From: an uncultured Alphaproteobacteria bacterium
GTDB lineage: Bacteria; Pseudomonadota; Alphaproteobacteria; HIMB59; GCA-002718135
NCBI GenBank assembly: GCA_902539825.1
Contig: CACBMH010000003.1
Span: 2,592-66,591, forward strand
Direction of reading: 5' to 3'
DNA length: 64,000 nucleotides
Shown here: positions 1 to 64,000 of the stretch, piece by piece
How the letters are laid out: each line of letters starts with the position of its first letter
Numbering within the stretch: the stretch's first letter is position 1
The notes under the pieces: generated by a model
What the model was told of the DNA's origin: nothing
Database searches by the model: none
The model's input: only the letters and a program-made list of their open reading frames with translations
Program-made: the position numbers and the translations under genes

Positions 1-852
1 GTTGATCTTGTTACATATGAATTTGAAAATATTCCCTTCACAATATTAAAAAAAATTAATGAAAACAAAAAAGTTCTACCAAAACCTGAAATTAATCAAC
101 TCATTCAACACCGAGAAACAGAAAAAAAATTTCTAAATGTTAATAATATAACAACAACAAAATATGTAATTGTCAAAAATGAAAAGGATTTGAGTGAAAA
201 TGTAGACTTGCTTCCTGGTTTGTTAAAAACCACAACGTTAGGATATGATGGTAAAGGTCAGTATAAATTAAACACTGTAGATGATATTACGAAAGAAATT
301 GATTTTACAAAAGAATATATTTTAGAAAAACTGATTCATCTTAAAAAAGAAATTTCAGTTGTCATTACTCGTTATGATCAAAATAGTTATGAGATCTATG
401 ATCCTATTGAGAATGTTCATGAAGAACAAATTTTAAAATATTCAACAATACCAAGTGATATCTCTGATGACATACGAATAAAATCAATTGAGTGGGCAAA
501 ACAAGTTGCAGAAAAACTAGATTATATTGGAACGTTATGTGTAGAATTTTTTATTGATTCTGATGATAATTTATATGCTAACGAAATTGCTCCTCGTGTT
601 CACAATTCTGGACATCTAACAATGAACTCTCATAATATTAGTCAATTTGAAAATCATGTACGAGCAGTATGCGGCTTAGAAAAAATTGAGACAAAAAAAT
701 TGTATAATGCCAAAATGATTAATTTAATTGGAGATGATATAACACCGTATCGAAATAAAACTTTTAAGGATAATGAATTTTTTTATGACTATTTAAAAAC
801 AGAAATTAAACATAAAAGAAAAATGGGTCATATAACGATTATTGAAAAATAA
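1..852 (+). CDS. purK: N5-carboxyaminoimidazole ribonucleotide synthase, 5'-truncated by the window edge
   Basis: Frame 1 is open from base 1 (VDLVTYEFENIP..., a typical PurK ATP-grasp segment) to the stop at 852. The ORF-track start at 190 is an internal TTG. Confidence 0.85.
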   Translation, partial: VDLVTYEFENIPFTILKKINENKKVLPKPEINQLIQHRETEKKFLNVNNITTTKYVIVKNEKDLSENVDLLPGLLKTTTLGYDGKGQYKLNTVDDITKEIDFTKEYILEKLIHLKKEISVVITRYDQNSYEIYDPIENVHEEQILKYSTIPSDISDDIRIKSIEWAKQVAEKLDYIGTLCVEFFIDSDDNLYANEIAPRVHNSGHLTMNSHNISQFENHVRAVCGLEKIETKKLYNAKMINLIGDDITPYRNKTFKDNEFFYDYLKTEIKHKRKMGHITIIEK

Positions 853-856
853 ATTA

Positions 857-1759
857 TTAAACTAAATTAAATTGATCAGTTAGTTGTGTTACCAGTTGAT
901 ATTTATTAGCAACATTTACTAAATCTTCTCCTTCACGAAAAGATTGTTTATCTAATTGTTTATTGGGATCTCCACCAGGCCATATTCGCCAACTATCATT
1001 ATCAACAACATCAGATAAAACTAACGAGTTATCCGAAATTTTAAAACCAAGCTCAAACTTAATATCGACTAAATGTATAGGACCATCAATTGTCTCAATA
1101 GTTTTCCATTTGTCTTCTATAAGCTCGAAACTTGGAAGAATAATTCCATTAATAGCTATTTCTAATTCTTGATCAGACAATAATTTTTTGGTTTTCATTA
1201 AGCTATTGCTTGTAACAGGTTGTTTGGCTGAAAATAACTCCCATTCTTCTCCAGTTTTTACAAATGGATCCGTAAATACACCCTCTTCCCATTTTCCATC
1301 TTTCAAAAATTGTCTTCTCGCTTCACTCTCATCCATTTGAACAGGTTCTGAAACATGCGGAGGGATAACAACGGCTTGTTTATGAAATATTTCCCAAACT
1401 AAGTTTTCAAATTGATGAGGATTACTTTTATCTTTTGCAAATTGAGTGTTTCTACTTAAATAACTTCCCCACGCATAGCGTCTTACTACAAATTCTAAAG
1501 GAAGCATATTACAGTTATGACTTAAAAGACTATTTGGCGAATCTTGCTCAATAAATGATGTTGCAATACCTGCCTTGGTTAGCATACTAAACACATTACT
1601 TGTTTGTTTTGTCTTTTGTATTCCAATATCTTTAATTTCATCTTTCTTCGCTGCATCCCCACCTGTTAAAAAATCTTTTGTTACAATTCGAATGATATTT
1701 TGATCATTTGTTTTCTCAATAATTTTTGTTTTTCCTTCAACTAAAAAAGAATTACTCAT
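857..1759 (-). CDS. purC: SAICAR synthetase (long form)
   Basis: Motifs GKTK, LPLEFVVRRYAWGS, LVDIKFELG and DSWRIW are present. I moved the start to the ATG at 1759 (MSNSFLVEGKTK), which overlaps the purD stop as ATGAGTAA. Confidence 0.85.
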   Translation of the reverse strand: MSNSFLVEGKTKIIEKTNDQNIIRIVTKDFLTGGDAAKKDEIKDIGIQKTKQTSNVFSMLTKAGIATSFIEQDSPNSLLSHNCNMLPLEFVVRRYAWGSYLSRNTQFAKDKSNPHQFENLVWEIFHKQAVVIPPHVSEPVQMDESEARRQFLKDGKWEEGVFTDPFVKTGEEWELFSAKQPVTSNSLMKTKKLLSDQELEIAINGIILPSFELIEDKWKTIETIDGPIHLVDIKFELGFKISDNSLVLSDVVDNDSWRIWPGGDPNKQLDKQSFREGEDLVNVANKYQLVTQLTDQFNLV

Positions 1760-3029
1760 TAATATATCTCCAACCAATATCTTTTCGATAATATCCCTCA
1801 TCCCAATTAATTTGATTGATTATATTGTGAATATTTTCTCTAATAGTTTTTAAATCCTTACCCGTATTAGAGATATTTAAAACACGCCCACCATTAGAGA
1901 GCCATTTGTTTTCTTTAAGCATTGTTCCTGCATGAAATAGATAGTCATCAGTTGTTAAAGTAAGATTTTCCAAATTATTAATTGGTGTCAATTTTTTATA
2001 ATTCTCAGGATATCCATGAGCAGCCATTACTACTGTCATGGCATAATCATTTTTCCACTTAATTTTTTTTATTTCATTTAAGGTGCCTATCGCTGATGCA
2101 TGAAGGAGTTCTAATAAATCTGTTTCTAATAGTGGAATAATTGCTTGTGTTTCAGGATCGCCGAAACGAACATTAATTTCTAGTAAATTTGGACCCTTAT
2201 CTGTTAGAATTAATCCTGCATAAAACATTCCTTGATACTTGATTCCTTGTTCAGCAAGATGTTGAACGATAGGCTCAACAAATGTTTTGGATAATTCATT
2301 CATTTTATTTGATGAAATAGAAGGAACAGGTGTGTAGGCTCCCATACCACCAGTATTTAAGCCTTTTTCTCCTTCCAAGATTTTTTTATGATCTTGTGCT
2401 GTTGTAAGTGGCAACACAAATCCATTTTTATCAACAAGTGAAAATAAACTTACCTCTTCACCAACTAAAAATTCTTCAATAACAACAACTGAACCAGCAT
2501 CACCAAAAGAATTATCTTTAAAACATTTAATTAGCGCATCCTTTGCATCATCCCTTTTTTGACAAATAATAACTCCTTTTCCTGCTGCTAAACCATCAGC
2601 TTTGATAACAAGAGGATAGGATTGGTTTTGACAAAAATTTAAGGCATCATCATAGTTGTCAAATACGTCATAGGCAGCTGTTGCAATATTTAATTTTTTA
2701 CAAATATTTTTTGTAAACTTTTTTGATTTTTCTAGTTCAGCTCCCATTTGATCAGGACCAAAAACTAATATAGCATTGTTCATTAAAAGGTTTGACAATC
2801 CTTTAGTTAAAGGCAATTCTGGACCTATCACCACTAAATCAATTTTACTTTCTATACAAAATTGAAGAATAGCATCATGATCATTAACATCTGTGATAAT
2901 CGAAGAGGCAATTTCACTGATACTATCACTTCCAGGAATACAATATAAATTAGAACAATTAGGAGATTGTTTTATACCATAACATAATGCGTGCTCTCTT
3001 CCACCATTACCAATGACAAGAACGTTCAT
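1752..3029 (-). CDS. purD: phosphoribosylamine-glycine ligase
   Basis: The N-terminus MNVLVIGNGGREHAL, an ATP-grasp core and a length of 425 aa fit PurD. Confidence 0.95.
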   Translation of the reverse strand: MNVLVIGNGGREHALCYGIKQSPNCSNLYCIPGSDSISEIASSIITDVNDHDAILQFCIESKIDLVVIGPELPLTKGLSNLLMNNAILVFGPDQMGAELEKSKKFTKNICKKLNIATAAYDVFDNYDDALNFCQNQSYPLVIKADGLAAGKGVIICQKRDDAKDALIKCFKDNSFGDAGSVVVIEEFLVGEEVSLFSLVDKNGFVLPLTTAQDHKKILEGEKGLNTGGMGAYTPVPSISSNKMNELSKTFVEPIVQHLAEQGIKYQGMFYAGLILTDKGPNLLEINVRFGDPETQAIIPLLETDLLELLHASAIGTLNEIKKIKWKNDYAMTVVMAAHGYPENYKKLTPINNLENLTLTTDDYLFHAGTMLKENKWLSNGGRVLNISNTGKDLKTIRENIHNIINQINWDEGYYRKDIGWRYINE

Positions 3030-3049
3030 GAAAAAAAATAATTCATTAA

Positions 3050-4537
3050 TTAATTATTTGAAGCAAGACTTAAAAATGAAAGTTTTTTTAAGCTTTCGTC
3101 ATTCAAGTAATCTAAAGGTCTGACTGGATACTCTCCTGTAAAATAATGATCGGTAAATTGAGGATTATCATTATCTCTCTCATCATAACCAAGAGCTTGA
3201 TACAGACCATCTAATGATAAAAATTTTAATGATTTAGCTCCAATATATTTACACATTTCCTCTAAATTTTTGTTTGCAGCCAATAATTCTTCTTGGGTGG
3301 GAGTATCAACTCCGTAAAAGTCAGGGTATTTAATTGCAGGTGAAGCAATACGCATATGGACTTCTTTTGCTCCAAAATCATAAAGCATTTTTATTATCTT
3401 TGTGGATGTTGTTCCTCGAACCAATGAGTCGTCAATTAAAACAACTTTCTTTTTTTTAATAGAACTTTGGTTAGGATTTAGTTTTAACTTTACACCTAAG
3501 CTTCTAATTTGCTGAGTTGGCTCAATAAATGTCCTCCCCACATAATGATTTCGTATTAATCCTAACTCAAAAGGAATACCAGACTCTTGACTAAAACCAA
3601 GCGCAGCAGGAACACCAGAATCTGGAACTGGTACGACTACATCAGGTTTTATATCAGTTTCTTTTGCTAAGTATGTACCTAAATTTTTTCTATATTCATA
3701 GGCGGTTTTATTTTTTAAAATACTATCTGGCCGCGAAAAATAAATATATTCAAATACACATGGTTTGATTTGTTTTTTTGGAAAAGGTCTTCTACTTTCA
3801 ACTTTATTATTGTTAATAACTACAACTTCTCCATTTTCAATTTCACGGATAAATTTTGCACCAATAATGTCTAGCGCGCAAGTTTCAGAGGCAAGGATAA
3901 ATGCATTTTTAAATTTACCTAAAACAAGTGGTCGAATACCTAATGGATCTCTTGCGCCAATCAACTTACCATTAGCAATAATTGATAAAGCATAACCACC
4001 TTGAATTTGCATTAAAGCATCAATAATTTTATTTAAAATATCTTTCTTTTTTGAACGAGCTACAAGTTGAACAATTGTTTCGGTATCTGATGTTGTTTGA
4101 AATATTGCACCTTCGCGTACCATTTGCTCTCTTAGAAGGAGTGCATTGGTTAGATTTCCATTATGAGCAATACTAATAGCTCCACCATGAAGGTCAGCAT
4201 AAAAAGGTTGTATATTCCTTATTGTTTCACCACCCGTGGTTGAATAACGATTATGTCCAATTGCAATTTTTCCCTTTAACTTTTCTAATGAGTGTTTCTT
4301 CGTAAAATTATCACCAACCAATCCAAATTTTCTTTCTGAGTGATAGGAGTTGCCATCATAACTTACAATTCCACAACCTTCTTGACCACGATGTTGCAAC
4401 GCATGCAAACCAAGAGCTGTTAAGGCTGCAGCATCTTTGGTTCCACTTATTCCAAAAACACCACACTCCTCATTAAATCTGGGAACATGAGATTGCCTTA
4501 CCTCGAATTTTTTTAAGAAATTTTGTCGATTTTTCAT
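3050..4537 (-). CDS. purF: amidophosphoribosyltransferase
   Basis: It has the Ntn Cys motif CGVFGI after a propeptide and the PRTase motif VVLIDDSLVRGTT. Length is 495 aa. Confidence 0.95.
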   Translation of the reverse strand: MKNRQNFLKKFEVRQSHVPRFNEECGVFGISGTKDAAALTALGLHALQHRGQEGCGIVSYDGNSYHSERKFGLVGDNFTKKHSLEKLKGKIAIGHNRYSTTGGETIRNIQPFYADLHGGAISIAHNGNLTNALLLREQMVREGAIFQTTSDTETIVQLVARSKKKDILNKIIDALMQIQGGYALSIIANGKLIGARDPLGIRPLVLGKFKNAFILASETCALDIIGAKFIREIENGEVVVINNNKVESRRPFPKKQIKPCVFEYIYFSRPDSILKNKTAYEYRKNLGTYLAKETDIKPDVVVPVPDSGVPAALGFSQESGIPFELGLIRNHYVGRTFIEPTQQIRSLGVKLKLNPNQSSIKKKKVVLIDDSLVRGTTSTKIIKMLYDFGAKEVHMRIASPAIKYPDFYGVDTPTQEELLAANKNLEEMCKYIGAKSLKFLSLDGLYQALGYDERDNDNPQFTDHYFTGEYPVRPLDYLNDESLKKLSFLSLASNN

Positions 4538-4538
4538 C

Positions 4539-5108
4539 TTACTGTTGTTTTGTTAAAAGTGTTTTTGCAACCATCTGTAATGCTCTTGGATAAACCTTAT
4601 GCTCTTCTATCAATATTTTCTTTAAGAGTGATTCGGTATTATCTTTCTTCAAAATCTTTACTTTTTTTTGCAATATAATCTTTCCAGAGTCAATTTTAGT
4701 GCTTACGTAATGAACACTACAACCAGAATAGCTCGCTTTAGCCTTTATGGCCTGATCCTGAGCATTTAAACCTTTGAAAGCTGGAAGATAAGATGGATGA
4801 ATATTGATTAATCGTGATCGCCACTGCCTTACAAATTTTGAGTCTAAAACTTGCATAAAACCAGCCAAACAAATGATATCTATATTTTCTAGATACTTGA
4901 TGACTTTGTTTTCGAAATTTTTCCTTGGAATAAAATGTATGAATGGAATTTTATTTTTTTTGGCAATAGTTAAACCTTTTGCTCTGGAGTTATTGGATAC
5001 GACTAATTGAATATCTACTAAACTTTGTTTTTTAAATGATGATTGTATTAGTGATTCTAAATTTGAACCTCTTCCTGATATGAAAATAGCAACTTGTAAT
5101 TTTTTCAA
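4539..5108 (-). CDS. purN: phosphoribosylglycinamide formyltransferase
   Basis: It has SGRGSNL and NIHPSYLPAFKG motifs, is 189 aa, and overlaps purM by 4 nt. Confidence 0.9.
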   Translation of the reverse strand: MKKLQVAIFISGRGSNLESLIQSSFKKQSLVDIQLVVSNNSRAKGLTIAKKNKIPFIHFIPRKNFENKVIKYLENIDIICLAGFMQVLDSKFVRQWRSRLINIHPSYLPAFKGLNAQDQAIKAKASYSGCSVHYVSTKIDSGKIILQKKVKILKKDNTESLLKKILIEEHKVYPRALQMVAKTLLTKQQ

Positions 5109-6139
5109 CTAATTGTGCACCTTGATGATTTGTTAACTTCTATTTTCCCAATTTCAAAAATATCTAAATTTTCATCTTTTATTAATTGCTCGAATTCTTT
5201 GTAATTATTTTTTGAAATAGTCATTATTAAACCTATTCCACAATTAAAGGTCTTTAACATTTCTTCATCTGAAATGTTAGATAAACTTTGAAACCATTGG
5301 AAAATTTCTTCATCACAAATAAATTTTTTATCAATCCTTACTGATAAATTTTCAGATAGCATTCTTGGTGCATTACCAATAATACCTCCACCTGTAATAT
5401 GAGAAATACCGTTGATAAGATTTGTTGTTAAAATTTTTTTTAAAAAAGGAAAATATAATTTTGTTGGAGCCATTAAGGCTGCTGCATTTGTTTCGTAAGA
5501 TGATTGAAATTCTGTTTTTTCATGTAGATCGATATTTTTATCTTTTAAAACTTTTCGAATGAGAGAATATCCATTTGAATGAAAACCCGAAGATCTAATC
5601 CCATATAGAAGATCATCTTCTTTGATGAGATCTCTTTTAGGTAGAATTTTTTTTCTCTCTACTGCACCAACACAAAATCCAGCAAAATCAAAATCATCTT
5701 TTTTATAGAGCCCAGGCATCTCTGCTGTTTCACCACCAATAAGGGAGCAATTATTTATCCTGCAAGCTTCAGTGATACTTTTCATAATTTTTAAAAAAGA
5801 ATTTTTATCAATCTTGGAAGAAGCATAGTAATCTAAAAAAAATAATGGCTCTGCACCGTGGCAAAGAATATCATTAAGGCACATACCAACAAGATCATGA
5901 CCCAAACCATCTAAAATGTCAGTTTCAATCCCTAGTAATATTTTTGTCCCTATGCCGTCTGTACCAGAGACCAATAAAGGATCTTCATATCCACAATTTT
6001 TAAGATCAAAAATACCACCAAATCCGCCAATTTTATCAAAATTTCCGTTTCTGTTCGTTGATTTGCTTAGCTCAGAAATATCATCAACAAGGGCATCTGT
6101 ATTTTCTATATCAACACCTGCTTCTTTATATGTTGTCAT
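5105..6139 (-). CDS. purM: phosphoribosylformylglycinamidine cyclo-ligase (AIR synthetase)
   Basis: It has YKEAGVDI, DGIGTK and GGETAEMPG motifs and is 344 aa. Confidence 0.95.
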   Translation of the reverse strand: MTTYKEAGVDIENTDALVDDISELSKSTNRNGNFDKIGGFGGIFDLKNCGYEDPLLVSGTDGIGTKILLGIETDILDGLGHDLVGMCLNDILCHGAEPLFFLDYYASSKIDKNSFLKIMKSITEACRINNCSLIGGETAEMPGLYKKDDFDFAGFCVGAVERKKILPKRDLIKEDDLLYGIRSSGFHSNGYSLIRKVLKDKNIDLHEKTEFQSSYETNAAALMAPTKLYFPFLKKILTTNLINGISHITGGGIIGNAPRMLSENLSVRIDKKFICDEEIFQWFQSLSNISDEEMLKTFNCGIGLIMTISKNNYKEFEQLIKDENLDIFEIGKIEVNKSSRCTIS

Positions 6140-6212
6140 ATTTAATTAGTTTTAAACGAATCGTTAATGAGTAAACTATTAATATAGTAAATTAAGTTGA
6201 TTCGTACTCATA

Positions 6213-9140
6213 ATGACAAATACAATTCAAATTCTCTCCATTGAGAAGACAGGGAAAGAAAGTTCACTACAAAAAGAACACAATAATAAATCCATCAAAA
6301 TTATAGATGGATATTTCTTTTCGAGAAATCTTGATGATCAAAAGTTTACTAAAATAAGTAAACTTATTTCTAATGACGTTTCTCAAACAATATTAACAAA
6401 AAAAAATGTAAATAAGGTATTATCTAGTTATTGTAATTTCAACTGGGTTGTAGAAATAAAATTTTTACCAGGTGTAACTGATAATATAGCTACAACTGTA
6501 AAAGAAATAATCAAAGATAATCTAAAAAGTAGTTTTAAAAGCTTTGAACTTGGTTCAACAAAAATTATTTTAATAAAAGGAAGAAAAGAAGATATTACCA
6601 AAATATCTAAAAATGAAGCAAATCCCTTAATTCAAACAATTAAGATTTATCCATTTAAACAATATTTAAATAATTTTAAAAAAAATCAGTTCAAAATAGA
6701 AAAGGTAAAATTACCGAAAAAAAAATATAGTAAAAAAGAAATTAATTTAGATATTTCTGATTATAATCTCAGCCTCATTGGTAAACTTGGTATTGAAGAA
6801 AATGATAAATCTAGAAGAGGAACACTTGGCTTAGATCTAGAATCTTTAAAAACCATAAGAAATTATTTTTCCACTATAAAACGTAAACCAACAGATGTAG
6901 AAATTGAAACATTAGCTCAGACATGGTCCGAGCACTGTAAACACAAAATATTTTCAGCTAAAATTGATGATATTCAAGAAGGTATATTTAAAAAATATAT
7001 TAAAGGCGCTACTGAAAAAATTATTCAATTAAGAAAAGATAATTTTTGTGTTTCTCTTTTTACGGATAATGCTGGTGGAATAGAATTTAATAAAGATTGG
7101 ATTATTTGTCATAAAGTTGAAACACATAATACACCTTCAGCCTTAGATCCATTTGGTGGTGCAATCACTGGAATTGTTGGTGTTAATAGGGATTGTCTTG
7201 GGTTTGGGAAAGGAGCAAAACCTATAGCGAACACGTATGCATATTATTTAGCAGACCCGAATAAGAAATATCAATTGTATCGTCAAAAAAATAAGGATCC
7301 AATGCTTCCAGCAAATTTTATTGCGAAGGGTATTATAAGTGGTGTTAGAGTTGGGGGAAATTGTTCGGGTATTCCTACTCCTCAAGGTAATGTATATTTT
7401 GATGACCGGTTTGCAGGAAAGCCACTTGTATTTTGTGGAACAGTTGGGATTATTCCGAAAAAAATTAAAGGAAAATTATCACATAAGAAAAAAGCTAATC
7501 CAGGGGATATCATACTAATGGCTGGAGGCAGAGTGGGAAAAGATGGTATTCACGGTGCAACATTTTCTTCAGAGGAATTAGATCCTAATAGTCCAGTTTC
7601 TGCCGTACAAATTGGTGATCCAATAACACAAAAGAAAATGTCTGATGTGATCATTAGAGAATTGCGTGATGAAAATCTTTACTCGAGCATAACAGATAAT
7701 GGAGCTGGAGGATTATCATCATCAATTGGAGAAATGGCAAAAGAAAGTGGCGGTTTTATAGTTAATCTTGAAAAAGTTCCTCTTAAATATAATGGATTAT
7801 ATCCTTGGGAAATTTGGGTTTCTGAATCGCAAGAAAGAATGACACTAGCAGTACCTCCAGCGAACGTAAAAAAAGTTATAAATAGATTTAATGCAAGAGG
7901 TGTGGAAGCAACAATAATTGGTAAGTTTATTAAAAAAGAAAAAGCCATAGTAAAATACAATAAAACTGAAATTCTCAATTTAGATATGGAATTTCTTCAT
8001 GAAGGTTATCCAAAATTAAATTTAAAAACATCTTTTCCAAAAATTAAAAAAGAAAAGAAAAAAATAATTAAGAAAAGTTCTTTGATAGATAAGCTACATA
8101 AACTTCTCTCTAGTCCAAATATTGTATCAAAAGAATTTATAGCCACGCAATATGATCACGAAGTACAAGCTACCTCTATTATAAAACCATTACAAGGCGA
8201 AGGCAGAGTTTTTGGAAATGCTACTGCTATTAAACCTCTATTTGATGATGAAAAATCAATAGCTCTTTCACAAGCTGCATATCCTCAGTACGCCGAAACA
8301 AATCCTTATGATATGGCTGGGTGCTCTATTGATACAGCATATAAAAATTTAATTGTAAGTGGTGCCAACTCAAAAAAAATTGCAATTCTTGATAACTTTT
8401 GTTGGTGCAGCTCAGATGAACCTGATCGCTTATATCAATTGAAAGAAGCAGCAAAAGCTTGTTATGATTATGCAGTTGCTTACCAAACACCTTTTATTTC
8501 AGGAAAAGATAGTATGTTTAATGATTTTAAAGGTTTTGATAAAACTGGAAAATCAGTAAAAATTTCAATACCTCCAACATTGCTGATTTCTTCTATTGGA
8601 GTGGTAGATAAAATTTCACACTTAACAAAAATGACATCCGATGATGGTGATATACTTTTAGTTTTAGGAAATACCCGTAATGAATTACGGGATAGTGTTT
8701 ATTCCAAAATTATAGGTTATGAAAAATCAAAAAATCCAGTTGTAAATAGCAATGATGCACTTCGCACATATAGAAATTTTGAAAAAGCTAATAAACTAGG
8801 AATTATAAATTCTGCAATTGGAATAGATTTGGGTGGAATTGGAATTGCAGTTACAAAGATGGCAATTGCTTCAAAGAAAGGTTTAACAATTGATTTAAAA
8901 CTAAAAAATAAAATCTCAGTTGACCAATTTTTATTTTCTGAATCACAAAGTAGAATTCTTGTTTCCCTGAAAAAAAATAAGTTAGCCAATTTTAAAAAAA
9001 TATTTAAAGGTTCTGATTATACAATTATTGGCAAATGTACGGGCTCAGATGTAGTTGAGTTTAAAGATAACAAAAAAATTATTAGAGGTAAAATTTCAGA
9101 TTTTGCTAAGTCATACAAACAAAATATTAAAGGGTTATGA
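6213..9140 (+). CDS. purL: FGAM synthase subunit PurL (small type) with an N-terminal PurS-like extension of about 178 aa
   Basis: The PurL core starts near aa 180 (TWSEHCKHKIF, VETHNTPS, DNGAGGLSS). The preceding segment has PurS-like strings (FLPGVTDNIATTVKE, ANPLIQTIKIY). Total length is 975 aa against about 740 aa for a normal small PurL. Confidence 0.85.
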   Translation: MTNTIQILSIEKTGKESSLQKEHNNKSIKIIDGYFFSRNLDDQKFTKISKLISNDVSQTILTKKNVNKVLSSYCNFNWVVEIKFLPGVTDNIATTVKEIIKDNLKSSFKSFELGSTKIILIKGRKEDITKISKNEANPLIQTIKIYPFKQYLNNFKKNQFKIEKVKLPKKKYSKKEINLDISDYNLSLIGKLGIEENDKSRRGTLGLDLESLKTIRNYFSTIKRKPTDVEIETLAQTWSEHCKHKIFSAKIDDIQEGIFKKYIKGATEKIIQLRKDNFCVSLFTDNAGGIEFNKDWIICHKVETHNTPSALDPFGGAITGIVGVNRDCLGFGKGAKPIANTYAYYLADPNKKYQLYRQKNKDPMLPANFIAKGIISGVRVGGNCSGIPTPQGNVYFDDRFAGKPLVFCGTVGIIPKKIKGKLSHKKKANPGDIILMAGGRVGKDGIHGATFSSEELDPNSPVSAVQIGDPITQKKMSDVIIRELRDENLYSSITDNGAGGLSSSIGEMAKESGGFIVNLEKVPLKYNGLYPWEIWVSESQERMTLAVPPANVKKVINRFNARGVEATIIGKFIKKEKAIVKYNKTEILNLDMEFLHEGYPKLNLKTSFPKIKKEKKKIIKKSSLIDKLHKLLSSPNIVSKEFIATQYDHEVQATSIIKPLQGEGRVFGNATAIKPLFDDEKSIALSQAAYPQYAETNPYDMAGCSIDTAYKNLIVSGANSKKIAILDNFCWCSSDEPDRLYQLKEAAKACYDYAVAYQTPFISGKDSMFNDFKGFDKTGKSVKISIPPTLLISSIGVVDKISHLTKMTSDDGDILLVLGNTRNELRDSVYSKIIGYEKSKNPVVNSNDALRTYRNFEKANKLGIINSAIGIDLGGIGIAVTKMAIASKKGLTIDLKLKNKISVDQFLFSESQSRILVSLKKNKLANFKKIFKGSDYTIIGKCTGSDVVEFKDNKKIIRGKISDFAKSYKQNIKGL

Positions 9141-9901
9141 ACGTATTAGTCTTATCAGGTTATGGTATTAATTGTGAAAATGAAACACTACATGCATTTG
9201 AAGTAGTAGGCTTTAAAGGAAAAATTGTTCATATTAATGATCTAATACAAAATCCTAAACAACTTAATAACTATCAAGTATTCGCTATACCTGGTGGTTT
9301 TTCGTATGGCGATGATACAGGCTCAGGAAATGCAATGGCGAAAAAAATTCTGACCAATTTGTATGATCAGCTAATAGATTTTTCATTAAAAGATAAATTA
9401 ATTATAGGCATTTGTAATGGATGCCAGATATTAATTAATCTTGGGTTAGTTCCAAGCCTAAATAAAAAAGATCCAGAAATTGCAATGATTGAAAATAAAT
9501 CTGGGAGCTATGAGTGTCGATGGGTTGATGTAAAAGTAAATAATAATAAATCACCATGGCTAAAAAATATTACTATCTTGAACTTGCCTGTCGCCCATCA
9601 AGAGGGGCAATTCATGATACCTATTAATCTACTTAAAAGTATCAAAGCTAATAACCTTATTGGCTTACAATACATTAATAACCATAAAAAATTAGCAAAA
9701 GGTCAGTTTCCTTTTAATCCTAATGGATCTAAAGATGATATAGCTGCGTTAACAAATCAAAATGGGAATGTTCTTGCAATGATGCCTCACCCAGAAAGAG
9801 CATTTTATCATTATCATGTTCCTAATTGGCAAAACAATACTTCTAAAAAATTCGGTGATGGGTATAAAATTTTTATGAACGCAAAAAAATTCTTTGCATA
9901 A
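9137..9901 (+). CDS. purQ: FGAM synthase glutaminase subunit
   Basis: It has the class I GATase motif GICNGCQIL (Cys) and MPHPER (His). It overlaps the purL stop as ATGA. Confidence 0.9.
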   Translation: MNVLVLSGYGINCENETLHAFEVVGFKGKIVHINDLIQNPKQLNNYQVFAIPGGFSYGDDTGSGNAMAKKILTNLYDQLIDFSLKDKLIIGICNGCQILINLGLVPSLNKKDPEIAMIENKSGSYECRWVDVKVNNNKSPWLKNITILNLPVAHQEGQFMIPINLLKSIKANNLIGLQYINNHKKLAKGQFPFNPNGSKDDIAALTNQNGNVLAMMPHPERAFYHYHVPNWQNNTSKKFGDGYKIFMNAKKFFA

Positions 9902-9902
9902 A

Positions 9903-10952
9903 TTATACTGCTATATCTACTATTTTTTTCATAACAGTTGGCATTCTAGAACTAGAATAAGATGATTTCTTTATCCAATTACTTTTTGTTAATTTCGCTT
10001 TTTTAACATTTCCATAAAAAATTTCTGTTTCTAAATCAAAATGACTAAATGAATATTCAAATGAACCTTTAGATTGTAATTTTGTTTTTATTTTTTGTAT
10101 GTCTTCATCAGTAGTTAGCAATTTTTTATTTTTAACCCAGACATCATTTGGTACTTCAAGCATAGAGGCCAACATTCCTTTATTTGGTCTACTTCGTACT
10201 AGGATTTCATTCTTTTCATTCACAATTACGTAAGCTCTTGTGTACTTTACTGGCTTATTACTTTTCTTTTTTTGTTTAAAAGGAATTTTTTGCTGTAAAT
10301 TCTTTTTATATGATTGGCAAAATTTATTAATTCCACAAATATTACATTTAGGGTTTCGTGGAAGGCATATCTCTGACCCGTAATCCATAAAAGACTGAAT
10401 TAAGTTTGAAGAATATTTATCTGTGATGAATTTATTTCCCAAATCTTTAAGTTTATTTTTTACTTTATTAATTGGTTTATCGATAGCATGTAACCTAACC
10501 AAAATTCTCTCAATATTAGCATCAAGTGGCATGACTGATTTATTATATCCAATTCCAAGAATTGCTTTTGCAGTGTAATCTCCAATACCAGGAAGTAGGA
10601 TGAGTTCATCATAAGTTTCTGGTATGTTATTTTTAAAATTATTTTTAATTATTTTTGCAGACTTTAATAAATTTCTTGCTCTTGAATAATAACCAAGACC
10701 TGACCAGAATTTCAAGATATTTGGCTCTGAAGTTTGCGCTAATTTATTTAGTGAAGGCCATTTTAAAATAAATTCATTAAATTTATTTTTTACGGTATTT
10801 ACTGTTGTTTGTTGAAGCATATACTCACTTACAAACACAAAGTATGGATGAGGTAAATTTAGATTATTTTTCTTCCGCCATGGTAGTTTTCTGGCATTCA
10901 TAGAATACCATTGAAGTAAAAACTTTATTACTTGTGTTTCGTGTTTAAACAT
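9903..10952 (-). CDS. mutY: A/G-specific adenine DNA glycosylase
   Basis: It has an HhH-GPD region (LLPGIGDYTA), an Fe-S Cys cluster (CLPRNPKCNICGINKFC) and a NUDIX-like C-terminal domain. Confidence 0.9.
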   Translation of the reverse strand: MFKHETQVIKFLLQWYSMNARKLPWRKKNNLNLPHPYFVFVSEYMLQQTTVNTVKNKFNEFILKWPSLNKLAQTSEPNILKFWSGLGYYSRARNLLKSAKIIKNNFKNNIPETYDELILLPGIGDYTAKAILGIGYNKSVMPLDANIERILVRLHAIDKPINKVKNKLKDLGNKFITDKYSSNLIQSFMDYGSEICLPRNPKCNICGINKFCQSYKKNLQQKIPFKQKKKSNKPVKYTRAYVIVNEKNEILVRSRPNKGMLASMLEVPNDVWVKNKKLLTTDEDIQKIKTKLQSKGSFEYSFSHFDLETEIFYGNVKKAKLTKSNWIKKSSYSSSRMPTVMKKIVDIAV

Positions 10953-10985
10953 ATTGCTTTCATATTTAGGTACTATAAATTATTT

Positions 10986-11507
10986 ATGCATATGGACAAA
11001 AAAAATTTAAAACAAAAAAGAACATTTGTTCCACAATCTATTGGCGATACTCTGAGGAAGGTAAATAGAAAATTTTCCTCTAAATATAATCGTACAGAAT
11101 TTGTAATTAACTCCAAATGGCCTGAAATTGCTGGTAGTTATTTTAAAGAATATTCAGAGCCGTTAAATGTTTCAAGGGTGCGTGATTTTGAAAATGATTT
11201 AGGTGAGACGGTATATAAAAATTATCTAAATGTGAGTGTTGCACCGGCCGCAGCCATTGAGTTTCAACACTTTAAGGACACTATAATTGAAAAAATTAAT
11301 ACTTATTTTGGCTATAAAGCTATAATGGACTTGAGAATTCATCAAAATTACATACCTAAACATACGTATATGAAACAAAGTAAGAAAAAACAAATAAACA
11401 AAGATGACATAAGATTTGTTGAAGAAAACGTTAAAGAATTTCAAAATTTAGATTTGAAAAAATCGCTATTAAATTTAGGTAATAAAATTACAACTGAGGA
11501 CAAATGA
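10986..11507 (+). CDS. DUF721 (DciA-like) protein
   Basis: It has the W-x-x-I-x-G pattern (WPEIAGSYF) and the L-V-x-V ... INTYFGYKAI pattern of DUF721. It is divergent from mutY, as in other alphaproteobacteria. I moved the start to the ATG at 10986. Confidence 0.6.
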   Translation: MHMDKKNLKQKRTFVPQSIGDTLRKVNRKFSSKYNRTEFVINSKWPEIAGSYFKEYSEPLNVSRVRDFENDLGETVYKNYLNVSVAPAAAIEFQHFKDTIIEKINTYFGYKAIMDLRIHQNYIPKHTYMKQSKKKQINKDDIRFVEENVKEFQNLDLKKSLLNLGNKITTEDK

Positions 11508-12118
11508 TGAAAATTAGAATTTTATTAACTTCTATTATACTATCACTACTTTTTATTAATGCCAAAGCAGCTGAAAATTCAATACTAGATGTTAAAGATA
11601 ATGATTTTTATATTGGAGAAGAAAATGCTCCAATCACAATTATAGAATATGCTTCAATGTCTTGTAGTCACTGTGCAGATTTTCATAATGATACTCTAGC
11701 AGAATTAAAAAAAGAGTTTATTGATACTGGTAAAGTTAAGTTTATTTTTCGTGATTTTCCCTTTAATTATCCGGCTCTTGCTGGAAGTATGATTTTAAGA
11801 TGTGTCCCCGAAGATGTAAGATACGATTATATGAATGGGCTTTATAAACTTCAAAATAGTTGGGTTAATAGAGATCATTCAAAAACAAGATCTGAGTTAT
11901 ACAAAATAATGCAAAGTGGCGGTATGCAACAAGAAGATTTTGATGCATGTTTAAGTAATGTGGATTTAGAGAATCAATTACTTGAAGGTGTAATGGAAGC
12001 GCAAAGAGAATATAAAATAGGCTCCACTCCGTCATTCATAGTTAATGGAGTTTTATATTCCGGGAATAAAAACATAAAAGAGTTTAGACAAATCATCGAT
12101 AAAATATTATCACAATAG
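11504..12118 (+). CDS. periplasmic DsbA-family thiol:disulfide oxidoreductase
   Basis: It has a signal peptide, a CSHC active site and a GSTPSFIVNG cis-Pro-loop-like motif. Confidence 0.85.
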   Translation: MMKIRILLTSIILSLLFINAKAAENSILDVKDNDFYIGEENAPITIIEYASMSCSHCADFHNDTLAELKKEFIDTGKVKFIFRDFPFNYPALAGSMILRCVPEDVRYDYMNGLYKLQNSWVNRDHSKTRSELYKIMQSGGMQQEDFDACLSNVDLENQLLEGVMEAQREYKIGSTPSFIVNGVLYSGNKNIKEFRQIIDKILSQ

Positions 12119-12121
12119 TTG

Positions 12122-14767
12122 ATGATTAATTTTAGGACCCTTAAGGTCAAAGGCTTTAAGTCTTTTGTTGAACCAACAGAAATTTTGATTGAAAATGGCT
12201 TAACAGGTATTGTTGGTCCAAACGGATGTGGTAAATCGAATCTTGTAGAGGCTTTTAGGTTTGTTATGGGTGAACTTTCTCCGAAACAAATGAGAGGAAG
12301 TGAATTAGACGATGTAATCTTTAATGGAACAGATGATAGACCAGCGTGGGATATTGCCGAGGTTACTATAGATTTAGATAATAAAGCAAGAAAAGCACCA
12401 AGTATTTTCAATGAAAATGATACCATTGAAGTAACTAGAAGAATTTGGCGAGGTGAAGGTTCAGAATATAGAGTTAATGGCAAGGAGGTGCGATTAAAAG
12501 ATGTACAATTGCTATTTGCTGATGCAGCAACAGGTGCTCGTTCAACATCGATGGTTAGTCAAGGAAGAGTTGGAGCTATTATCGCTGCTAAACCTGAACA
12601 AAGAAGGACATTACTGGAAGAGGCTGCAGGAATTACAGGTCTGCATTCAAGAAGACACGAAGCTGAATTACGATTAAATGCTACTGAAAATAACTTAGAG
12701 CGTGTTAAGGACGTATTAAAAGCACAAGATGAACAACTTACAATATTAAAGAAACAATCAAAACAAGCTGAAAGATATAAGTATATTCAAAAAGATATTA
12801 CAAAAGCAAGAGCAAGATTATTTTACAAAAAATGGATTGATGAAAAAGATAAATTAAAAAATGCAAATGAAAAAATTCAATCTGAAACAAATATTGTAAA
12901 TGACCAAACACAAGTTGTAGCACAAATAAATGTTGAATTTGAAAAAGTTCAAGAAAGTCTTCCAAACCTTAGACTCCAAGAAAGTAAGATTGCAGCTGAG
13001 CTGCAGAAATATTCAATTAGTTTAGAAAATCAAGAAAAAGAAATTGAAAGAGCAAATATTGCAGTAGATGAAACGAAAGTCCGTATAGAGCAAATTAAAA
13101 ATGATATTGATAGAGAGAAGTTTTTATTCGAAGATGCAAAACAGAATCTTGAAAGAGTACAAGAAGAAAAATCAATTTTGTTAAAACAACAAGGTGATCT
13201 TTTTATTCAAACTGATGATGATTTAAATACTGAAAATGGTACTAATAAAAAAAATAATAATCCAATAATTGATTATCTAGACTTTGAAGATGGTCTTGAA
13301 CAAGCAATTGCTGCAGTTTTTTCAGATGAGTTAATTGCATCTATCGATGAAGAACAAAGTATTTTTTGGAGAAAATTGGATGTGGAAGATTCTTCCTTTA
13401 ATTCAGAAATTACAAAATTTTCCTCTCTAATCAAAGCTCCAGATAATTTGAAAAAGAAGTTAGAATTTGTTGGATTAATAGAAAATAAAGAAAATATTTT
13501 AGAAATTCAAAAAAACTTAAAACCAGGACAAATATTAGTTAGCAAACTAGGAGAAATTTGGAGATGGGATGGATATGTATCTAAAGGTAAACAAAATAAT
13601 TCTACTAAAGCTATATTAGAGCAACTAAAAAATAGAAGAATAAAGCAATTGAGTGCAGAAGAAAAACAATGGAATGATATTTCTGCAAAAGCAAATCAAA
13701 GAATAGAAGAATTAAATTCAAGGCAAAGTTCATTAATTGGTGAATTATCAAATCTCCAATCCGTTCCTGAAGATGTATCAAGTGAAAAATTAAAAATACA
13801 AAAATTGATTGATGAAAATAAGAATTCTTACGAGCAAATAGCTGAGCAACTTCGTCAAACTGAACAAAATTCTAATGAAATCAATAAGAAATTAAAACTA
13901 GAGGAGATTAAATTAAATGAATTGAGAGAAGAGAGAATTAGAACTGAAGGTCAAATCAATACTATTAATGAAGCAATTAAATTATTATCTACTCAAGTAA
14001 AAGAAAGATTGAGTGTAGATCTAGAAGAACTTTACAATATTGGAGAAATCAATCCAAATAAAGTTTTAGGCGAGACTGATGATTTAGAAAAAAAGTTAGA
14101 GAGACTAATTGGAGAGCAAGAACGTTTAGGTGGTGTAAATCTTCTCGCAGAACAAGAGTCAAAAGATTTAGAAGAAAAAGTTAATACGATAAAGAAAGAT
14201 CAAAGCGACCTTTTAAGTGCAATTGCAAAACTAAGAGAAGCAATTGACTCACTGAATACAGAAGGTAGACAACGCTTACTTGCTGCATATGGCATAGTAA
14301 ATGAAAATTTTCAAAAGTTATTTACCAGGTTGTTTGGTGGTGGAAAGGCTTATCTAAAGTTTACAGATGAGTCAGATCCTCTTCAAGCTGGTTTAGAAAT
14401 ATTTGCTAGTCCTCCTGGAAAAAAATTACAAAATCTAAATTTACTTTCTGGAGGTGAGCAAGCTCTTACAGCCTTATCATTATTATTTGCTGTATTTTTA
14501 TCAAATCCAGCTCCCATTTGTGTACTTGATGAGGTTGACGCTCCATTGGATGATACTAATGTTGATAGATTTTGTTCATTAGTGGAGGAAATAGCTAAAA
14601 CTTCTTCAACAAAATTCTTAGTAATAACTCACCATAGAATGACAATGGCAAGAGTAAATAGATTATTTGGTGTTACTATGCCCGAGAAAGGTGTATCACA
14701 ATTAGTTTCCGTTGATCTTGAAAAAGCAATTGAGATAAAAGAGCAAGACACTACAAATGAATTATAA
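12122..14767 (+). CDS. smc: chromosome segregation protein SMC (short, about 881 aa)
   Basis: It has Walker A GPNGCGKSN, long heptad-rich K/E/Q arms, signature LSGGEQALTALSLLFA and Walker B CVLDEVDAPLDD. Confidence 0.9.
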   Translation: MINFRTLKVKGFKSFVEPTEILIENGLTGIVGPNGCGKSNLVEAFRFVMGELSPKQMRGSELDDVIFNGTDDRPAWDIAEVTIDLDNKARKAPSIFNENDTIEVTRRIWRGEGSEYRVNGKEVRLKDVQLLFADAATGARSTSMVSQGRVGAIIAAKPEQRRTLLEEAAGITGLHSRRHEAELRLNATENNLERVKDVLKAQDEQLTILKKQSKQAERYKYIQKDITKARARLFYKKWIDEKDKLKNANEKIQSETNIVNDQTQVVAQINVEFEKVQESLPNLRLQESKIAAELQKYSISLENQEKEIERANIAVDETKVRIEQIKNDIDREKFLFEDAKQNLERVQEEKSILLKQQGDLFIQTDDDLNTENGTNKKNNNPIIDYLDFEDGLEQAIAAVFSDELIASIDEEQSIFWRKLDVEDSSFNSEITKFSSLIKAPDNLKKKLEFVGLIENKENILEIQKNLKPGQILVSKLGEIWRWDGYVSKGKQNNSTKAILEQLKNRRIKQLSAEEKQWNDISAKANQRIEELNSRQSSLIGELSNLQSVPEDVSSEKLKIQKLIDENKNSYEQIAEQLRQTEQNSNEINKKLKLEEIKLNELREERIRTEGQINTINEAIKLLSTQVKERLSVDLEELYNIGEINPNKVLGETDDLEKKLERLIGEQERLGGVNLLAEQESKDLEEKVNTIKKDQSDLLSAIAKLREAIDSLNTEGRQRLLAAYGIVNENFQKLFTRLFGGGKAYLKFTDESDPLQAGLEIFASPPGKKLQNLNLLSGGEQALTALSLLFAVFLSNPAPICVLDEVDAPLDDTNVDRFCSLVEEIAKTSSTKFLVITHHRMTMARVNRLFGVTMPEKGVSQLVSVDLEKAIEIKEQDTTNEL

Positions 14768-15044
14768 AAATAAAAATTTAGAAGAATTAGGTAAAAAAAT
14801 TGATGATTTAGATAATCAAAATAAAGAACCTAATATTAAAAAAAAAGAAAGTGGTGCAGGATTTGGTTTTAAAATTAGTACAGAAATTATAGCTGCACTA
14901 GTTGTTGGAGTTGGAATTGGGCTTATTGTGGATAATTACTTTAATACTAAACCAATAGGCTTAATTATTTTCTTCATATTTGGCGCATTAGCTGGATTTT
15001 TGAACGTTTATCGTGTAATGCGTCGCATTGAAAAGCAAAGGTAA
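14757..15044 (+). CDS. atpI: ATP synthase protein I-like small membrane protein
   Basis: It is 95 aa with two hydrophobic helices and sits immediately upstream of atpB, in the alphaproteobacterial F0 operon position. Confidence 0.6.
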   Translation: MNYKNKNLEELGKKIDDLDNQNKEPNIKKKESGAGFGFKISTEIIAALVVGVGIGLIVDNYFNTKPIGLIIFFIFGALAGFLNVYRVMRRIEKQR

Positions 15045-15065
15045 TTTTAATATTCAATATCAATT

Positions 15066-15800
15066 ATGGCCGCAAAAGATAGTCCCCTAAAACAGTTCGA
15101 AATAGATCCAATATCTAATATTGAACTTGGAGGTTATAACATTTCTTTCACAAACTCATCTTTTGCAATGCTAATTACTGTTTTAGTGATTACTCTATTT
15201 TTAACTTTAACAGTGAACACAAGATCAATTATCCCTTCTAGGATGCAGCTTATCTCAGAGCTTATGTATAATTTTATTGCTCAGTTACTCTCTGATACAG
15301 TTGGAGATAATGGAAAAAGATATTTCCCATTTGTTTTCTCTTTATTCATGTTTGTACTAATTGGAAATATGGTTGGAATGATACCATATCAATTTACTTT
15401 CACGAGTCACATCATTGTTACATTTGCATTAGCAGCAGTTGTATTTATTGGCGTAACTATTCTTGGATTTATTAACCATGGTATTAAATTTTTTACTTTT
15501 TTTTATATACCAGGTGTACCGTTTTACATGCATCCACTGCTTATTCCCATTGAGGTAATTTCTTATTTATCAAGACCTATAAGTTTATCAGTTAGATTAT
15601 TTGCAAACATGCTGGCTGGTCACACACTACTCAAAGTATTTGCAGGCTTTGTTGTTTCCATGCCATTTTTTACAGGAGTTTTTCCTTTAGCTTTCATTGT
15701 AGCTTTAACAGGATTAGAAATTTTAATTGCTTTTTTGCAAGCATATGTGTTTGCAATACTGACGTGTTTATATATTAACGATGCTTATCATTTACATTAA
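15066..15800 (+). CDS. atpB: F0F1 ATP synthase subunit a
   Basis: It is a polytopic membrane protein with the motif SLSVRLFANMLAGH. Confidence 0.95.
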   Translation: MAAKDSPLKQFEIDPISNIELGGYNISFTNSSFAMLITVLVITLFLTLTVNTRSIIPSRMQLISELMYNFIAQLLSDTVGDNGKRYFPFVFSLFMFVLIGNMVGMIPYQFTFTSHIIVTFALAAVVFIGVTILGFINHGIKFFTFFYIPGVPFYMHPLLIPIEVISYLSRPISLSVRLFANMLAGHTLLKVFAGFVVSMPFFTGVFPLAFIVALTGLEILIAFLQAYVFAILTCLYINDAYHLH

Positions 15801-15818
15801 TTTAAAATAGGAGGACTT

Positions 15819-16043
15819 ATGGAAATTGAAGCAGCAAAAGTAATCGGAGCGGGTTTAGCCGTTATCGGTGTTATTGGATCAGGGATTGGAATTGGGAATA
15901 TTTTCTCATCTTTTATTCAAGCAGTTGGAAGAAATCCGGCAGCAAGAGGTGAAGTTTTTACAATGACAATGTTAGGTTTCGCATTAGTTGAAGCGATTGC
16001 ACTTTTCGCGCTAGTTATTGCGTTAGTTATTTTGTTTGGATAG
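15819..16043 (+). CDS. atpE: F0F1 ATP synthase subunit c
   Basis: It is a 74-aa hairpin proteolipid with GRNPAA and the carboxylate in ALVEAIALF. An AGGAGG Shine-Dalgarno sequence lies upstream. Confidence 0.95.
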   Translation: MEIEAAKVIGAGLAVIGVIGSGIGIGNIFSSFIQAVGRNPAARGEVFTMTMLGFALVEAIALFALVIALVILFG

Positions 16044-16060
16044 AACTCAATAATTAATTA

Positions 16061-16552
16061 ATGCCTCAATTAAATCCAGAGTTTTTTGTTTCACAGCTCT
16101 TTTGGTTAGCTGTATTTTTTACTTTTCTATTTGTATTTTTATGGAGGGTATCACTTCCAAGAATAGCTACAGTTTTAGAGAGAAGACAAAATAAAATAGA
16201 TGAAAATTTATCTTCAGCAAAAGAGCTTCAAGAACAGGCAATGGAAATTGAAAAAAAAATTAATGATCAGATCAATAAGACTAAACTAGAAACAGATGAG
16301 AAAATTAAAGAAACAATCAATGCTTTACAAGAAAATGTTTCTTCTCAACTTTCTTCACTTGATAAAGATTTAGAAAAAAAAGTTTCTGATGCAGAAAAAG
16401 AAATTTTAAAAAGTAAAGATGATCAAATGAAAAATATTAACAATGAAATAGTTAATATTACAAAACTGACTGTTGGAAAAATTACAGATATAGAATTGTC
16501 AGACAATGAACTTAATAAAGTTATTGAAACACATAAAGGTAATTTTAACTAA
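16061..16552 (+). CDS. F0F1 ATP synthase subunit b'
   Basis: It has an N-terminal TM helix and a long charged helix. It is the first of two b-type genes after atpE, the alphaproteobacterial arrangement. Confidence 0.8.
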   Translation: MPQLNPEFFVSQLFWLAVFFTFLFVFLWRVSLPRIATVLERRQNKIDENLSSAKELQEQAMEIEKKINDQINKTKLETDEKIKETINALQENVSSQLSSLDKDLEKKVSDAEKEILKSKDDQMKNINNEIVNITKLTVGKITDIELSDNELNKVIETHKGNFN

Positions 16553-17037
16553 TGTTTTCTGATCCTCAATTTTGGGTAGCGGTATCTTTTATATTATTTA
16601 TTGCAGCAATTTTTAATCCAGTACGAAAAATTCTTACATCCAGTTTAGATGCACAAATAAAAGATATAAAAAATAAAATAGATGAAGTTGAGAATTTAAA
16701 AAACGAGGCTCAAAAAGCTTTGGATGAACTTAGGGAGAGAGAATCTAAAGTAGAGAAAGAAATACAAAATCTAAAGTTAGAATCTGAGAAAAGAATTGCT
16801 GAATTGAAAGATATATCTGCCACTAAATTAACTGATCAAATTGAGAAAAGAAAAATATTGGCAGAAAATAAAATTGAACAATTAGTTCGAGATACTAATA
16901 ATTCTATCAAAAGTTATATTTCAAGTGTTGCAATAGAGGCTACTAGAAATATTCTACTTCAAAATCTAAGTAAGGATAAAAAATCTGCTTTAATTGAAGA
17001 GTCAATTACCGAATTTAACTCTGTTCTAAAGAACTAG
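16552..17037 (+). CDS. atpF: F0F1 ATP synthase subunit b
   Basis: It has an N-terminal TM helix and a charged coiled helix. It overlaps the b' stop by 1 nt (TAATG). Confidence 0.8.
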   Translation: MFSDPQFWVAVSFILFIAAIFNPVRKILTSSLDAQIKDIKNKIDEVENLKNEAQKALDELRERESKVEKEIQNLKLESEKRIAELKDISATKLTDQIEKRKILAENKIEQLVRDTNNSIKSYISSVAIEATRNILLQNLSKDKKSALIEESITEFNSVLKN

Positions 17038-17149
17038 TAGTAGACTTAGTTATTCCAAAATCTACTTACAATATTAATAATTTAATATTAAAAGATTTTC
17101 AAAATCTATAGTATTATTAAGTAACCAAAATTAATGGTAACAAATTTGG

Positions 17150-18091
17150 ATGACAAAAAAACTTAATATATTTCTTGCAGGACCTCGGGGATTTTGTGCA
17201 GGTGTAGATAGGGCTATAGAAATGGTAAAGGGTGCTCTAAAAAAATATGGAGCGCCCGTATACGTTCGTCATGAAATAGTGCATAATAAATTTGTTGTTG
17301 AAAATCTCAAATCACAGGGAGCTATTTTTGTAGAAGAATTAAATGAGATTGAAGATAGAAGTAGGCCAGTTATCTTTTCTGCACATGGTGTTCCAAAAGC
17401 AGTCCCTGAGGAAGCATTAAGTTTAAATTTAGTATATTATGATGCAACATGTCCGCTTGTTAGCAAAATCCATAAAGAAGTTGAAAATTTTGATAAAAAA
17501 AATCTGCCAGTAATTTTAATTGGTCATAGAAATCATCCTGAAGTTATTGGAACTATGGGTCAAACAGATAAAAAAATTCATTTAGTAGAAAAAGTTGAAG
17601 ATGTAAAAAAATTGCCTTTAAACCAAAATGATGAGATTGCATATGTTACTCAGACAACGCTATCAGTAGATGATACAAAAGATATAATAAAAGAGATAAA
17701 ATTACATTTTAGTAATGTCATAGAACCAAAAAAAAATGATATTTGTTATGCTACGACAAATAGACAAGAAGCGGTTAAAAAGATAGCGAATCAATGTGAT
17801 TATTTTTTAGTCATTGGTGCAAGTAACTCATCAAATTCCCTAAGATTAGTTGAAGTAGCAAAAAATTATGGATCAAAAAAAGCTATTTTAGTAGAAGATG
17901 TAGATTCCTTAAATTTAAATATATTTCAAGAATCTGAAAATATAGGAATAACAGCAAGTGCATCATCGCCAGAAGTACTTGTTAAAAAACTTCTTGATAA
18001 TTTGAAAAGAAATTTTGAAATACATATAAATGAAGGATCTTACCAAAAAGAAGATGTATTTTTTAAAGTGCCGCAAAAACTAAACGTATAG
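17150..18091 (+). CDS. ispH: 4-hydroxy-3-methylbut-2-enyl diphosphate reductase
   Basis: It has GFCAGVDRAI, a conserved Cys in DATCPLV, and SSNSLRL. Confidence 0.95.
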   Translation: MTKKLNIFLAGPRGFCAGVDRAIEMVKGALKKYGAPVYVRHEIVHNKFVVENLKSQGAIFVEELNEIEDRSRPVIFSAHGVPKAVPEEALSLNLVYYDATCPLVSKIHKEVENFDKKNLPVILIGHRNHPEVIGTMGQTDKKIHLVEKVEDVKKLPLNQNDEIAYVTQTTLSVDDTKDIIKEIKLHFSNVIEPKKNDICYATTNRQEAVKKIANQCDYFLVIGASNSSNSLRLVEVAKNYGSKKAILVEDVDSLNLNIFQESENIGITASASSPEVLVKKLLDNLKRNFEIHINEGSYQKEDVFFKVPQKLNV

Positions 18092-18094
18092 AAG

Positions 18095-19045
18095 ATGGCA
18101 GTCTTTACTAAATTACTTAAAGAAGATATTGAAATCTTTATTTCTGAATACTCAATTGGAAATTTAGACAGCTTTGAAGAAATTGTAGATGGGATAGAGA
18201 ACTCTAATTTTAAAATTTTTTGTAATAATCAACCATATATTTTAACAATTTTTGAAAAAAGAGTAACTGAGCAAGAATTACCTTTTTTTATAAATTTAAA
18301 AAACTTTTTAAATAAAAACAATTTTAAATGTCCAAAAGCTATCTCAGATAAAAATGGAAAAATTTTAAAAAGAATAAAAAATAAAACAGCTGTAATAATA
18401 TCTTTTCTAGAAGGTAAAAGTATTGAAGAACCTAACGCTGAAATGTGTAGAGAAGTTGGAAAAATGGTTGCTGATTTACACAATCTTACCATAAATTTTG
18501 ATGAAAAAAGACCTAACAGTTTAGATCTACAGGATTGGAAAGAAATTTACAAAAAGTGCCTTAATAATAAATCCGAAAAGTTTAATGAAACAATGTATTT
18601 GTTAAAAAATGAATTAGACTATTTAGAAAATTATTGGCCAACAAATATTCCTTGTGGTGTCATACATGCTGATTTGTTTAGAGATAATATTTTTTTTAAA
18701 GATGAAAAAATTTCTGGAGTAATAGATTTCTATTTTGCATGTTATTATTTTTATATTTACGATTTAGCTATAGTTATTAATGATTGGTGTTTTAGTGAAA
18801 ATGGACAATACTTTAACAAAGAGAACTGCTTAATAATTCTTGGGGAATATCAAAAGTTGAGGGAATTAAGTGATATTGAAAAGAAATCATTAAATATTTT
18901 ATTAAGAGCTGCTGCTGTTAGAATATTATGTACGAGAATGCACGATTATATTTTTCATCCGCCTGATGCGGTAGTTGTTAAAAAAGATCCATTTGAATAT
19001 TTGAATATTTTAAGATGGCATCAACAAAATGATATTTTTGAATAA
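18095..19045 (+). CDS. thrB: homoserine kinase, type II (APH-fold)
   Basis: It has the phosphotransferase-fold motif IHADLFRDNIFF and GVIDFYFA. Length (316 aa) and context fit the alpha/pseudomonad-type ThrB. Confidence 0.75.
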   Translation: MAVFTKLLKEDIEIFISEYSIGNLDSFEEIVDGIENSNFKIFCNNQPYILTIFEKRVTEQELPFFINLKNFLNKNNFKCPKAISDKNGKILKRIKNKTAVIISFLEGKSIEEPNAEMCREVGKMVADLHNLTINFDEKRPNSLDLQDWKEIYKKCLNNKSEKFNETMYLLKNELDYLENYWPTNIPCGVIHADLFRDNIFFKDEKISGVIDFYFACYYFYIYDLAIVINDWCFSENGQYFNKENCLIILGEYQKLRELSDIEKKSLNILLRAAAVRILCTRMHDYIFHPPDAVVVKKDPFEYLNILRWHQQNDIFE

Positions 19046-19473
19046 TGATTAATATTTATACAGATGGCGCATGTTCTGGAAATCCTGGTATAGGTGGATG
19101 GGGTGTCGTGATATTAGATAATAATAAAGAAATTTTATTAAATGGTGGTGATCAACACACAACTAATAATAAAATGGAACTTACAGCAGCAATAAAAGCG
19201 CTGGAATATTTTGAGATAAAAAAAGAATTAATCATTTATACCGATAGCAAATATGTAAAGGATGGTATTGAATCATGGATTACAAATTGGAAAAAAAATG
19301 GATGGAAAACTTCAACAAAAAAAATAGTGAAAAATAAAGAATTATGGATGCAATTAGATAATCTAATTAATAAACATAATGTAAAATGGAAATGGGTTAA
19401 AGGACACGCTGGTTTCGAATTTAATGAGAAAGCTGATGAACTAGCAAGGAAATATATTGAAAGTTATATTTAG
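19045..19473 (+). CDS. rnhA: ribonuclease HI
   Basis: It has IYTDGAC..NPG, NNKMEL, YTDSKY and KGHAG..NE.AD motifs and is 142 aa. Confidence 0.95.
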   Translation: MINIYTDGACSGNPGIGGWGVVILDNNKEILLNGGDQHTTNNKMELTAAIKALEYFEIKKELIIYTDSKYVKDGIESWITNWKKNGWKTSTKKIVKNKELWMQLDNLINKHNVKWKWVKGHAGFEFNEKADELARKYIESYI

Positions 19474-20020
19474 TTTATTTTTTATATTTCTGTATTGTAA
19501 GCAGAGTGCAGCTAATGATTTATGGACTATTGATAAAAATATTTCTAGTATAGAATTTGAAGTTCCAGTTTTGTTAACGAAAAATGTTATCGGTAAATTT
19601 AATGAATTTGATGGTTTTGTTTCCTTAGATTTGTCAAATCAAAATAATAATAAAGCTCTTATAAATGTTAGAATTGATAGTTTAGATATAAATTACAAAC
19701 GATATAAAGATTTAGTTCTTAGTGAAGTTTTTTTTGATGCTAAAAAATATCCTTTAGGTCTTATTGATACAAATAATTTTAAATTTAATTATGAAGACAA
19801 TAAAATTAATTTAATAGGTGAGTTAACAATAAAAGGAAAAAGTCAAAATATTCCTATTAATATTGAAGTAATAAAATTGGCCAGTGAGTTGGTTCAGGTA
19901 AAAAGTGAAATATCTTTTTCTAGAAATGACTTTAAAATAGGCACTGGTAATTGGAAAAACACAACAGTCCTCAAAGATAAAATAAAGATAAAGGCAAATA
20001 TTTTTCTTTTTAAAGAATAA
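19457..20020 (+). CDS. YceI-like periplasmic lipid/polyisoprenoid-binding protein
   Basis: It has a signal peptide. The pattern SSIEFEV...G.F..F.G... and the length are typical of the YceI family. Confidence 0.7.
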   Translation: MKVIFSLFFIFLYCKQSAANDLWTIDKNISSIEFEVPVLLTKNVIGKFNEFDGFVSLDLSNQNNNKALINVRIDSLDINYKRYKDLVLSEVFFDAKKYPLGLIDTNNFKFNYEDNKINLIGELTIKGKSQNIPINIEVIKLASELVQVKSEISFSRNDFKIGTGNWKNTTVLKDKIKIKANIFLFKE

Positions 20021-20040
20021 TTTTTTTTAAGATAAATTTA

Positions 20041-21525
20041 CTAAAAATTAAAATTTTTAGCAATTTTATTATTACTGTTATATAAATCTTTCCAAATTGA
20101 ATACCTTTGTAATAAAAGATCAATTTTATCTTCATTAGGTTCATAAGTTTTACTTATTTTTATTTCACTAATAATATTTTCTTTATTATCAATAGTAGCA
20201 TCCTGATACATTGCTAATCTTGCAACGCCAAGTGCGGCACCAAATTCGCTTTGATCACAAACACTTAACTTTCTATTTAAAAGTGCTGCAAGCAATTCAA
20301 TCCAAAATAAACTTTTTGAACCACCTCCAACCATAAATATTTTATCAAAGTTATTATTAACTTTCAAAATAGAATTTACTCCATCTAATATTCCAAAACT
20401 GACACCTTCAATTACTGCATACTGTAAATCTGTTGCATTTGTAGTTGTTTTTAAAGAATGGAGTGAACCTCTAATATGAGGATCATTATGTGGAGTCCTT
20501 TCTCCAGACAAATAAGGTAAAAAATATGATGAATTTTTTATAGAATTTTTATCATTATAAAATTGCTCTACATTATTAAGTGTATCAGCAATTGAAGTAT
20601 TGGTAATAGCGCAAATCCAATCTAAACAATTACTTGCACTTAACATAACGGACATAAGGTGCCATTTATTTGGTAAACAATGACAAAAAGAATGTACTGC
20701 ATCACCAGTATTACTTAAAAAATTTTCAGTGGGGGTAAAAAAAACGCCTGAAGTACCAAGAGATATAAATGATTGATTTTTATTTGTTATACCCATACCA
20801 GTTGCTGCAGCAGCATTATCCCCTGCTCCACCCACAACTTTAACATTATTATTAAAATTAAATTTCTCTTTTAAATCTTTTTTTAAAAATCCTGTCTGCT
20901 CATTGCCTTCAACTAGATCTGGCATGTGTTTTTCTTCTAAAAATGAGCAAGATAAAAGCTGATTGGACCATTTTCTTTTTTGGATATCTAGCCATAATGT
21001 TCCAGATGCATCTGACATTTCAGAAAAAAATTCACCAGTAAGAACAAATCGTAAATAATCTTTAGGGAGTAAAACTTTAAAAATTTTTTTAAAATTATCT
21101 ATTTCATTATTTTTTATCCAATTTATTTTTGGTGCAGTAAAACCAGGCATAGCAATATTTCCTGAGATTGATCGTACATCAAAATTTTGTTTTTCAAATT
21201 CTTCACACTCTTGATATGATCTTGTATCATTCCAAAGAATACATGGTCTAATAACATTTCCATCCTTATCTATTAACGTAGCTCCATGCATATGACCTGA
21301 TATTCCTATTGAAATAGTTTGTGAAAATTCTTTTGGTTTTTTTGACTTTAAAGCCTCCAAACATTCCATTGTTGAGTCAATCCATTCTTGTGGATTTTGT
21401 TCACTAAAACCATCTTTAGGTGATTGTACAGTAAGACTTGAATTAGCAGATGCAAGGATGCTTTGATTTTGATCTATTAAAATCATTTTGATTGATGAAG
21501 TTCCAAGATCAATTCCAATAAACAT
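20041..21525 (-). CDS. xylB: FGGY-family carbohydrate kinase, xylulokinase-like
   Basis: It has MFIGIDLGTSS, GISGHMHG, GGAGDNAAAA and MVGGGSKS motifs and is 494 aa. Confidence 0.8.
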   Translation of the reverse strand: MFIGIDLGTSSIKMILIDQNQSILASANSSLTVQSPKDGFSEQNPQEWIDSTMECLEALKSKKPKEFSQTISIGISGHMHGATLIDKDGNVIRPCILWNDTRSYQECEEFEKQNFDVRSISGNIAMPGFTAPKINWIKNNEIDNFKKIFKVLLPKDYLRFVLTGEFFSEMSDASGTLWLDIQKRKWSNQLLSCSFLEEKHMPDLVEGNEQTGFLKKDLKEKFNFNNNVKVVGGAGDNAAAATGMGITNKNQSFISLGTSGVFFTPTENFLSNTGDAVHSFCHCLPNKWHLMSVMLSASNCLDWICAITNTSIADTLNNVEQFYNDKNSIKNSSYFLPYLSGERTPHNDPHIRGSLHSLKTTTNATDLQYAVIEGVSFGILDGVNSILKVNNNFDKIFMVGGGSKSLFWIELLAALLNRKLSVCDQSEFGAALGVARLAMYQDATIDNKENIISEIKISKTYEPNEDKIDLLLQRYSIWKDLYNSNNKIAKNFNF

Positions 21526-21574
21526 AGATTAAATTTATAACATTAATTTTTTAATTGATACAAAGAAATTAAAA

Positions 21575-22429
21575 CTACTTGTAAGAATATCTAAATATAA
21601 ATATTCCTGATGAAACAATAATGATTGCTCCTATTATTGTAAATATATCTGGGATTTCTCCATATACTAATAAGCCAAAAATTATTCCCCAAACAATTAT
21701 AGTATAATTATAAGGCGCTAGAATACTTGCTGGTGTTATACTCAATGCTTTAATTTGTAAAAATAAACCAGTACAAAAAAAGATACCCAAAAAAATAAAA
21801 AAGATAAAAGAAAATGAATGTAGAGGTTGCCAGAAAAAAAGTGATAGTACAAATGTAATGATAGCACCTATAAGGCCATTATAGAATAACATAGTTTCGT
21901 TATCATCATACTTAGCATTTAATCTTGTTGCTATTTGAAATAGTGAATAAAAAAAAGCAGCACATAATGGGATAATTAGATATGGATTAAATATAGTTAG
22001 TCCAGGTCGCATAATTAAAATAACTCCACAAAAACTTACACAAATTGCTAACCAAGTGGCTACATTTATTTTTTCTTTTAAAATAAAATAAGAAAAAACT
22101 AAAACTAGAACAGGGGCTAAAGATCCTATTGTGTGAGCATCTGCCAGAGCTAAGTGCCTAAAAGACAATACAAAAAAACAAGATTCGCATACAGATAAAA
22201 TACATCTGGTTATTTGTATCTTGTAATTATTTGAAAGATAAAATTTTTTAACTTTATTTTTTTTTGCAATAAAAAAAGAAAAAATAAAACAGAAAGTAAA
22301 TTTTACAAATAATAATACAAAAACAGAGTGATATTGAACTGCTGTTTTTTGAATTGTATCTAAAATACCAAAAGATAAGTAAGTTAAAAGAGTTAAAATT
22401 ATTCCATAGGTATAGGGATTTGATTTCAT
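21575..22429 (-). CDS. EamA/DMT-family transporter
   Basis: It has about 10 predicted TM helices in two EamA-like repeats and is 284 aa. Confidence 0.8.
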   Translation of the reverse strand: MKSNPYTYGIILTLLTYLSFGILDTIQKTAVQYHSVFVLLFVKFTFCFIFSFFIAKKNKVKKFYLSNNYKIQITRCILSVCESCFFVLSFRHLALADAHTIGSLAPVLVLVFSYFILKEKINVATWLAICVSFCGVILIMRPGLTIFNPYLIIPLCAAFFYSLFQIATRLNAKYDDNETMLFYNGLIGAIITFVLSLFFWQPLHSFSFIFFIFLGIFFCTGLFLQIKALSITPASILAPYNYTIIVWGIIFGLLVYGEIPDIFTIIGAIIIVSSGIFIFRYSYK

Positions 22430-22434
22430 ATTTA

Positions 22435-23625
22435 TTAAAGATTTTTAAAGATATTATTGTAAAAATCTTTTTTAATATTCTTATCTGCATCTAAAATTTG
22501 CATCATTAAAACAGCTGACAAATTATTTTTTGGATCTGCCAAAAAATAAGTAGCGGCATAACCTGACCATCCAAATTCTCCAACTGGACCAAACTTATTT
22601 TGAGAGGTATTATTCATTAAAACTCTAAATCCTAAACCCCAACCATATCCATCTAGATCATTTTCATAATCTTCATCTTTATTTGTATTAATTGATGTGA
22701 TTTCAATTGGAAATAACTCTTTATTTAAAGAATTATTTCGCATTAATTCTAAACTTTGAGAATTAATGAGCTCTTTTCCATTTTTATTTTTACCATCGAT
22801 AAGCATTGTAGCAAATTTTTCATAATCTTCAGCTGTAGAAAACAAACCATGGCCTCCTCTGGAATAATTTTTATTATTTGCTGGGTACCCGTATAATATT
22901 AACTTTCTTTTATCGTAATTTAAATTTGTTAGTTTTAATTTTTCGCTGTTATATTCAAATGTTTCAACTAACTCACTATTACTATTTTCATCAATATAAA
23001 AATTTGTATTATTCATTTCTAAAGGTAAAAAAATATTTTCGTTTAAAACGTCAAAAATTTTATCTTTTGTTACAACTTCTATAATTCTGGCTAAAACATC
23101 AATAGATATAGAATAATGCCATTTTGAACCAGGTTCATATAACAGTGGTAATTCGGAAATTTTACTAATCTCTTCCTCCAAACTTGAAGATGCAGAATGA
23201 AATAAACTTCTATCCTCATATTCTTGAGCTAAAAAATTATCACAACTGTTATATGTAAAGCCTGCTGTATGTTGTAAAAGTTGTCTAACAGTAGGTTTAT
23301 TTTCTAGAGAAGTTGTATTTTTTAATTTACTCTCAATACTACTAAGTTTTTTTAAATTTTTAAAATCAGATAAATGTTTATCTATAGTATCATCAAGAGA
23401 TAAGAAATTTTTTTCAATTAATTGCATTGCTGCAAAACCAATAATTGGCTTTGTCATTGACCAAATTCTATAATATGAATTTTTATTGAGCTTATTTTTT
23501 AATTCCAAATCTTTGTAACCAATTACTTCATGATAAATATTATTTTTATGATTTATTATCCATTCAGCTCCATTACATCTTCCTGCATCAATATGTTTTT
23601 GAAAATCTAATTTAATATTATCCAT
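22435..23625 (-). CDS. beta-lactamase-fold serine hydrolase (class C / esterase-like)
   Basis: It has the S-x-x-K motif SMTKP and the C-terminal GWSGYAATYFLADP typical of the family. The substrate is unknown. Confidence 0.75.
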   Translation of the reverse strand: MDNIKLDFQKHIDAGRCNGAEWIINHKNNIYHEVIGYKDLELKNKLNKNSYYRIWSMTKPIIGFAAMQLIEKNFLSLDDTIDKHLSDFKNLKKLSSIESKLKNTTSLENKPTVRQLLQHTAGFTYNSCDNFLAQEYEDRSLFHSASSSLEEEISKISELPLLYEPGSKWHYSISIDVLARIIEVVTKDKIFDVLNENIFLPLEMNNTNFYIDENSNSELVETFEYNSEKLKLTNLNYDKRKLILYGYPANNKNYSRGGHGLFSTAEDYEKFATMLIDGKNKNGKELINSQSLELMRNNSLNKELFPIEITSINTNKDEDYENDLDGYGWGLGFRVLMNNTSQNKFGPVGEFGWSGYAATYFLADPKNNLSAVLMMQILDADKNIKKDFYNNIFKNL

Positions 23626-23632
23626 AAATGGA

Positions 23633-24631
23633 TTAGATTAGACTCTTTATCTTTTCTATTAGCTCTGAATTAATTTGTCTTGGACCTTTATCTTGCCTAT
23701 TAGTGTGTCTTCGTTGTCCAGGTAAACGCACACCGTCTAAAGATGTCATTTGTTCAAAAAATTTCTCAGCATGTTCATTCCAATTTTTTCCTGCAATAAG
23801 CTCTGGAGATAATGCCATAATAAATTCACCACCCCTTGCAGGACCGCCATCATTATTGTCTTCTTCTTTAGCTTCAAAACTAAATAAATCTCCTACTAGA
23901 CCTGCAGCTAATAACTCAATCATCATTGCTATTGCAGAACCTTTGTAGTCGCCAAATGTTAAAAGGACTCCTCCATTTGCAATTTCAGATGGATTATCAG
24001 TTTTTTCTCCATCTTTATTTAGGCCTGTTCCAAATGGAACTTTGTGACCATCACGTGCTGCAACCTGAACCTCTCCCATCGCCATTGTTGAAGTTGCCAT
24101 ATCGTAGACTACAGGGGTGTTATTTTTTCTTGGCCAAGCAAATGATATTGGATTAGTTCCAAATAGTGGTTTCTTTGCACCAGCTGGAGCCACACTTGGT
24201 TTATATGCAGTACAAGCAATTCCAATTAAATTATTTTCTGCTAATGATTCAGTTTCATGCCATAAGGCTGCAAAGTGATGAGTATTAGTTATAGTTAAAA
24301 CACCAACTCCATGTTTATTTGTCGTTTTTATCAATTCAGGCAAACCAACTTTGATTCCTACAGGAGCAAACCCATAATCACCTTCAACACGAATTGCGTT
24401 TTGTGTAAGATAGGTATTTGAAGGTCGTGAAGCTCCATTTACTTTTTTACTTTTTAGCGAAGCTACATAACCAGGAATACGAAACAATCCATGAGAAACA
24501 CTTCCATCTCTTTCAGCATGTGAAACTGTTGTTGCTACAGAATCAGCATTGAAATGATCACATCCATGGGCTGATAGTGCTTTATATGCTAAATCATATA
24601 TATTTTCTAATTCTAATGCTGTGGTATTCAT
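23633..24631 (-). CDS. Ldh_2-family (malate/L-lactate/2-imino-acid) NAD(P)H oxidoreductase
   Basis: It has the SHGLFRIPGYV motif and the length and architecture of the Ldh_2 family, which includes Delta1-pyrroline/piperideine-2-carboxylate reductases. Confidence 0.75.
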   Translation of the reverse strand: MNTTALELENIYDLAYKALSAHGCDHFNADSVATTVSHAERDGSVSHGLFRIPGYVASLKSKKVNGASRPSNTYLTQNAIRVEGDYGFAPVGIKVGLPELIKTTNKHGVGVLTITNTHHFAALWHETESLAENNLIGIACTAYKPSVAPAGAKKPLFGTNPISFAWPRKNNTPVVYDMATSTMAMGEVQVAARDGHKVPFGTGLNKDGEKTDNPSEIANGGVLLTFGDYKGSAIAMMIELLAAGLVGDLFSFEAKEEDNNDGGPARGGEFIMALSPELIAGKNWNEHAEKFFEQMTSLDGVRLPGQRRHTNRQDKGPRQINSELIEKIKSLI

Positions 24632-24664
24632 TTACTTTTATTGAATAATTAATATTATTAATTC

Positions 24665-26035
24665 ATGGATAGAGGATTATTGGACAATTTAAAAGATATT
24701 TTACAAGAAAGAATATCATTTTCAGAAAGTGTCAGAAATAATCATGCAAAAGGTGAAGATGCTTATGACCCTGTTCTACCTAGGGCAGTTTTGTTTCCAA
24801 AAAACAATGAAGAACTCTCAAAAATATTAAAAATTTGTAATGAATTTAAAGTACCAGTAACTGCGTATGGCACTGGTACATCGTTAGAAGGTCATGTGGT
24901 TGGAAATGATGAAGGATTTACAATTTCAATGGAAAATTTTAACAAAATTATTTCTATTAATGAGGCGGACTTTGATTGTCGAGTACAAGCAAATGTATCT
25001 AGAGAAGAACTAAATGAAACTTTAAAAGATAAAGGAGTTTTTTTTCCAATTGATCCTGGTGCAAACGCATCTCTTGGAGGTATGGCAGCTTGTTCAGCCT
25101 CTGGGACGATGGCTGTGAGATATGGAACTATGAAAACAACAGTACTTGGTTTAACCGTTGTAATGGCCAATGGTGAAATTATAAATACAGGAACAAGGTC
25201 CAAAAAAACCTCTGCAGGGTATAATCTTACTAACCTTTTTGTTGGTTCAGAGGGAACTTTAGGAATAATAACTGAAGTGCATCTTCGATTATCTCCAATA
25301 CCAGAGAGCATAATGAGTGCTGTTTGTCAGTTCCCTGATCTAGACTCCGCAGTTTTAACCGCACAAGAAATCATTCAGTATGGTGTCCCTATTGCAAGAG
25401 TAGAATTATTAAATAAAGATCAAATGGATATAAGTATAAAATACTCAAAGCTAGAAAATTTAGAAAGTTTGCCAACACTATTCTATGAATTTCATGGCAG
25501 CGAAATTTCAAATAAAGAATCAATTGATGTAGTGGAAGAAATTTCTAAAAATAATAATGGCAGTGAATTTAAATGGGCTGCAAATACAGAAGAAAGAAAC
25601 AAAATCTGGAAAGCAAGACATAACGTGTATTATTCTGTTAAAGCACAGGGTGATAATATTAGAGTGTATGTCACTGATGTTTGTGTACCTATTTCAAACA
25701 TAGTGGAATGTATTAAATTTGCAGAAACAGAACTTCGGGATACGGGATTAAAGGCACCAATGGTTGGTCATGTTGGTGATGGAAATTTTCATGTATCCAT
25801 TGTCTACGATCCAAGTAAACAAAATGAATACAAATATATTAGAGAATTTAGCAATAGATTAATTGATAAAGCTTTAGAGATGGATGGAACTATTACAGGT
25901 GAACATGGTATTGGTCTTCAAAAGAAAGAATATTTACTGAAGCAACACCCTGATAATGTTCCTCTCATGAAATTAATTAAGAAAAGCTTTGATCCAAATA
26001 ATATTTTGAATCCTGGTAAAGTATTTGATCTTTAA
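24665..26035 (+). CDS. FAD-linked oxidase, D-lactate dehydrogenase / GlcD-like
   Basis: It has an FAD_binding_4 N-terminal domain (GTGTSLEGH), TGEHGIG, and a PNNILNPGK C-terminal tail. Confidence 0.8.
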   Translation: MDRGLLDNLKDILQERISFSESVRNNHAKGEDAYDPVLPRAVLFPKNNEELSKILKICNEFKVPVTAYGTGTSLEGHVVGNDEGFTISMENFNKIISINEADFDCRVQANVSREELNETLKDKGVFFPIDPGANASLGGMAACSASGTMAVRYGTMKTTVLGLTVVMANGEIINTGTRSKKTSAGYNLTNLFVGSEGTLGIITEVHLRLSPIPESIMSAVCQFPDLDSAVLTAQEIIQYGVPIARVELLNKDQMDISIKYSKLENLESLPTLFYEFHGSEISNKESIDVVEEISKNNNGSEFKWAANTEERNKIWKARHNVYYSVKAQGDNIRVYVTDVCVPISNIVECIKFAETELRDTGLKAPMVGHVGDGNFHVSIVYDPSKQNEYKYIREFSNRLIDKALEMDGTITGEHGIGLQKKEYLLKQHPDNVPLMKLIKKSFDPNNILNPGKVFDL

Positions 26036-26044
26036 TTTACTTAT

Positions 26045-27100
26045 TTAAATTTGTTGTAATTTTTTACTTTCAATAGATTTATACATAGCTTCTAATATTT
26101 TTACTGTTTTTAAAGCAAGTGTCCCATCTGAATGATTTTTTACATCTTTATTAAGACATAAATCAACAAAAGTATTCAATGCTTCTTTAGTTCCATAACT
26201 AAATGTACCATCACCCTCCTCTATTTCATAATTTATATTATCTCCGTTATTCAGACGCACAAATAACCGTTCTCTTTTTACTTCCATATCTAAATATAAA
26301 ACACCAAGTGTGCCATGAACTGTAATATAAAAAGTACCTCCAAAATCTTTTGGTACAAATGCACTTCCGGAAAAAGAACCAGTTGCACCATTTGAAAATT
26401 TCATAGAAACTGCATTGGTATAATCAACATTTGTTGGTGAAGGCACAGATAGACAGAATACTTGATCTGGTTCAAGATGAGTAATCTTTAAAACACCTGC
26501 AAACATGTGTGACAATTGCCCCCAACCATATCCTCCTCCTTTATTTGGATCTGACCATGTAGAAGCATGGGGTTGGAATGTATGATTATTAGACTCACTC
26601 AATGGTATCCCTTGAAATAAATCTGTCAAAGATGATGAAAAAGCTGCATCAACATGTTTTATTTCACCTATTTTTTTATTTATTATAATTTCCTCAGCCT
26701 TAGACATAAAATTTTTAAAATTAAAACCATTTGGGATTAAAATATGTTTATTCTTTTTTTTTGCTAATTGGAGAAGTGTTTCAGCTTCTCTAGAAACTGT
26801 AGTCATAGGTTTCTCAATCATTACATGACAATTTTTTTCAAGCGCTGCTTTTGCATTCTCATAATGTGCATGATGCGGTGAAGAAATTACTACTCCATCT
26901 AAATATGATAAATTTAACATTTCTTTAAAATCAGTAGATGCATATTTAAAATTAAATTTATTCTTTACAAAAGTTAATTGGTCTTCTTCAAGCTTACATA
27001 CACTTGTTAATTCAACTTCATCTCTTTCTGCTAAATGCGGGATATGATTTTCTGTTGCCCACCAACCTGCTCCTATGACTCCAATTTTTACTTTATTCAT
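26045..27100 (-). CDS. Gfo/Idh/MocA-family NAD(P) oxidoreductase (candidate sugar 1-dehydrogenase)
   Basis: It has an N-terminal Rossmann fold (KIGVIGAGWW) and an EKP motif (MIEKPM). It lies directly downstream of the mutarotase gene. Confidence 0.8.
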   Translation of the reverse strand: MNKVKIGVIGAGWWATENHIPHLAERDEVELTSVCKLEEDQLTFVKNKFNFKYASTDFKEMLNLSYLDGVVISSPHHAHYENAKAALEKNCHVMIEKPMTTVSREAETLLQLAKKKNKHILIPNGFNFKNFMSKAEEIIINKKIGEIKHVDAAFSSSLTDLFQGIPLSESNNHTFQPHASTWSDPNKGGGYGWGQLSHMFAGVLKITHLEPDQVFCLSVPSPTNVDYTNAVSMKFSNGATGSFSGSAFVPKDFGGTFYITVHGTLGVLYLDMEVKRERLFVRLNNGDNINYEIEEGDGTFSYGTKEALNTFVDLCLNKDVKNHSDGTLALKTVKILEAMYKSIESKKLQQI

Positions 27101-27109
27101 TATTTGTTT

Positions 27110-27421
27110 TTAATCTAAATGCATTTGTAATGGCAACAAGTATGGAAAATTTGTTTTCGGATCAATATCTACTTTCATTATGGGCTCCATATATTTAGAC
27201 CATTTTTTATTAATTTCGCTTTTAGATATAAAGTTAATGGATTTTTTAAGATCATCAGTTTCAAAATATCCAAATAATTTTAATCCATATCTAAAAATAT
27301 TATAATTTCGTAATCCAGCTTCTTTAAGCATTTGAACCATTTCTGGCCAAATTTCATCATGTCTCTTTTTATATTCTTCCTCATATCCTGGTCGGATTTC
27401 AAGAATCCATGCATAATTCAT
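27110..27421 (-). CDS. rhaM: L-rhamnose mutarotase family protein
   Basis: The 103-aa protein has ...YKKRHDEIWPEM...NYNIF, typical of RhaM. I moved the start to the ATG at 27421, which is preceded by AAGAGG. Confidence 0.8.
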   Translation of the reverse strand: MNYAWILEIRPGYEEEYKKRHDEIWPEMVQMLKEAGLRNYNIFRYGLKLFGYFETDDLKKSINFISKSEINKKWSKYMEPIMKVDIDPKTNFPYLLPLQMHLD

Positions 27422-27498
27422 AATACCTCTTTTCAAATAAATTATATGTATTAATTTTATAAACTTATAGATAAAATTAAATTCTATAAAAAATATAA

Positions 27499-28407
27499 AT
27501 GAAAAAAATAGCTATTGTTGATTCACATCATCATCTATGGGACCTTGGTTCTAAAGAAACACATTATCCTTGGTTAAGTGGTAATGAGGATGAAGCTTTT
27601 TATGGAAGTTTTAAAAGTATTAAAAAGAGTTATTTATTAGATGATTATTTAAATGATGCAAAAAATCAAAATCTCGTGAAATCAATACATGTTCAGGCTG
27701 AACATGATGCAATGAACCCGATAGAAGAAACAAAATGGTTACAAAATATTTCAGATAATAATAATTTAAAAATCCCAAATGGGATTGTTGCATTTGCTGA
27801 TTTTTCTGAAGAAAAAGTCAGTGAAGTTCTTGATCAACACCTTGAATATAAAAATGTACGAGGAATTAGACAAATTTTGTCATTTGATAAAGATAAACCG
27901 CAATATTCTCATGCTAAAAAAGATTATTTAAAAGATGAGTTATGGCAAGATAACTTTAGACATTTGACCAATAGAAAATTATCTTTTGATATACAAATAT
28001 ATCCTCATCAGTTTGATGATGCTTGTAAATTAGCAAAACGTTACCCAAATGTACAATTTATCTTAAACCATACTGGTGAACCTTGTTTCCAAACAGAAGA
28101 ATATAAAAAATATTGGATGAGAAAGATGCAATCTTTAGCCGAACATGAAAATTTTGTTTGTAAAATATCAGGGTTGGGGATGTTTAATCCTAGTTGGACA
28201 ATTATTTCTACTGAATATTTTATTCTTAATACAATTGAAATTTTTGGTATTGATAGGTGTATGTTTGGATCAAATTTTCCTGTAGATAAAATTTTTAATA
28301 CTTTTGATAATTATTGGAGTTCATACTTTAATATTGTAAAAAATTTTTCACAAAATGAACATGATAAAATTTTTTTAAAAAATGCAGAGAAGTTTTATAG
28401 AATTTAA
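27499..28407 (+). CDS. Amidohydrolase_2-family metal hydrolase (sugar-lactonase-like)
   Basis: The N-terminal DSHHHLW and the HTGEP and GSNFPVD motifs resemble L-fucono/rhamnono-lactonase-type amidohydrolases. Confidence 0.7.
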   Translation: MKKIAIVDSHHHLWDLGSKETHYPWLSGNEDEAFYGSFKSIKKSYLLDDYLNDAKNQNLVKSIHVQAEHDAMNPIEETKWLQNISDNNNLKIPNGIVAFADFSEEKVSEVLDQHLEYKNVRGIRQILSFDKDKPQYSHAKKDYLKDELWQDNFRHLTNRKLSFDIQIYPHQFDDACKLAKRYPNVQFILNHTGEPCFQTEEYKKYWMRKMQSLAEHENFVCKISGLGMFNPSWTIISTEYFILNTIEIFGIDRCMFGSNFPVDKIFNTFDNYWSSYFNIVKNFSQNEHDKIFLKNAEKFYRI

Positions 28408-29384
28408 TGAGAAATAAAAAAAGTATAGCTATTCTTTTAGGTGATCCATCTGGAATCGGTCCTGAATTAATTTCTAAAATTCTATCTCATAATATTTTAA
28501 AAAAAATAAATATTGTAATTATTGGAGAAAAATCTGTATTTGATGGACATTTAACAAAACAAAAAAATAAAAAAAATATTAAGTTTATTAATAATTTTGA
28601 TCAAATAGAATTTAAAAGTACTAGTAAGATTTTCTTTGATATTACTAAAAAAAAAGTAAGATATCCAATTGGAAAAGCAAATATAAAATCAGGAATTTCT
28701 GTTTTAAATTCTATCGATATAGCGGTTGATTTATATAATAAGAAAAAAATAGATGGAATTAATTTTGCTCCGTTTAATAAAACAAGTTTAGATCTTGCCG
28801 GTATGAAATTTAAGGATGAACTCCATTATTTTAAAAATAAATTTAAAATAAAAAGCTACGTTTGTGAACTTAATGTATTAAATAATTTTTGGACTGCTAG
28901 AGTAACTTCACATATTCCCCTTAAAGATGTTGCAAAAAATATCAATATTAAAAATATTCTTGAACCAATTATGTTAGTTAATAAGTATTTAAAAAAAAAT
29001 GGATTTAAAAATCCAAAAGTAGGTGTTCAAGCTTTAAATCCTCACGCTGAGTTTGGAAATGAAGAGAAAAAAATAATAATTCCTGCAATAAACAAAGCAA
29101 GAAAAATGAAAATCAAAGTTTTTGGCCCGTTACCATGTGATACATCATTTATTAAAGCTTATAAAAATAAAGAGTATAATTGTCTTGTCGGAATGTATCA
29201 TGACGCCATACAATCAGGTCTTAAATCGTTTGGATTTGAAAAAGGTGTTACTGTTCAAGGTGGTCTGCCAATACCCATAACTACTCCTGCTCATGGAACA
29301 GCTTTTGATATTGTGGGTAAAAATAAAGCTAATGTAAGTCCGATGCTAGAATCTTTAAAGTTATTACTTAAACTCTTATCTTAA
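28407..29384 (+). CDS. PdxA-family NAD-dependent hydroxy-acid dehydrogenase/decarboxylase (paralog, not clearly pdxA)
   Basis: It has GDPSGIGPE, NPHAEFG and PAHGTAFDIVGKNKAN motifs and sits in a catabolic context. Confidence 0.75.
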   Translation: MRNKKSIAILLGDPSGIGPELISKILSHNILKKINIVIIGEKSVFDGHLTKQKNKKNIKFINNFDQIEFKSTSKIFFDITKKKVRYPIGKANIKSGISVLNSIDIAVDLYNKKKIDGINFAPFNKTSLDLAGMKFKDELHYFKNKFKIKSYVCELNVLNNFWTARVTSHIPLKDVAKNINIKNILEPIMLVNKYLKKNGFKNPKVGVQALNPHAEFGNEEKKIIIPAINKARKMKIKVFGPLPCDTSFIKAYKNKEYNCLVGMYHDAIQSGLKSFGFEKGVTVQGGLPIPITTPAHGTAFDIVGKNKANVSPMLESLKLLLKLLS

Positions 29385-29433
29385 TATTAAAAAATTCTCT
29401 TAAATTGATTTAAATTAGTATAATAATTATTTT

Positions 29434-30618
29434 GTGAGTAAAATTGTAAGTGTTAAAGCAAAGGTCTATAAATGGACAGGGCCCGTTCAAAAAATTCACG
29501 AAAATTTTTGCACAAATGCTGCAGATATTGTGAATCAAGAAAATATTTCAAATGATAGATGGACAACATATAAATTTCATAGCTGGTTAGTTGTTGAGAT
29601 AGAAACAAGTGATGGTTTGGTAGGTTTAGGTAATGCAGCATTATCCCCAGAACCATGTAAATCAGTTGTAGATACTTACTTAGCTCCAGCCATTATTGGT
29701 GAAAGTATATGGGATTATGAGCATATATGGCAAAAGATGTATCGCCAAACACTTGCTTGGGGGAGAAAAGGTGTAGGTATGACAGCTATTAGTGCTGTTG
29801 ATATTGCAATATGGGATGCACTAGGAAAATCTGCTAAACAACCCGTATTCAAATTATTAGGTGGAAAAACTAAATCAAAACTCCCCTGTTATGCAAGTAA
29901 GCTTTATAGTCAACCTCTTGATAGTCTTGCAAAAGAAGCTAAGGATTATGTTGATCAAGGTTTTAAAGCAATGAAATTAAGACTTGGTTGGGGTCCCACT
30001 GATGGTGCTGAAGGTATGCATAAAAATATTGAGTTAATCAAAACAGTGCGATCAGTTGTTGGTGATAATGTTGATCTTATGGCAGATGTATATATGGGAT
30101 GGACATTTGAATATGCAAAAAGAATGATGCGATTAATTGATAATGAAAATCTTCGTTGGTTAGAAGAACCAGTTATTGCTGATGATATTGATGGTTATGC
30201 AGATCTAAAAGCCTCATGTAGAACTCCTATATCTGGTGGTGAACATGAATATACACTTTTTGGTTTTAGACAATTACTAGAAAAAAAAGCAATTGATGTT
30301 GTACAATTTGATACGAATAGAGTTGGTGGTATAACACAGGCACATAAAATTTCTGCTTTAGCTGAAGCATTTCAAATACCAGTTATTCCTCACGCAGGAC
30401 AAGTTCATAATTTTCATATTTCTATGAGTTCAGTAAACGCTCCAATAGTTGAGTATTTTCCTTTTTGGCCTGTAGAAATTGGCAATGAATTATTTTGGTA
30501 TATTTTTGATGGCGAACCTCAAGCAAAAAATGGTTTTATCGAATTAGAAGAAAATAAACATGGATTAGGTATTAAGTTATCAAATAAATATTTAGATAAA
30601 TTTGAAATTATTGAGTAG
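29434..30618 (+). CDS. enolase-superfamily acid-sugar dehydratase, L-rhamnonate dehydratase-like
   Basis: It has a GTG start. The segments GWGPTDGAEG, LMADVYMGW, WLEEP and ISGGEHE align by eye with E. coli RhamD (YfaW). Confidence 0.75.
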   Translation: MSKIVSVKAKVYKWTGPVQKIHENFCTNAADIVNQENISNDRWTTYKFHSWLVVEIETSDGLVGLGNAALSPEPCKSVVDTYLAPAIIGESIWDYEHIWQKMYRQTLAWGRKGVGMTAISAVDIAIWDALGKSAKQPVFKLLGGKTKSKLPCYASKLYSQPLDSLAKEAKDYVDQGFKAMKLRLGWGPTDGAEGMHKNIELIKTVRSVVGDNVDLMADVYMGWTFEYAKRMMRLIDNENLRWLEEPVIADDIDGYADLKASCRTPISGGEHEYTLFGFRQLLEKKAIDVVQFDTNRVGGITQAHKISALAEAFQIPVIPHAGQVHNFHISMSSVNAPIVEYFPFWPVEIGNELFWYIFDGEPQAKNGFIELEENKHGLGIKLSNKYLDKFEIIE

Positions 30619-31657
30619 AATTATTTGCAATTTCATCGTTATATGCAAAAACTGCCGGACTACCACCAGTGAACATAAAAATAACGTTTTCACCTTTCTT
30701 AATGATTCCTTTTTCAACATAATCAATTAAAGCTGCAAAACCTTTTGATGTATAAACTGGATCTAAAATAATTCCCTCTTTATTAGCTAAAAGCTTTGTT
30801 GCTTTTATTCCATCTTCTGTAGTCGCACCATATTTTTCACCTACATAATTATTGTCATGATTAATCATTTTATGTGAAAACTCTAAATTAATATCAAGCA
30901 TCTTTGCTGCATCATTACATATTCTCGCTATATCTTTTTTAATATCCATTTCCCAATAAACAGGAGAAATACCTTGAATACGAGTTGGCCAATTTAATAT
31001 CTTAGCTCCTAATTCACAACCTGCTTGTGTCATATTAGCAGCAGTAACAAATAGATGATCTGCCATAAAATTTTGCTCTTTCATTTGTAAATCAATTTCA
31101 GCCATAGCATTTGCGTAACTTATACCAGCAAGAGTAGTATCCTCTTTTCCAAATCCTCCATAAATTAATAGAGGTTTTCGACCTTCTTTCATTAACTCAT
31201 TATATTTTATATCTAAATGCTTTGGTATTTCTTCTAAATTCTCACCATCAATAACATCAACATTTGCTCCCAGAATATTATATAATAAAAAATTACCTTG
31301 CATTAAGTTTCCTTTTATTCCGTGCATTAATACTAAATAACTATCTAAATTTAGTTTATTTGCAGCAGCTACAGCTTGACGGCAAAAATTAGACTGAGAT
31401 GCAGCCCCAGTTAAAATACAGTCATAATCTCCAGATAATGTTTTAGCCATTATAAACTCTAAATGTCTTGTTTTGTTTCCCCCAAAAGCTAATGCAGTGC
31501 AGTCATCTCGTTTGATATAAAGATTTATACCCAACTCTTTAGAAATATTAGGTGCAAATTCAAGTACAGTAGGTAATTGAGCTAGATTAACTCTAGGAAT
31601 TTTATTTATTCTTGAAGTTAATTCTTCAGCAGACAAAGGATTAAAATTGTTATTCAT
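30608..31657 (-). CDS. PLP-dependent ACC deaminase / D-cysteine desulfhydrase-family enzyme
   Basis: YIKRDDCTALAFGGNKTRHLEF and SQSNFCRQ parallel DcyD/AcdS motifs. Length is 349 aa. Confidence 0.8.
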   Translation of the reverse strand: MNNNFNPLSAEELTSRINKIPRVNLAQLPTVLEFAPNISKELGINLYIKRDDCTALAFGGNKTRHLEFIMAKTLSGDYDCILTGAASQSNFCRQAVAAANKLNLDSYLVLMHGIKGNLMQGNFLLYNILGANVDVIDGENLEEIPKHLDIKYNELMKEGRKPLLIYGGFGKEDTTLAGISYANAMAEIDLQMKEQNFMADHLFVTAANMTQAGCELGAKILNWPTRIQGISPVYWEMDIKKDIARICNDAAKMLDINLEFSHKMINHDNNYVGEKYGATTEDGIKATKLLANKEGIILDPVYTSKGFAALIDYVEKGIIKKGENVIFMFTGGSPAVFAYNDEIANNSTQ

Positions 31658-31676
31658 CTATTTTAATAATTTTTAA

Positions 31677-33410
31677 TTAATGACTATGTCTTTTTACTTC
31701 AGCTCCTCTTTTTCCAATAAGAAAATCTAGATCTGCTCCTTTGTCAGCTTGCATAACATGCTCTACGTACATTTTTTGATAACCACCTGTGATTTCTGGA
31801 ACAACAGGTGAATAATTTTCTAGACGATTTTTTATTATTTCTTCATTGACTTTTAAGTTCATTATACCTTGATCAACATCTACTTCTATTTCATCACCAT
31901 TTTGAACTGCTGCTAAAGGACCTTTAACTGCAGCTTCTGGAGATGTATGAAGTATTACCGTACCGTATGCTGTACCACTCATTCTAGCGTCAGATATTCT
32001 AATCATATCTCTCACACCTTTTTTAAGAACTTTTTGTGGAAGACGCATATTACCTACTTCAGCCATACCAGGGTAACCCTTTGGCCCACAATTTTTTAAA
32101 ACTAATATTGAATTTTCATCAACGTCTAAATTGGGATCATCAATCTTTTCATGAAATTCTTCTACACTTTCAAAAACTACCGCTTTTCCAGTATGTTTCA
32201 TTAATTCTGGTGATGCAGCTGATGGTTTAATAATTGCACCATTTGGAGCAATATTACCCCTAAGAATTTTAATTCCTCCATTTTTTGTTAATGGATTTTC
32301 AAATTCTTTGATAACATCATTGTTCCAACATTTAGCATTTATATTATTCTCAGATATAGTTTTTCCATTAACAGTCATTTCATTTTCTTCTAATAGATTT
32401 TTTTCCATTAATCTTTTTATAACTACAGGAACACCACCTGCATAATAAAAATCTTCCATTAAGTATTTTCCAGAAGGTTGTAGATTTACTAATGTTGGAA
32501 TACCATCTCCACATTTATTCCAATCTTCTAAATCTAAATCTATTTCCATTCGACCTGCGATTGCAGCTAGATGGATAACTGCATTTGTAGATCCCCCTAT
32601 TGCTCCATTGACCTTGATTGCATTTTCAAATGATTTTTTTGTAACAATTTTTGACATAGTTATATCTTCCTTAACCATTTCAACAATTCTTTTTCCAGAC
32701 ATATGAGCTAAAGCATATCTTCTTGAGTCAACTGCAGGTATCGCAGCATTTCCAGGTAGTGACATCCCTAATGCTTCCACCATTGATCCCATTGTTGATG
32801 CGGTACCCATTGTCATACAATTACCTTTTGATCTACTCATTGAAATTTCTGCATTAATAAAATCTTCTTCTGTAATTACACCAGCGTTTAAATCTGCATC
32901 AAGTTTCCAAACACCAGTGCCAGAACCTATTGTTTCACCTTGATGGTGTCCATTAAGCATTGGGCCACCTGAAACACCTATTGTAGGAAGATCTACACTT
33001 GCAGCTCCCATCATTAATGAAGGTGTTGTTTTATCACATCCCATTAATAATACGACTCCGTCTATAGGATTACCCCTTATTGCCTCTTCAACATCCATAC
33101 TTGCTAAATTTCTAAACAACATAGCTGTAGGTCTTAAATTGGATTCACTTGCTGAAAAAACAGGAAATTCAAGAGGAAAACCACCAGCTTCATAAACACC
33201 TTTTTTAACAGACTCTGCTATCTCTCTGAAATGACCATTACAAGGAGTTAATTCAGACCATGTATTACAAATTCCAATTACAGGACGGCCATCAAACAAA
33301 TGATTTGGATGACCTTGATTTCTCATCCAGCCTCTATGAATAAATGTATCTCTTCGATGTGATTTAGAATTATACCAATTAGAAGATCTAAATTTATTTT
33401 TTTTATTCAT
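31677..33410 (-). CDS. IlvD/Edd-family dehydratase (aldonate dehydratase-like)
   Basis: It has CNGH, GCDKTTPS and GTASTM motifs. It is 577 aa, with an N-terminus like pentonate dehydratases. Confidence 0.85.
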   Translation of the reverse strand: MNKKNKFRSSNWYNSKSHRRDTFIHRGWMRNQGHPNHLFDGRPVIGICNTWSELTPCNGHFREIAESVKKGVYEAGGFPLEFPVFSASESNLRPTAMLFRNLASMDVEEAIRGNPIDGVVLLMGCDKTTPSLMMGAASVDLPTIGVSGGPMLNGHHQGETIGSGTGVWKLDADLNAGVITEEDFINAEISMSRSKGNCMTMGTASTMGSMVEALGMSLPGNAAIPAVDSRRYALAHMSGKRIVEMVKEDITMSKIVTKKSFENAIKVNGAIGGSTNAVIHLAAIAGRMEIDLDLEDWNKCGDGIPTLVNLQPSGKYLMEDFYYAGGVPVVIKRLMEKNLLEENEMTVNGKTISENNINAKCWNNDVIKEFENPLTKNGGIKILRGNIAPNGAIIKPSAASPELMKHTGKAVVFESVEEFHEKIDDPNLDVDENSILVLKNCGPKGYPGMAEVGNMRLPQKVLKKGVRDMIRISDARMSGTAYGTVILHTSPEAAVKGPLAAVQNGDEIEVDVDQGIMNLKVNEEIIKNRLENYSPVVPEITGGYQKMYVEHVMQADKGADLDFLIGKRGAEVKRHSH

Positions 33411-33442
33411 GTGTGAAAGTTTTAGCTAAATAAAGTAAAAAA

Positions 33443-34318
33443 TCAAATTTTAAATTTATTATCTTCAAGTCCAGACACATTAACATTTAATGCAAATAGA
33501 CTACCATCATATTGATTTTTACCTGAATTTGTAGCACTTGTAATAAATAAAGTTTTAAGATCACTTCCTCCAAATACACAATTTGTTACGTTTTCAACAG
33601 GTAGCTCATAGATTTTATCTATTCTTCCTTTAGGATCAATTCTCACTACACATGAACCACCCCAACGACAATTCCAAATAAAGCCATCGCCATCAATAGT
33701 TGATCCATCTGGAGCACCTCTATCAAAATTGAAAAAATTTTTTTTGTCTGACAAACTACCTTCATCTAGGTTAAAATTGTATTCTAGTAATGATCCCTCA
33801 GTTGTATCGGCAAAATAAAATTTCGTATTATCTGGACTCCAAACAAATGTGTTAGGTATACCAAGATTTGTTTCAACAATATTTACCTTATTATCAGATA
33901 GACAATATAAACTTCCAGATTTAGCATTTAAAGATTTTGGACTTCCATCTTGATTAAAATTATTTTGCATAGTGCCAAACCAGAGCCTGCCCCTAGCATC
34001 AGATGCACCATCATTAGATCTATTTGTTAAAATATCATCTTCAACATTAATTATTCTTTCGTATTTTTTAGATTGAAAGTTAAATTTATTTACTCCATTA
34101 TTTGAGACTAAAGCAATTTCATTTTTTGAGATTATTGATGTCGCTGTTACAAAATCAGGTAAATCAAAAGTTTCTAATTTTTCGTTATCTAAATCAATTC
34201 TGAATAAAACTGATTTTGGTTTAATATCTACCCAAAGTAAACTTTGATCAATTGAAGACCACGTGATACCTTCTCCCAAACTATTTTTTACATCTTTATA
34301 TAATTCGACCTTACTCAT
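33443..34318 (-). CDS. SMP-30/gluconolactonase/LRE-family lactonase
   Basis: It has GEGITWS, NDGASDARGRLWFGTM and PDGSTIDGDGFIW beta-propeller motifs and is 291 aa. Confidence 0.85.
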   Translation of the reverse strand: MSKVELYKDVKNSLGEGITWSSIDQSLLWVDIKPKSVLFRIDLDNEKLETFDLPDFVTATSIISKNEIALVSNNGVNKFNFQSKKYERIINVEDDILTNRSNDGASDARGRLWFGTMQNNFNQDGSPKSLNAKSGSLYCLSDNKVNIVETNLGIPNTFVWSPDNTKFYFADTTEGSLLEYNFNLDEGSLSDKKNFFNFDRGAPDGSTIDGDGFIWNCRWGGSCVVRIDPKGRIDKIYELPVENVTNCVFGGSDLKTLFITSATNSGKNQYDGSLFALNVNVSGLEDNKFKI

Positions 34319-34362
34319 ATTTTAGATCATTATAATAAAATTTAAAATTTATGAAGATAAGT

Positions 34363-35367
34363 TTAGAGATAATGTGCTTTATCTTTAATACGAGCCATTA
34401 CTTCTTTGGTCGCTTCTTCAGATCCATCATGGAACGTACCCATTAATTTATCTAAGAAACTAGTATTTCCACCTGAATAATTGCATTCAAAATATTTATG
34501 ATGAATATAATGCATATAATCACCTGTTGGAATTGATACACCATTTTTGAAAGTCATTTTTTCATATCCTGTATGTCCAGGTGTAGGTGCTAAACCAGCA
34601 TGAAATACATGATACATCGCAACAAGAGGATGTGAAGGGATTATCCAATGAACTAAGATTCCTGAAAAATAGAGTATATGCTCTATTGGATGCATAGACA
34701 TACCTGACCAAGCACCTGTATTCGTATTACGGTGGTGTACTTTATGTGCAATTTTATAAAGTGGTGCCCAGTGTAGTAATCTATGAGTTAAGTAAAAATG
34801 TGCGTCTCTTATAAACGGAACAAGAAAGAACATAAAACAACAATATATTGGATACGCCTCCCAGCTTACGTAAGGGATTATTTGATTTGCAAATGCCCAA
34901 AATGTAATTACTTCATAAGCTGTCCACAATGGAATAGCACTACAAAAAGTATAGAATAGGTTATCTTTAGTCTGATCATTAAATAGAAATGTTGAGTTAT
35001 TTTTCTCCAAAGGTCGCGGATTATATTTAAATGAAGTTCCTTGTCTCTTTAATCTTAAATGAAAGAAGCCTGTCCAGAGCAAAATAATAACTGCATTTCT
35101 AAAAAATATATATGATATCCATCCTATTTCAAAAGTTTTCATTGTCTCTAAAGAAGGAGTCAAAAAAAGATATGTAGCAACTGTTATTGCTGCAAAGACA
35201 AAAGTCCATGGGAAAAAAATTCCAGGAAATTTAAAAAAATACTTTAAAAATTTTATTGGGTTAAAAAATATATCTTTAGGTGGGTTAATACTTATTGTAC
35301 CAAATGGTTTCCAATGACCTCTTTTATCTCTTGTACCAAAATCACTGTCATTTAGTTGATTACTCAT
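34363..35367 (-). CDS. fatty-acid-hydroxylase / sterol-desaturase-superfamily membrane di-iron oxygenase
   Basis: It has His boxes HRLLH, HKVHH, HPIEH and HYIHH, and several TM helices. Confidence 0.8.
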   Translation of the reverse strand: MSNQLNDSDFGTRDKRGHWKPFGTISINPPKDIFFNPIKFLKYFFKFPGIFFPWTFVFAAITVATYLFLTPSLETMKTFEIGWISYIFFRNAVIILLWTGFFHLRLKRQGTSFKYNPRPLEKNNSTFLFNDQTKDNLFYTFCSAIPLWTAYEVITFWAFANQIIPYVSWEAYPIYCCFMFFLVPFIRDAHFYLTHRLLHWAPLYKIAHKVHHRNTNTGAWSGMSMHPIEHILYFSGILVHWIIPSHPLVAMYHVFHAGLAPTPGHTGYEKMTFKNGVSIPTGDYMHYIHHKYFECNYSGGNTSFLDKLMGTFHDGSEEATKEVMARIKDKAHYL

Positions 35368-35405
35368 AATGTATTTATAGTATATTTTGAATAAAAAAAA
35401 AGAGA

Positions 35406-36422
35406 CTAAATTGTCGTATCTGGAACCTTCACATCAATATAATAATTTTTATCTTTATATTGCTTAAATATTGCTGGGATTATTGATCTATAAGCAGAAA
35501 TTATTCCGTTGTGAGGTTCTGGCATTTGATTTTTAACTATTTTGTGAAATTTTTTTAAATTATGGCATGGAATTTTTGGGAAAATATGGTGCTCAATATG
35601 ATACTCCATGTTTGAATATAAAAAACTAAAAAAGGGATTCATAATAACAGTTCTTGTACTTTTTCTATGATCTTTAATATTATCGGCTAGTCCTGCGTGT
35701 TGAGTCATGGCACAAATCATTAATACAGTGTTGCCATAAAATGGAGGAAAAATTATCATAATAATTGGCAACCATGATTGAAGCAAAACTGAGGATAAAA
35801 TTACAAGTAGCCAAAAACTTAAATATAATCTTGAACTATTAATTATTTTTTTTATCTCCTTTTCAGGTACTGTAACTTTTACAACAGGAGTAATTATCCC
35901 AAATGAATGTTTAATAATTTCAAAATGCGTAAAATGTCTTATTTTTTGAATATTAATTATTGGACCAAGGGGTAAAAAATTTAAAAGAAATCTGATAGGT
36001 TCTGTTGGTTTCGGACTATTATTTTCGTAATCATACACCTCCTCATGTGTAAATATGGTGTAAGTATGGTGATGAAAATGACTCCACTTCCATCTAACTG
36101 CCTCAAAACCACCGAGTAAAGAAGTTATATGATAAAGAAATTTATTTAACGCTCTTGTTTTAAAATATGTTTCGTGATTTGTTTCATGTTGAATGCTTAT
36201 GATTTTACAATAGAAAATATTTCCATAAAGTAAAAGAGCAGGTATTGACCATAAACTACCCCAACTTATAATACACAGATATCCACTTAATATTAAAGCA
36301 ACAATAAATACGGATATATCTAATAAACCTTTTATATCGGATCTCGTAGAAAGTTCCTTTAAAGTTTTCTTATCTATTTTTGGTTTATACCAAGTTTTTA
36401 AATCAACTTCGCCCGCAAACAT
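35406..36422 (-). CDS. fatty-acid-desaturase-family membrane di-iron protein (paralog B)
   Basis: It has His boxes HETNH, SHFHHH and HIEHH with TM helices. It is clearly paralogous to the 38879..39865 gene. Confidence 0.8.
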   Translation of the reverse strand: MFAGEVDLKTWYKPKIDKKTLKELSTRSDIKGLLDISVFIVALILSGYLCIISWGSLWSIPALLLYGNIFYCKIISIQHETNHETYFKTRALNKFLYHITSLLGGFEAVRWKWSHFHHHTYTIFTHEEVYDYENNSPKPTEPIRFLLNFLPLGPIINIQKIRHFTHFEIIKHSFGIITPVVKVTVPEKEIKKIINSSRLYLSFWLLVILSSVLLQSWLPIIMIIFPPFYGNTVLMICAMTQHAGLADNIKDHRKSTRTVIMNPFFSFLYSNMEYHIEHHIFPKIPCHNLKKFHKIVKNQMPEPHNGIISAYRSIIPAIFKQYKDKNYYIDVKVPDTTI

Positions 36423-36425
36423 TAA

Positions 36426-37253
36426 TCAAAATTTTTCTGAAAGCTTTAAAAATTTTTCAAATTCACCTTCATCAATGTTAACAGTGATTTTAGGATCATT
36501 AAATTTTTTGTTTACCGTATCATCGTGAAACTCTTTGAATGCATTTACTCTTTCAGCTTGTAGTTTTGAAAATTCTTTTTTAAAATCTCTATAAATTCTC
36601 GCATGTCTTGGAATTTTTCCTTGAGTATATCCGAGTACATCATTAGCAAATAAATATTGCCCATCACATCCAGAACCACTTCCCATTGAGAGAGTCATGA
36701 TATCAACTTTTTTTGTAATAACTTCTGCAACTTTTGGTGGAACTACTTCGAGTTCAACTCCAATAGCACCCGCTTCTTGTAACTCAAGAGTATGTTCTAA
36801 TATTCTTATGGCTTTATCTGCTGTTTTACCTTGTGCAACAAATCCTCCAATCCAAGTAGCATTTCCTGGAACTAATCCAACATGACTATTAATTGGAACA
36901 TATTCATCTCTTAATGCTCTAATCCATTTGTAGCTCCAATTACCACCATAGATAACATCTGCACCAATGTCTAAATACTTGTGTGATAGTTTCATAGCTT
37001 CGTATTCAGAAGCTACTCTTACTGCTCCTCCAGATTGCATAAAGCAAGTTGGTGCAGCCTCACGAATTCGCTTAAGCTCATCAAAAGAATTGAAAATACC
37101 AAATTGTGGAGCATCATGAGAAGTACAAATCATGTCAATGCCTGCCTCTTCAGCTGCTGCAGCTTCATCAGCATTATGCACGAACATAACACTTAGTTGT
37201 CTTTTACCCTTGCATTGCAAATAATCATAAACTGTAAGTTTTTTTCTGCTCAT
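36426..37253 (-). CDS. PanB-like (ketopantoate hydroxymethyltransferase family, PEP/pyruvate-domain TIM barrel) enzyme
   Basis: VGLVPGNATWIGGF..QGKT....LE....LQEAGA..VELEVVP..VAE.IT and GSGSGCDGQ align by eye with E. coli PanB. It is embedded between oxygenase genes. Confidence 0.7.
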   Translation of the reverse strand: MSRKKLTVYDYLQCKGKRQLSVMFVHNADEAAAAEEAGIDMICTSHDAPQFGIFNSFDELKRIREAAPTCFMQSGGAVRVASEYEAMKLSHKYLDIGADVIYGGNWSYKWIRALRDEYVPINSHVGLVPGNATWIGGFVAQGKTADKAIRILEHTLELQEAGAIGVELEVVPPKVAEVITKKVDIMTLSMGSGSGCDGQYLFANDVLGYTQGKIPRHARIYRDFKKEFSKLQAERVNAFKEFHDDTVNKKFNDPKITVNIDEGEFEKFLKLSEKF

Positions 37254-37273
37254 AAAATCTCCAAAAAAAATAG

Positions 37274-37591
37274 TTAATCTATCTTAATGAAAATTTTGTC
37301 ATTATCAACTTTAACTGGATATGTTTTTAAATCCTCACACGCTGGTGGGCTTAAAGCTTCTCCGGATTTAATATTAAAAATTCCCTGGTGCATTGGACAT
37401 TCAATTTCATCATCCATAACCAAACCATCTTCAAGATGTACCGCCTCGTGTGTACAAATTCCATCAGTAGCATAAAAACCATCTGTTAGCTTATACACAC
37501 AAAAAGTTTTATCTTGATGATCAAATCTGATGAGATCCTCTTCTTCAATACTATCTGTAGCCCCTACTTCAATCCAATTTTCTTCAGACAT
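37274..37591 (-). CDS. Rieske-type [2Fe-2S] ferredoxin
   Basis: It has CTHEAVH and CPMHQG ligand motifs and is a 105-aa stand-alone protein. Confidence 0.9.
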   Translation of the reverse strand: MSEENWIEVGATDSIEEEDLIRFDHQDKTFCVYKLTDGFYATDGICTHEAVHLEDGLVMDDEIECPMHQGIFNIKSGEALSPPACEDLKTYPVKVDNDKIFIKID

Positions 37592-37643
37592 AATTTGTAT
37601 ATAATAGCTATTTTATGAAAATAAATACAAAATAATTAAATTG

Positions 37644-38873
37644 TTATTTTTGTATAAGTTTATTTAATTTTAGATTTTGATCTGAGAGAATTTGTTTATC
37701 TACAATGGTATCTTTCTCAGTTAATTTAGAAGTTATTCTAATATCACGGCCTACTTTTCCTATGATTCCAACACCACATGCTCCTCTTATTTTATTATTT
37801 TTTAGGAAAAAATAAATAACACCATTATTAATATCATTACCTCTTTCGATGATTTCATCATACTCATCACAAATACCAGTCAGTTGAAGATTCAAATTAA
37901 ATTGATCAGACCACATCCAAGGAATTGAAGTATATTCTGTTTTTACTCCAGCAATGTTTTTTCCAGCACATATTCCATGATTTTGTGCATGTTGATAAGA
38001 CTCGAGTCGCATATTTCTTTCATAGAATGGATGATAAAAATTAGATACGTCACCTGCTGCAAAAACATCTTTAATAGAAGTTTCACAAAATTGATTAGTT
38101 ACAATACCATTATCAAGCTTTAAATTTGTATTTTCAAATAACTTTACAGTCGGGGTTGAGCCTATACCTGCAATTATAAAATCTGTTTCTATTAAAGAAT
38201 TATCATTTAATAAAATTTCATAATCGCCATTTTTTTTAGTTATTTTTTCTATCTGCTTATTTAATATTATTTCATTTCCATGTTCTATATGAGTGTTTTG
38301 AACTAAATCAGCAATTTGTTTGGGTATAATTCTTCCCATAAGTTGATTGCCAATTTCAATAACAATTACTTTCTTTTGAAGCTGAGATAAAGATGAGGCA
38401 ATTTCTAAGCCAATGAAACCGCCACCAATAATTGTTATTTTATTTTTATTTGAAACTATTTCTTTAATTTTTTTGGCTTCTTCTAAATTTCTTAGATAAT
38501 AAATATCATTCTTTAAATTATTATCTAAACTAAGTTTTTTATTTTCAGAACCTGTTGAAATAAGCAAACTATCATAAGAGTAAACATTATCATTTTTTGC
38601 AAAAAGTTTTTTATTTTCAAAATCAACTTTATTAATTGATATATTTTCAAATTCTATATTTTCATTTTTTAGTACGTCGCTAGAATGAAAATAAAGATCT
38701 TCTTCTTTTTTTTTATCTAGCAAAAAATCTTTAGATAAAGGAGGTCTTTCGTATGGTAATAAATTTTCTTCACCTAAAATTTTAATATTTGATTTTGAAT
38801 CATTTTGTCTGATCTCTCTAGCAGCATATATTCCGGCTTGACCACCACCTAGAATTACAATGTTATTTTTCAC
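37644..38873 (-). CDS. FAD-dependent ferredoxin-NAD(P)+ reductase (pyridine nucleotide-disulfide oxidoreductase family)
   Basis: It has ILGGGQAG (FAD) and IIGGGFIGLE (NAD) dinucleotide folds and AAGDV. It is 409 aa, with the length and architecture of BphG/CamA-type reductases. Confidence 0.85.
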   Translation of the reverse strand: MKNNIVILGGGQAGIYAAREIRQNDSKSNIKILGEENLLPYERPPLSKDFLLDKKKEEDLYFHSSDVLKNENIEFENISINKVDFENKKLFAKNDNVYSYDSLLISTGSENKKLSLDNNLKNDIYYLRNLEEAKKIKEIVSNKNKITIIGGGFIGLEIASSLSQLQKKVIVIEIGNQLMGRIIPKQIADLVQNTHIEHGNEIILNKQIEKITKKNGDYEILLNDNSLIETDFIIAGIGSTPTVKLFENTNLKLDNGIVTNQFCETSIKDVFAAGDVSNFYHPFYERNMRLESYQHAQNHGICAGKNIAGVKTEYTSIPWMWSDQFNLNLQLTGICDEYDEIIERGNDINNGVIYFFLKNNKIRGACGVGIIGKVGRDIRITSKLTEKDTIVDKQILSDQNLKLNKLIQK

Positions 38874-38878
38874 TCAGT

Positions 38879-39865
38879 CTAAGCGTTGCTTGGAACAGAT
38901 AATGGAATTTGATAGTCAGGATTTTTTGCTTGTTTTATGAGTGCTGGAATAATTTCTTTATAAGCCCCAAGAAGACCTTTTCTGGCAGGTGGTAATTGAT
39001 CTTTAATCATAGCATGCAGCTTAGGTAAATTATGTGAGGGAACTTGAGGGAACATATGGTGCTCAACATGATATTCCATATGCCAATATAAAAAACTTAA
39101 AACTGGATTTAAATATACTGTTCTAGTTGTATACCTATGGTCTCTTTTATCTTCTCTAAGTCCTGCGTGTTGAGTAAGACCCATAAGCATAACAAGGGTC
39201 TTTCCATAAAAATTAGGCAATAAAACATATAGAACTGGAAGCCAACTTTGAAAGTAAACTGAAGAAGCTATACTAATTATCCAAATAGAAAGATGACTCC
39301 ACGCAGATAATCTACATTTCCATCTTTCATTTTTTGGAATACAAACTTTCATTACATCAGTAGTTACACCAAATGCATGTTTTATAGTTTCCCATTGAAG
39401 AGAATTTTTAAAGAAAATAAAACCAGAGAATGGAATGTAATGAGAGAAAAACACAATCAAGTCAGTTGGTTTTTTTACATGTATTTCAAAATCTACAGGA
39501 TCATTAAATTGAGTATAAGTATGATGATGATAGTGAGAATATCTCCATCTGATAGGTTCAAAATTATCCATGAAACTAGCAATATAATAAAAGAAATCAT
39601 TCCAGAATTTAGATTTAAAAGCAGTTCTGTGACCAGTTTCATGCCATATAGCATCGCTGCATCCCCAAATATTTCCGTATATTATAAAAAATAATAATGA
39701 CCACCAAGTGCCCCAAGTGACATACGCAAGATATCCAAAGAGAAACAGAGATGAAAAATAAATAATCATATGCTTAAAACCCTGCCAATCAGATTTCTTG
39801 CATAACTGCTTGAATTCTTTTTTATCTATATTTGCTCGATACCATTTACCTAAATCAACATCCAT
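38879..39865 (-). CDS. fatty-acid-desaturase-family membrane di-iron protein (paralog A)
   Basis: It has His boxes HETGH, SHYHHH and HVEHH with TM helices. It is the first gene of the minus-strand operon. Confidence 0.8.
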   Translation of the reverse strand: MDVDLGKWYRANIDKKEFKQLCKKSDWQGFKHMIIYFSSLFLFGYLAYVTWGTWWSLLFFIIYGNIWGCSDAIWHETGHRTAFKSKFWNDFFYYIASFMDNFEPIRWRYSHYHHHTYTQFNDPVDFEIHVKKPTDLIVFFSHYIPFSGFIFFKNSLQWETIKHAFGVTTDVMKVCIPKNERWKCRLSAWSHLSIWIISIASSVYFQSWLPVLYVLLPNFYGKTLVMLMGLTQHAGLREDKRDHRYTTRTVYLNPVLSFLYWHMEYHVEHHMFPQVPSHNLPKLHAMIKDQLPPARKGLLGAYKEIIPALIKQAKNPDYQIPLSVPSNA

Positions 39866-40055
39866 AATGAAAAAATAGCACTTTTTGATAATCTTATAAA
39901 TATAAAAATTGCTTTAAATTGGCAAATAAGTGCGACTATTTTATCTATCAAAAGAAAGAGGGATTTAATTTGTAATAAGATCTTTAATACTTTAATTTAA
40001 TTGTATTATTGATTTATTTACTTATAAATTAATGCATAAATTATTTGGAGGAATT

Positions 40056-41036
40056 ATGAAAAAAATCTTTGCTGTCATTGCTTTATTTTTTGCTTTTGCA
40101 TCTACTTCAGCAGTAGCAAAAAATGATTACAGCTGTGATAAGAAATTTATATTTTTTCCAGGTGGTCCAGAAGGTGGTCCATTTGGAACTATCGTTTACA
40201 ATGGTGCAGTAGCTGCTGCTGAACACACTGGTTGTGAAGTAGATTACTACTGGTCACAGTGGAACTCAGAAATCATGATTAAACAATTTAAAGAAGCTGT
40301 TGCTTTACAGCCTGATGGAATTGCAATCTATGGTTTTCCAGGAGACGCTGCAATGAGACCTATCATTCAAGAAGCAAGAGAAATGGGTATAGTAATTACT
40401 ACTATGAATACACCTCTTCCTGATCTTGAATCAGAATATAAAACTGAAGGATTTGGTTATGCAGGTGCAGATCTATTTGATGCTGGATTCAATCTAGGTA
40501 AAAAAGCTGTTGAAGTTTGTGGTCTACAAGCTGGAGATAAAGCATTTATCTGGGGTCTTGCAAGTATGCCAAATAGAGGAGAAAGAACTAAAGGTGCAAT
40601 AGCTGGTGTTGAAGCAGCGGGTGTTGAGGTAGTTTATCAAGAAATTCCTGATAATGTAAACTCAGATGCATCTCAGGGAACTCCTATGTACGTTGCTACT
40701 TATAGTGCAAATCCTGATATCAAAATGGCTATTACAGATCATGGTGGATTAACTGCAAGTTTACCAACATATATGAAGGCTGCAGGTCATGGTACTGAAG
40801 AAGTATGTGGCGCTGGATTTGATTTATCAGCTCCAATTGTTGACGGAATTAATTCTGGATACATTGACGTTGTAATTGATCAACAACCATTTATCCAAGG
40901 ATATATGCCAATTGTTCAGTTATTCCTAAGTACAAAATATGGAATGGCTGGATTAGCAATGGATACTGGTGCTGCATTTGTTACAGCTGATAACGTTGAT
41001 GCTGTTGCTCCATTAGCAGCAGTACAAATCAGATAA
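40056..41036 (+). CDS. periplasmic sugar-type ABC substrate-binding protein (Peripla_BP_4-like)
   Basis: The start at 40056 is preceded by GGAGG. It has the signal peptide MKKIFAVIALFFAFASTSAVA. GC content is higher and codon use is biased relative to neighbours. Confidence 0.85.
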   Translation: MKKIFAVIALFFAFASTSAVAKNDYSCDKKFIFFPGGPEGGPFGTIVYNGAVAAAEHTGCEVDYYWSQWNSEIMIKQFKEAVALQPDGIAIYGFPGDAAMRPIIQEAREMGIVITTMNTPLPDLESEYKTEGFGYAGADLFDAGFNLGKKAVEVCGLQAGDKAFIWGLASMPNRGERTKGAIAGVEAAGVEVVYQEIPDNVNSDASQGTPMYVATYSANPDIKMAITDHGGLTASLPTYMKAAGHGTEEVCGAGFDLSAPIVDGINSGYIDVVIDQQPFIQGYMPIVQLFLSTKYGMAGLAMDTGAAFVTADNVDAVAPLAAVQIR

Positions 41037-41050
41037 ATTAAATATTATAG

Positions 41051-41083
41051 CCTGCCTTATTTAATAAGGCAGGTTTATTTTTT
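41051..41083 (+). terminator. intrinsic-terminator-like hairpin between the binding-protein and ATPase genes (intra-operon attenuator)
   Basis: CCTGCCTTAT-TTA-ATAAGGCAGG forms a 10-bp stem followed by TTTATTTTTT, and the ATPase ATG follows directly. Confidence 0.75.
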
Positions 41084-41851
41084 ATGGCTGAAGAACTCTT
41101 AAAATTACAAAATATTTACAAAAACTTTGGAAACGTAAAAGTTTTAAAAGATGTGAATATCAAAATAAATAAAGGTGAAGTGGTAGCTTTAATCGGTGAT
41201 AACGGAGCTGGAAAATCTACACTTATTAAAGTTATAACTGGAGTTCATAGCCCAAACTCGGGTAAAGTTTTTTTTAAAGAAGAAGAGGTACAAATTAAAT
41301 CAGTTGCTCAATCAAGAAAAATGGGGATTGAAGCAGTGTATCAAGAAAGAGCATTATGTGATCAGCAAGAATTATATAGAAATATCTTTGCAGGAAGAGA
41401 AATTACAAATTCATTTGGTTTTTTAGATATAAAAAAACAAAGAAAAGAAGCAGAAAAAATTTTACGGGACTATATAGGTTTTACTTCAAAAGCTATAACA
41501 GTTGATTCTCAAGTAATGGGTCTGTCTGGTGGAGAAAAACAAGGTGTAGCTTTCGGTAGATCATTATATTTTAATTCTGATTTAATCGTATTAGATGAAC
41601 CAACAATGGGATTATCGATACAAGAAACAGAAAAAGTTCTTAATTTTGTAAAAGGTTTAAAAAATGAAAACAAATCTGCAATATTTATCGATCATAATAT
41701 TATACACGTATATGGAGCTGCAGATAGATTTATTATTTTAGATAGAGGTGAGGTTGTTGGGGAGTTTAATAAAGAAGATATTTCAAGGGAAGAGCTTGTT
41801 CAAAAAATGATTCAACTTCATGAATCAGGAAAAATAAAAGTGGAAGATTAA
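41084..41851 (+). CDS. ABC transporter ATP-binding protein (single NBD)
   Basis: It has Walker A GDNGAGKST, signature LSGGEKQ and Walker B LIVLDEPT. Confidence 0.9.
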   Translation: MAEELLKLQNIYKNFGNVKVLKDVNIKINKGEVVALIGDNGAGKSTLIKVITGVHSPNSGKVFFKEEEVQIKSVAQSRKMGIEAVYQERALCDQQELYRNIFAGREITNSFGFLDIKKQRKEAEKILRDYIGFTSKAITVDSQVMGLSGGEKQGVAFGRSLYFNSDLIVLDEPTMGLSIQETEKVLNFVKGLKNENKSAIFIDHNIIHVYGAADRFIILDRGEVVGEFNKEDISREELVQKMIQLHESGKIKVED

Positions 41852-42829
41852 ATGAATAATTTATTAAATAGTTATTTTGTAAAAACTCACAAACTTGAAA
41901 TTAGTATTACTATAATTGCTGTAGTACTATTCCTAATTTATTTTCTTGGCGCACCACATGTATTTACAAGATTTCCTATTTATAGAGCTTTTATGCAATC
42001 AATGCCTTTTTTTGGAATTATTGCTATATCAGCAACATTTGTTGTTACACTTGGTGAAATTGATTTATCATTTCCATCTATAGTTGGAATTACATCTCTC
42101 ATATTTGGAATTATAATGACATCGACTGATGGTAACTTTTTTATAGCATTTATTTTGGCAACTTCACTTGGAATGTTTGCTGGATTAGTAAATGGATTAC
42201 TTGTTACTAAAATTGGCATACCTTCAATAGTTGCCACTATAGGTACATTATTTTTTTGGCGTGGATTAGTTAATGTAATTTCCCAAGGTAGTGGTATTGC
42301 AATCGTCGATGTAGCAGATGGAACATGGCATCATATGATATTTGTTGAAAAATTATTTGGAAAAATTCCAATGCAATTTATTTGGTTCATTGTATTAACT
42401 GGATTGATGCAATGGGTTTATCGATACCATAAATTTGGAAATCATATCCACTTTGTAGGTGATAACAAAGCAAGCGCTCAAATGATGGGAATTAATGTTG
42501 ATAATGTAAAAATTATTGCTTTTGTTCAACTAGGATTTTTCTCTGCATTAGCAGGAATTTTTACAATGTATGAAATGTTATATTTCTGGCCTACACAAGG
42601 TGAAGGTTTGATGTTGACAACACTAGCAGCCGTCTTTGTTGGTGGCACTTCAGTCTTCGGTGGTAAGGGTACTATTTTTGGAACTTTTATTGGAGTATTA
42701 ATTATTGGATCATTAGAATCAGGAATAGTTGCTTTAGGCTTATCTGGTTTTTATGTAAAATTTATTAACGGACTCATGATTACAGTAGCCGTAACAGTCT
42801 ACGCCCTAATACAAAGAAGAAAAAATTAA
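41852..42829 (+). CDS. ABC transporter permease (RbsC/BPD_transp_2 type)
   Basis: It has about 9 TM helices and is 325 aa. Its start abuts the ATPase stop. Confidence 0.85.
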   Translation: MNNLLNSYFVKTHKLEISITIIAVVLFLIYFLGAPHVFTRFPIYRAFMQSMPFFGIIAISATFVVTLGEIDLSFPSIVGITSLIFGIIMTSTDGNFFIAFILATSLGMFAGLVNGLLVTKIGIPSIVATIGTLFFWRGLVNVISQGSGIAIVDVADGTWHHMIFVEKLFGKIPMQFIWFIVLTGLMQWVYRYHKFGNHIHFVGDNKASAQMMGINVDNVKIIAFVQLGFFSALAGIFTMYEMLYFWPTQGEGLMLTTLAAVFVGGTSVFGGKGTIFGTFIGVLIIGSLESGIVALGLSGFYVKFINGLMITVAVTVYALIQRRKN

Positions 42830-43563
42830 TAAGTAGCTCGACCACCACTCAAATCAAAAGTTGATCCTGTGGTATAAGAATTTTCTTCAGAAGACATCCA
42901 AGCAACTAAAGAAGCTAATTCTTCTACTAACACAAATCTATTTCTTGGAATTTTTGATAACATATAATCAATATGTTCTTGTGTAATTTGATCAAAAATA
43001 CGCGTCTTAGCAGGTGCAGGGGTAACACAATTAACTGAAATGTTATTTTCAGCTAATTCTTTTCCTAAAGATTTAGTAAGTGCAATAACTCCTGCTTTTG
43101 CAGCACTATAAGGCATTGCATTAGGATTACCCTCCTTACCAGCTATCGAGGAAATATTAACGATACGTCCATAATTATTTTTGATAAAATGAGGAACTAT
43201 AGTTTTACAGCAATAAAATACTCCTGTTAGATCTATGTCTATAACTTTTTGCCATTCCTCAAGTGGATAATCCCATGTCTTAAAGTTTGGTCCAGCTATT
43301 CCTGCATTATTTATTAAAATATCAATTTTGTTTTCATGTGTAAGACTTTCTGTAAATGCATTCTCTACACTTTTATAATTTGAAACATCAACTTCAATTT
43401 TTTGAGTATTTTTTAGATCAACCTTATTTAAATATTCTGTATCTTTATCCCATATTAGTACTCTTGCACCTGACTCTATAAATCTTTTTGTAATTGCTAA
43501 TCCAAAGCCTTGTGCTCCACCCGTTACAATTGCTACTCTATTTTCTAAATTAATTTTATTCAT
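42826..43563 (-). CDS. short-chain dehydrogenase/reductase (SDR)
   Basis: It has TGGAQGFG, NNAG and the catalytic YSAAK. Confidence 0.9.
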   Translation of the reverse strand: MNKINLENRVAIVTGGAQGFGLAITKRFIESGARVLIWDKDTEYLNKVDLKNTQKIEVDVSNYKSVENAFTESLTHENKIDILINNAGIAGPNFKTWDYPLEEWQKVIDIDLTGVFYCCKTIVPHFIKNNYGRIVNISSIAGKEGNPNAMPYSAAKAGVIALTKSLGKELAENNISVNCVTPAPAKTRIFDQITQEHIDYMLSKIPRNRFVLVEELASLVAWMSSEENSYTTGSTFDLSGGRATY

Positions 43564-44036
43564 TGGATTTGTTCTAAAATATATTCAGCTGAACTAACAC
43601 GGTATTCACCATCATTTTCAATAAACTTGTTTATAATCATATTATTCTCAATGATCATGGCAAACCTTCGACACCTAAAACCCATATAATTTTTTGTCTT
43701 ATCAGATAGCAAGTCAAAATATTTTGTAATCTCAGCATTTCCATCCGCAATTCCATTGATTATTTCTCCGTTTGTATAACTCAATAACCAAGATTTCATC
43801 ACATGCTCATCGTTTACAGATAGACAGTAAATGCCATCAATTTTTTTATTTATAAATGAATTATATAATTTTATATAACCTGGAAGATGTTTCTCAGAAC
43901 AAGTTGGCGTAAATGCTCCTGGCACACCAAATAGGATAATTTTTTTATTTATAAATTCATTTTTTAATGAAGATACTGATGAAACACCTTTTTTAATAAT
44001 AGGCACTTTAAAATCATCAATATTCATGTTTATCAT
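43560..44036 (-). CDS. Prx5-type peroxiredoxin
   Basis: It has the PGAFTPTCS peroxidatic Cys motif and is 158 aa. Confidence 0.85.
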   Translation of the reverse strand: MINMNIDDFKVPIIKKGVSSVSSLKNEFINKKIILFGVPGAFTPTCSEKHLPGYIKLYNSFINKKIDGIYCLSVNDEHVMKSWLLSYTNGEIINGIADGNAEITKYFDLLSDKTKNYMGFRCRRFAMIIENNMIINKFIENDGEYRVSSAEYILEQIQ

Positions 44037-46090
44037 TTAACTTTATTATATGTTTCAAATATTTGTTTCTCAGTCAATATTTCATTCATTACTATGCCTT
44101 CAGGAAACTTTGAAGAATAAAATGCATTAAAAGGTATGCCAAATTTATTGTATTTTTTTAAAAATTTATTTATTTTTTCATTTGGTTGTGTCCAATCAGC
44201 TTTTATCAATGTCACTTCTTGTGAATCAAAAAAATCTGAAACTGTTTTTGAATTTAAAACATTAATTTTATTAAACTTACAGGTAATGCACCAATCTGCT
44301 GTTATATCTAAAAAAACAATTTCATTATTAGCTATTATTTCAGGAATACTTTTGGAATTAAAATCTAACCAATTATTACTTTTATAATTTTCTTCATTAA
44401 TTTTTTGAAAAGAATTTAAATATGGAGTTAAAAAGATAATAATTATTAAAGAAATAATTAAGGGAGTTTGATAAATTCTAAATTTTAAAATTGCTGATAT
44501 TAAGATCAATAAAATAGTAAATGTAGCTATAAAAAAATAATTGAAATAATTATTTAATATACTTAAAAGCCAAACAATTGTTATGAATAATAAAATAGAT
44601 AAAAAATATTTAAAATAAATCATCCATTTTCCAGATCGAGGCAAGAAGGAAATCAAACCTGGAAAAAAAGCTATAATCAAATAAGGTAAACTCATTCCTA
44701 TGCCCATAAAACAGAAAATTAAAAATAAATATGTTGTTGATTGAGTAAAAGCAGCCGTTACAGCTGTGCCTAAATAAGGTGCAGAACATGGTGTAGCAAG
44801 TAGTGTAGCAAAAAAACCATTAAAAAAATTCTTTGTATAAAAATTGTTTCCTGAATTTAAAATTTTTGATGAAGATAAAAAACTTGGTAAATTTATTTGG
44901 AAAAGACCAAGAGTGTTCAAGAAAAACATTGATATAATTATCAAAATGAACATTAAAAAGTAAGGTTCTTGAAATTGCATACCCCAAGATATTGAAATAT
45001 TAATTTGTTTCAGGATAGCAAAAAATGCACCAAGTATTAGAAAAGAAGAGATAATACCCAATACAGTTATGAAAAAACTACTTTTAATCTTTTTATCCTC
45101 AGTATTAATTACAGATAATAATTTTAACGATAATACCGGAAAAACACATGGCATAAGATTTAAAATAAACCCGCCTAATATTGAAATTAAGAGTAAGTAT
45201 ATAAGACTAGTATTTATAGAAATATTTTTATCTATATTTTCAATTTCTACACTTTTTTCAACTTTAAAGCTGTGATTATTATCATAAAAAAATATTTCTA
45301 TTGGAAATTTTTTTTCATTAAACTGATCGGCACTGTAATATAAAGAGGTATTCAATTTTTGGAAATCGAGGGAATAATTATTTATTGGTGCTACAACAGG
45401 TAGTCCAAATGGTGTGTGAATAAAAATTTTTGGATCATCAAAAAAAGAGGTAGTTGATATTTCTATGTCAAAAATAACACTATTGTTGTTTTCAATAGCC
45501 TTGAATGAGAAATTAGAAATAGGTGTAAAATCAATATTATTATTTAATGTAGTAGATAGAACTTTTTCAATTTCAAAAAAATAATCTGTATATTCACCAT
45601 CTCCAGATGGTATATTTAGAAAAATATCTGCACTACCTGGAATGCAAACATCTTTACAAACTAAATAATTAATATTTAAATTTAAATTTGTTTGTTTTTG
45701 ATTATCTTCTAGATCTACAATCAAAGGAAAGATAACTTTATCTGTATATCCAATTGATTTTAAACCTAGTATTTCAAATTCTATTGGCTCTGGCCATAAT
45801 ATTTTAATATCTTTCACATTTGAGGAATTATTCCATATAATCTTTTGAGGGAAACCTCCCCCTCCAGGAGATTTCCAATATGTTTTCCAGTCATCTTCTA
45901 ATTGATATTCTAATGCTAAAATTAATTGATTATTATTATTTGATGCAGTCATTGGTGAAATTAATCTAACTTTTGATTTTTCACTAATTGCCCAATCTGA
46001 AGATAAGGAGTAGCCAGCTGTGCTAAATAGTCCAAGAGCAAGTATTATTGCAACTTTTAAGAGACTTATAACTTTTATTACCTTGTTCAT
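44033..46090 (-). CDS. dsbD: thiol:disulfide interchange protein DsbD-like
   Basis: It has an N-terminal periplasmic domain, a TM core with CVFPVL and PCSAPYL, and a C-terminal thioredoxin fold with WCITC. Confidence 0.85.
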   Translation of the reverse strand: MNKVIKVISLLKVAIILALGLFSTAGYSLSSDWAISEKSKVRLISPMTASNNNNQLILALEYQLEDDWKTYWKSPGGGGFPQKIIWNNSSNVKDIKILWPEPIEFEILGLKSIGYTDKVIFPLIVDLEDNQKQTNLNLNINYLVCKDVCIPGSADIFLNIPSGDGEYTDYFFEIEKVLSTTLNNNIDFTPISNFSFKAIENNNSVIFDIEISTTSFFDDPKIFIHTPFGLPVVAPINNYSLDFQKLNTSLYYSADQFNEKKFPIEIFFYDNNHSFKVEKSVEIENIDKNISINTSLIYLLLISILGGFILNLMPCVFPVLSLKLLSVINTEDKKIKSSFFITVLGIISSFLILGAFFAILKQINISISWGMQFQEPYFLMFILIIISMFFLNTLGLFQINLPSFLSSSKILNSGNNFYTKNFFNGFFATLLATPCSAPYLGTAVTAAFTQSTTYLFLIFCFMGIGMSLPYLIIAFFPGLISFLPRSGKWMIYFKYFLSILLFITIVWLLSILNNYFNYFFIATFTILLILISAILKFRIYQTPLIISLIIIIFLTPYLNSFQKINEENYKSNNWLDFNSKSIPEIIANNEIVFLDITADWCITCKFNKINVLNSKTVSDFFDSQEVTLIKADWTQPNEKINKFLKKYNKFGIPFNAFYSSKFPEGIVMNEILTEKQIFETYNKVK

Positions 46091-46147
46091 ATAAAATAAA
46101 TCAATACAATATTGAAAAATATAAATTAACGCGAATATATATACTAT

Positions 46148-46699
46148 ATGAATTTAACTGGTCAGTTCTTAATTTCAATGCCTTCATTAGAAGATGATAG
46201 ATTTGAAAAAACAGTGATTTATATGTGCGCACACTCAAAAGATGGGGCTATGGGTATTATAATTAATAAGAAAATTGATTATGATCTTTACCCCGATTTG
46301 CTTGAACAATTAGGTATAGACAAGCCATTAGAGGATAAAAAGCTCTATATTCGTTATGGCGGCCCAGTTGAAAGTGGAAGAGGATTTGTTTTACACTCTG
46401 ATGAAGTAATTCAAAAAGAAACCTTAACAATAGATAAAGGTGTTGCGTTGACTAGTACTTCAGAATTTTTTGAAGATCTTTCAAAAGGTAATGGCCCAAA
46501 GAATAGTATCCTAGCTCTTGGATACGCAGGATGGGGTCCAGGACAAATTGAAAAGGAATTAGCTTCAAATAGCTGGATGACGCTAAAAGCAGATAGTGAT
46601 TTTATTTTTGACGAAAAAGTCAATAATAAGTGGAAGGATGCATTTAATTTATTAGGAATAGATCCAAGTAAACTTTCATTATTCTCTGGAAATTGTTAA
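46148..46699 (+). CDS. YqgE/AlgH-family (UPF0301) protein
   Basis: It has GQFLISMPSL.D.RF..TVIYMC.H...GAMGIIINK and GYAGWGPGQIE motifs. Confidence 0.85.
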   Translation: MNLTGQFLISMPSLEDDRFEKTVIYMCAHSKDGAMGIIINKKIDYDLYPDLLEQLGIDKPLEDKKLYIRYGGPVESGRGFVLHSDEVIQKETLTIDKGVALTSTSEFFEDLSKGNGPKNSILALGYAGWGPGQIEKELASNSWMTLKADSDFIFDEKVNNKWKDAFNLLGIDPSKLSLFSGNC

Positions 46700-46891
46700 T
46701 TATAGAACAATATCAAAAACCCTTTCTTTATCTTTTTCTAAAACTTTTTTTATTTTAAATTTTGCAGTTTTTGTAAGTTTAGTACCCTTACTTGTCACAA
46801 ATGATTTCATTTTAATTACTTCTTTTTCAGGCATTTTTCTTTCATATTTCAAAATATGTTTCTTTCCGCTAATAATAAATGATGTTTTCAT
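46700..46891 (-). CDS. hypothetical small lysine-rich protein (63 aa)
   Basis: Support is an ORF only, with no recognisable motif. It follows the 124-aa ORF on the same strand after a 31-nt gap. Confidence 0.35.
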   Translation of the reverse strand: MKTSFIISGKKHILKYERKMPEKEVIKMKSFVTSKGTKLTKTAKFKIKKVLEKDKERVFDIVL

Positions 46892-46922
46892 GTATAATTT
46901 CTCTGATTGATTTAAATTAAAA

Positions 46923-47297
46923 TTAATTTCTTGGACTCAACTTACTGAAATAAGACCCCTCTTTCTGTAACCAAGTATTAATCATATTGAAAAAGTTATT
47001 ACTTAAGTAATAATTTTTAATTCGCTTATCTGTTTTACTCTGTTCTTTAGTAAAAATATTTTTTTCCAAAGCCTCGTTTAGTATAGATTGAATAGATGAT
47101 CTTGAACCAATTGACTTTGGTATATTTGCACAAATTGTTTCAAATGAAATTCCGTTTAATCTATTATTTTCATAAATTTCTAATGAAATAACATGATGTA
47201 AAATTGATTTAAATAAAAATTTTGAAACATAATCTTCTGAAAAAAAACTGGAATATATATTTCTCTTTTTTTCTTTAATAATTTCTGTTTCTGTCAT
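46923..47297 (-). CDS. hypothetical protein with a possible winged-helix DNA-binding region
   Basis: The segment ISFETICANIPKSIGSRSSIQSILNEALEKNIF followed by a basic stretch (KTDKRIKNYYLS) looks like HTH plus wing. This is by-eye only. Confidence 0.45.
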   Translation of the reverse strand: MTETEIIKEKKRNIYSSFFSEDYVSKFLFKSILHHVISLEIYENNRLNGISFETICANIPKSIGSRSSIQSILNEALEKNIFTKEQSKTDKRIKNYYLSNNFFNMINTWLQKEGSYFSKLSPRN

Positions 47298-47325
47298 TAA
47301 TTACTCTGTCTAATATTTAGCAATT

Positions 47326-47349
47326 TTGGGAGAGCAAATGCTCTCCCAA
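47326..47349 (-). terminator. GC-rich hairpin downstream of amt (probable terminator)
   Basis: TTGGGAGAGC-ATTT-GCTCTCCCAA on the minus strand forms a 10-bp stem, an outlier in AT-rich spacer. It has no long U tract. Confidence 0.55.
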
Positions 47350-47397
47350 TTATTAGTGACCAACTATAAGGAGTTGATTTGCTAATCACTAAATTCA

Positions 47398-48684
47398 TTA
47401 GTCTCTGATGCTGTAAGCCATTACGCCTACTTCAGATTTATCTGTTCCAAGTTTTTCAGCCTCTTCACTAATTCTAATACCAAAGAGCATTTTCATGATG
47501 TACCAAATAATAAATGATACAACAAAAACGAAAACATTAATTGCTATTATACCGTAGAGTTGAGCTCCAAAACTTGCAGCACTGTTTGAAATCGGAACAA
47601 CTAATGTTCCAAAAATTCCAGCAAAACCGTGAACAGGAATTGCACCTACAACGTCATCAATTTTTAGAGATATTAAAAGTCTAGTACCGTAGAAGACAAT
47701 TAAACCACCAACTGCACCAATGATTATTGCTAAAATTGGTGATGGAGCTAATGGTTCTGCTGTAATTGCTACTAGACCACCTAATGCACCATTAAGCATC
47801 ATAACAACATCTGTTTTACCAGTTACTAGTCTTGAAATTACTGCACAAGCCATTACTCCTGCACCAGCTGCCAAGTTAGTATTAATATATATTGTTGCTA
47901 CTGCTGTAACATCATCAAATGTACCCATTGCAAGTTGTGATCCACCATTAAATCCGAACCATCCAAGCCATAGGATAAATACACCAAGAGTTGCAAGAGG
48001 TATTGAAGAATTTGCAAAAGGCTCCATTGGAGCTGCTTCACCACTATCAGTGAACCTTCCTAATCTTGGGCCTAATAAAATTGCACCAGCAAGTGCTGCT
48101 GCTGCTCCTGCACTATGTACTAGAGTTGAACCAGCAAAATCTGAGAAACCAGCTTCCGCTAAGTATCCTCCGCCCCACTGCCAACCCATTTCTATTGGAT
48201 AAATGAAACCAGTTAATAAAGCACAAAAAATAAAGAATGGCCAAATTTTAATTCTTTCAGCTAGTGTTCCAGATACAATTGAGCAAGTTGTTGCACAAAA
48301 TACCATCTGAAAGAACCAGTCAGAACCATCTGAATACCCTGTATCGACAGCACTACCATCACTCCAAGGAATTGGAGATCCAATAAATCCACCAGCGGGT
48401 ATACCGTAAGCCATATTGTATCCGACTAACCAAAACATTATTCCTGCAATTGAATACAAGCCGATGTTTTTAGCTGCAATTGTTGCTACACTTTTTGATG
48501 TAACAAGTCCTGATTCAAGCATTGCAAATCCTGCTGCCATCCACATGACTAAGAACCCAGATACAAGAAATAGGAAAGTATTTAATATGTATTGCACTTC
48601 ACCATCTACCTCTGCTCTTGCGTATGAACTAAAGAGTAAGAAGACAGTTACAATGCCAATGAAATATATAGATTTTTTTAACAT
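47398..48684 (-). CDS. amt: ammonium transporter (Amt family)
   Basis: It has signal peptide-like N-terminus, about 11 TM helices and Amt motifs (DFAGSTLVHSAG, VHGFAGIFGTL). I moved the start to the ATG at 48684 (MLKKS...), preceded by GGAGG. No glnK gene is adjacent. Confidence 0.9.
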   Translation of the reverse strand: MLKKSIYFIGIVTVFLLFSSYARAEVDGEVQYILNTFLFLVSGFLVMWMAAGFAMLESGLVTSKSVATIAAKNIGLYSIAGIMFWLVGYNMAYGIPAGGFIGSPIPWSDGSAVDTGYSDGSDWFFQMVFCATTCSIVSGTLAERIKIWPFFIFCALLTGFIYPIEMGWQWGGGYLAEAGFSDFAGSTLVHSAGAAAALAGAILLGPRLGRFTDSGEAAPMEPFANSSIPLATLGVFILWLGWFGFNGGSQLAMGTFDDVTAVATIYINTNLAAGAGVMACAVISRLVTGKTDVVMMLNGALGGLVAITAEPLAPSPILAIIIGAVGGLIVFYGTRLLISLKIDDVVGAIPVHGFAGIFGTLVVPISNSAASFGAQLYGIIAINVFVFVVSFIIWYIMKMLFGIRISEEAEKLGTDKSEVGVMAYSIRD

Positions 48685-48776
48685 TAATCCTCCATTATAA
48701 ATTTCACAGTACATGGCTCACACTGAGTCATGTGTTACTTTTCATGCTTAGCTATGGAAATTAATTACTAAGATCC

Positions 48777-48828
48777 GCGTTCCTTCGGTTTAACCTACTT
48801 CCGATTTGCAAACTGCAAATTGAACGAT
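48777..48828 (-). promoter_or_regulatory. glutamine riboswitch aptamer (glnA RNA motif), promoter-distal copy
   Basis: The minus strand reads TCGTTCA ATTTGCA-GTT-TGCAAAT CGGAAGTAG GTTAAAC CGAAGGAACGC. It keeps the conserved CGGAAGUAG and GAAGGAACG blocks and the CGUUC/GAACG closing helix. Confidence 0.85.
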
Positions 48829-48843
48829 TTTATAACTTTGCAT

Positions 48844-48896
48844 GCGTTCCTTCGACATTCGTCTACTTCCGTCATTCAATAAGAATGATGAACGTA
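48844..48896 (-). promoter_or_regulatory. glutamine riboswitch aptamer (glnA RNA motif), promoter-proximal copy
   Basis: The minus strand reads ACGTTCA TCATTC-TTATT-GAATGA CGGAAGTAG ACGAATGT CGAAGGAACGC. The architecture matches the other copy, with a compensatory change in the internal hairpin. Confidence 0.85.
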
Positions 48897-48998
48897 ATGC
48901 TGATTTACTTTATTATTAAAATTTATTAAGAATATTTAAGTAAAGTTTGCTATGCATTTTTTGCATGAATAAAAAAATACAAGAAAACTTAGGAAAAT

Positions 48999-50150
48999 TC
49001 ATATAACTTCAGATAAATTTATCCACTTTGAGTCTTTTGTACTAGAATCGACACTTGCGTTTATAAACTTCATTATGTGTAAACCATCGTCAATATTTGG
49101 AAGAAGCTTTAGTAATTCCTCTTTATTTTCCTTATTTTGGATAACATCTGCAGCATCAGAGTAAATTTGTGCAAATGCTTCAAGATACCCTTCTGGATGA
49201 CCTGCAGGGATTCTAACATTAGCTTCAGTTCCCTCAACTTTAATTGAACCACCTCTAGTTATTATCTGGCTTGCCTCCCCTACTTGACTAAATGTTGCAT
49301 AATTTGGATTTTCTTGACTCCATTTTAATGCACCCTTGTCACCATAAATAGCTACAGTAAAATTATTTTCTTCACCTGTCGCAACTTGAGAAATAGATAA
49401 TGATCCTTTAGCGCCATTATTTAATCTGATCATAATTGAAGCATCATCATCTAATTTTCTTCCTTCAACAAAAGTTGTAAGATCTGCACTAACTGATTGC
49501 AATTTTAATTGAGTTATAAATTCTAACAAATGCATAGTATGACTACCAATATCACCTACTCCTCCTGCGGCCCCACTTCGTGAAGGATCAGTTCTCCATT
49601 CTGCTTGTTTATTTGAACCTGTGTCTTCTTCTTTTGAGCCGAGCCAGCCTTGAAGATATGATCCTTTAACAATTCTTATTTTGCCAAGTGCTCCACTTTC
49701 AATAAGTGATCTCATAACTCTAACGACTGGATAACCGGAATAATTATGAGTTAAGAAAAAATGAGCATCAGATTTAGAAACTGCATCAACTAATTTATGA
49801 GCATCTTCCATTGTAGAGGTCATAGGTTTGTCACAAATGACATGAATATTTTTATTTAGAAATTCAATTGCTGGTGCAGCATGCATATGATTTGGTGTAA
49901 CAATAGATACTACATCAATACCATCATCTCTTTTAGCTTCTTCCTCAGCCATAGTTTTAAAATCAGGGTAACTTCTTGAAGGATCGAGACCAATTTCTTC
50001 AGCAGATTTTGCAGCTTTTTCAGGGGTTGAAGATAAACAACCAGCAACAAATTCATATTTATCATCCATTCGTGCACATAGACGATGAACAGCTCCTATA
50101 AAAGCTCCTTGGCCACCACCTATCATTCCTAATTTTAATCTTTTTGTCAT
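48999..50150 (-). CDS. Gfo/Idh/MocA-family oxidoreductase
   Basis: It has an N-terminal Rossmann fold (LGMIGGGQGAFIG) and CDKPM (EKP-type) motif and is 383 aa. Confidence 0.85.
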   Translation of the reverse strand: MTKRLKLGMIGGGQGAFIGAVHRLCARMDDKYEFVAGCLSSTPEKAAKSAEEIGLDPSRSYPDFKTMAEEEAKRDDGIDVVSIVTPNHMHAAPAIEFLNKNIHVICDKPMTSTMEDAHKLVDAVSKSDAHFFLTHNYSGYPVVRVMRSLIESGALGKIRIVKGSYLQGWLGSKEEDTGSNKQAEWRTDPSRSGAAGGVGDIGSHTMHLLEFITQLKLQSVSADLTTFVEGRKLDDDASIMIRLNNGAKGSLSISQVATGEENNFTVAIYGDKGALKWSQENPNYATFSQVGEASQIITRGGSIKVEGTEANVRIPAGHPEGYLEAFAQIYSDAADVIQNKENKEELLKLLPNIDDGLHIMKFINASVDSSTKDSKWINLSEVI

Positions 50151-50162
50151 TTAAATTCCCTC

Positions 50163-51215
50163 CTAAATACCTAAAAGTTTTTTATTAGTTTCTTCATCCA
50201 TTCCTGAGTCAGCAAAATCATCAAAAGCTTTTTCAGTTACATCGATGATATGTTCTTTTATAAATTTTGCACCTTCTTCTGCCCCTTGTTGTGGACTTTT
50301 TATACAACATTCCCATTCTAGAACTGCCCAGCCATCAAAATTATAACCAGATAGTTTTGAAAAAATAGATTTAAAGTCAACCTGACCATCTCCTAATGAT
50401 CTAAATCTACCTGCTCTATTAATCCATGATTGAAAACCTCTGTATACACCTTGTTTCCCACTTGGATTTAATTCGGCATCTTTTACATGAAACATTTTTA
50501 ATTTGTCATGATAGATATCAATATGATCTAAATAATTTAAATGTTGAAGAATAAAATGACTTGGATCATATAGCATATTACATCTTGAATGATTACCAAC
50601 CTTTTCTAAAAACATTTCAAAAGTAATGCCATCATGGAGGTCTTCACCAGGATGAATTTCATAACAAAGATCAACTCCAGCTTCGTCAAATTTATTTAAA
50701 ATTGGTTTCCATCTTTTTGCAAGTTCATTAAAAGCTTCATCTACTAATCCTTCTGGTCTTTGAGGCCATGGATATAAATATGGCCAAGCTAGTGCACCAG
50801 AAAAAGTTGCATGTGCATTTAGTCCAAAGTTCTTTGAAGCCATTGCTGCTTGCATTAATTGATCAATGGCCCATTCTTTTCTTTTACTTGGATTGCCTCT
50901 TACTTTTTCATCTGCAAATCCATCAAAAGGAATATCGTATGCAGGATGAACAGCAACAAGCTGACCTTGAAGGTGAGTAGATAGCTCTGTGAGTTGTAAA
51001 TTATTATTTTCAAGAATTCCTTTTATATCATCACAATAATCTTTACTTTCAGATGCTTTTTTTAAATCTATTAATCTTGAATCCCAAGAAGGTATCTGTA
51101 CGCCTTTATATCCTAAATTAGAAGCCCATTTTGATATTGACTCTAAGGAGTTAAAAGGTTCATCATCACTTACAAATTGGGCAAGAAATATTGCAGGGCC
51201 TTTTATTTTTTTCAT
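50163..51215 (-). CDS. xylose-isomerase-like TIM-barrel (sugar phosphate isomerase/epimerase family) protein
   Basis: It is 350 aa. By-eye features of the AP_endonuc_2 fold include YEIHPGE and HVKD metal-ligand-like motifs. It is paired with the downstream Gfo/Idh/MocA gene. Confidence 0.7.
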   Translation of the reverse strand: MKKIKGPAIFLAQFVSDDEPFNSLESISKWASNLGYKGVQIPSWDSRLIDLKKASESKDYCDDIKGILENNNLQLTELSTHLQGQLVAVHPAYDIPFDGFADEKVRGNPSKRKEWAIDQLMQAAMASKNFGLNAHATFSGALAWPYLYPWPQRPEGLVDEAFNELAKRWKPILNKFDEAGVDLCYEIHPGEDLHDGITFEMFLEKVGNHSRCNMLYDPSHFILQHLNYLDHIDIYHDKLKMFHVKDAELNPSGKQGVYRGFQSWINRAGRFRSLGDGQVDFKSIFSKLSGYNFDGWAVLEWECCIKSPQQGAEEGAKFIKEHIIDVTEKAFDDFADSGMDEETNKKLLGI

Positions 51216-51249
51216 ATTAAATCTCCATAATTATTTAAACACGAAACAG

Positions 51250-51978
51250 CTAGGTAGTCATTAAATTTTTAAAATTTTCGTATAATTTTTTAGTATTATA
51301 GTTCATTTCTTGAATATTATTTCTAAGCAATTTATCTAGTTTATCAATGGAGTTTTTGCCTAAATATTTTTCTAAAGCATTTTTTAATTCAGGAACTTTG
51401 GACCATTTAATGATTGTGTTTTCATCTACTTCCATATGAAATTGAATGCCATAAGCATGGTTTTTATACTTAAAAATTTGAAATTTTGTAATATCTGATG
51501 AACCTAAAATTGTAACATCAGAATTATTTAGTTCACTTACCTCGTAACTATGCCATTGTAATGCTTTAATCTGATTATCAAAATTTTGAAAAAGTTGATC
51601 CTTTTTTTTATTATCTAAAATATTAATATTTAGAACCCCAATTTCTGGAGGATTAGATTTAATTACTTTACCGCCAAGAATTTCTCCTAAAAATTGACAG
51701 CCTAAACAGATTCCGAGATATGGTTTTTGATTATTGAGAACAAATTCCTTTATCTTATTTTTTTCATCAATCATCCATGGATATTGTTCTTCCATCCAAG
51801 TATCCATTGGTCCACCTAAACAGATCATTCCATCATATATATCAAGATTAACAGAAATCTTTTCTTCTTTATCCAATCGAATTATATTTGTTTCTACTAA
51901 GTCTTCATTCATTAACTTTGTAAAGTATCCAGGTGTTACTAAAGGCGTATGTTGAAGAATAATTATTTTATGAGACAC
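51250..51978 (-). CDS. class I glutamine amidotransferase (stand-alone GATase1)
   Basis: It has the nucleophile elbow GICLGCQFL and QFHMEV (His/Glu) and is 242 aa. Confidence 0.8.
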   Translation of the reverse strand: MSHKIIILQHTPLVTPGYFTKLMNEDLVETNIIRLDKEEKISVNLDIYDGMICLGGPMDTWMEEQYPWMIDEKNKIKEFVLNNQKPYLGICLGCQFLGEILGGKVIKSNPPEIGVLNINILDNKKKDQLFQNFDNQIKALQWHSYEVSELNNSDVTILGSSDITKFQIFKYKNHAYGIQFHMEVDENTIIKWSKVPELKNALEKYLGKNSIDKLDKLLRNNIQEMNYNTKKLYENFKNLMTT

Positions 51979-52408
51979 TTTGTTCTAAGTTGAGTAATCT
52001 TTTTTTTAACTTGATCCCCCCTCTTCCAGAAAATCCTCCAAGTTTACCATCACTACGAATTATGCGATGACAGGGAATAATAAGCAAAAGTTTATTTTGT
52101 CCACAAACATTACCTACATATCTTGGAGACGTACCAACCTTTTTTGCAATTTCTCCATATGTTGAAACTTTACCATATTGAATTTTAGACAACTCTTTCC
52201 AAATTTTTTTTTGCAAAGGGGAGCCTTCAAAAGAATAGTTAATCTTAAAATTTTTAAGTTTTCCAGAAGCATATAAATTAATCTGATTCTTAATATTAAT
52301 TAAATCAATTTTTTTATTTGTTTTTCCAAAACTCAGTGAAAAGACGCTGCCACTCTTTTTTTTTACCGTAATCCAGCCGAGTTTAGTTTTAAAAGAAGCA
52401 GTTTCCAT
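51968..52408 (-). CDS. ogt: methylated-DNA-protein-cysteine methyltransferase
   Basis: It has the IPCHRII active-site motif and an HTH segment YGEIAKKVG. Confidence 0.9.
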   Translation of the reverse strand: METASFKTKLGWITVKKKSGSVFSLSFGKTNKKIDLINIKNQINLYASGKLKNFKINYSFEGSPLQKKIWKELSKIQYGKVSTYGEIAKKVGTSPRYVGNVCGQNKLLLIIPCHRIIRSDGKLGGFSGRGGIKLKKRLLNLEQSVS

Positions 52409-52461
52409 ATAAAATTAATAACATTATTGAATGAATCTATCAAAATAATTTATAGTAAATC

Positions 52462-52668
52462 ATGGATGAAGATAATTTAAATCTAGAAATTAGAAAATTT
52501 CTTAAACAAGTTGGTATTAGTTCTCAAGGTGAAATAGAAAATTACATACGAAAAAAATTTACTGCAGGAAGTATCAAAATTGGTGAATCCATAAAAGTAT
52601 CTATGAATTTATCATCTGAAGATGGAGAACTTAATCATTCAATTAAAGAAGATTTAAAAATAAAATAA
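52462..52668 (+). CDS. small conserved hypothetical protein (68 aa)
   Basis: This is an isolated plus-strand ORF. The N-terminal LEIRKFLKQVGISSQGEIE resembles a small proteobacterial DUF family. Function is unknown. Confidence 0.5.
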   Translation: MDEDNLNLEIRKFLKQVGISSQGEIENYIRKKFTAGSIKIGESIKVSMNLSSEDGELNHSIKEDLKIK

Positions 52669-52691
52669 TTTTTTTGAATATGTTGAAAAAT

Positions 52692-53945
52692 TTAGATAAT
52701 ACGACTTTGTATTTTATCAATATTTTCAAGTTTAGATAATGGTCCAATACTTGATATAGTTATTGGTCCTTTTACAATTTCATTAGCAATTTTTTGAACA
52801 GTTTCTTTAGAGACTTTATCTATATTTTTAATAGTTTCAGATGGGTCAATTATTCTATCAAAGACTAGAAGTTGTCTAGCAGCACTCTCACATCTTCTAA
52901 ATGCACTTTCCCTCCCCATCATTAAGCTTGCTTTCAATTGAGCTTTACCTCTATTTATTTCCTTTTCTGTAATTGAATTAGGACTTTCATTTAATTGATC
53001 ACATAAAACAGGTATGAGCTCTTGGATTTGATTTTCACCTGTTCCACAATAAATACCAAAAACACCCGTGTCAGTGTAAGAAGAACTAAAAGAAGAAATA
53101 CCATATACAAGACCACGTTTCTCTCTTATCTCTTGAAACAATCTTGATGACATACCTCCACCTAATAAAGAAGAGTAAACTAATAAAGAATAGTAATCAT
53201 CATGGTGATAATCTATGCCTTCAAAACCAAGTAGTAAGTGAATCTGTTCTAATTTTTTATCTTCTCTGTATTCTCCAGATTTGTAATCAGCTTTTTGTCT
53301 TTCAGTAGATAATCCAGATGGTAGGTTAGTGCATGATTTTTTAATTGATTCTACAAATTGATCATGATCAATTTTTCCAGCTGCACTTATAATCATTTTT
53401 TTTGGATTATAATGATTCATCATGAAGTCTTTAACTTCGTCTCTTGAAATATTTTTAATAATATCAGTTTTACCCAATATGGAGCGTCCCATTGGCTGGT
53501 CCGGGTATGCTTTTTCTTGCCAATAATCAAAAATCATATCATCAGGTGTATCAAGGTACATGCCAATTTCTTGAATTATGACTCCTCTTTCTCGATTAAG
53601 TTCATCTTCAGCAAATGTAGAATTTTGCAAAATATCTGTCAGAATATCTATTCCATAATGTAGGTCATCAGCTAAGAGTTTAACATAATAAGCTGTTATT
53701 TCCTTTGAAGTATAGGCATTAATATCTCCGCCAACATTTTCAATTGTTTCAGCAATTTGAAGAGCATTTTTAGTTGAGGTACCTTTAAAAGCCATATGCT
53801 CTAAAAGGTGAGCGACACCATTTATGTCTTTTGTTTCATCTCTTCCGCCAACAAAATTCCATATACCCATTGATACTGTTTCCAGCCCTGGCATATTCTG
53901 GGTTACTATTCTTAATCCGTTTTCTAGTGTTGTAATTTTATGCAT
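52692..53945 (-). CDS. M16-family zinc peptidase (MPP/PqqL-like)
   Basis: It has the inverted zinc motif HLLEHMAF and a downstream Glu in an EDEL...E region. Length is 417 aa. Confidence 0.9.
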   Translation of the reverse strand: MHKITTLENGLRIVTQNMPGLETVSMGIWNFVGGRDETKDINGVAHLLEHMAFKGTSTKNALQIAETIENVGGDINAYTSKEITAYYVKLLADDLHYGIDILTDILQNSTFAEDELNRERGVIIQEIGMYLDTPDDMIFDYWQEKAYPDQPMGRSILGKTDIIKNISRDEVKDFMMNHYNPKKMIISAAGKIDHDQFVESIKKSCTNLPSGLSTERQKADYKSGEYREDKKLEQIHLLLGFEGIDYHHDDYYSLLVYSSLLGGGMSSRLFQEIREKRGLVYGISSFSSSYTDTGVFGIYCGTGENQIQELIPVLCDQLNESPNSITEKEINRGKAQLKASLMMGRESAFRRCESAARQLLVFDRIIDPSETIKNIDKVSKETVQKIANEIVKGPITISSIGPLSKLENIDKIQSRII

Positions 53946-55314
53946 TGCTTATTTTTTCTAAGATGAAGTTTTTTACATCCATAGTACTATTCGGTAATAT
54001 AGTCATCTTTTCCTCTTTATCAAAGAGATTGCTCAATTCTTTTGGTATATCAATTTCTTTATTAATTGCTTTATTCACAGCATTGTCAAATTTTGCAGGA
54101 TGTGCACAAACCAAAGATATCCAGGCTTCATCATCTTTTTTATCTAATAATACTTTTAGTCCTGTTGCAGTATGTGGATCAGCAATATAATTATATTTTT
54201 CATATACATGTTTAATTGTTTCCAGAGTCTGGTTATCATCAATTGAGGAAGCTTTATATATTTGCTGAAACTTAGCTAAAACAGAGTCATCAAATTGATA
54301 AAAACCTTTTGATGAAAAGCTTTCAAATACTTCATTTACTCTTTTGCTATCTCTATTTAGGCTTTCAAAAATTTGCCTCTCAAAGTTACTTGAAACTTGT
54401 ATATCCATACTAGGGCTATATGTTTGAGAAACAGATTTTTTTTTCATTTCTCCAGTGTCTACTATGGACTTCAAGATGTCATTAGAATTAGTTGCAATAT
54501 GTAAATGACCAATAGGTAATCCCATTTGTTTAGCAACAAAGGCAGAAAAAATATTGCCAAAATTTCCTGAAGGAACAATAAAATTTATTTGATGCTTATC
54601 AGTTTGTAAATAGGACCAAAAATAATAAACTACTTGCGCAATTAATCGTGTCCAATTTATAGAGTTTACAGCAGTTAAAGAGGTAGACTGTTGTATTTCA
54701 TCATCAACAAATAATTCTTTGACAATTTTTTGACAATCATCAAAATTACCATCTATAGCAATATTAAAAATATTCTTATCAATTACTGTAGTCATTTGTT
54801 TTTGTTGAACAGGCGATACTTTATTATGAGGATGTAGAATAAATACATTTATATCTTTTTTTGATTTAAAAGAATGAATTGCAGCTGAACCAGTATCACC
54901 AGAAGTTGCGCCTAAAACAGTAATTTTTTTTGGAGACATCTCTAAACTTGCAGAAAATAAGTTACCAAGAAATTGTAAAGCATAATCTTTAAAAGCATAA
55001 GTAGGTCCATAAATTAATTCTAATAAAAATTTATTATTTTCTAATTCTACTAATGGAGCTATTTTTTCATGATTAAAATTTGCATAAGTTTCATTTAAAA
55101 TTTTTTGTAATTCTAATTTTTCTATATTTTCAATTACATAAGGAAAAATAATTTCGCATGCCACTTGTTCGTATGATTTATTTTTTAAACTTAGTAAGTC
55201 TATTTTGGGCCAGCTTTGGGGTAAATATAGACCGCCATCTCTTGATAATCCTTGATAAAGAATGTCGTTGAATGATCTGCTTAGAGAATCATCTCTTGTG
55301 CTTAAATATTTCAT
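53938..55314 (-). CDS. thrC: threonine synthase
   Basis: It has the N-terminus MKYLSTR.., GLA/GGLYLP, the PLP-lysine region PTYAFKD and GATSGDTGSAA. Confidence 0.9.
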   Translation of the reverse strand: MKYLSTRDDSLSRSFNDILYQGLSRDGGLYLPQSWPKIDLLSLKNKSYEQVACEIIFPYVIENIEKLELQKILNETYANFNHEKIAPLVELENNKFLLELIYGPTYAFKDYALQFLGNLFSASLEMSPKKITVLGATSGDTGSAAIHSFKSKKDINVFILHPHNKVSPVQQKQMTTVIDKNIFNIAIDGNFDDCQKIVKELFVDDEIQQSTSLTAVNSINWTRLIAQVVYYFWSYLQTDKHQINFIVPSGNFGNIFSAFVAKQMGLPIGHLHIATNSNDILKSIVDTGEMKKKSVSQTYSPSMDIQVSSNFERQIFESLNRDSKRVNEVFESFSSKGFYQFDDSVLAKFQQIYKASSIDDNQTLETIKHVYEKYNYIADPHTATGLKVLLDKKDDEAWISLVCAHPAKFDNAVNKAINKEIDIPKELSNLFDKEEKMTILPNSTMDVKNFILEKISNA

Positions 55315-56792
55315 TAAAGATAGCGATTAGTAATATATTCTTTGAAATATTTAGCATTTAAAGGCGACTTTGTAACCTGTTCTAAAACCTCATTAGTTGA
55401 AAAAAAACTAGCTTTTTCATGAATATTTTTTTTAAGCCAATTTACTAAATTTGAAAATTCACCATTTTCTATTTCCTGATCTAATTCCTTTTGATCAGTT
55501 CTCAATTGAGAAGCAAATTGAGCGGCAGTGAGTGCTCCTAATGAATATGTTGGAAAGTATCCAAATAATCCAGCAAACCAATGAATATCTTGTAAACATC
55601 CATCAGTGTCTTTATTTATCGATAAATTAAATAATTTTTTAAATTCATCATTCCAAGCATCTGGAATGTCTGCAATATTTATTTCATTGTTAAAAATTTT
55701 TCTTTCTAAATTAAATCTTAATATAATATGCAAGGGATAGGTTACTTCATCCGACTCAACTCTTATAAAAGATTTATTTACTCGAGTACCTAATTTGTAA
55801 AGATTGTCTGGATTTGTAGCTTTGTCTTTAATATTAAATTTTTTATTTAAAGTATTAGATAAAAATTTTTTAAAAGCTAAAGATCTAGTGATTTGCATTT
55901 CAATTAATAGTGATTGACTTTCATGCATGGCCATCCCTCTAGATTTACCTGCTGGCTGATGCATCCAATCTTTTGGTAGGTTTAACTCATATAATGCATG
56001 TCCAGTTTCATGCATAACACCATCTAAAGATGAAAATGGATTTTCATTATTATATCTAGTTGTAATTCTAACATCATTTGTAGATCCTCCACAAAAAGGG
56101 TGAACACTTTTATCAAGTCTTCCTCTTGTAAAATCAAAACCTATTTGTTTCATTATATATTCAGAAATATTTTTCTGCTTTTCTTCATCAATACTTGTTT
56201 CAAATTGAAATGTTTCTTCTTTTTTTTGCTTATCAATAATTTTATCAATAAGTGGTGTAAGAAATTTTTGTAAATCACCAAATACTTCAGATATTTTATT
56301 TTCTTCTGAAGAAGGTTCAAATTTATTTATTAGTGCTTCATAAGGAGAGACTTTAAAAGTTTCCCCTAGAATATTTGCTTCTTCTTTTGTTAAATTTATA
56401 AGTTCTTCTAAATCGTTTTTTACTAAATTAAAATCTGACTTTTCCCTAGCCTCTTGCCAAACACCTTCACATTTAGCTGAAGATTTTGAAATTTTTTCTA
56501 CAAGCTCCGTTGGAATAGCAGAAGCTAATTTATATTCTCTATCCATTTCATTTAAGTTTTTCTGATCACTGTTATTTAGATTAAGATTCTTTGAGTCTTC
56601 AATTAAATCACCAACTTCAGAAGATGAAATTTTACTATGACTAAGTTTTGATAAATAGGCTAATTGATCTGATCTTTGATCTCTCGAGCTACTCGGCATC
56701 ATTGTTGCCATATCCCAGTGTAAAATACCTGCAATATCTGATGTCAGTGAAGCTTCATTAAAGATCTCTTTAAGTTTTAAATATGTTTTCAT
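55314..56792 (-). CDS. M32 carboxypeptidase (Taq-type)
   Basis: It has HETGHALYE (HExxH), HESQS and IRVESDEVTYPLH motifs and is 492 aa. Confidence 0.9.
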   Translation of the reverse strand: MKTYLKLKEIFNEASLTSDIAGILHWDMATMMPSSSRDQRSDQLAYLSKLSHSKISSSEVGDLIEDSKNLNLNNSDQKNLNEMDREYKLASAIPTELVEKISKSSAKCEGVWQEAREKSDFNLVKNDLEELINLTKEEANILGETFKVSPYEALINKFEPSSEENKISEVFGDLQKFLTPLIDKIIDKQKKEETFQFETSIDEEKQKNISEYIMKQIGFDFTRGRLDKSVHPFCGGSTNDVRITTRYNNENPFSSLDGVMHETGHALYELNLPKDWMHQPAGKSRGMAMHESQSLLIEMQITRSLAFKKFLSNTLNKKFNIKDKATNPDNLYKLGTRVNKSFIRVESDEVTYPLHIILRFNLERKIFNNEINIADIPDAWNDEFKKLFNLSINKDTDGCLQDIHWFAGLFGYFPTYSLGALTAAQFASQLRTDQKELDQEIENGEFSNLVNWLKKNIHEKASFFSTNEVLEQVTKSPLNAKYFKEYITNRYL

Positions 56793-57478
56793 TTTTTCTT
56801 CCTAAATAAATAAATTATAAAAATAATCAAAAAAGAAAAACTCATCAAAAACCATGTAATTGCATACTGCAAATGATTATTTGAAAAATTATGATTTTGA
56901 GATGATGGTAATAAGAAATTCTCTGCATAATTGCTCATATTTTTAATAAAAAATTTCTGATTGATCTTAACATTTAAGAAAGTTTGAATTTGCTCCAAAT
57001 CATAATAATACCATTCATTTGAAGAGATAGAATTCTCGGGAGTAAACATCTTTTTTTGAGTTGGATATCTGATGTATCCTAGAATTTCAGCATAAATTAT
57101 TTCATTATTATCTTTAAAATAATCATATCTACTTTGCTCAAACCAACCTTCATCGATTAAATAATTATTACCATGATTATCTGACAGTAAGCTAGCTATT
57201 CTAACACCAGAAATCCCATTCAATGTTTTAGCAGGGAAAAAAATTTTTTTACTTCTGTCAACAGTTCCTAAAGTGATAACTTTAGTAAACTCATCAATGT
57301 TTGGATACTTCATTTTTCCCATTGAAAGTGAAAGTGGTTTTTGATCCTTTAGTTCATTAAATTCTGCTATAATTTTTTCTTTCCATTCTAGTCTTTGTAA
57401 TTGCCAAGTTCCTAAAAATATTGTCAGCGCAATACAAAATAAACTAAATAAAAAAAATTTTATTGGAAAGTTTTTAAT
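56789..57478 (-). CDS. SURF1-family cytochrome oxidase assembly protein, probable non-canonical (ATT) start
   Basis: The ORF track starts at ATG 57322. The same frame stays open up to the coxC stop and encodes the hallmark N-terminal TM helix plus GTWQLQRLEWK. A C-terminal TM helix is also present. Confidence 0.7.
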   Translation of the reverse strand: MKNFPIKFFLFSLFCIALTIFLGTWQLQRLEWKEKIIAEFNELKDQKPLSLSMGKMKYPNIDEFTKVITLGTVDRSKKIFFPAKTLNGISGVRIASLLSDNHGNNYLIDEGWFEQSRYDYFKDNNEIIYAEILGYIRYPTQKKMFTPENSISSNEWYYYDLEQIQTFLNVKINQKFFIKNMSNYAENFLLPSSQNHNFSNNHLQYAITWFLMSFSFLIIFIIYLFRKKK

Positions 57479-58324
57479 TTATGCACCCCAAACATAAACG
57501 CAGACAAACAAGAACAGCCAAACCACATCAACAAAGTGCCAGTACCATGCCGCAGCTTCTAAACCAAAATGCCTATCTGGAGTAAAATGATTTTTATAAA
57601 CACGATACAAACAAACAGCTAAGAATGCCGTTCCAACCATTACATGGAATCCATGAAAACCAGTAGCCATGTAAAATACTGACGGGTATATTCCATCAGT
57701 AAAACTAAAATAATGATGAGCTGCCTCGTAATATTCTACACCCTGCATAAATGAGAAGAAAATTCCGAGACCGACAGTACACCATAACGCCTGAATGGCT
57801 TGATCTCTATGACCTTCTCTAACAGCATGGTGAGCCCATGTACAAGTAGTACCTGACATTAACAATATTAATGTATTTAAAAAAGGAACATCAAGCGGAT
57901 CAAAAGTTTTAATACCCTCTGGTGGCCAAATTCCAACAGCGCCATTGCTGTCAAAAGTTTCTGAGAATTCCTCTATAGGTAATTTAGGTGTTAAACTTGC
58001 ATCAAAGAAAGCCCAAAAGAAAGCAACAAAGAACATTACTTCTGATGCAATAAAAAGTGCCATTCCATATCTTAATCCAAGTTCTACAACAGGTGTGTGA
58101 ACTTTTTGAAAAGTTGATTCTTTAATTACATCTCTCCACCAAAGGAACATAATAGTCAACAAACCGATAGTTCCAAGAATTAAAAGCCAAGAGGTTCCAT
58201 AATGCATATAAAATACAAGACCAGCAGCCATTGCAAGACCAGCTATTGATGATAAGAATGGAAGAGGGCTTGGATCAACTAGATGATATGGATGTTTCTG
58301 CCCTGTTGTTGATTTATTAGCCAT
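57479..58324 (-). CDS. ctaE: cytochrome c oxidase subunit III
   Basis: It has HPYHLV, 7 TM helices and the WYWHFVDVVW motif. Confidence 0.95.
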   Translation of the reverse strand: MANKSTTGQKHPYHLVDPSPLPFLSSIAGLAMAAGLVFYMHYGTSWLLILGTIGLLTIMFLWWRDVIKESTFQKVHTPVVELGLRYGMALFIASEVMFFVAFFWAFFDASLTPKLPIEEFSETFDSNGAVGIWPPEGIKTFDPLDVPFLNTLILLMSGTTCTWAHHAVREGHRDQAIQALWCTVGLGIFFSFMQGVEYYEAAHHYFSFTDGIYPSVFYMATGFHGFHVMVGTAFLAVCLYRVYKNHFTPDRHFGLEAAAWYWHFVDVVWLFLFVCVYVWGA

Positions 58325-58327
58325 TGA

Positions 58328-58843
58328 TTATTCTATATATTTAAAAAAGGTATATGACAACGTTATCTCTTCAACATCTTTCATTGTTGGATCTTCGTTA
58401 ATTGAAGGGTCTATATAAAACACAACAGGCATTTCAACTGTTTCTCCAGGTTTCAAAGCCTGCTTTTCGAAACAGAAACACTGTGTTTTAATAAAATAAG
58501 GTCCGACCTTTTCTGGTAGAACATTAAATGTCGCAGTTCCGATTGTTTCTACGTCAGATTGATTAGTAGCTTTATAATTAACAATTTTATTTTCACCGAC
58601 TTTAAATTTAATATTTTCTGGTGCAGTAAAAGTCCAATTTATACTATCATTAACATCAGCATTAAATTTAAGATTAATATCTCTTTCTAAAATTGATGAT
58701 GAAAGGAACTCAGATGTACTTGTCTTACCACCATAACCAGTAACTCGACAAAATAAGTCATATAAGGGTACCGAAAAAGCAACTAAAGTTATCATTGTTA
58801 AAACAATTAATGATAATCCTAAAGCTGTTCTAGTATTTGTCAT
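58328..58843 (-). CDS. ctaG: cytochrome c oxidase assembly protein CtaG/Cox11
   Basis: It has an N-terminal TM helix, the CFCF copper motif (QCFCFEKQ) and LSYTFF. Confidence 0.9.
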   Translation of the reverse strand: MTNTRTALGLSLIVLTMITLVAFSVPLYDLFCRVTGYGGKTSTSEFLSSSILERDINLKFNADVNDSINWTFTAPENIKFKVGENKIVNYKATNQSDVETIGTATFNVLPEKVGPYFIKTQCFCFEKQALKPGETVEMPVVFYIDPSINEDPTMKDVEEITLSYTFFKYIE

Positions 58844-58950
58844 TATACTCCAAAAATATTAGCCTTAAATAGAGTCCACAAATAAAAAAATGCAACAATA
58901 CAAAGTAGAATAATTAAAGTGATAATATTTTTTCTTCTTCTATTTTTCAT
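58843..58950 (-). CDS. unlisted 35-aa single-TM ORF between ctaB and ctaG (CoxF-like position)
   Basis: It encodes MKNRRRKNIITLIILLCIVAFFYLWTLFKANIFGV. Its ATG overlaps the ctaB TGA (ATGA) and its TAA overlaps the ctaG ATG (TAATG). Confidence 0.6.
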   Translation of the reverse strand: MKNRRRKNIITLIILLCIVAFFYLWTLFKANIFGV

Positions 58951-59867
58951 CTTAGCACCACATGGTCAATCAACAATGCTGAAAATAAACTGAATAAATA
59001 AAGAATTGAGATAGCAAAAAATTTTAACCCTTCAGAATTTGGAATTGATTTTTTTTCTTTAGATTTTTTTAACTTTAGCGAACTATTAAATAATAATAAA
59101 TTTAATATAGTAACAATAGTTAAGTATATTATTCCAACTTTACTATCTAAGTATGGAAGATAACTCGATAAAATTAATATTACAGCATAATAAACAATCT
59201 GTTTTTTTGTATCATCAATACTACTTACGTTTGGTAACATAGGCACATTAGCATTTTTATAATCATTATATCTATATACTGATAAGGCCCAAAAATGAGG
59301 AGGGGTCCAAAAAAATATAATTATAAATAAACTAATTGGTAAGAAATTTAATTCAGGAACAACTGCAGTCCATCCAATAATTGGAGGAATTGCTCCTGCT
59401 GCTCCTCCAATAACTATATTTAAAGAAGTTGTTCGTTTAAGCCAAAATGTATAGATAAATATATAAAAAAGAATTGTAAAAAGAAGTAAACTTGTTGCTA
59501 ATGAATTTGAGAACCATTGCATCAAAATTAGAGAGATAGTCCCTGTTAATATCCCTACAACTAGTGCCTCATTTTTTGAAACTATTCCAAGTGGAATTGG
59601 TCTTAGTTTTGTTCTTTCCATAGTTTTATCAATGTCTTCATCAAACCACATATTAATTGATGCTGAAGAGCCAGCTCCTAAAGCAATAGCAACAATTACT
59701 AGAAAACTGTTTAGAAATGTTATCTGCCCTGGTGCCAAAAACATTCCAACAAATGCTGTAAAGATAACCAATGACATAACTCTTGGTTTCATTAGTTCGT
59801 AATAACCTTTGAATTTTCTTAAAAGAAAATTATTGCTATAACCAGCTTCTAAGGATTTGGTATCCAC
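58947..59867 (-). CDS. ctaB: protoheme IX farnesyltransferase (heme O synthase)
   Basis: It is a UbiA-fold polytopic protein with NMWFDEDIDKTMERT and a PPHFW motif. Confidence 0.9.
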   Translation of the reverse strand: MDTKSLEAGYSNNFLLRKFKGYYELMKPRVMSLVIFTAFVGMFLAPGQITFLNSFLVIVAIALGAGSSASINMWFDEDIDKTMERTKLRPIPLGIVSKNEALVVGILTGTISLILMQWFSNSLATSLLLFTILFYIFIYTFWLKRTTSLNIVIGGAAGAIPPIIGWTAVVPELNFLPISLFIIIFFWTPPHFWALSVYRYNDYKNANVPMLPNVSSIDDTKKQIVYYAVILILSSYLPYLDSKVGIIYLTIVTILNLLLFNSSLKLKKSKEKKSIPNSEGLKFFAISILYLFSLFSALLIDHVVLR

Positions 59868-59872
59868 TAAAC

Positions 59873-62282
<2,410 letters not shown>

Positions 62283-62380
62283 CTTAATTAGTTATTGTAT
62301 ACACTAATAAATAAATTATTCAGTAAATTAACCAGTGATTTAGAGGCAAAATTCTAGGACAGGTTGTCGCTCATTATGAT

Positions 62381-63112
62381 TTATTCAATGACCGATTGAA
62401 TAGAAAAAATTGCAGCTGTTGTTGCAGTGTCTGAGCGTAAAATTCTTTTTCCTAGAGATACAGATATACATGAAGACATAGAAGAGATGGTTTTTCGTTC
62501 CTTTTCAGAAAAACCACCTTCAGGTCCAATAATGACAGACCATTTTTTGTATTTTTTTGTTTCATTAATTAAAGCATTGTAAATAGTTGGTAAATTTTCA
62601 TTTCCTTCATCACAAAAAACTAAACCTCTATCAGATGGAAAATTGTTAACTAAATCATCTAGTTTAATTGTTTTATCTAAAGTTGGAATAGACAATCTCT
62701 CAGATTGTTCTGACGCTTCAATCATATTTAATTCAAAATTTTTAAAATTTATTTTTGATTGATTTGTATATTCTGTCAAAATTGGAATAAATCTAGAGAT
62801 GCCAAGCTCGGTAGCTTTTTGAATAGTAATATTCATTCTATAAGATTTAATTGGAGCAAATATTAACCATAAATCAGTTTCCTGAGGAATATCTCTCAAT
62901 TTATTTTGTATTTGTAAAACAATATTGTCTCTATTGATTGAGATTACTTTAGATAACCATTCACCTGTAAAACCATCAAACAAATTAATGCTATCTTCTT
63001 TTTTGATTCTAAGAACATTTTTTAAAAAGTGATGCTGCTTATTTTTTATATAAATTAAAATATTGGCTGATAATTTTTTTGAGACAAATAATCGTGTTTT
63101 AGACATTTTCAT
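62381..63112 (-). CDS. rsmE: 16S rRNA (uracil1498-N3)-methyltransferase
   Basis: It has a PUA-like N-terminus, GPEGGFS and LGKRILR(S/T)DTA motifs. Confidence 0.85.
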   Translation of the reverse strand: MKMSKTRLFVSKKLSANILIYIKNKQHHFLKNVLRIKKEDSINLFDGFTGEWLSKVISINRDNIVLQIQNKLRDIPQETDLWLIFAPIKSYRMNITIQKATELGISRFIPILTEYTNQSKINFKNFELNMIEASEQSERLSIPTLDKTIKLDDLVNNFPSDRGLVFCDEGNENLPTIYNALINETKKYKKWSVIIGPEGGFSEKERKTISSMSSCISVSLGKRILRSDTATTAAIFSIQSVIE

Positions 63113-63147
63113 TACAATAGTTTAGAATTATAACATTATATTCATAT

Positions 63148-64000
63148 ATGTGGGATAACTTAGTTGTAAAAAAAGTATTTGATTACTCCGAGTTAATCAG
63201 ACTTAACAAACCTATTGGCTTCCTTCTATTAATGTGGCCTTGCTGGTTTGGTTTAGCGTTACTAAAGATAGAAACTTCCAAATTATTATTATGGTATTTA
63301 CTTTTTTTAATTGGTTCTTTTTTAATGAGAAGTGCAGGTTGTATAATTAATGACATCATTGATATTGATTTTGATCAAAAAGTTACACGTACTAAATTTA
63401 GACCTTTAGCATCAAAAAAGATTTCTATAACTGAAGCAATATTATTATTAATAATATTATTGGTAATTAGTTTTTTCATTCTTCTCGAGTTTAATTCTAA
63501 ATCAATTGTATTAGGTTTGTTAAGTGTGCCATTTGTTATTTTATATCCTTTTATGAAAAGAATAACTTTCTTCCCACAATTATTACTTGGAATTATTTTT
63601 AGTTGGGGTGTGCTAATTGTTTCAGTCCAATTTAATACACGAATTACATTTGATTTTCTTTTATTGTATTTTGTATGTATTTTTTGGACGTTAGCATATG
63701 ATACGATTTATGCCTACCAAGATAGGTCAGATGATGTTTTAAATAAAATCAAATCTACTGCAGTTTATTTTGATAAAAATGGTAAAAGATTTGTTCAAAC
63801 ATGCTATCTTGTTATCTTAATTATATTGTCTTATTTCGTATGGAATTCCTCAAATTTTTTACTTAGTTCAATTATTATAGCCACTATCGCAATTTGTACG
63901 TATATAGCAATTCAGAAATGGGATATAACATCTCCGTTAAGTTCAAATTATTATTTCAGACAAAATAATATTTTTGCAATTATGTTATTTTTACTTTTAC
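63148..64000 (+). CDS. ubiA: 4-hydroxybenzoate polyprenyltransferase, 3'-truncated by the window edge
   Basis: It is not in the ORF track because no stop falls in the window. It starts at ATG 63148 (MWDNLVV...LIRLNKPIG) and has Asp-rich motifs NDIIDIDFD and YAYQDRSDD. Confidence 0.85.
   Translation, partial: MWDNLVVKKVFDYSELIRLNKPIGFLLLMWPCWFGLALLKIETSKLLLWYLLFLIGSFLMRSAGCIINDIIDIDFDQKVTRTKFRPLASKKISITEAILLLIILLVISFFILLEFNSKSIVLGLLSVPFVILYPFMKRITFFPQLLLGIIFSWGVLIVSVQFNTRITFDFLLLYFVCIFWTLAYDTIYAYQDRSDDVLNKIKSTAVYFDKNGKRFVQTCYLVILIILSYFVWNSSNFLLSSIIIATIAICTYIAIQKWDITSPLSSNYYFRQNNIFAIMLFLLL

Follow-up and report, generated by a model that had tools for sequence, protein, structure and literature searches.

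The operon analysed here matches in composition MocDEF of rhizobial rhizopine catabolism, which was proposed in 1998 (Bahar et al., cited in PMC10107442, PMC5789663 and PMC13434037) and consists of the FA-desaturase-like membrane oxygenase MocD, the Rieske ferredoxin MocE and the FAD reductase MocF. Homologues of mocDEF were induced by root exudate, the most concentrated component of which was the methyl-inositol pinitol (PMC5789663). The rhizopine demethylation model has its basis in genetics and homology, and our literature search found no in vitro assay of any member of the MocD clade. The system is little studied in rhizobia, and the SAR11 operon presented below would be its marine, expanded version.

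The window, the whole 64-kb stretch of DNA that was analysed, has six co-oriented ORFs on the minus strand between 34363 and 39865 (Table 1), with intergenic gaps of 5, 52, 20, 3 and 38 nt in gene order. The preliminary description of six co-oriented genes 3-52 nt apart was thus confirmed by the ORF list, and each motif that it quoted was found in the translations of the six proteins. As it had also reported, the strand continues into genes for a lactonase, an IlvD-type dehydratase and a PLP enzyme (gaps of 44, 32 and 19 nt), and a sugar-type ABC importer, with its Peripla_BP_4 binding protein gene first, is transcribed divergently. A scan, which is weak evidence, found no terminator-like site between genes on the operon strand, and the six genes and those downstream are presumably co-transcribed.

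Table 1. Features of the oxygenase operon and its surroundings in the window
Feature	Position	Strand	Length and family
DesA, MocD-like membrane di-iron oxygenase, FA-desaturase family, operon gene 1	38879..39865	-	328 aa; PF00487
MocF-like FAD/NAD(P)H ferredoxin reductase	37644..38873	-	409 aa; PF07992, PF00070, PF14759
MocE-family Rieske [2Fe-2S] ferredoxin	37274..37591	-	105 aa; TIGR02377, PF00355
PanB-like TIM-barrel protein	36426..37253	-	275 aa; PF02548
DesB, second MocD-like membrane di-iron oxygenase, DesA paralogue	35406..36422	-	338 aa; PF00487
FA_hydroxylase/sterol-desaturase-family membrane di-iron oxygenase	34363..35367	-	334 aa; PF04116
SMP-30/gluconolactonase-type sugar lactonase	33443..34318	-	PF08450
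IlvD/EDD-family sugar-acid dehydratase	31677..33410	-	PF00920 + PF24877
PLP enzyme, D-cysteine desulfhydrase/ACC deaminase family, strand's final gene	30608..31657	-	PF00291
Divergent intergenic (promoter) region, oxygenase operon versus importer	39866..40031	.	166 nt, AT-rich
Divergent sugar-type ABC importer, whole	40032..42829	+	binding protein PF13407 Peripla_BP_4
Importer binding protein	40032-41036	+	
Importer ATPase	41084-41851	+	
Importer permease	41852-42829	+	
Short-chain dehydrogenase	42826..43563	-	PF00106 / PF13561

Comparison with a rhizobial locus (L086), a genuine moc locus with a regulator that scores above the cut-off of the NCBIfam MocR equivalog (739 versus 650 bits), revealed homologues of all three Moc components in the operon. 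DesA (PF00487, 113.6 bits; HETGH / SHYHHH / HVEHH, together with an invariant Q232-H233) and DesB (115.8 bits; HETNH / SHFHHH / HIEHH) are 44% identical to each other and show 39% (full length) and 34% identity, respectively, to MocD of this locus; DesA also has 42-44% identity to a Sinorhizobium pSymB homologue. The reductase (PF07992 at 206.9 bits, PF00070 and PF14759 Reductase_C; motifs GGGQAG and GGGFIG) is 32% identical to MocF, its closest NCBIfam models being the HcaD and AndAa-type ferredoxin reductases, both below cut-off. The Rieske ferredoxin (PF00355; cluster ligand motifs CTHEAVH and CPMHQG) is 59% identical to MocE and passes TIGR02377 MocE_fam_FeS (136.3 bits, cut-off 136.15), although the margin of only 0.15 bits counts against a MocDEF-type reading. 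The operon thus has the same set of desaturase-like oxygenase, Rieske ferredoxin and FAD reductase as MocDEF, but is expanded to three membrane oxygenases, two MocD-like and one of the FA_hydroxylase family (PF04116, 71.3 bits; HRLLH / HKVHH / HPIEH / HYIHH).

These matches bear out the view of a self-contained multicomponent oxygenase in which several terminal membrane di-iron enzymes stand beside one reductase/Rieske ferredoxin pair. The preliminary description had also held that no characterised system has such a composition, which must be given up in view of the MocD/MocE/MocF matches, and that this membrane family is not supplied by a Rieske ferredoxin with a glutathione-reductase-type reductase, which MocDEF and the curated 'MocE family' model TIGR02377 contradict. 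The window has no MocR and the operon no iol genes, which rules out rhizopine as the substrate and leaves a cyclitol in doubt.

The oxygenase block was found to recur in 12 SAR11 single-cell genomes. Among these 12 window-type loci, defined by a DesA identity of at least 75%, every one has the PanB-like gene and the importer (12/12 each), the Rieske ferredoxin and reductase are found in 11, and the second desaturase, the FA_hydroxylase-family gene and the lactonase in nine each; the grouping exceeds chance. It had been proposed that the idea would fall if most relatives lacked the Rieske/reductase pair, and the evidence goes partly that way: the commonest SAR11 Des paralogue (about 52% identical) does without the pair. 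That paralogue has its own plant-type ferredoxin and thioredoxin-reductase-like reductase instead (18 loci), so that a dedicated electron chain is the rule and the type of chain varies. The same paralogue, the most widespread one, adjoins proteorhodopsin, and in another type of SAR11 locus an aldehyde dehydrogenase gene lies behind a Des paralogue.

Outside SAR11, orthologues of the FA_hydroxylase-family protein with 45-53% identity were found in Jiella (L087), Mesorhizobium (L088) and Bauldia (L071), adjoining MocD/MocE/MocF or Rieske/reductase/PanB-like genes; the PanB-like gene is present in one of these three alphaproteobacteria. The position of these orthologues beside the MocE/MocF chain looks novel. 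That an unrelated oxygenase lies with this chain points to a partner role tied to a common product and not to a single substrate.

The PanB-like protein keeps the PanB fold (its AF2 model matches PanB structures with TM 0.78-0.83 and an identity of 20-25%) but is not a working ketopantoate hydroxymethyltransferase: its PF02548 match covers residues 82-251 only, its scores against the two NCBIfam PanB models stay under the cut-offs (117.9 versus 272 and 103.3 versus 207.55), and, of six catalytic residues that are invariant in true PanB (listed in PMC13488298), four (D45/46, D84, K112 and E114) are missing from it and two (H136 and E181) are kept. It is 41% identical to the product of the gene after mocF in L086. 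Both there, in R. indicum, and in S. meliloti BL225C (L097), a PanB-like gene directly follows mocDEF and is followed by PurU, a formyl-THF deformylase (TIGR00655, 330.6 bits in L086, cut-off 285.95); PurU likewise lies within 7 kb in loci L070 and L077. The gene also belongs to four-gene operons under LacI control on S. meliloti pSymB and in R. etli, all four loci of the clade with 60-66% identity have it, and in L011 and L012 one copy follows each desaturase. Plasmid records with a match numbered 248 for PanB-like and 293 for MocD-like proteins, with equal genus distribution, and look-ups starting from PanB-like proteins found an FA_desaturase gene within 7 kb in four of five cases. As a conserved fourth partner of mocDEF the gene looks novel, and we know of no description of its role in this oxygenase system. 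The four-part module has its limits: among 18 more distant loci, 14 lack the PanB-like gene although 13 of the 18 have a Rieske ferredoxin, and in L091/L092 the PanB-like gene occurs in an unrelated context with FGase, a glutamine-synthetase-like gene, aldehyde dehydrogenase and Fe-alcohol dehydrogenase. No THF enzyme (PurU, FolD) was found in the SAR11 locus. To our knowledge the methylene-THF binding place of true PanB is not established, and to regard a THF half-site as kept in the PanB-like protein is therefore conjecture.

The surrounding genes point to carbohydrate-type small-molecule catabolism and not to housekeeping lipid desaturation, as had been proposed: an importer, a lactonase (PF08450, 240.5 bits) and an IlvD/EDD dehydratase are present here, LacI regulators, Gfo/Idh/MocA and xylose-isomerase-like TIM barrels in the relatives' loci, and iolG, iolC and iolD in a Marivivens locus. 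The dehydratase passes NF004784 with 913 bits and scores 835 bits against the L-arabinonate dehydratase equivalog (cut-off 882); the importer binding protein has a single NCBIfam match, to the rhizopine-catabolism binding-protein model NF052284, far under its cut-off (83 versus 420 bits). The short-chain dehydrogenase, whose gene most window-type loci keep next to the importer, is possibly a sugar 1-dehydrogenase feeding the lactonase.

We slightly favour the reading of the operon as an expanded MocDEF-type three-component membrane monooxygenase that, driven by NADH, oxidatively demethylates imported methylated sugars or cyclitols and passes the C1 unit to THF through the PanB-like protein; that it strips methyl groups from imported sugars is probable, and among the candidate substrates named earlier the evidence favours O-alkyl groups on sugars. 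Judging from family membership, electrons would pass from NAD(P)H through the FAD reductase and the soluble MocE-family ferredoxin to the three integral-membrane oxygenases. Methylated carbohydrates (O-methyl sugars or cyclitols) would be taken in by the divergent importer, and each oxygenase would hydroxylate a methyl ether to a hemiacetal, which would break down into formaldehyde and a free hydroxyl. Having lost the keto-acid/Mg2+ site of the true enzyme, the PanB-like protein may then hand the C1 unit to tetrahydrofolate to give 5,10-methylene-THF. Oxidation of the demethylated sugar would give a lactone, which the lactonase would open; dehydration by the IlvD-type enzyme would follow.

PanB chemistry is a reversible hydroxymethyl transfer next to a carbonyl, and run backwards it would fit a different scheme, in which the oxygenases hydroxylate a C-methyl or other C-H group (the methyl of a 6-deoxyhexose or C-methyl cyclitol) and the PanB-like protein takes off the new hydroxymethyl group by a THF-dependent retro-aldol reaction once the adjacent carbon has become a ketone. 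A recurrent triad of Gfo/Idh/MocA dehydrogenase, xylose-isomerase-like TIM barrel and PanB-like protein would also suit an enzyme whose substrate is a keto-sugar intermediate and not formaldehyde, fuconolactonase-like and rhamnonate-dehydratase-like genes adjoin the operon, the aldehyde dehydrogenase behind the other Des paralogue agrees with such a route, and the PurU linkage is compatible with it too. However, rhizopine, the sole substrate tied genetically to such a locus, has an O-methyl and no C-methyl group, and its locus keeps the PanB-like gene and PurU; moreover, true PanB enolises its substrate by means of its Mg2+ ligands and K112, and these are missing from the PanB-like protein. 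We regard this scheme as unlikely.

Hydroxylation of a hydrophilic nitrogen compound (amino acid or amino sugar), or oxidation of hydrocarbon or aromatic methyl groups, is improbable. GntB hydroxylates L-arginine, and XylM and AlkB oxidise hydrocarbon/aromatic methyl groups; GntB is the top NCBIfam match of DesB and the second of DesA, but with scores of 32-45 bits (cut-off 380), and AlkB ranks third among the structural matches of the DesA model (pLDDT 88), after two chains of chloroplast FtsHi motor complexes (8xks_K and 8xqw_M), but with a TM of only 0.44. The operon ends in a PLP enzyme and aromatic substrates have been speculated for P. syringae (PMC5132102), yet the importer has a binding protein of the monosaccharide type and downstream aromatic or alkane pathway genes are absent. 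That the three membrane enzymes are ordinary lipid desaturases or hydroxylases (acyl-lipid, sterol/hopanoid or carotenoid) unrelated to the sugar genes seems highly improbable. Lipid enzymes gave the Pfam families their names, there are weak NCBIfam matches to DesA/DesB desaturases and CrtR, and a carotenoid/retinal role is conceivable for the paralogue beside proteorhodopsin; but lipid desaturase equivalogs score 22-38 bits against cut-offs of 500, orthologues are found throughout alphaproteobacteria in loci of the moc, LacI and sugar-importer kinds, and the genes are tightly packed with lactonase and dehydratase beside an importer kept in every window-type locus.

Two further details concern the borders of the operon. 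The top NCBIfam model of the PLP enzyme is CuyA (268 bits, cut-off 450), and the 3' end of its gene overlaps a convergent enolase-superfamily gene. The divergent intergenic region had no Rfam match and carries a segment, TAGATAAAATAGTCGCACTTA in the operon-strand reading, that is conserved among six loci.

Translation of the window bore out the operon layout: six co-oriented ORFs occupy the minus strand from 39865 to 34363, separated by 5, 52, 20, 3 and 38 nt in the ORF calls, and all of the motifs quoted in the preliminary description were found in their translations. The IlvD-type enzyme encoded further along the strand scored 835 bits against the cut-off of 882 of the NCBIfam equivalog for L-arabinonate dehydratase. 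A promoter/terminator scan saw no terminator-like site between the operon genes, which is weak evidence; the number of sites it returned was not above that in shuffled sequence. No riboswitch was found in the operon promoter region with Rfam. We conclude that the operon is real and conserved and constitutes a MocDEF-type SAR11 system, expanded to three terminal oxygenases and joined with a sugar-acid route; the kind of which it is a variant is known but biochemically uncharacterised.

Genes of the operon, its continuation and the divergent importer, with their occurrence in the window-type loci
Gene product	Position	Strand	Family	Remark	Window-type loci
DesA	38879-39865	-	PF00487 (FA_desaturase)	first in transcription order	
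FAD reductase	37644-38873	-	PF07992, PF00070, PF14759 (Reductase_C)	5 nt after DesA	11/12
Rieske ferredoxin	37274-37591	-	PF00355	105 aa	11/12
PanB-like protein	36426-37253	-	PF02548	match to residues 82-251 only	12/12
DesB (second desaturase)	35406-36422	-	PF00487		9/12
FA_hydroxylase-family oxygenase	34363-35367	-	PF04116		9/12
Lactonase	33443-34318	-	SGL	gap of 44 nt before it	9/12
Dehydratase	31677-33410	-	IlvD/EDD	gap of 32 nt before it	9/12
PLP enzyme	30608-31657	-	D-cysteine desulfhydrase family	gap of 19 nt before it	
ABC importer (binding protein, ATPase, permease)	40032-42829	+	Peripla_BP_4 (binding protein)	divergent from the operon	12/12

Within the AT-rich divergent intergenic region lies a relatively GC-rich segment, TAGATAAAATAGTCGCACTTA (operon strand; window 39920-39950, locus L006:9922-9945), which is kept in six window-type loci. 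This segment could be an operator; a regulator gene is absent nearby. A low-complexity ORF of 105 aa, antisense within DesA (39377-39694, plus strand), is most likely a by-product of AT-rich sequence and not a gene.

The preliminary description knew of no characterised system of such composition. The composition is matched by MocDEF (Bahar et al. 1998, as cited in PMC10107442, PMC5789663 and PMC13434037), and the window ferredoxin passes TIGR02377 (MocE family 2Fe-2S type ferredoxin). The pass is borderline, 136.3 bits over residues 5-104 of 105 against a cut-off of 136.15, a margin of 0.15 bits; MocE of the Rhizobium indicum moc locus (L086) scores 178 bits. DesA and DesB are both FA_desaturase proteins homologous to MocD over their full length, with intact His boxes; they are 39% and 34% identical, respectively, to MocD of L086 (over about 326-335 residues), and H75, H79, H111, H114, H115, H233, H266, H269 and H270 are invariant in the oxygenase alignments, rhizobial homologues included. 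The reductase of the operon is of the glutathione-reductase type, FAD/NAD-binding with a Reductase_C domain, as expected of a MocF, and is 32% identical to that of L086 over 410 residues; the corresponding values are 59% for the ferredoxin and MocE and 41% for the PanB-like proteins.

A tblastn search of plasmids revealed full-length DesA homologues with 42-44% identity in 293 records, mostly of Rhizobium and Sinorhizobium. The best matches were LacI-controlled operons of S. meliloti pSymB, NGR234 and R. etli/R. leguminosarum plasmids, which carry the same oxygenase/Rieske ferredoxin/reductase/PanB-like unit as the window; on pSymB and R. etli pA the products are a desaturase-family protein, a MocE-family ferredoxin, an FAD oxidoreductase and a '3-methyl-2-oxobutanoate hydroxymethyltransferase'. 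They differ from the window in their single oxygenase, their LacI regulator and an adjoining sugar epimerase/TIM-barrel gene. LacI (FixV-like)/mocDEF-like clusters have been noted earlier, with an inositol derivative suggested as the target (PMC3538637). From the MocDEF match and these rhizobial operons it follows that the earlier statement, that a Rieske ferredoxin with a glutathione-reductase-type reductase does not serve the membrane oxygenase family, was incorrect.

In the moc locus on R. indicum pPR12A203 (L086) the order is iolE-like, Gfo/Idh/MocA, binding protein, MocR, MocD, MocE, MocF, PanB-like and PurU. Its regulator passes the NCBIfam MocR equivalog (739 bits versus 650), and its PurU passes TIGR00655 (330.6 bits versus 285.95). 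The order is the same on pSymA of S. meliloti BL225C (L097), including PanB-like (a partial match) and PurU. There the PanB-like match between mocF and purU (L097:12689-13117; tblastn) is half-length with 87% identity, and the gene may be frameshifted or truncated. L070 and L077, likewise from Rhizobiales, also have PurU within 7 kb. A weak PurU match in the window (4575-5117) was rejected; it lies among clustered purine-biosynthesis genes and probably represents PurN.

Common to the MocDEF loci and the window are an FA_desaturase-family oxygenase, a MocE-family Rieske ferredoxin, a glutathione-reductase-type FAD reductase, a downstream PanB-like gene and a nearby sugar-type binding-protein importer, with identities of 32-59%. 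The window differs in gene order (oxygenase, reductase, ferredoxin versus oxygenase, ferredoxin, reductase), in having three terminal oxygenases instead of one, in the lactonase, IlvD dehydratase and PLP genes downstream, and in its host, a streamlined marine oligotroph; it also lacks MocR/LacI, the MocA/MocC/iol genes and PurU in the operon. Pfam and NCBIfam profiles detected no MocR, LacI or iol genes in or adjoining the operon, and the linked moc catabolic set (MocR, MocA, MocC/IolE-like, iol pathway) was thus not found there. Gfo/Idh/MocA genes (26045-27100, and 48999-50150 on the minus strand) and a xylose-isomerase-like TIM barrel gene (AP_endonuc_2; 50163-51215, minus strand) lie 8-10 kb from the operon. 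The pair at 48999-51215, at a distance of 9 kb, stands side by side, and the same pair (MocA-like and MocC/IolE-like) accompanies PanB-like and MocD genes elsewhere.

The oxygenases were compared with other enzymes of related types. AlkB/AlkG/AlkT and XylM/XylA share with them the eight-histidine membrane di-iron class and an external NADH-dependent electron chain. However, AlkB and XylM pair with rubredoxin or with a plant-type ferredoxin domain instead of the Rieske ferredoxin seen here, their substrates are hydrophobic, and close similarity to them was absent. The AF2 model of DesA (pLDDT 88.1) matched best 8xks_K and 8xqw_M, chains of the chloroplast Orf2971-FtsHi and Ycf2-FtsHi complexes, and next AlkB 8f6t (Foldseek; E 4e-3, TM 0.44); stearoyl-CoA desaturase was a weak match, and DesA had no match among PDB sequences at E <= 1. 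These results fit the membrane di-iron class and lend no support to placing DesA in the AlkB/XylM or acyl-CoA desaturase families. Against the equivalog of acyl-lipid fatty-acid desaturases (DesA/DesB) the scores were 21.6-38 bits versus 500. None of the nine operon proteins combines a Rieske domain with a mononuclear iron centre as the alpha subunit of a Rieske non-haem iron oxygenase does, the 105-aa ferredoxin being the only Rieske protein. GntB, the membrane desaturase-like L-arginine gamma-hydroxylase of guanitoxin biosynthesis, is an FA_desaturase-family enzyme acting on a small hydrophilic molecule, to which there were weak NCBIfam matches; it differs in that the window proteins score 32-45 bits against its cut-off of 380 and in its biosynthetic context.

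The third oxygenase belongs to the FA_hydroxylase family (PF04116, 71.3 bits versus a cut-off of 31), with HRLLH, HKVHH, HPIEH and HYIHH present; a finer assignment was not obtained, with no NCBIfam match and no match among PDB sequences. Orthologues with 45-53% identity to it were found in three further gene contexts. In Jiella pelagia the order is LacI, sterol-desaturase-family protein, MocD, MocE, MocF, TIM barrel and Gfo/Idh/MocA; in Mesorhizobium it is ribokinase, PanB-like, sterol-desaturase-family protein, Rieske ferredoxin and reductase; and in Bauldia the orthologue adjoins MocD and MocF. Members of two different membrane di-iron families thus neighbour the same ferredoxin/reductase pair, and the third oxygenase belongs to the same scheme. 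Only the Mesorhizobium locus among the three has a PanB-like gene.

Against curated PanB models the PanB-like protein scored 103.3 bits (TIGR00222, cut-off 207.55) and 117.9 bits (NF001452, cut-off 272), with just its C-terminal two thirds covered, and its counterpart in the moc locus L086 is likewise below the PanB cut-offs. The AF2 model (pLDDT 86.5) has the PanB TIM-barrel fold, with TM 0.78-0.83 to 3vav, 1m3u and 1o68 over about 270 columns at 20-25% identity. In ketopantoate hydroxymethyltransferases D45/46, D84, K112, E114, H136 and E181 are strictly conserved and likely essential, and Mg2+ is bound in the active site (PMC13488298). The window protein and 26 others from SAR11 and rhizobial loci were aligned with E. 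coli PanB, whose first 69 residues were entered by hand. The window protein has lost the GDS segment, carries Gly in place of D84 and reads (D)V-I-Y-G across the K112/E114 region, so that of the six residues it retains H136 (its H124) and E181 (its E169) alone; all 26 others show the same losses and keep the same two residues. The family has in common with PanB (EC 2.1.2.11) the fold, the Pfam family, the C-terminal barrel half and residues H136 and E181, and carries beyond PanB a conserved C-terminal extension of about 45 residues. Its genes sit in catabolic oxygenase operons, unlike panB, which sits with panC/panD. The PanB-like protein is a conserved partner and not a PanB.

PanB-like matches were present in 248 plasmid records, as compared with 293 for MocD-like matches, with identical genus distribution. 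On the contigs of five PanB-like proteins, an FA_desaturase gene was found within 7 kb in four, together with varying subsets of LacI, Gfo/Idh/MocA, xylose-isomerase-like TIM barrel and Peripla_BP_4 binding protein. The fifth context (L091:7001-13338 and L092, marine metagenome contigs) has no desaturase nearby: the same degenerate family heads a row of FGase (N-formylglutamate amidohydrolase family), glutamine-synthetase-like gene, aldehyde dehydrogenase, Fe-alcohol dehydrogenase and HAD hydrolase, adjoining the nuo operon. This context is left unexplained by the idea of a demethylase partner.

Window proteins were searched by tblastn against 80 genome loci, and the 12 with DesA at least 75% identical were taken as the window-type set. 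DNA 100% identical to the window was found in the single-cell genome AG-891-K19, and relatives across many Pelagibacterales. The gene block is modular. Two loci (L009 and L013) are without DesB and the hydroxylase-family gene, and two others (L011 and L012) have an extra PanB-like gene behind DesB. SAG AG-447-P01 (L039:165-15490) combines five MocD-like paralogues with PanB-like, IlvD-type dehydratase and sugar importer genes; within this stretch neither Rieske ferredoxin nor reductase was found. Of 18 more distant loci, 14 lack the PanB-like gene and 13 carry a Rieske ferredoxin.

The commonest SAR11 paralogue of DesA, about 52% identical, is located immediately downstream of proteorhodopsin (L038:9155-13027, Ca. 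Pelagibacter ubique HTCC8051); behind it come genes for a plant-type [2Fe-2S] ferredoxin, a thioredoxin-reductase-like flavoprotein and a GST. This arrangement was also seen in L019-L026, L030-L035, L045, L049 and L062, giving 18 loci, 17 with full synteny and one short contig ending before the flavoprotein; none has a PanB-like gene. With a ferredoxin and flavoprotein of its own, this paralogue therefore has a separate and different electron chain, and a retinal or carotenoid-related role is conceivable. Another locus type (L036:2753-12048) consists of MocD-like, aldehyde dehydrogenase, binding protein and ABC genes, ThuA, Gfo/Idh/MocA, a second MocD-like gene and LacI, and similar arrangements occur in L027, L029, L037, L041, L047, L050-L052, L056, L057 and L063. 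The LacI regulator was detected in four loci of this type, whose ThuA and Gfo/Idh/MocA resemble the 3-keto-sugar route of trehalose utilisation. In L047 a PanB-like gene follows the aldehyde dehydrogenase, and L042 and L054 carry mere fragments of the type (Des, aldehyde dehydrogenase, PanB-like gene). That aldehyde dehydrogenase substitutes for the PanB-like protein where the latter is absent was rejected, because the two co-occur in L047, L054 and L042.

In the mechanism we propose, electrons would pass from NAD(P)H through the FAD reductase and the Rieske ferredoxin to the three oxygenases, which would hydroxylate methyl ethers of imported carbohydrates with release of formaldehyde. The freed sugar would be oxidised, with the SDR at 42826-43563 or a Gfo/Idh/MocA enzyme as candidates, its lactone opened and the aldonate dehydrated by the IlvD-type enzyme. 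Rhizopine is unlikely as the SAR11 substrate because MocR and the iol genes are absent. Methylated pentoses, hexoses or deoxyhexoses are plausible, since the neighbours include a fuconolactonase-like amidohydrolase, a rhamnonate-dehydratase-like enolase, a xylulokinase and a GlcD-like oxidase. A P450 with ferredoxin and reductase in marine Bacteroidetes likewise forms a three-component chain for oxidative O-demethylation with formaldehyde release, and removes the methyl block of 6-O-methyl-D-galactose for its catabolism (PMC6292453). It differs in being an unrelated, biochemically characterised soluble haem enzyme with no PanB-like partner.

The role of the PanB-like protein admits several readings. 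Because of the linkage to PurU and the loss of the keto-acid/Mg2+ site, we infer that it would transfer the C1 unit to THF. That it is a new C1-handling partner for membrane di-iron demethylases, and that SAR11 multi-oxygenase modules demethylate sugars of marine dissolved organic matter, is as a joint proposal tentative and on balance rather improbable; under it, the protein might, at the same modest odds, trap formaldehyde as 5,10-methylene-THF or move a hydroxymethyl group onto THF. The triad of Gfo/Idh/MocA, TIM barrel and PanB-like would also fit action of the protein on a keto-sugar, and one scheme of this sort, a THF-dependent retro-aldol reaction after C-methyl hydroxylation, is the main rival. 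A role as a 2-keto-3-deoxy-sugar-acid aldolase was set aside as the leading hypothesis: metal ligands are missing, and the gene also accompanies iol-type loci without such an intermediate.

SAR11 is the most abundant heterotroph of the surface ocean, and the semi-labile fraction of marine dissolved organic matter is recognised to include methylated and deoxy sugars. To our knowledge, the Bacteroidetes P450 is so far the sole characterised marine sugar demethylase. Proteins related to those of the operon abound in marine metagenomes, where single 90%-identity clusters contain >2,000 DesA and >1,000 PanB-like sequences. If the system is a sugar or cyclitol demethylase, SAR11 gains a route to such compounds and C1 units for energy. 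Should the C1-partner proposal hold, the sugar would be unlocked for catabolism and the THF-linked C1 oxidation of SAR11 fed, and the 'mocDEF' operon of 1998 would become a five-gene unit of oxygenase, ferredoxin, reductase, C1 carrier enzyme and PurU. In terms of enzymology, membrane di-iron oxygenases would, with the MocD clade, come to include Rieske-ferredoxin-dependent enzymes of hydrophilic substrates, and the PanB-like protein would exemplify re-use of a fold after loss of most of its catalytic site.

The literature offered only a genetic and homology-based model of rhizopine demethylation by MocDEF. No in vitro data on any MocD-clade enzyme were found in it, and nothing useful on SAR11 and rhizopine, on PanB-like or PurU partners of mocDEF, or on pinitol or methyl-inositol demethylases; a paper on pinitol concerns fungal P450s and vanB (PMC9788770). 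What has gone unremarked so far and lends itself to testing is the degenerate PanB partner with its proposed link to C1 metabolism via THF. A degenerate PanB and PurU behind mocDEF in two independent moc loci offer a testable handle on the rhizobial step, a paper model for 25 years.

The operon belongs to an island whose remaining part (20041-30618) is devoted to sugar and sugar-acid metabolism: xylulokinase, EamA transporter, beta-lactamase-fold esterase, Ldh_2 dehydrogenase, GlcD-like FAD oxidase, Gfo/Idh/MocA enzyme, fuconolactonase-like amidohydrolase, PdxA-like dehydrogenase and rhamnonate-dehydratase-like enolase, the 3' end of the last overlapping the PLP gene at 30608-30618. The island is flanked by housekeeping genes, those of purine synthesis to its left and DsbD-like and amt genes to its right. 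A tandem pair of glutamine riboswitch aptamers (RF01739, 62.1 and 59.7 bits) is located at 48774-48896 on the minus strand, upstream of the ammonium transporter (47398-48714).

Follow-up and report, generated by a model that had tools for sequence, protein, structure and literature searches.

One of the closest described counterparts of the locus studied here is the MocD/MocE/MocF chain of rhizobial rhizopine (3-O-methyl-scyllo-inosamine) catabolism, in which a membrane di-iron enzyme of the FA_desaturase family, a MocE-family Rieske ferredoxin and an FAD reductase occur together, with LacI and a sugar-type ABC importer alongside. The demethylase activity of MocDEF reportedly goes back to Bahar et al. 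in 1998, as a genetic model and not as a biochemical result, and to our knowledge O-demethylation by this system is still only a genetic model. The same three-part chain is encoded by SMb20818-20820 of S. meliloti 1021, the mocDEF genes found next to a PanB-like gene in that species (PMC11387232). In rhizobial megaplasmids the PanB-like gene comes directly after these genes; the annotated order in R. leguminosarum is fatty acid desaturase, MocE family ferredoxin, FAD oxidoreductase and "PanB".

PanB itself is the ketopantoate hydroxymethyltransferase (KPHMT; EC 2.1.2.11; PDB 1M3U, 1OY0, 3VAV, 3EZ4 and 1O66). Its residues D45/46, D84, K112, E114, H136 and E181 are strictly conserved, a divalent metal is essential, and GxGxG...DGQ...D belongs to the four motifs given there as conserved for KPHMTs; in simulations, E181 sits at the hydroxyls of bound pantoate or pantothenate, the inhibitor (PMC13488298). 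Such a position is consistent with E181 facing the hydroxymethyl carbon that is transferred.

The GcvT-type THF-binding domains of demethylating oxidases and the formaldehyde-activating enzyme Fae (H4MPT) are functional analogues only of the role predicted below for the PanB-like protein. The proposed logic is the same, that is, formaldehyde-level carbon from oxidative demethylation is trapped on a pterin carrier and not set free, but there is no kinship in sequence or fold, and the PanB-like trap would be a separate protein with the PanB fold. Fae has been described along with the absence of a THF counterpart: formaldehyde condenses spontaneously with THF at too low a rate in vivo, and an activating enzyme specific for THF is not known (PMC7073904).

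Here we compare with these systems a PanB-like gene from a SAR11-like alphaproteobacterial genome, located in a window of 64,000 nucleotides (the whole stretch of DNA that was analysed). Searches of the published literature turned up no paper on what this gene does and no experimental study of its pairing with oxygenase and Rieske genes.

Organization of the locus

The PanB-like gene starts with ATG and belongs to an operon with intergenic gaps of 3-52 nt (table 1). The spacing given in the preliminary description was confirmed, with oxygenase B starting 3 nt past the PanB-like stop codon and the Rieske gene lying 20 nt upstream. One FAD reductase and one ferredoxin form a single operon with two FA_desaturase-family oxygenases (two PF00487 matches) and one oxygenase of PF04116, which differs from MocDEF in having three oxygenases of two families per ferredoxin and reductase.

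Table 1. Features of the PanB-like locus (positions in the window)
Feature	Position	Strand	Evidence
PanB-like protein, 275 aa	36426-37253	-	PF02548 match, NCBIfam scores, residue table, tree, fold
MocE-type Rieske [2Fe-2S] ferredoxin, 105 aa	37274-37591	-	Pfam Rieske, 60.9 bits
FAD/NAD(P)H ferredoxin reductase, MocF-like, 409 aa	37644-38873	-	Pyr_redox_2, 206.9 bits, and Reductase_C
Membrane di-iron oxygenase A, FA_desaturase/MocD-like, 328 aa	38879-39865	-	PF00487, 113.6 bits
Membrane di-iron oxygenase B, FA_desaturase family, 338 aa	35406-36422	-	PF00487, 115.8 bits
Membrane di-iron oxygenase C, FA_hydroxylase family, 334 aa	34363-35367	-	PF04116, 71.3 bits
SMP-30 lactonase	33443-34318	-	Family match
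IlvD/arabinonate-type dehydratase	31677-33410	-	Family match
DcyD/CuyA-like PLP enzyme	30608-31657	-	Family match
CUT2-type sugar ABC importer, divergent (Peripla_BP_4 binding protein, ATPase, BPD_transp_2 permease)	40032-42829	+	Pfam matches

The Rieske protein, the sole copy in the assembly, probably carries the electrons for the membrane oxygenases. Against TIGR02377 (MocE_fam_FeS; cut-off 136.15) it scored 136.3 bits with hmmscan and 135.5 bits in a six-frame search of the genome, a borderline outcome just above the cut-off in one case and just below it in the other. The best NCBIfam models for the reductase were ferredoxin-NAD+ reductases of the HcaD/AndAa type, each match falling below its own cut-off. 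The His-box residues of oxygenase A are invariant across its alignment, and rhizobial orthologues of this enzyme adjoin PanB-like genes. Orthologues of oxygenase C (200-375 bits) likewise adjoin PanB-like genes in five loci (L055, L057, L058, L059 and L070). Oxygenase B weakly matched GntB, which hydroxylates a small polar substrate.

The lactonase, dehydratase and PLP-enzyme genes are a window-specific sugar-acid branch outside the conserved module, homologues of them being present in 0 of 25 related loci. The downstream pathway of the window is of the aldose-acid type and not of the inositol type seen with MocDEF; rhizobial PanB-like loci carry inositol-type GFO/AP_endonuc_2 genes in this place. 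RhaM and a rhamnonate-dehydratase-like gene, also in the window, constitute a nearby module of 6-deoxyhexose (C-methyl sugar) type. Most related loci are flanked by importers homologous to the CUT2-type importer of the window.

A sister clade of PanB

The PanB-like protein has a length similar to that of PanB and the same TIM-barrel fold (TM about 0.7). Its AF2 model (pLDDT 93.5) found PanB crystal structures as top Foldseek matches, at 24-27% identity, and the best 28 matches were all PanB, with TM of 0.61-0.71. Pfam Pantoate_transf (PF02548) matched with 129.8 bits (E 1.6e-37; cut-off 28.7), at profile positions 91-256 only, corresponding to residues 82-251. The N-terminal third, where PanB carries LVGDS, is not recognisably PanB. 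The alignment along most of PanB that had been drawn by eye thus holds in part: VGLVPG...IGGF..QGKT, ELEVVP and GSGSGCDGQ are indeed found in the translation, but the profile match does not extend to the remainder. Scores against the curated NCBIfam equivalog/subfamily models used for naming, TIGR00222 (103.3 bits; cut-off 207.55) and NF001452 (117.9 bits; cut-off 272) were both too low.

Residues were compared using PanB numbering verified on 1m3u. All 13 canonical PanBs sampled have D45, S46, D84, K112, E114, H136 and E181. The PanB-like protein keeps two of the six strictly conserved residues, H136 (H124 here) and E181 (E169 here), as well as the GxGxG...DGQ motif and the Asp that follows it. 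The other four, D45, D84, K112 and E114, are the residues that hold Mg2+ and the 2-oxo acid, and they are absent from this protein and throughout its clade: LVGDS (D45/S46) and D84 are lacking, K112 is replaced by Tyr, E114 is taken out by a deletion of 2-3 residues, and PKF has become PRH. Conserved residues specific to the clade are Y102, E167, R216 and H217; from these a site of another kind, or one with a new metal, could be built to accommodate a substrate derived from a sugar. If there is a new metal site, its ligands may be found among H124, E167, E169, D197 and H217.

PanB-like proteins are a well-separated sister clade of ketopantoate hydroxymethyltransferase. The tree placed the 13 canonical PanBs on one side (SH-aLRT 87) and the sister group on the other, set off by a branch of length 0.6 (SH-aLRT 99), with the PanB-like protein inside a core clade of 49 rows (support 100). 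HMM scores were bimodal, 276-359 bits for the clade and at most 175 for canonical PanB, with one intermediate at 202. Among the lineages sampled, the clade is restricted to Alphaproteobacteria.

The canonical panB of the source genome was found on contig C7 (257.5 bits) and panC on contig C1, and no pantothenate gene is near the PanB-like ORF, which is one of two additional paralogues. The gene is not a canonical panB. The preliminary description had cautioned as much, and this caution is sustained by the failed NCBIfam cut-offs, the lost catalytic residues, the separate clade and the presence of panB and panC elsewhere in the genome.

Association with oxygenase and ferredoxin modules

PanB-like genes are tightly associated with oxygenase/ferredoxin modules, and the association was found in both directions. 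In 22 of the 25 genome loci, the PanB-like gene adjoins an oxygenase of the FA_desaturase/MocD-like or FA_hydroxylase type or lies at most about 8 kb from it, and it is similarly close to a membrane di-iron oxygenase on two metagenome contigs (L006 and L084) and on contig P0134. Where the two occur together, a MocE-type Rieske ferredoxin is usual (none was seen in L058 and L059), and so are LacI and a sugar ABC importer. PanB-like genes with no oxygenase nearby were found in L060, by a TRAP transporter, and on contigs P0147 and P0128; on three other contigs (P0131, P0122 and P0138) the context was too short to be informative.

The reverse test took MocE as starting point in genomes from 151 alphaproteobacterial families. 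The module was found in eight genomes, seven of which have a PanB-like gene, within about 5 kb in four of them. Genome G457 has a MocE module and no PanB-like gene anywhere in the genome, and some MocE modules have none adjoining.

The gene contents of these loci suggest that MocDEF-type oxygenase modules have the PanB-like protein as an accessory component. PanB-like genes partner two distinct oxygenase families, and the source genome has two PanB-like genes for six oxygenases, what points to a role that is generic and accessory. Rhizobial genomes, on the other hand, have up to three PanB-like paralogues, each beside its own oxygenase, a hint of substrate- or partner-specific roles that argues against a generic C1 trap. 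The predicted complex of oxygenase A and the PanB-like protein scored 0.00; this prediction was run without controls and is counted neither way. We recognised no folate-metabolism gene among the recurring neighbours annotated in the rhizobial PanB-like loci.

Natural fusions join the PanB-like domain to a domain with the galactose-mutarotase fold, within an operon of the order FA_desaturase, Rieske, fusion gene, GFO and GFO. The 345-aa partner was identified as mutarotase-like by fold search alone, the Pfam search giving no match and BLAST against DUF4432 no similarity. In the vicinity of the module, mutarotase-type genes recur as well: the window has RhaM, and locus L045 has DUF4432.

Proposed function and alternatives

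We propose that the PanB-like enzyme captures, as 5,10-methylene-THF, the formaldehyde or hemiacetal carbon arising from oxidative O-demethylation of imported methylated sugars, a tentative reading to which we assign a probability of about 0.4. The protein is a PanB-derived TIM barrel in which the Mg2+/2-oxo-acid half of the active site is gone, whereas the half predicted to face the transferred hydroxymethyl carbon, with H136/E181 and the GxG...DGQ...D motifs, is retained. An O-methylated sugar would be taken up by the CUT2 ABC importer, and electrons from NAD(P)H would reach the three membrane di-iron oxygenases by way of the FAD reductase and the MocE-type Rieske ferredoxin. Hydroxylation by these oxygenases would turn the methyl ether into a formaldehyde hemiacetal. 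The PanB-like enzyme would then join the C1 unit of the hemiacetal, or of nascent formaldehyde, to tetrahydrofolate. The resulting 5,10-methylene-THF may be oxidised by FolD and later steps for energy, while the demethylated sugar would enter the lactonase and dehydratase branch. FolD is encoded in the source genome; formate-THF ligase was not found in the source assembly, which is 61% complete.

The O-demethylation step is suggested by analogy to the genetic model of rhizopine MocDEF, and THF is the proposed acceptor because PanB-specific motifs and the residues facing the C1 unit are retained. That the folate half is kept we infer, since even in PanB the folate site is structurally undefined. 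PanB enzymes reportedly accept formaldehyde in free form (Sugantino 2003, cited in PMC7770189). C1 transfer to THF in concert with methyl-hydroxylating di-iron oxygenases, one of the two functions first suggested for this gene, is the best fit to the two-way gene association, but not in its strict retro-aldol form. With somewhat less assurance, the whole clade might be regarded as a dedicated C1-transferase, dependent on THF and either "formaldehyde-activating" or acting on hemiacetals, through which the oxidative O-demethylation of methylated sugars and cyclitols would feed the C1 pool of folate in SAR11, where it would serve energy, and in rhizobia.

If this is true, the clade would represent a class of enzymes so far undescribed for tetrahydrofolate, and a natural THF-formaldehyde catalyst would be of interest to C1 metabolism and synthetic methylotrophy. 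SAR11 bacteria oxidise methyl groups via folate for energy. Stripping methyl ethers from imported sugars with the carbon kept would add methylated carbohydrates to the C1 sources already known for them, and would link the little-studied rhizobial MocDEF to an abundant ocean lineage.

The most serious competitor, though we consider it rather unlikely, is that the protein acts without folate on the sugar or cyclitol skeleton, as an isomerase, epimerase, enolising enzyme or lyase. It would use the kept Glu/His acid-base pair and a rebuilt pocket, and the intermediate acted on, keto or hemiacetal, would come from the oxygenase or from dehydrogenases encoded nearby. Replacement of the lost PanB residues by clade-specific conserved ones would fit such an activity, and so would the several paralogues per genome with their own oxygenases, the mutarotase-fold fusions and the recurrence of mutarotase-type genes. 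However, the two oxygenase families are unrelated and the downstream pathways are very different, so that a common by-product fits better than a specific skeleton. Additionally, the source genome has fewer PanB-like copies than oxygenases, the loci already have dedicated TIM-barrel isomerases, and the retained GxGxG...DGQ...D is among the motifs conserved in KPHMTs (PMC13488298).

It is improbable that the protein handles formaldehyde without folate, either by accelerating hemiacetal breakdown or by condensing formaldehyde with another acceptor, as local detoxification. The association with formaldehyde-producing oxygenases would be the same, and M. tuberculosis PanB is mentioned as transferring a hydroxymethyl group from free formaldehyde independently of THF (cited in PMC7770189). 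But this known THF-independent reaction needs a Mg2+-bound keto-acid enolate as acceptor, and the site for it is lost. As for the other variant, hemiacetal breakdown is spontaneous and fast, and an enzyme for it would have little obvious value.

More improbable still is strict oxidative C-demethylation, in which a methyl group of a 2-oxo compound would be hydroxylated and the resulting C-linked hydroxymethyl branch passed to THF in a retro-aldol step. The PanB reaction would here literally run backwards, and sterol C-methyl oxidases are relatives of the FA_hydroxylase family; the 6-deoxyhexose type of the nearby module could also be brought in its favour. Retro-aldol chemistry, nevertheless, needs stabilisation of the enolate, and the whole clade lacks K112 as well as the metal site D45/D84/E114. 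An O-CH2OH hemiacetal or free formaldehyde is the likelier source of C1. In addition, the primary alcohol at hexose C6 does not lie alpha to a carbonyl.

The other function first suggested, that of the missing class-II (metal-dependent) aldolase for 2-keto-3-deoxy acids from the neighbouring dehydratases, now appears very unlikely. The operon does contain no aldolase gene and the superfamily is shared with HpcH/HpaI aldolases, but the protein no longer has the metal and carboxylate ligands required for chemistry of this kind, and PF03328 gave no match on it. Genes of the IlvD, MR_MLE and SMP30 types occur in 0 of 25 related loci, nearly all of which have the oxygenase and ferredoxin, and aldolase and hydrolase candidates are encoded elsewhere in the genome, namely its one HpcH-family gene (contig C37), a second DHDPS (C2) and FAH (C17).

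Finally, a functional, merely divergent ketopantoate hydroxymethyltransferase is hardly credible: the Pfam match exceeds the gathering score and public annotation names the protein so, but the NCBIfam cut-offs, the loss of four of six invariant catalytic residues, the separate clade, the canonical copy and the catabolic context all speak against it. Public records do carry the name 3-methyl-2-oxobutanoate hydroxymethyltransferase and a pantothenate GO term for this protein, as the preliminary description had warned of automated annotation. Thousands of public proteins of the clade are named PanB, some of them with the pantothenate GO term, what may lead to false calls of prototrophy and hide a catabolic function.

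Fold and Active Site of the PanB-like Protein

In the AT-rich window (GC ~30%), whose closest public relatives are Pelagibacteraceae, the PanB-like protein carries all three PanB-type motif stretches quoted in the preliminary description, and the short distances reported there to the Rieske ferredoxin and FA_desaturase-family genes were confirmed (see table). Pfam Pantoate_transf matched the protein with 129.8 bits, over profile positions 91-256 only. An AlphaFold2 model, based on an alignment of 31 relatives, reached a pLDDT of 93.5, and its best Foldseek matches were all PanB crystal structures (TM ~0.7, 24-27% identity); PEP mutase and methylisocitrate lyase ranked well behind. By the Pfam match and these structural matches, the protein is a genuine member of the PanB fold.

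Location of the features discussed
Feature	Location	Strand	Remarks
PanB-like protein	36426-37253	minus	275 aa; Pfam Pantoate_transf match
Rieske ferredoxin gene	37274-37591		20 nt upstream of PanB-like ORF
FA_desaturase-family gene	35406-36422		begins 3 nt downstream of PanB-like ORF
PLP enzyme	30608-31657	minus	operon end
Adjacent divergent unit	26045-30618		GFO/IDH/MocA dehydrogenase, L-rhamnose mutarotase (RhaM), Amidohydro_2, PdxA-family protein, L-rhamnonate-dehydratase-like enolase-superfamily protein
Canonical PanB	contig C7, same genome		adjoining dxs; PF02548, 257.5 bits
panC	contig C1, same genome
Second divergent PanB-like paralogue	contig C12, same genome (in locus L004:9053-16948)		274 aa; PF02548 match
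PanB-like/mutarotase-fold fusion P0271 (also P0272)	L084:8001-10064
Free 345-aa domain	L054 (5731-6777)		last in operon
Intermediate protein L067	G024:C1:960992-961831
Tandem-domain protein P0122	L011:1748-3376		542 aa

Several lines of evidence show that this protein is not the housekeeping PanB. It scored about half of what both curated naming models require, with 103.3 bits for TIGR00222 (cut-off 207.55) and 117.9 bits for NF001452 (cut-off 272), and it departs from PanB on four of the five testable marks of membership. Moreover, PF02548 has three matches in the assembly of its own genome (962 kb, 61% complete), namely the protein itself, the divergent C12 paralogue and a canonical PanB; the check for a canonical panB elsewhere, proposed in the preliminary description, thus found this gene, and panC was found as well.

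In KPHMT the pocket residues D45/46, D84, K112, E114, H136 and E181 are strictly conserved, as are four motifs (LVGDS, HLGLTPQS, IPVIGIGAG and DGQILVMHD), a divalent metal is essential, and E181 contacts hydroxyl groups of the bound inhibitor (pantoate/pantothenate) in simulations (PMC13488298). Our 71-sequence alignment, with E. coli PanB numbering verified on the 1m3u sequence, showed D45, S46, D84, K112, E114, H136 and E181 kept in all 13 canonical PanBs included. In the window protein and the whole sister family to which it belongs (hereafter the clade), no conserved residue occupies the D45/S46 or D84 positions, K112 is substituted, mostly by Tyr, a deletion of 2-3 residues takes out E114, and PKF has become PRH. 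The missing residues form the Mg2+/2-oxo-acid site of PanB, where they are reported to be metal and carboxylate ligands in the 1M3U structure paper. H136 and E181 (H124 and E169 in the window protein) are retained throughout, together with D197, which is the Asp of CDGQ, and D205, the Asp that follows it. Since E181 is the residue placed at the inhibitor hydroxyls, the part of the pocket that survives is probably the side facing the transferred hydroxymethyl group.

A Separate Clade

In the maximum-likelihood tree, one side of a branch with SH-aLRT 87 comprises the canonical PanBs, and the intermediates L067 and P0213, in which GDS and K112 are still present, lie near them. A long branch (length 0.6) leads to the sister group (SH-aLRT 99), within which both the window protein and its paralogue on C12 belong to a 49-row core clade with support 100. 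The phylogenetic and active-site comparison called for earlier thus sets the protein outside the canonical PanBs, with four of the six strictly conserved pocket residues lost.

Across 401 Pseudomonadota genomes, scores against a clade profile were bimodal. The upper mode comprised 26 places at 276-359 bits, all in Alphaproteobacteria and many of them from large genomes of rhizobial type, where one genome has as many as three copies; the lower mode (at most 175 bits) was the usual PanB that almost all genomes have. The single place in between, at 202 bits, is L067, in which GDS and K112 are retained, D84 is replaced by Cys and E114 by Gln, and which may have split from PanB separately and earlier. 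Among 1.84 billion representatives searched, 1,367 proteins matched at E ≤1e-10, the weaker ones including canonical PanBs, and full-length relatives showed 31-49% identity. One relative, P0122, is built from two PanB-like domains in tandem (residues 3-262 and 281-538). The clade is common on plasmids of Rhizobium, Sinorhizobium and Mesorhizobium, where it is annotated as PanB. Taken together with the neighborhoods described below, these sequences form a sister family of PanB that is widespread and mis-annotated, has a rebuilt active site and keeps a consistent catabolic partnership.

Association with Membrane Oxygenases

Gene context is the strongest evidence on the PanB-like gene. With the window's own proteins as queries, we scanned the ~20-kb surroundings of 25 clade members taken from the genome sample, and in 22 of these loci a membrane di-iron oxygenase, either FA_desaturase/MocD-like or of the FA_hydroxylase family, lay beside the PanB-like gene or at most ~8 kb away. 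The loci come from only about eight genera and are therefore not 25 independent events. A MocE-type Rieske ferredoxin is usual in the 22 loci (L058 and L059 showed none); related loci often have an FAD reductase, and a LacI regulator with a CUT2 sugar ABC importer is usual. Three loci had no visible oxygenase: L060, where the gene stands behind a TRAP transporter, L068, which ends at a contig boundary, and L067. The trio of oxygenase, Rieske and PanB-like genes recurs on unrelated metagenome contigs (L006, L084 and that of P0134). The annotation of R. leguminosarum UPM791 lists, in order, LacI, a fatty acid desaturase, a MocE family 2Fe-2S ferredoxin, an FAD-dependent oxidoreductase and "3-methyl-2-oxobutanoate hydroxymethyltransferase", and in S. 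meliloti 1021 the neighbors SMb20817-20820 are LacI, mocD, mocE and mocF (PMC11387232). Our literature searches found no paper on a PanB-like partner of MocDEF-type modules.

The reverse search, starting from the ferredoxin model TIGR02377, covered 151 genomes: a single representative per family for 150 alphaproteobacterial families, and the genome of the window itself. A MocE-type Rieske protein adjoined a membrane oxygenase of these families in eight genomes; the PanB-like gene lay within ~5 kb in four (G469, G533, G024 and the window's own), elsewhere in three (G036, 26 kb off; G008 and G489, at contig ends), and was not found in G457. Weaker Rieske matches had neither such an oxygenase nor a PanB-like gene. 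G457, an alphaproteobacterial genome 95% complete, has two tandem MocD-like oxygenases with a MocE ferredoxin, and the clade profile at E ≤1e-20 matched neither a PanB-like nor a canonical PanB protein there. The window's genome has six membrane di-iron oxygenases (three in the window operon, one on contig C10, two on C12) and two PanB-like genes; its one MocE ferredoxin and one reductase are both in the window operon, which would then be the electron source for all six. These counts make the PanB-like protein a frequent accessory of the oxygenase system rather than a subunit present 1:1 with every oxygenase. The window operon fits the MocDEF type, although its ferredoxin, with 136.3 and 135.5 bits, lies right on the family cut-off of 136.15.

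Possible Function

To our knowledge, the rhizopine model is the only precedent for this type of oxygenase with a Rieske ferredoxin. In that genetic model, MocDEF reportedly takes the methyl ether off 3-O-methyl-scyllo-inosamine. By analogy, the oxygenase would hydroxylate a methyl ether to a formaldehyde hemiacetal, whose carbon the PanB-like protein would move onto THF, giving 5,10-methylene-THF. A PanB descendant that keeps PanB motifs and C1-facing residues and lacks the keto-acid enolate site seems well suited to such a transfer. Downstream pathways differ, with a lactonase and dehydratases in the window and GFO/IDH/MocA dehydrogenases and xylose-isomerase-like TIM barrels in rhizobia; pairing with two oxygenase families across divergent pathways is in keeping with action on a shared by-product. 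Free formaldehyde is reported as usable by PanB (Sugantino 2003, as cited in PMC7770189). The spontaneous reaction in which formaldehyde condenses with THF requires 100 uM formaldehyde or more and runs far too slowly for use, no dedicated enzyme is known, and PanB has been named as a candidate promiscuous catalyst (He et al., PMC7073904). In the 61% complete assembly we found FolD and did not find formate-THF ligase. We give the full mechanism, O-demethylation with C1 capture on THF, a tentative probability of about 0.4, the folate step being an inference.

Alternatively, the PanB-like protein could act on a sugar-derived intermediate instead of a C1 unit, as suggested by the several paralogues per rhizobial genome, each with an oxygenase of its own, by the newly conserved Y102, E167, R216 and H217, and by natural fusions. 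The latter form two clusters (687 and 648 aa), in which an acidic linker joins the PanB-like domain to a domain of 345 aa that matches nothing in Pfam; the predicted model of this domain (pLDDT 89.5) has a galactose-mutarotase fold (TM 0.5-0.57 to aldose 1-epimerases). The fusion operon reads FA_desaturase-Rieske-[fusion]-GFO-GFO. Genes of mutarotase type from other families are also seen repeatedly (RhaM in the window, DUF4432 in L045), and these features point to aldose substrates and hemiacetal chemistry, compatible with C1 capture and with action on the skeleton alike. In Rhodobacterales, the free 345-aa domain makes up a large family annotated as "hypothetical protein". P0273 (654 aa, one metagenome contig) apparently joins a ferredoxin reductase (2-322) to a partial PanB-like domain (418-585), and could be real or a frameshift or gene-call artefact.

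The class-II aldolase for 2-keto-3-deoxy acids proposed in the preliminary description is disfavored, because the protein has lost the metal ligands, none of the 25 related loci has the dehydratases, and other candidate aldolases and hydrolases exist elsewhere in the genome. Homologues of the window lactonase, IlvD-type dehydratase, MR_MLE dehydratase and PLP enzyme occurred in none of the 25 loci, and are therefore window-specific genes outside the conserved unit. The other proposal of the preliminary description, taken strictly as a C-hydroxymethyl retro-aldol, would depend on the same lost metal/keto-acid site.

Associated Sugar Genes

The best match of the PLP enzyme was the D-cysteate sulfo-lyase CuyA (268 bits; cut-off 450), followed by the D-cysteine desulfhydrase/ACC deaminase family. 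The adjacent divergent unit is a 6-deoxyhexose-type module, a possible recipient of the demethylated sugar. On C12, the paralogue comes after a PhyH-family dioxygenase and is divergent from genes for another MocD-like oxygenase, for a GFO/IDH/MocA dehydrogenase and for a sulfatase. Downstream is a sugar-type ABC importer, and the locus may serve a sulfated and/or methylated sugar.

Follow-up and report, generated by a model that had tools for sequence, protein, structure and literature searches.

A predicted tandem glutamine riboswitch with a conserved candidate expression platform in the amt leader of a streamlined marine alphaproteobacterium

Results

The window, by which we mean the whole 64-kb stretch of DNA analysed (64,000 nucleotides, about 30% GC), carries amt, a gene for an Amt-family ammonium transporter of 428 aa (47398..48684, minus strand; Pfam PF00909, E 1.3e-97). 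The amt frame is open from 48714, and the SD-preceded ATG at 48682-48684 is the start in public gene calls: gene calls on the contigs returned give the identical Amt protein a length of 428 aa, and its entry in the index of the public collection covers 160 blocks. The SD itself, GGAGG (48689..48693, minus strand), was read from the sequence and sits inside a stretch, (A/G)UGGAG(G), that is conserved among the listed leaders. Just past the amt stop there is a GC-rich 10-bp hairpin (47326..47349, placed on the minus strand; its palindromic stem came from the + strand of a terminator-like scan), which is likely to be the 3' end of the amt transcript, with a terminator role that we infer only, because the U-tail is weak. 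This hairpin also removes the leader's claim, made in the preliminary description, to be the sole GC-rich structured non-coding stretch in the window.

The nearest Amt relatives are found in Pelagibacteraceae single-cell genomes, and a 98%-identical neighbouring protein carries the label Pelagibacteraceae bacterium; going by these matches, the host is a Pelagibacteraceae-like alphaproteobacterium of the sea with a streamlined, AT-rich genome. No rRNA or tRNA genes lie within the 64-kb window. The window also holds sugar-catabolic genes, which leave an AEGEAN-169/HIMB59 affiliation as a possibility (PMC10308909). A Pfam scan of the neighbours found no PII-like ORF adjoining amt, and a tblastn search with the E. 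coli proteins GlnB and GlnK as queries gave a best E of 5.6 for PII anywhere in the 64-kb window; the initial remark that amt has no PII partner holds within the window, and the claim is limited to it. SAR11 bacteria are generally without PII and NtrBC (PMC3870248).

In the 5' leader of this nitrogen-metabolism gene, on the same (minus) strand, are two elements that we take, with very little room for doubt, to be functional-looking aptamers of the type-1 (glnA-motif) glutamine riboswitch, going by their match to the family model, their junctions and the covariation of their stems. When the whole window was searched with cmscan at gathering thresholds, RF01739 (glutamine riboswitch) was the sole family matched, twice and on the minus strand: aptamer 1 scores 62.1 bits (E 2.5e-11, 48841-48896) and aptamer 2 scores 59.7 bits (E 1.2e-10, 48774-48828), each across model positions 1-53 of 53 and each at nearly twice the gathering score of 35 bits, and the outcome was unchanged in a local E-value scan. 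The preliminary description had read two tandem glnA aptamers in the amt leader and had proposed searches of the minus strand with the RF01739 and Downstream-peptide models; the first search bears that reading out, both copies lying above the gathering threshold, and the second returned nothing, with RF01704 (Downstream-peptide, glutamine-II) unmatched at E <= 10 in 48600-49000. No Rfam family other than RF01739 was found in the leader.

Measured from P1 to P1, aptamer 1 occupies 48845..48894 and aptamer 2 occupies 48778..48826 (both minus strand). Between the P1 helices there are 18 nt, rather than the roughly 15 nt first estimated, and the amt ATG begins 92 nt downstream of the end of aptamer 2, in good agreement with the earlier figure of about 90. 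The blocks CGUUCA, CGGAAGUAG and CGAAGGAACGC have the same letters in both aptamers, just as they had been quoted, and the internal hairpins, described at the outset as different in sequence but still paired, are indeed so: the P2 stems read UCAUUC/GAAUGA in one copy and AUUUGCA/UGCAAAU in the other, and P2 and P3 covary in relatives. The short third stem, P3, has 3 bp in each copy (GAC-GAAU-GUC and GGU-UAA-ACC) and not the 2 and 1 originally assigned. The junction nucleotides CGGAAGUAG and GAAGGAACG, which belong to the ligand pocket and E-loop, match the Rfam consensus in both copies and are invariant or nearly so across 82 related aptamers; among 82 unique aptamers there are 53 distinct complementary P2 stems. 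RNAalifold recovers P1, P2 and P3 from 40 unique aptamers of this leader type, with compensatory changes in 7 of 12 pairs (P2, 4/4; P3, 3/3), the remaining 5 being the invariant pairs of P1. An extension of the aptamer-1 P1, GCAU/AUGC, is seen in the window, was not kept in relatives and was dropped.

The tandem pair stands before every amt copy at 18 of the 18 syntenic loci (52 RF01739 hits in total), so that the comparison of amt leaders in relatives, which the preliminary description had suggested, finds the element kept throughout. The Amt proteins of the relatives that have the element are 66-97% identical, and duplicated amt copies each keep their own tandem aptamers, the module having been duplicated intact. 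The same arrangement occurs on metagenome contigs before at least 33 amt genes, 9 GSI glnA genes and 5 COG2308-like genes, and a metagenome scan that was agnostic to the trailer motif X (see below) gave 29 tandem pairs before amt, plus variants missed by the first parse. Linker, X, a hairpin (H) and SD are common to the amt, GSI glnA and COG2308 leaders, and because one leader type thus precedes all three kinds of gene, the set resembles a small nitrogen regulon run by RNA. GSII likewise stands downstream of tandem glutamine aptamers, but there the linker and the trailer are of another kind. The idea that the riboswitch stands before all SAR11 amt genes was rejected: in species-representative genomes, just one (L015) of the 40 closest amt loci has it, and the amt loci without the riboswitch share no flanking genes with the window, the exception being L012, where the upstream region is cut by the contig end.

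One might ask whether both units match by chance, or are relics in decay, and have no regulatory role. We consider this to have almost no likelihood: the E values of both copies hold for the whole window, the units are kept across the range of Amt relatives with compensatory changes in P2 and P3, and the riboswitch-amt module has been duplicated intact, so that conservation appears to refute this explanation. That the tandem aptamers regulate amt in cis is very probable.

The inter-aptamer linker (CAUGCAAAGUUAUAAAAU; 48827..48844, minus strand) is complementary to 48743-48755 and is the proposed 5' strand of a helix, P0. Downstream of aptamer 2 comes a joining segment, J (CGGAUCUUAGUAAUUAA; 48761..48777, minus strand), in which GGA(U/A) is conserved in amt-type leaders, and then the trailer motif X (UUUCCAUAGCUAAGCAUGA; 48742..48760, minus strand), which is nearly invariant in amt- and COG2308-type leaders and takes the variant form UUUCAUAACUAGAGCAUGA in glnA leaders. 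The 5' part of X is anti-SD-like, and its 3' part is the P0 3' strand, with an invariant AUG (48743-48745). X accompanies this linker class in 40 of 40 cases and other tandem linkers in 0 of 79. Across 30 unique constructs, pairing in P0 is retained in 94.8% of cells, as against 13-38% in slid registers, and its mean duplex energy in modelling of 50 leaders is -11 kcal/mol; the same 30 constructs contain 0 double-sided (compensatory) changes in P0, which is not above shuffles.

Between X and the ribosome-binding site lies hairpin H (48711..48733, minus strand), whose fold is conserved and covarying: each of the 39 unique versions forms a hairpin of 8-13 bp, the stem sequences being different, and RNAalifold finds 10 pairs, 6 of them with compensatory changes. 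H is AU-rich and is followed by (A/U)GUGAAAUUUAU, not by a U-tract. A search of the minus strand of the leader, from aptamer to start codon, revealed no terminator-like site (GC-rich hairpin plus U-tract), and an intrinsic terminator as expression platform was rejected on that ground. Because the leader has no intrinsic terminator, control would most likely be exerted at translation initiation, and we regard control at the translational level as fairly probable. Besides the host and a palindrome upstream of the leader (see the Discussion), what appears to be new here is the shared platform, which would consist of P0, a covarying hairpin and a strong SD, without a terminator.

The 5' part of X has the potential to pair with the SD region. 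This potential, UUUCCAU:AUGGAGG, is kept in 88% of cells, with covariation that is not significant (1 double-sided change, not above shuffles), and in the window the pairing extends to 12 bp (-8.6 kcal/mol). Native X:SD duplexes are no better than cross-pairings (means -6.8 vs -7.0 kcal/mol; 4216 of 5000 permutations did as well), and an extended J/X:SD helix that looks compensatory by eye in L186 and L247 (-12 kcal/mol) was set aside when this native-versus-cross test proved negative. In glnA-type leaders X pairs with the SD weakly (-2.7 to -5.2 kcal/mol), and the L245, L184 and L173 sub-types, like L091b, lack this pairing but still keep P0 and H. For both P0 and the anti-SD-like stretch, pairing potential is conserved and covariation proves neither; compensatory changes do not rise above controls in either of them because the sequences are too conserved.

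The sub-types that retain P0 and H without an anti-SD stretch are what one might expect if the aptamers are real but are read out by something other than SD occlusion, such as Rho-dependent termination, RNase access or translation of a uORF that starts at the AUG in X, with the level of amt mRNA or coupled translation being set in this way. That AUG, part of the P0 3' strand, is unchanged in all 30 of the unique constructs, both P0 strands are conserved beyond what pairing needs, and a GGU motif is kept in the H loop. But no SD precedes the uORF, which varies in length (2-13 or more codons) and in peptide, with substitutions at codon positions 1 and 2, and the leader is without a terminator-like hairpin and U-tract. 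A conserved uORF peptide was itself rejected on the variation in length and residues, and we hold a read-out of this wider kind to be improbable.

In thermodynamic models of 50 leaders, P0 is part of the minimum-free-energy fold in 47 when the aptamers are held folded, versus 36 when folding is unconstrained. With the aptamers held folded, the GGA of J pairs weakly with the UCC of X, and the SD is left mostly unpaired in what are nested structures only, the proposed pseudoknot being outside the tool's reach. Once the linker is blocked, about half of the leaders pair X with the SD region. When the window leader is folded without constraints, GGAAGU of aptamer 2 pairs with AUUUCC, stacked on P0. 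Modelling of the bound and unbound states of the 50 leaders gave no consistent change in SD accessibility, by a method that cannot treat a pseudoknot.

Discussion

We propose a composite leader in which the two aptamers share one expression platform: the linker would pair with X to form P0, bracketing aptamer 2, and P0 would be followed by the constitutive hairpin H and then by the amt SD and start codon. At low glutamine, the purine-rich core (GGAAGU) of the unfolded aptamer would occupy the UUUCC of X, the SD would be free and Amt would be made. When glutamine is bound, both aptamers would fold and release UUUCC(AU), which, stacked on P0, would pair with AUGGAGG and block ribosome entry, the outcome being glutamine-OFF feedback repression of ammonium uptake. 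Taken whole, as a composite leader with P0 and a translational glutamine-OFF switch, we give this proposal slightly better than even chances. The glutamine-OFF logic, which the preliminary description too had expected for an ammonium importer, seems to us reasonably likely, on grounds of physiology and not of structure. The pairing of GGAAGU with AUUUCC in the unconstrained fold and the retained UUUCCAU:AUGGAGG potential also fit it. The genes amt, GSI and GSII serve nitrogen-scavenging functions, which established regulons repress at high glutamine, and it is for this reason, together with the lack of PII in the window, that we favor OFF.

It is also conceivable that the same aptamers exert translational control in cis with the opposite sign, as a glutamine-ON switch like that of cyanobacterial gifB. 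Folded aptamers would then favor P0, with the aptamer-1 P1 stacking on P0 and the closed aptamer 2 shortening the enclosed loop, and P0 would tie up X and leave the SD free; in the absence of glutamine, (A/G)UGGAG would be paired with X, or with CGUUCAU strands that are free, and initiation would be blocked. Our models speak for such a switch, in that P0 is found more often and the SD is mostly unpaired when the aptamers are folded, and in that X turns to the SD region in about half of them once the linker is blocked. Both experimentally tested glutamine riboswitches activate expression (PMC6212724). The Amt of an ON switch would be a nitrogen-replete paralog, used for example in ammonia equilibration or efflux, and such a protein is not absurd given that the Amt SAR11_1310 of HTCC1062 is detected only in nitrogen-replete cells, with its mRNA unchanged (PMC3870248). 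Against a glutamine-ON switch stand the presence of the same platform before GSI glnA and of tandem aptamers before GSII, where ON at high glutamine would amount to positive feedback, the unlikeness of this platform to the short-linker type of phage and small-ORF leaders, and the fact that X:SD is without covariation. On balance we think an ON switch rather unlikely and continue with the glutamine-OFF reading.

Neither the association with amt nor the tandem arrangement is new, and the locus adds a further example of both. Often tandem, glnA RNAs precede nitrogen genes including those for ammonium transporters (PMC2864571); tandem pairs upstream of ammonium transporters were reported from environmental DNA in 2010 (Weinberg et al. 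2010, PMC2864571), and Ames & Breaker 2011, as cited in later papers, likewise gives environmental tandem examples before ammonium transporters and glutamine synthetase. The preliminary description had represented this literature accurately, both the tandem layout before nitrogen genes (PMC2864571) and the ON direction of the example studied, the only tested switches being of the ON kind (PMC6212724). Our locus almost certainly belongs to the amt-associated 'marine metagenome' class of 2010, and it agrees with the type-1 glutamine riboswitch (RF01739) in aptamer architecture, invariant nucleotides, tandem layout, nitrogen-gene leader and marine source. It departs from the stated range of that family, which is cyanobacteria and unassigned marine DNA, in that it comes from a Pelagibacteraceae-like genome and has counterparts in many single-cell genomes, whereas Klahn 2018 and Bolay 2018 have amt and GS associations only in environmental DNA and the riboswitch restricted to cyanobacterial genomes (PMC6212724, PMC6316151). 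The known host range of RF01739 is widened; membership of the RNA family is unaffected.

The sole type-1 example tested in vivo, Synechocystis gifB (PMC6212724), has the same aptamer class, uses glutamine as a nitrogen-status signal and is probably controlled post-transcriptionally, at translation, as would be the case for the amt leader. It differs in that gifB, the gene of a GS-inactivating factor, is preceded by one aptamer and is switched ON by glutamine (PMC6212724), whereas the amt leader has two aptamers and a trailer of 92 nt that includes P0, X and H, and the physiology of its target predicts OFF. For tandem glutamine riboswitches, Ruff 2016 noted that no expression platform had been identified (PMC5066625), and the conserved platform described here bears on that gap. 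The tandem glycine riboswitch (PMC5066625) likewise has two like aptamers and one platform, with a linker helix organising both domains, as we propose for P0. In the glycine riboswitch the linker pairs with the 5' leader, which is experimentally established, whereas in the amt leader it would pair with the 3' trailer, on conserved complementarity alone; and the glycine riboswitch has a P0 kink-turn, whereas neither a kink-turn nor inter-aptamer contacts are evident in the amt leader as known from its sequence. Tandem glutamine aptamers are reported, as cited in PMC5066625, to be non-cooperative binders. Phages and small ORFs also have tandem glutamine riboswitches (IMG/VR; Pelagibacter and OM43 phages, PMC9004378), which are tandems of RF01739-type aptamers in marine streamlined hosts or their phages, but which have short linkers (8-10 nt, AUUAUCAU-like), no X motif, an SD-sequestering hairpin directly 3' of P1 and targets that are ORFs of 50-67 aa.

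How SAR11-type bacteria without PII, GlnD and NtrBC sense their nitrogen status has been an open question since the 2013 study of HTCC1062 (PMC3870248). As it stands, the locus is no new kind of element but a solid and well-conserved case of a riboswitch class that is already known. In the cyanobacterial literature glutamine riboswitches are regarded as cyanobacteria-specific, and their associations with amt and GS as curiosities of unassigned environmental DNA; the locus puts the amt-associated class into an abundant Pelagibacteraceae-like lineage, with the same leader design before genes for ammonium uptake and for glutamine synthetase. If the OFF logic is true, this would be the first repressing glutamine riboswitch and would give the first function or rationale for the tandem arrangement, and RNA might then replace the missing PII and NtrBC as the nitrogen sensor of a small regulon, for ammonium uptake and glutamine synthesis, in SAR11-like streamlined heterotrophs.

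The leader may have a further, transcriptional input. A perfect palindrome, ATGCA-N5-TGCAT, occurs once in the window (48952..48966), at a fixed distance upstream of aptamer 1: of 68 unique leaders of this type, 35 have it at -72 to -74 nt, versus 9 of 13600 shuffled upstream regions. It is probably an operator, lying upstream of the promoter of the leader, to which a dimeric transcription factor would bind, and its fixed position at -73 nt suggests an added input that is separate from the RNA. The preliminary description had offered glutamine sensing by RNA as the main nitrogen-status input for ammonium uptake; an operator-like palindrome conserved at a fixed distance upstream weakens the word main. 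Tentatively, and with less than even confidence, we speculate that the amt, glnA and COG2308 leaders form a distinct subclass, a P0-joined glutamine-OFF device that would stand in for PII and NtrBC and act together with a MarR-like factor at the -73 palindrome. The locus supplies P0, X, H and this palindrome as elements that can be mutated.

Tandem glutamine aptamers in the amt leader

When all 4227 Rfam families were run at their curated thresholds over the complete 64-kb window, just two matches came back, both full-length, on the minus strand and to the glutamine riboswitch family RF01739 (glnA leader): 48841-48896 (62.1 bits, E 2.5e-11) and 48774-48828 (59.7 bits, E 1.2e-10). The two tandem glutamine aptamers that the preliminary description had placed in the amt leader thus both score well above the family's gathering threshold of 35 bits, and the minus-strand reading that it gave for 48774-48896 is the actual sequence. 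The Downstream-peptide family (RF01704), which it had also raised, found no match in a permissive local scan of the leader, and that scan added nothing else credible. Measured from P1 to P1, aptamer 1 spans 48845-48894 and aptamer 2 spans 48778-48826, with a linker at 48827-48844; the Shine-Dalgarno (SD) sequence GGAGG follows at 48689-48693 and the amt start codon at 48682-48684, 92 nt after aptamer 2, all on the minus strand. The downstream ORF encodes an Amt-family transporter (PF00909, E 1.3e-97) of 428 aa in public gene calls.

RNAalifold recovered the Rfam architecture from 40 unique aptamers of these leaders, with an invariant P1 and compensatory double changes in 4/4 P2 pairs and 3/3 P3 pairs. 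As many as 53 different P2 stems occur among 82 unique aptamers and are complementary in every case, and the junction strings CGGAAGUA(G/A) and (G/A)A(G/A)GGAACGC are fixed. On these comparative grounds, the amt strand is shown to carry two bona fide glutamine aptamers in a conserved composite leader; the element is real, and its identification as a glutamine riboswitch is supported.

The tandem pair precedes every amt copy, second copies included, in 18 of 18 syntenic loci (52 Rfam matches, 57-66 bits). Among the 40 closest amt loci of species-representative genomes, only one (L015) has it, and none of the genes that flank amt in the window occurs beside the pair-less loci, except at L012, which has downstream genes in common with the window and has lost its upstream region to a contig end. 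The riboswitch therefore marks one type of amt locus, not all SAR11 amt genes, and the expectation of conservation before amt orthologs holds for the syntenic loci and not for most of the closest species-representative ones. In relatives with 82% identical Amt, a second amt copy is inserted after the small ORF. The whole module of tandem riboswitch and amt is duplicated in many close relatives, giving four glutamine aptamers within ~2.1 kb (L089, 4830-4951; L091-L093 and L095-L098, 4289-4407).

A shared expression platform

One leader design is common to amt, GSI glnA and COG2308-like genes, and is absent from small-ORF and phage leaders. It begins with a linker of 12-17 nt between the aptamers, starting AUGC(A/U)A..GUUA, and continues after aptamer 2 with a short variable joining segment (J), a nearly invariant trailer motif (X), a hairpin (H) and finally (A/G)UGGAG(G), 6-9 nt before the AUG. 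X reads UUUCCAUAGCUA(A/C)GCAUGA in amt and COG2308 leaders and UUUCAUAACUAGAGCAUGA in glnA leaders. The comparison of amt and glnA leaders in relatives that had been proposed earlier thus finds linker, X and H common to amt and GSI glnA. The AUGC-type linker and X occur together in 40/40 cases, and X occurs in 0/79 other tandem pairs from a sample chosen without regard to X.

Complementarity between the linker and the 3' portion of X could give rise to a helix, P0, with aptamer 2 enclosed between its strands; it would consist of CAUGC:GCAUG and AGUUAU:AUAGCU on either side of an A-rich internal loop (2x2 or 3x3). Of the P0 cells in 30 unique constructs, 94.8% pair, as compared with 13-38% in slid registers. 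Because variation in these 30 constructs is only one-sided (U-G to U-A, A-U to G-U), with no compensatory change above the shuffle control, we regard P0 as conserved complementarity and not as proven structure. Hairpin H (48711-48733, minus strand) folds in 39/39 unique versions, with compensatory changes in 6/10 consensus pairs, and such covariation proves it by the customary standard. In most variants the loop retains GGU, as part of a GGU(G/U)A-like motif; the window has GUGUGAG. P0, X and H are all kept in second-copy amt leaders. The AUG inside X and both strands of P0 are very strictly conserved; this invariant AUG opens a uORF (48728-48745, minus strand; MKSNT* in the window), which in relatives runs to 2-13 or more codons with neither a conserved peptide nor an SD.

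Tandem pairs of any kind were sought with an exact pattern that joins the 3' end of one aptamer, across a short gap, to the 5' half of a second; they turned up on 59 viral and at least 120 metagenome contigs, all of 27-36% GC. The first downstream ORF is amt in 29 cases, with at least 3 more having a variant aptamer 2, a GSI glutamine synthetase in 9 (L166, L200, L204, L219, L222, L227, L230, L258, L265), a COG2308-like protein of 468 aa in 5 (L194, L237, L244, L257, L260) and GSII in 3 (L164, L224, L241), the last with a different, GC-richer linker and trailer; most remaining pairs precede an ORF of 50-67 aa that starts 20-28 nt past the aptamers. Together, the amt, GSI, COG2308-like and GSII associations suggest a small glutamine-riboswitch regulon. 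The 59 IMG/VR viral contigs (L099-L157) have a platform unlike the amt type, with 8-10 nt linkers and an SD-sequestering hairpin directly after P1 (for example CACCU...AGGAGGGUG), and their aptamers usually precede ORFs of 50-67 aa or ~145-153 aa.

How might glutamine be read out?

The amt leader has a strong SD and no intrinsic terminator, and we infer that initiation of translation is the step controlled. Three pairing partners are available to UUUCCAU, the 5' portion of X: AUGGAGG at the SD (88% of cells pair, and in the window the duplex extends to 12 bp, -8.6 kcal/mol), the aptamer core GGAAGU and, weakly, the GGA of J. Folded without constraints, the window leader has the helix of UUUCC with GGAAGU, stacked on P0, in its minimum-free-energy structure. 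This three-partner layout fits a switch that lowers amt expression at high glutamine: glutamine-bound, folded aptamer 2 would withdraw GGAAGU, and the released UUUCC would mask the SD by forming a pseudoknot that stacks on P0, whose other end P1 of aptamer 1 would abut. We lean towards this glutamine-OFF logic mainly on physiology, because genes for ammonium uptake and for GSI share a leader design, GSII genes also follow tandem aptamers (with a different linker and trailer), and it would be perverse for glutamine to stimulate both functions through positive feedback. Several observations count against it: UUUCCAU:AUGGAGG has no covariation, native X:SD pairs are no better than cross pairs, X:SD pairing is weak in glnA leaders, and some sub-types that lack the pyrimidine stretch still keep P0 and H. 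Nested-fold modelling with folded aptamers gives P0 in 47/50 leaders with the SD mostly free, which alone favours the opposite logic, whereby glutamine raises amt expression, and the only tested glutamine switches are also ON (PMC6212724). Those switches, however, control an inhibitor of glutamine synthetase (PMC6212724), such that their physiological outcome is the same as that of OFF here, while ON before ammonium uptake and glutamine synthetase genes would be the positive feedback just described. We consider ON a serious alternative, less probable than OFF, and a read-out through the invariant AUG and its uORF, or through Rho or RNases, a further one of lower probability.

A candidate operator upstream

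The only perfect ATGCA-N5-TGCAT palindrome in the window lies at 48952-48966. In 35/68 unique leaders it recurs at a distance of -72 to -74 nt relative to aptamer 1, versus 9/13600 (0.07%) shuffled upstream regions; it is found before first-copy amt and COG2308 genes and not before glnA or second-copy amt, and a third half-site (GCATA) often lies farther upstream. Given the weak -10-like AATAAT at 48912-48917, the palindrome would be centred around promoter position -56, as for an activator. Probably it serves as an operator for a transcription factor, which would give amt a transcriptional input in addition to the riboswitch. We speculate that its binder may be the product of the syntenic, lineage-restricted 124-aa ORF directly after amt (46923-47297, minus strand). 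This ORF has no Pfam family, a sub-threshold SarA/Rot match (E 0.043) and a 98%-identical NCBI protein labelled 'Pelagibacteraceae bacterium'; the top 50 PDB matches of its low-confidence AlphaFold model (pLDDT 63) are all MarR/SarA-family winged-helix regulators, and weak (E 0.006-0.1).

Host and relation to earlier work

The riboswitch class, its tandem form and its gene association are already in the literature. In cyanobacteria and marine metagenomes, Weinberg et al. (2010) found glnA RNAs, 'some in tandem', ahead of genes for ammonium transporters, GS, GOGAT and PII (PMC2864571), in agreement with the preliminary description. Klahn et al. (2018) could confirm the association with transporter and GS genes in environmental DNA only, and stated that among genomes just those of cyanobacteria have the riboswitch (PMC6212724), as a review repeats (PMC6316151); RF01739 matches were later noted in metagenome-assembled SAR86 genomes (PMC12379486) and pelagiphages (PMC9004378). 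Ruff et al. (2016) cite non-cooperative binding of tandem glutamine aptamers and note that up to then neither an expression platform nor an advantage of the tandem form had been identified (PMC5066625). Smith et al. (2013) showed that SAR11 lacks PII and NtrBC and speculated that riboswitches control Amt paralogs (PMC3870248). In the literature searched we found no description of a glutamine riboswitch before amt in a Pelagibacterales genome; the host assignment and the platform description appear to be new, and with this locus the question of how marine heterotrophs without PII sense nitrogen can be tested directly.

The window is ~30% GC throughout and holds ordinary chromosomal genes (purL, purF, smc, ctaD, thrC, xylulokinase, a dihydroxy-acid/arabinonate-type dehydratase). 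The identical Amt protein is indexed in 160 blocks of a public collection, including several single-cell genome contigs, and the gene order is fixed: GATase, AP_endonuc_2, GFO/IDH/MocA oxidoreductase, a ~300-nt gap, amt, the 124-aa ORF, a 63-aa ORF, DUF179 (opposite strand) and DsbD. Sugar-catabolic genes at 20041-21525, 31677-33410 and 48999-51215 (xylulokinase, dihydroxy-acid/L-arabinonate-type dehydratase, GFO/IDH/MocA oxidoreductase, xylose-isomerase-like TIM-barrel protein) are unusual for canonical SAR11 Ia, and the host may therefore come from a different Pelagibacterales subclade or from the AEGEAN-169/HIMB59 group (PMC10308909). A GC-rich palindromic 10-bp hairpin, UUGGGAGAGC-AUUU-GCUCUCCCAA (47326-47349), with no clear U-tract, lies after the amt stop and before the 124-aa ORF and is likely the 3' end of the amt transcript.
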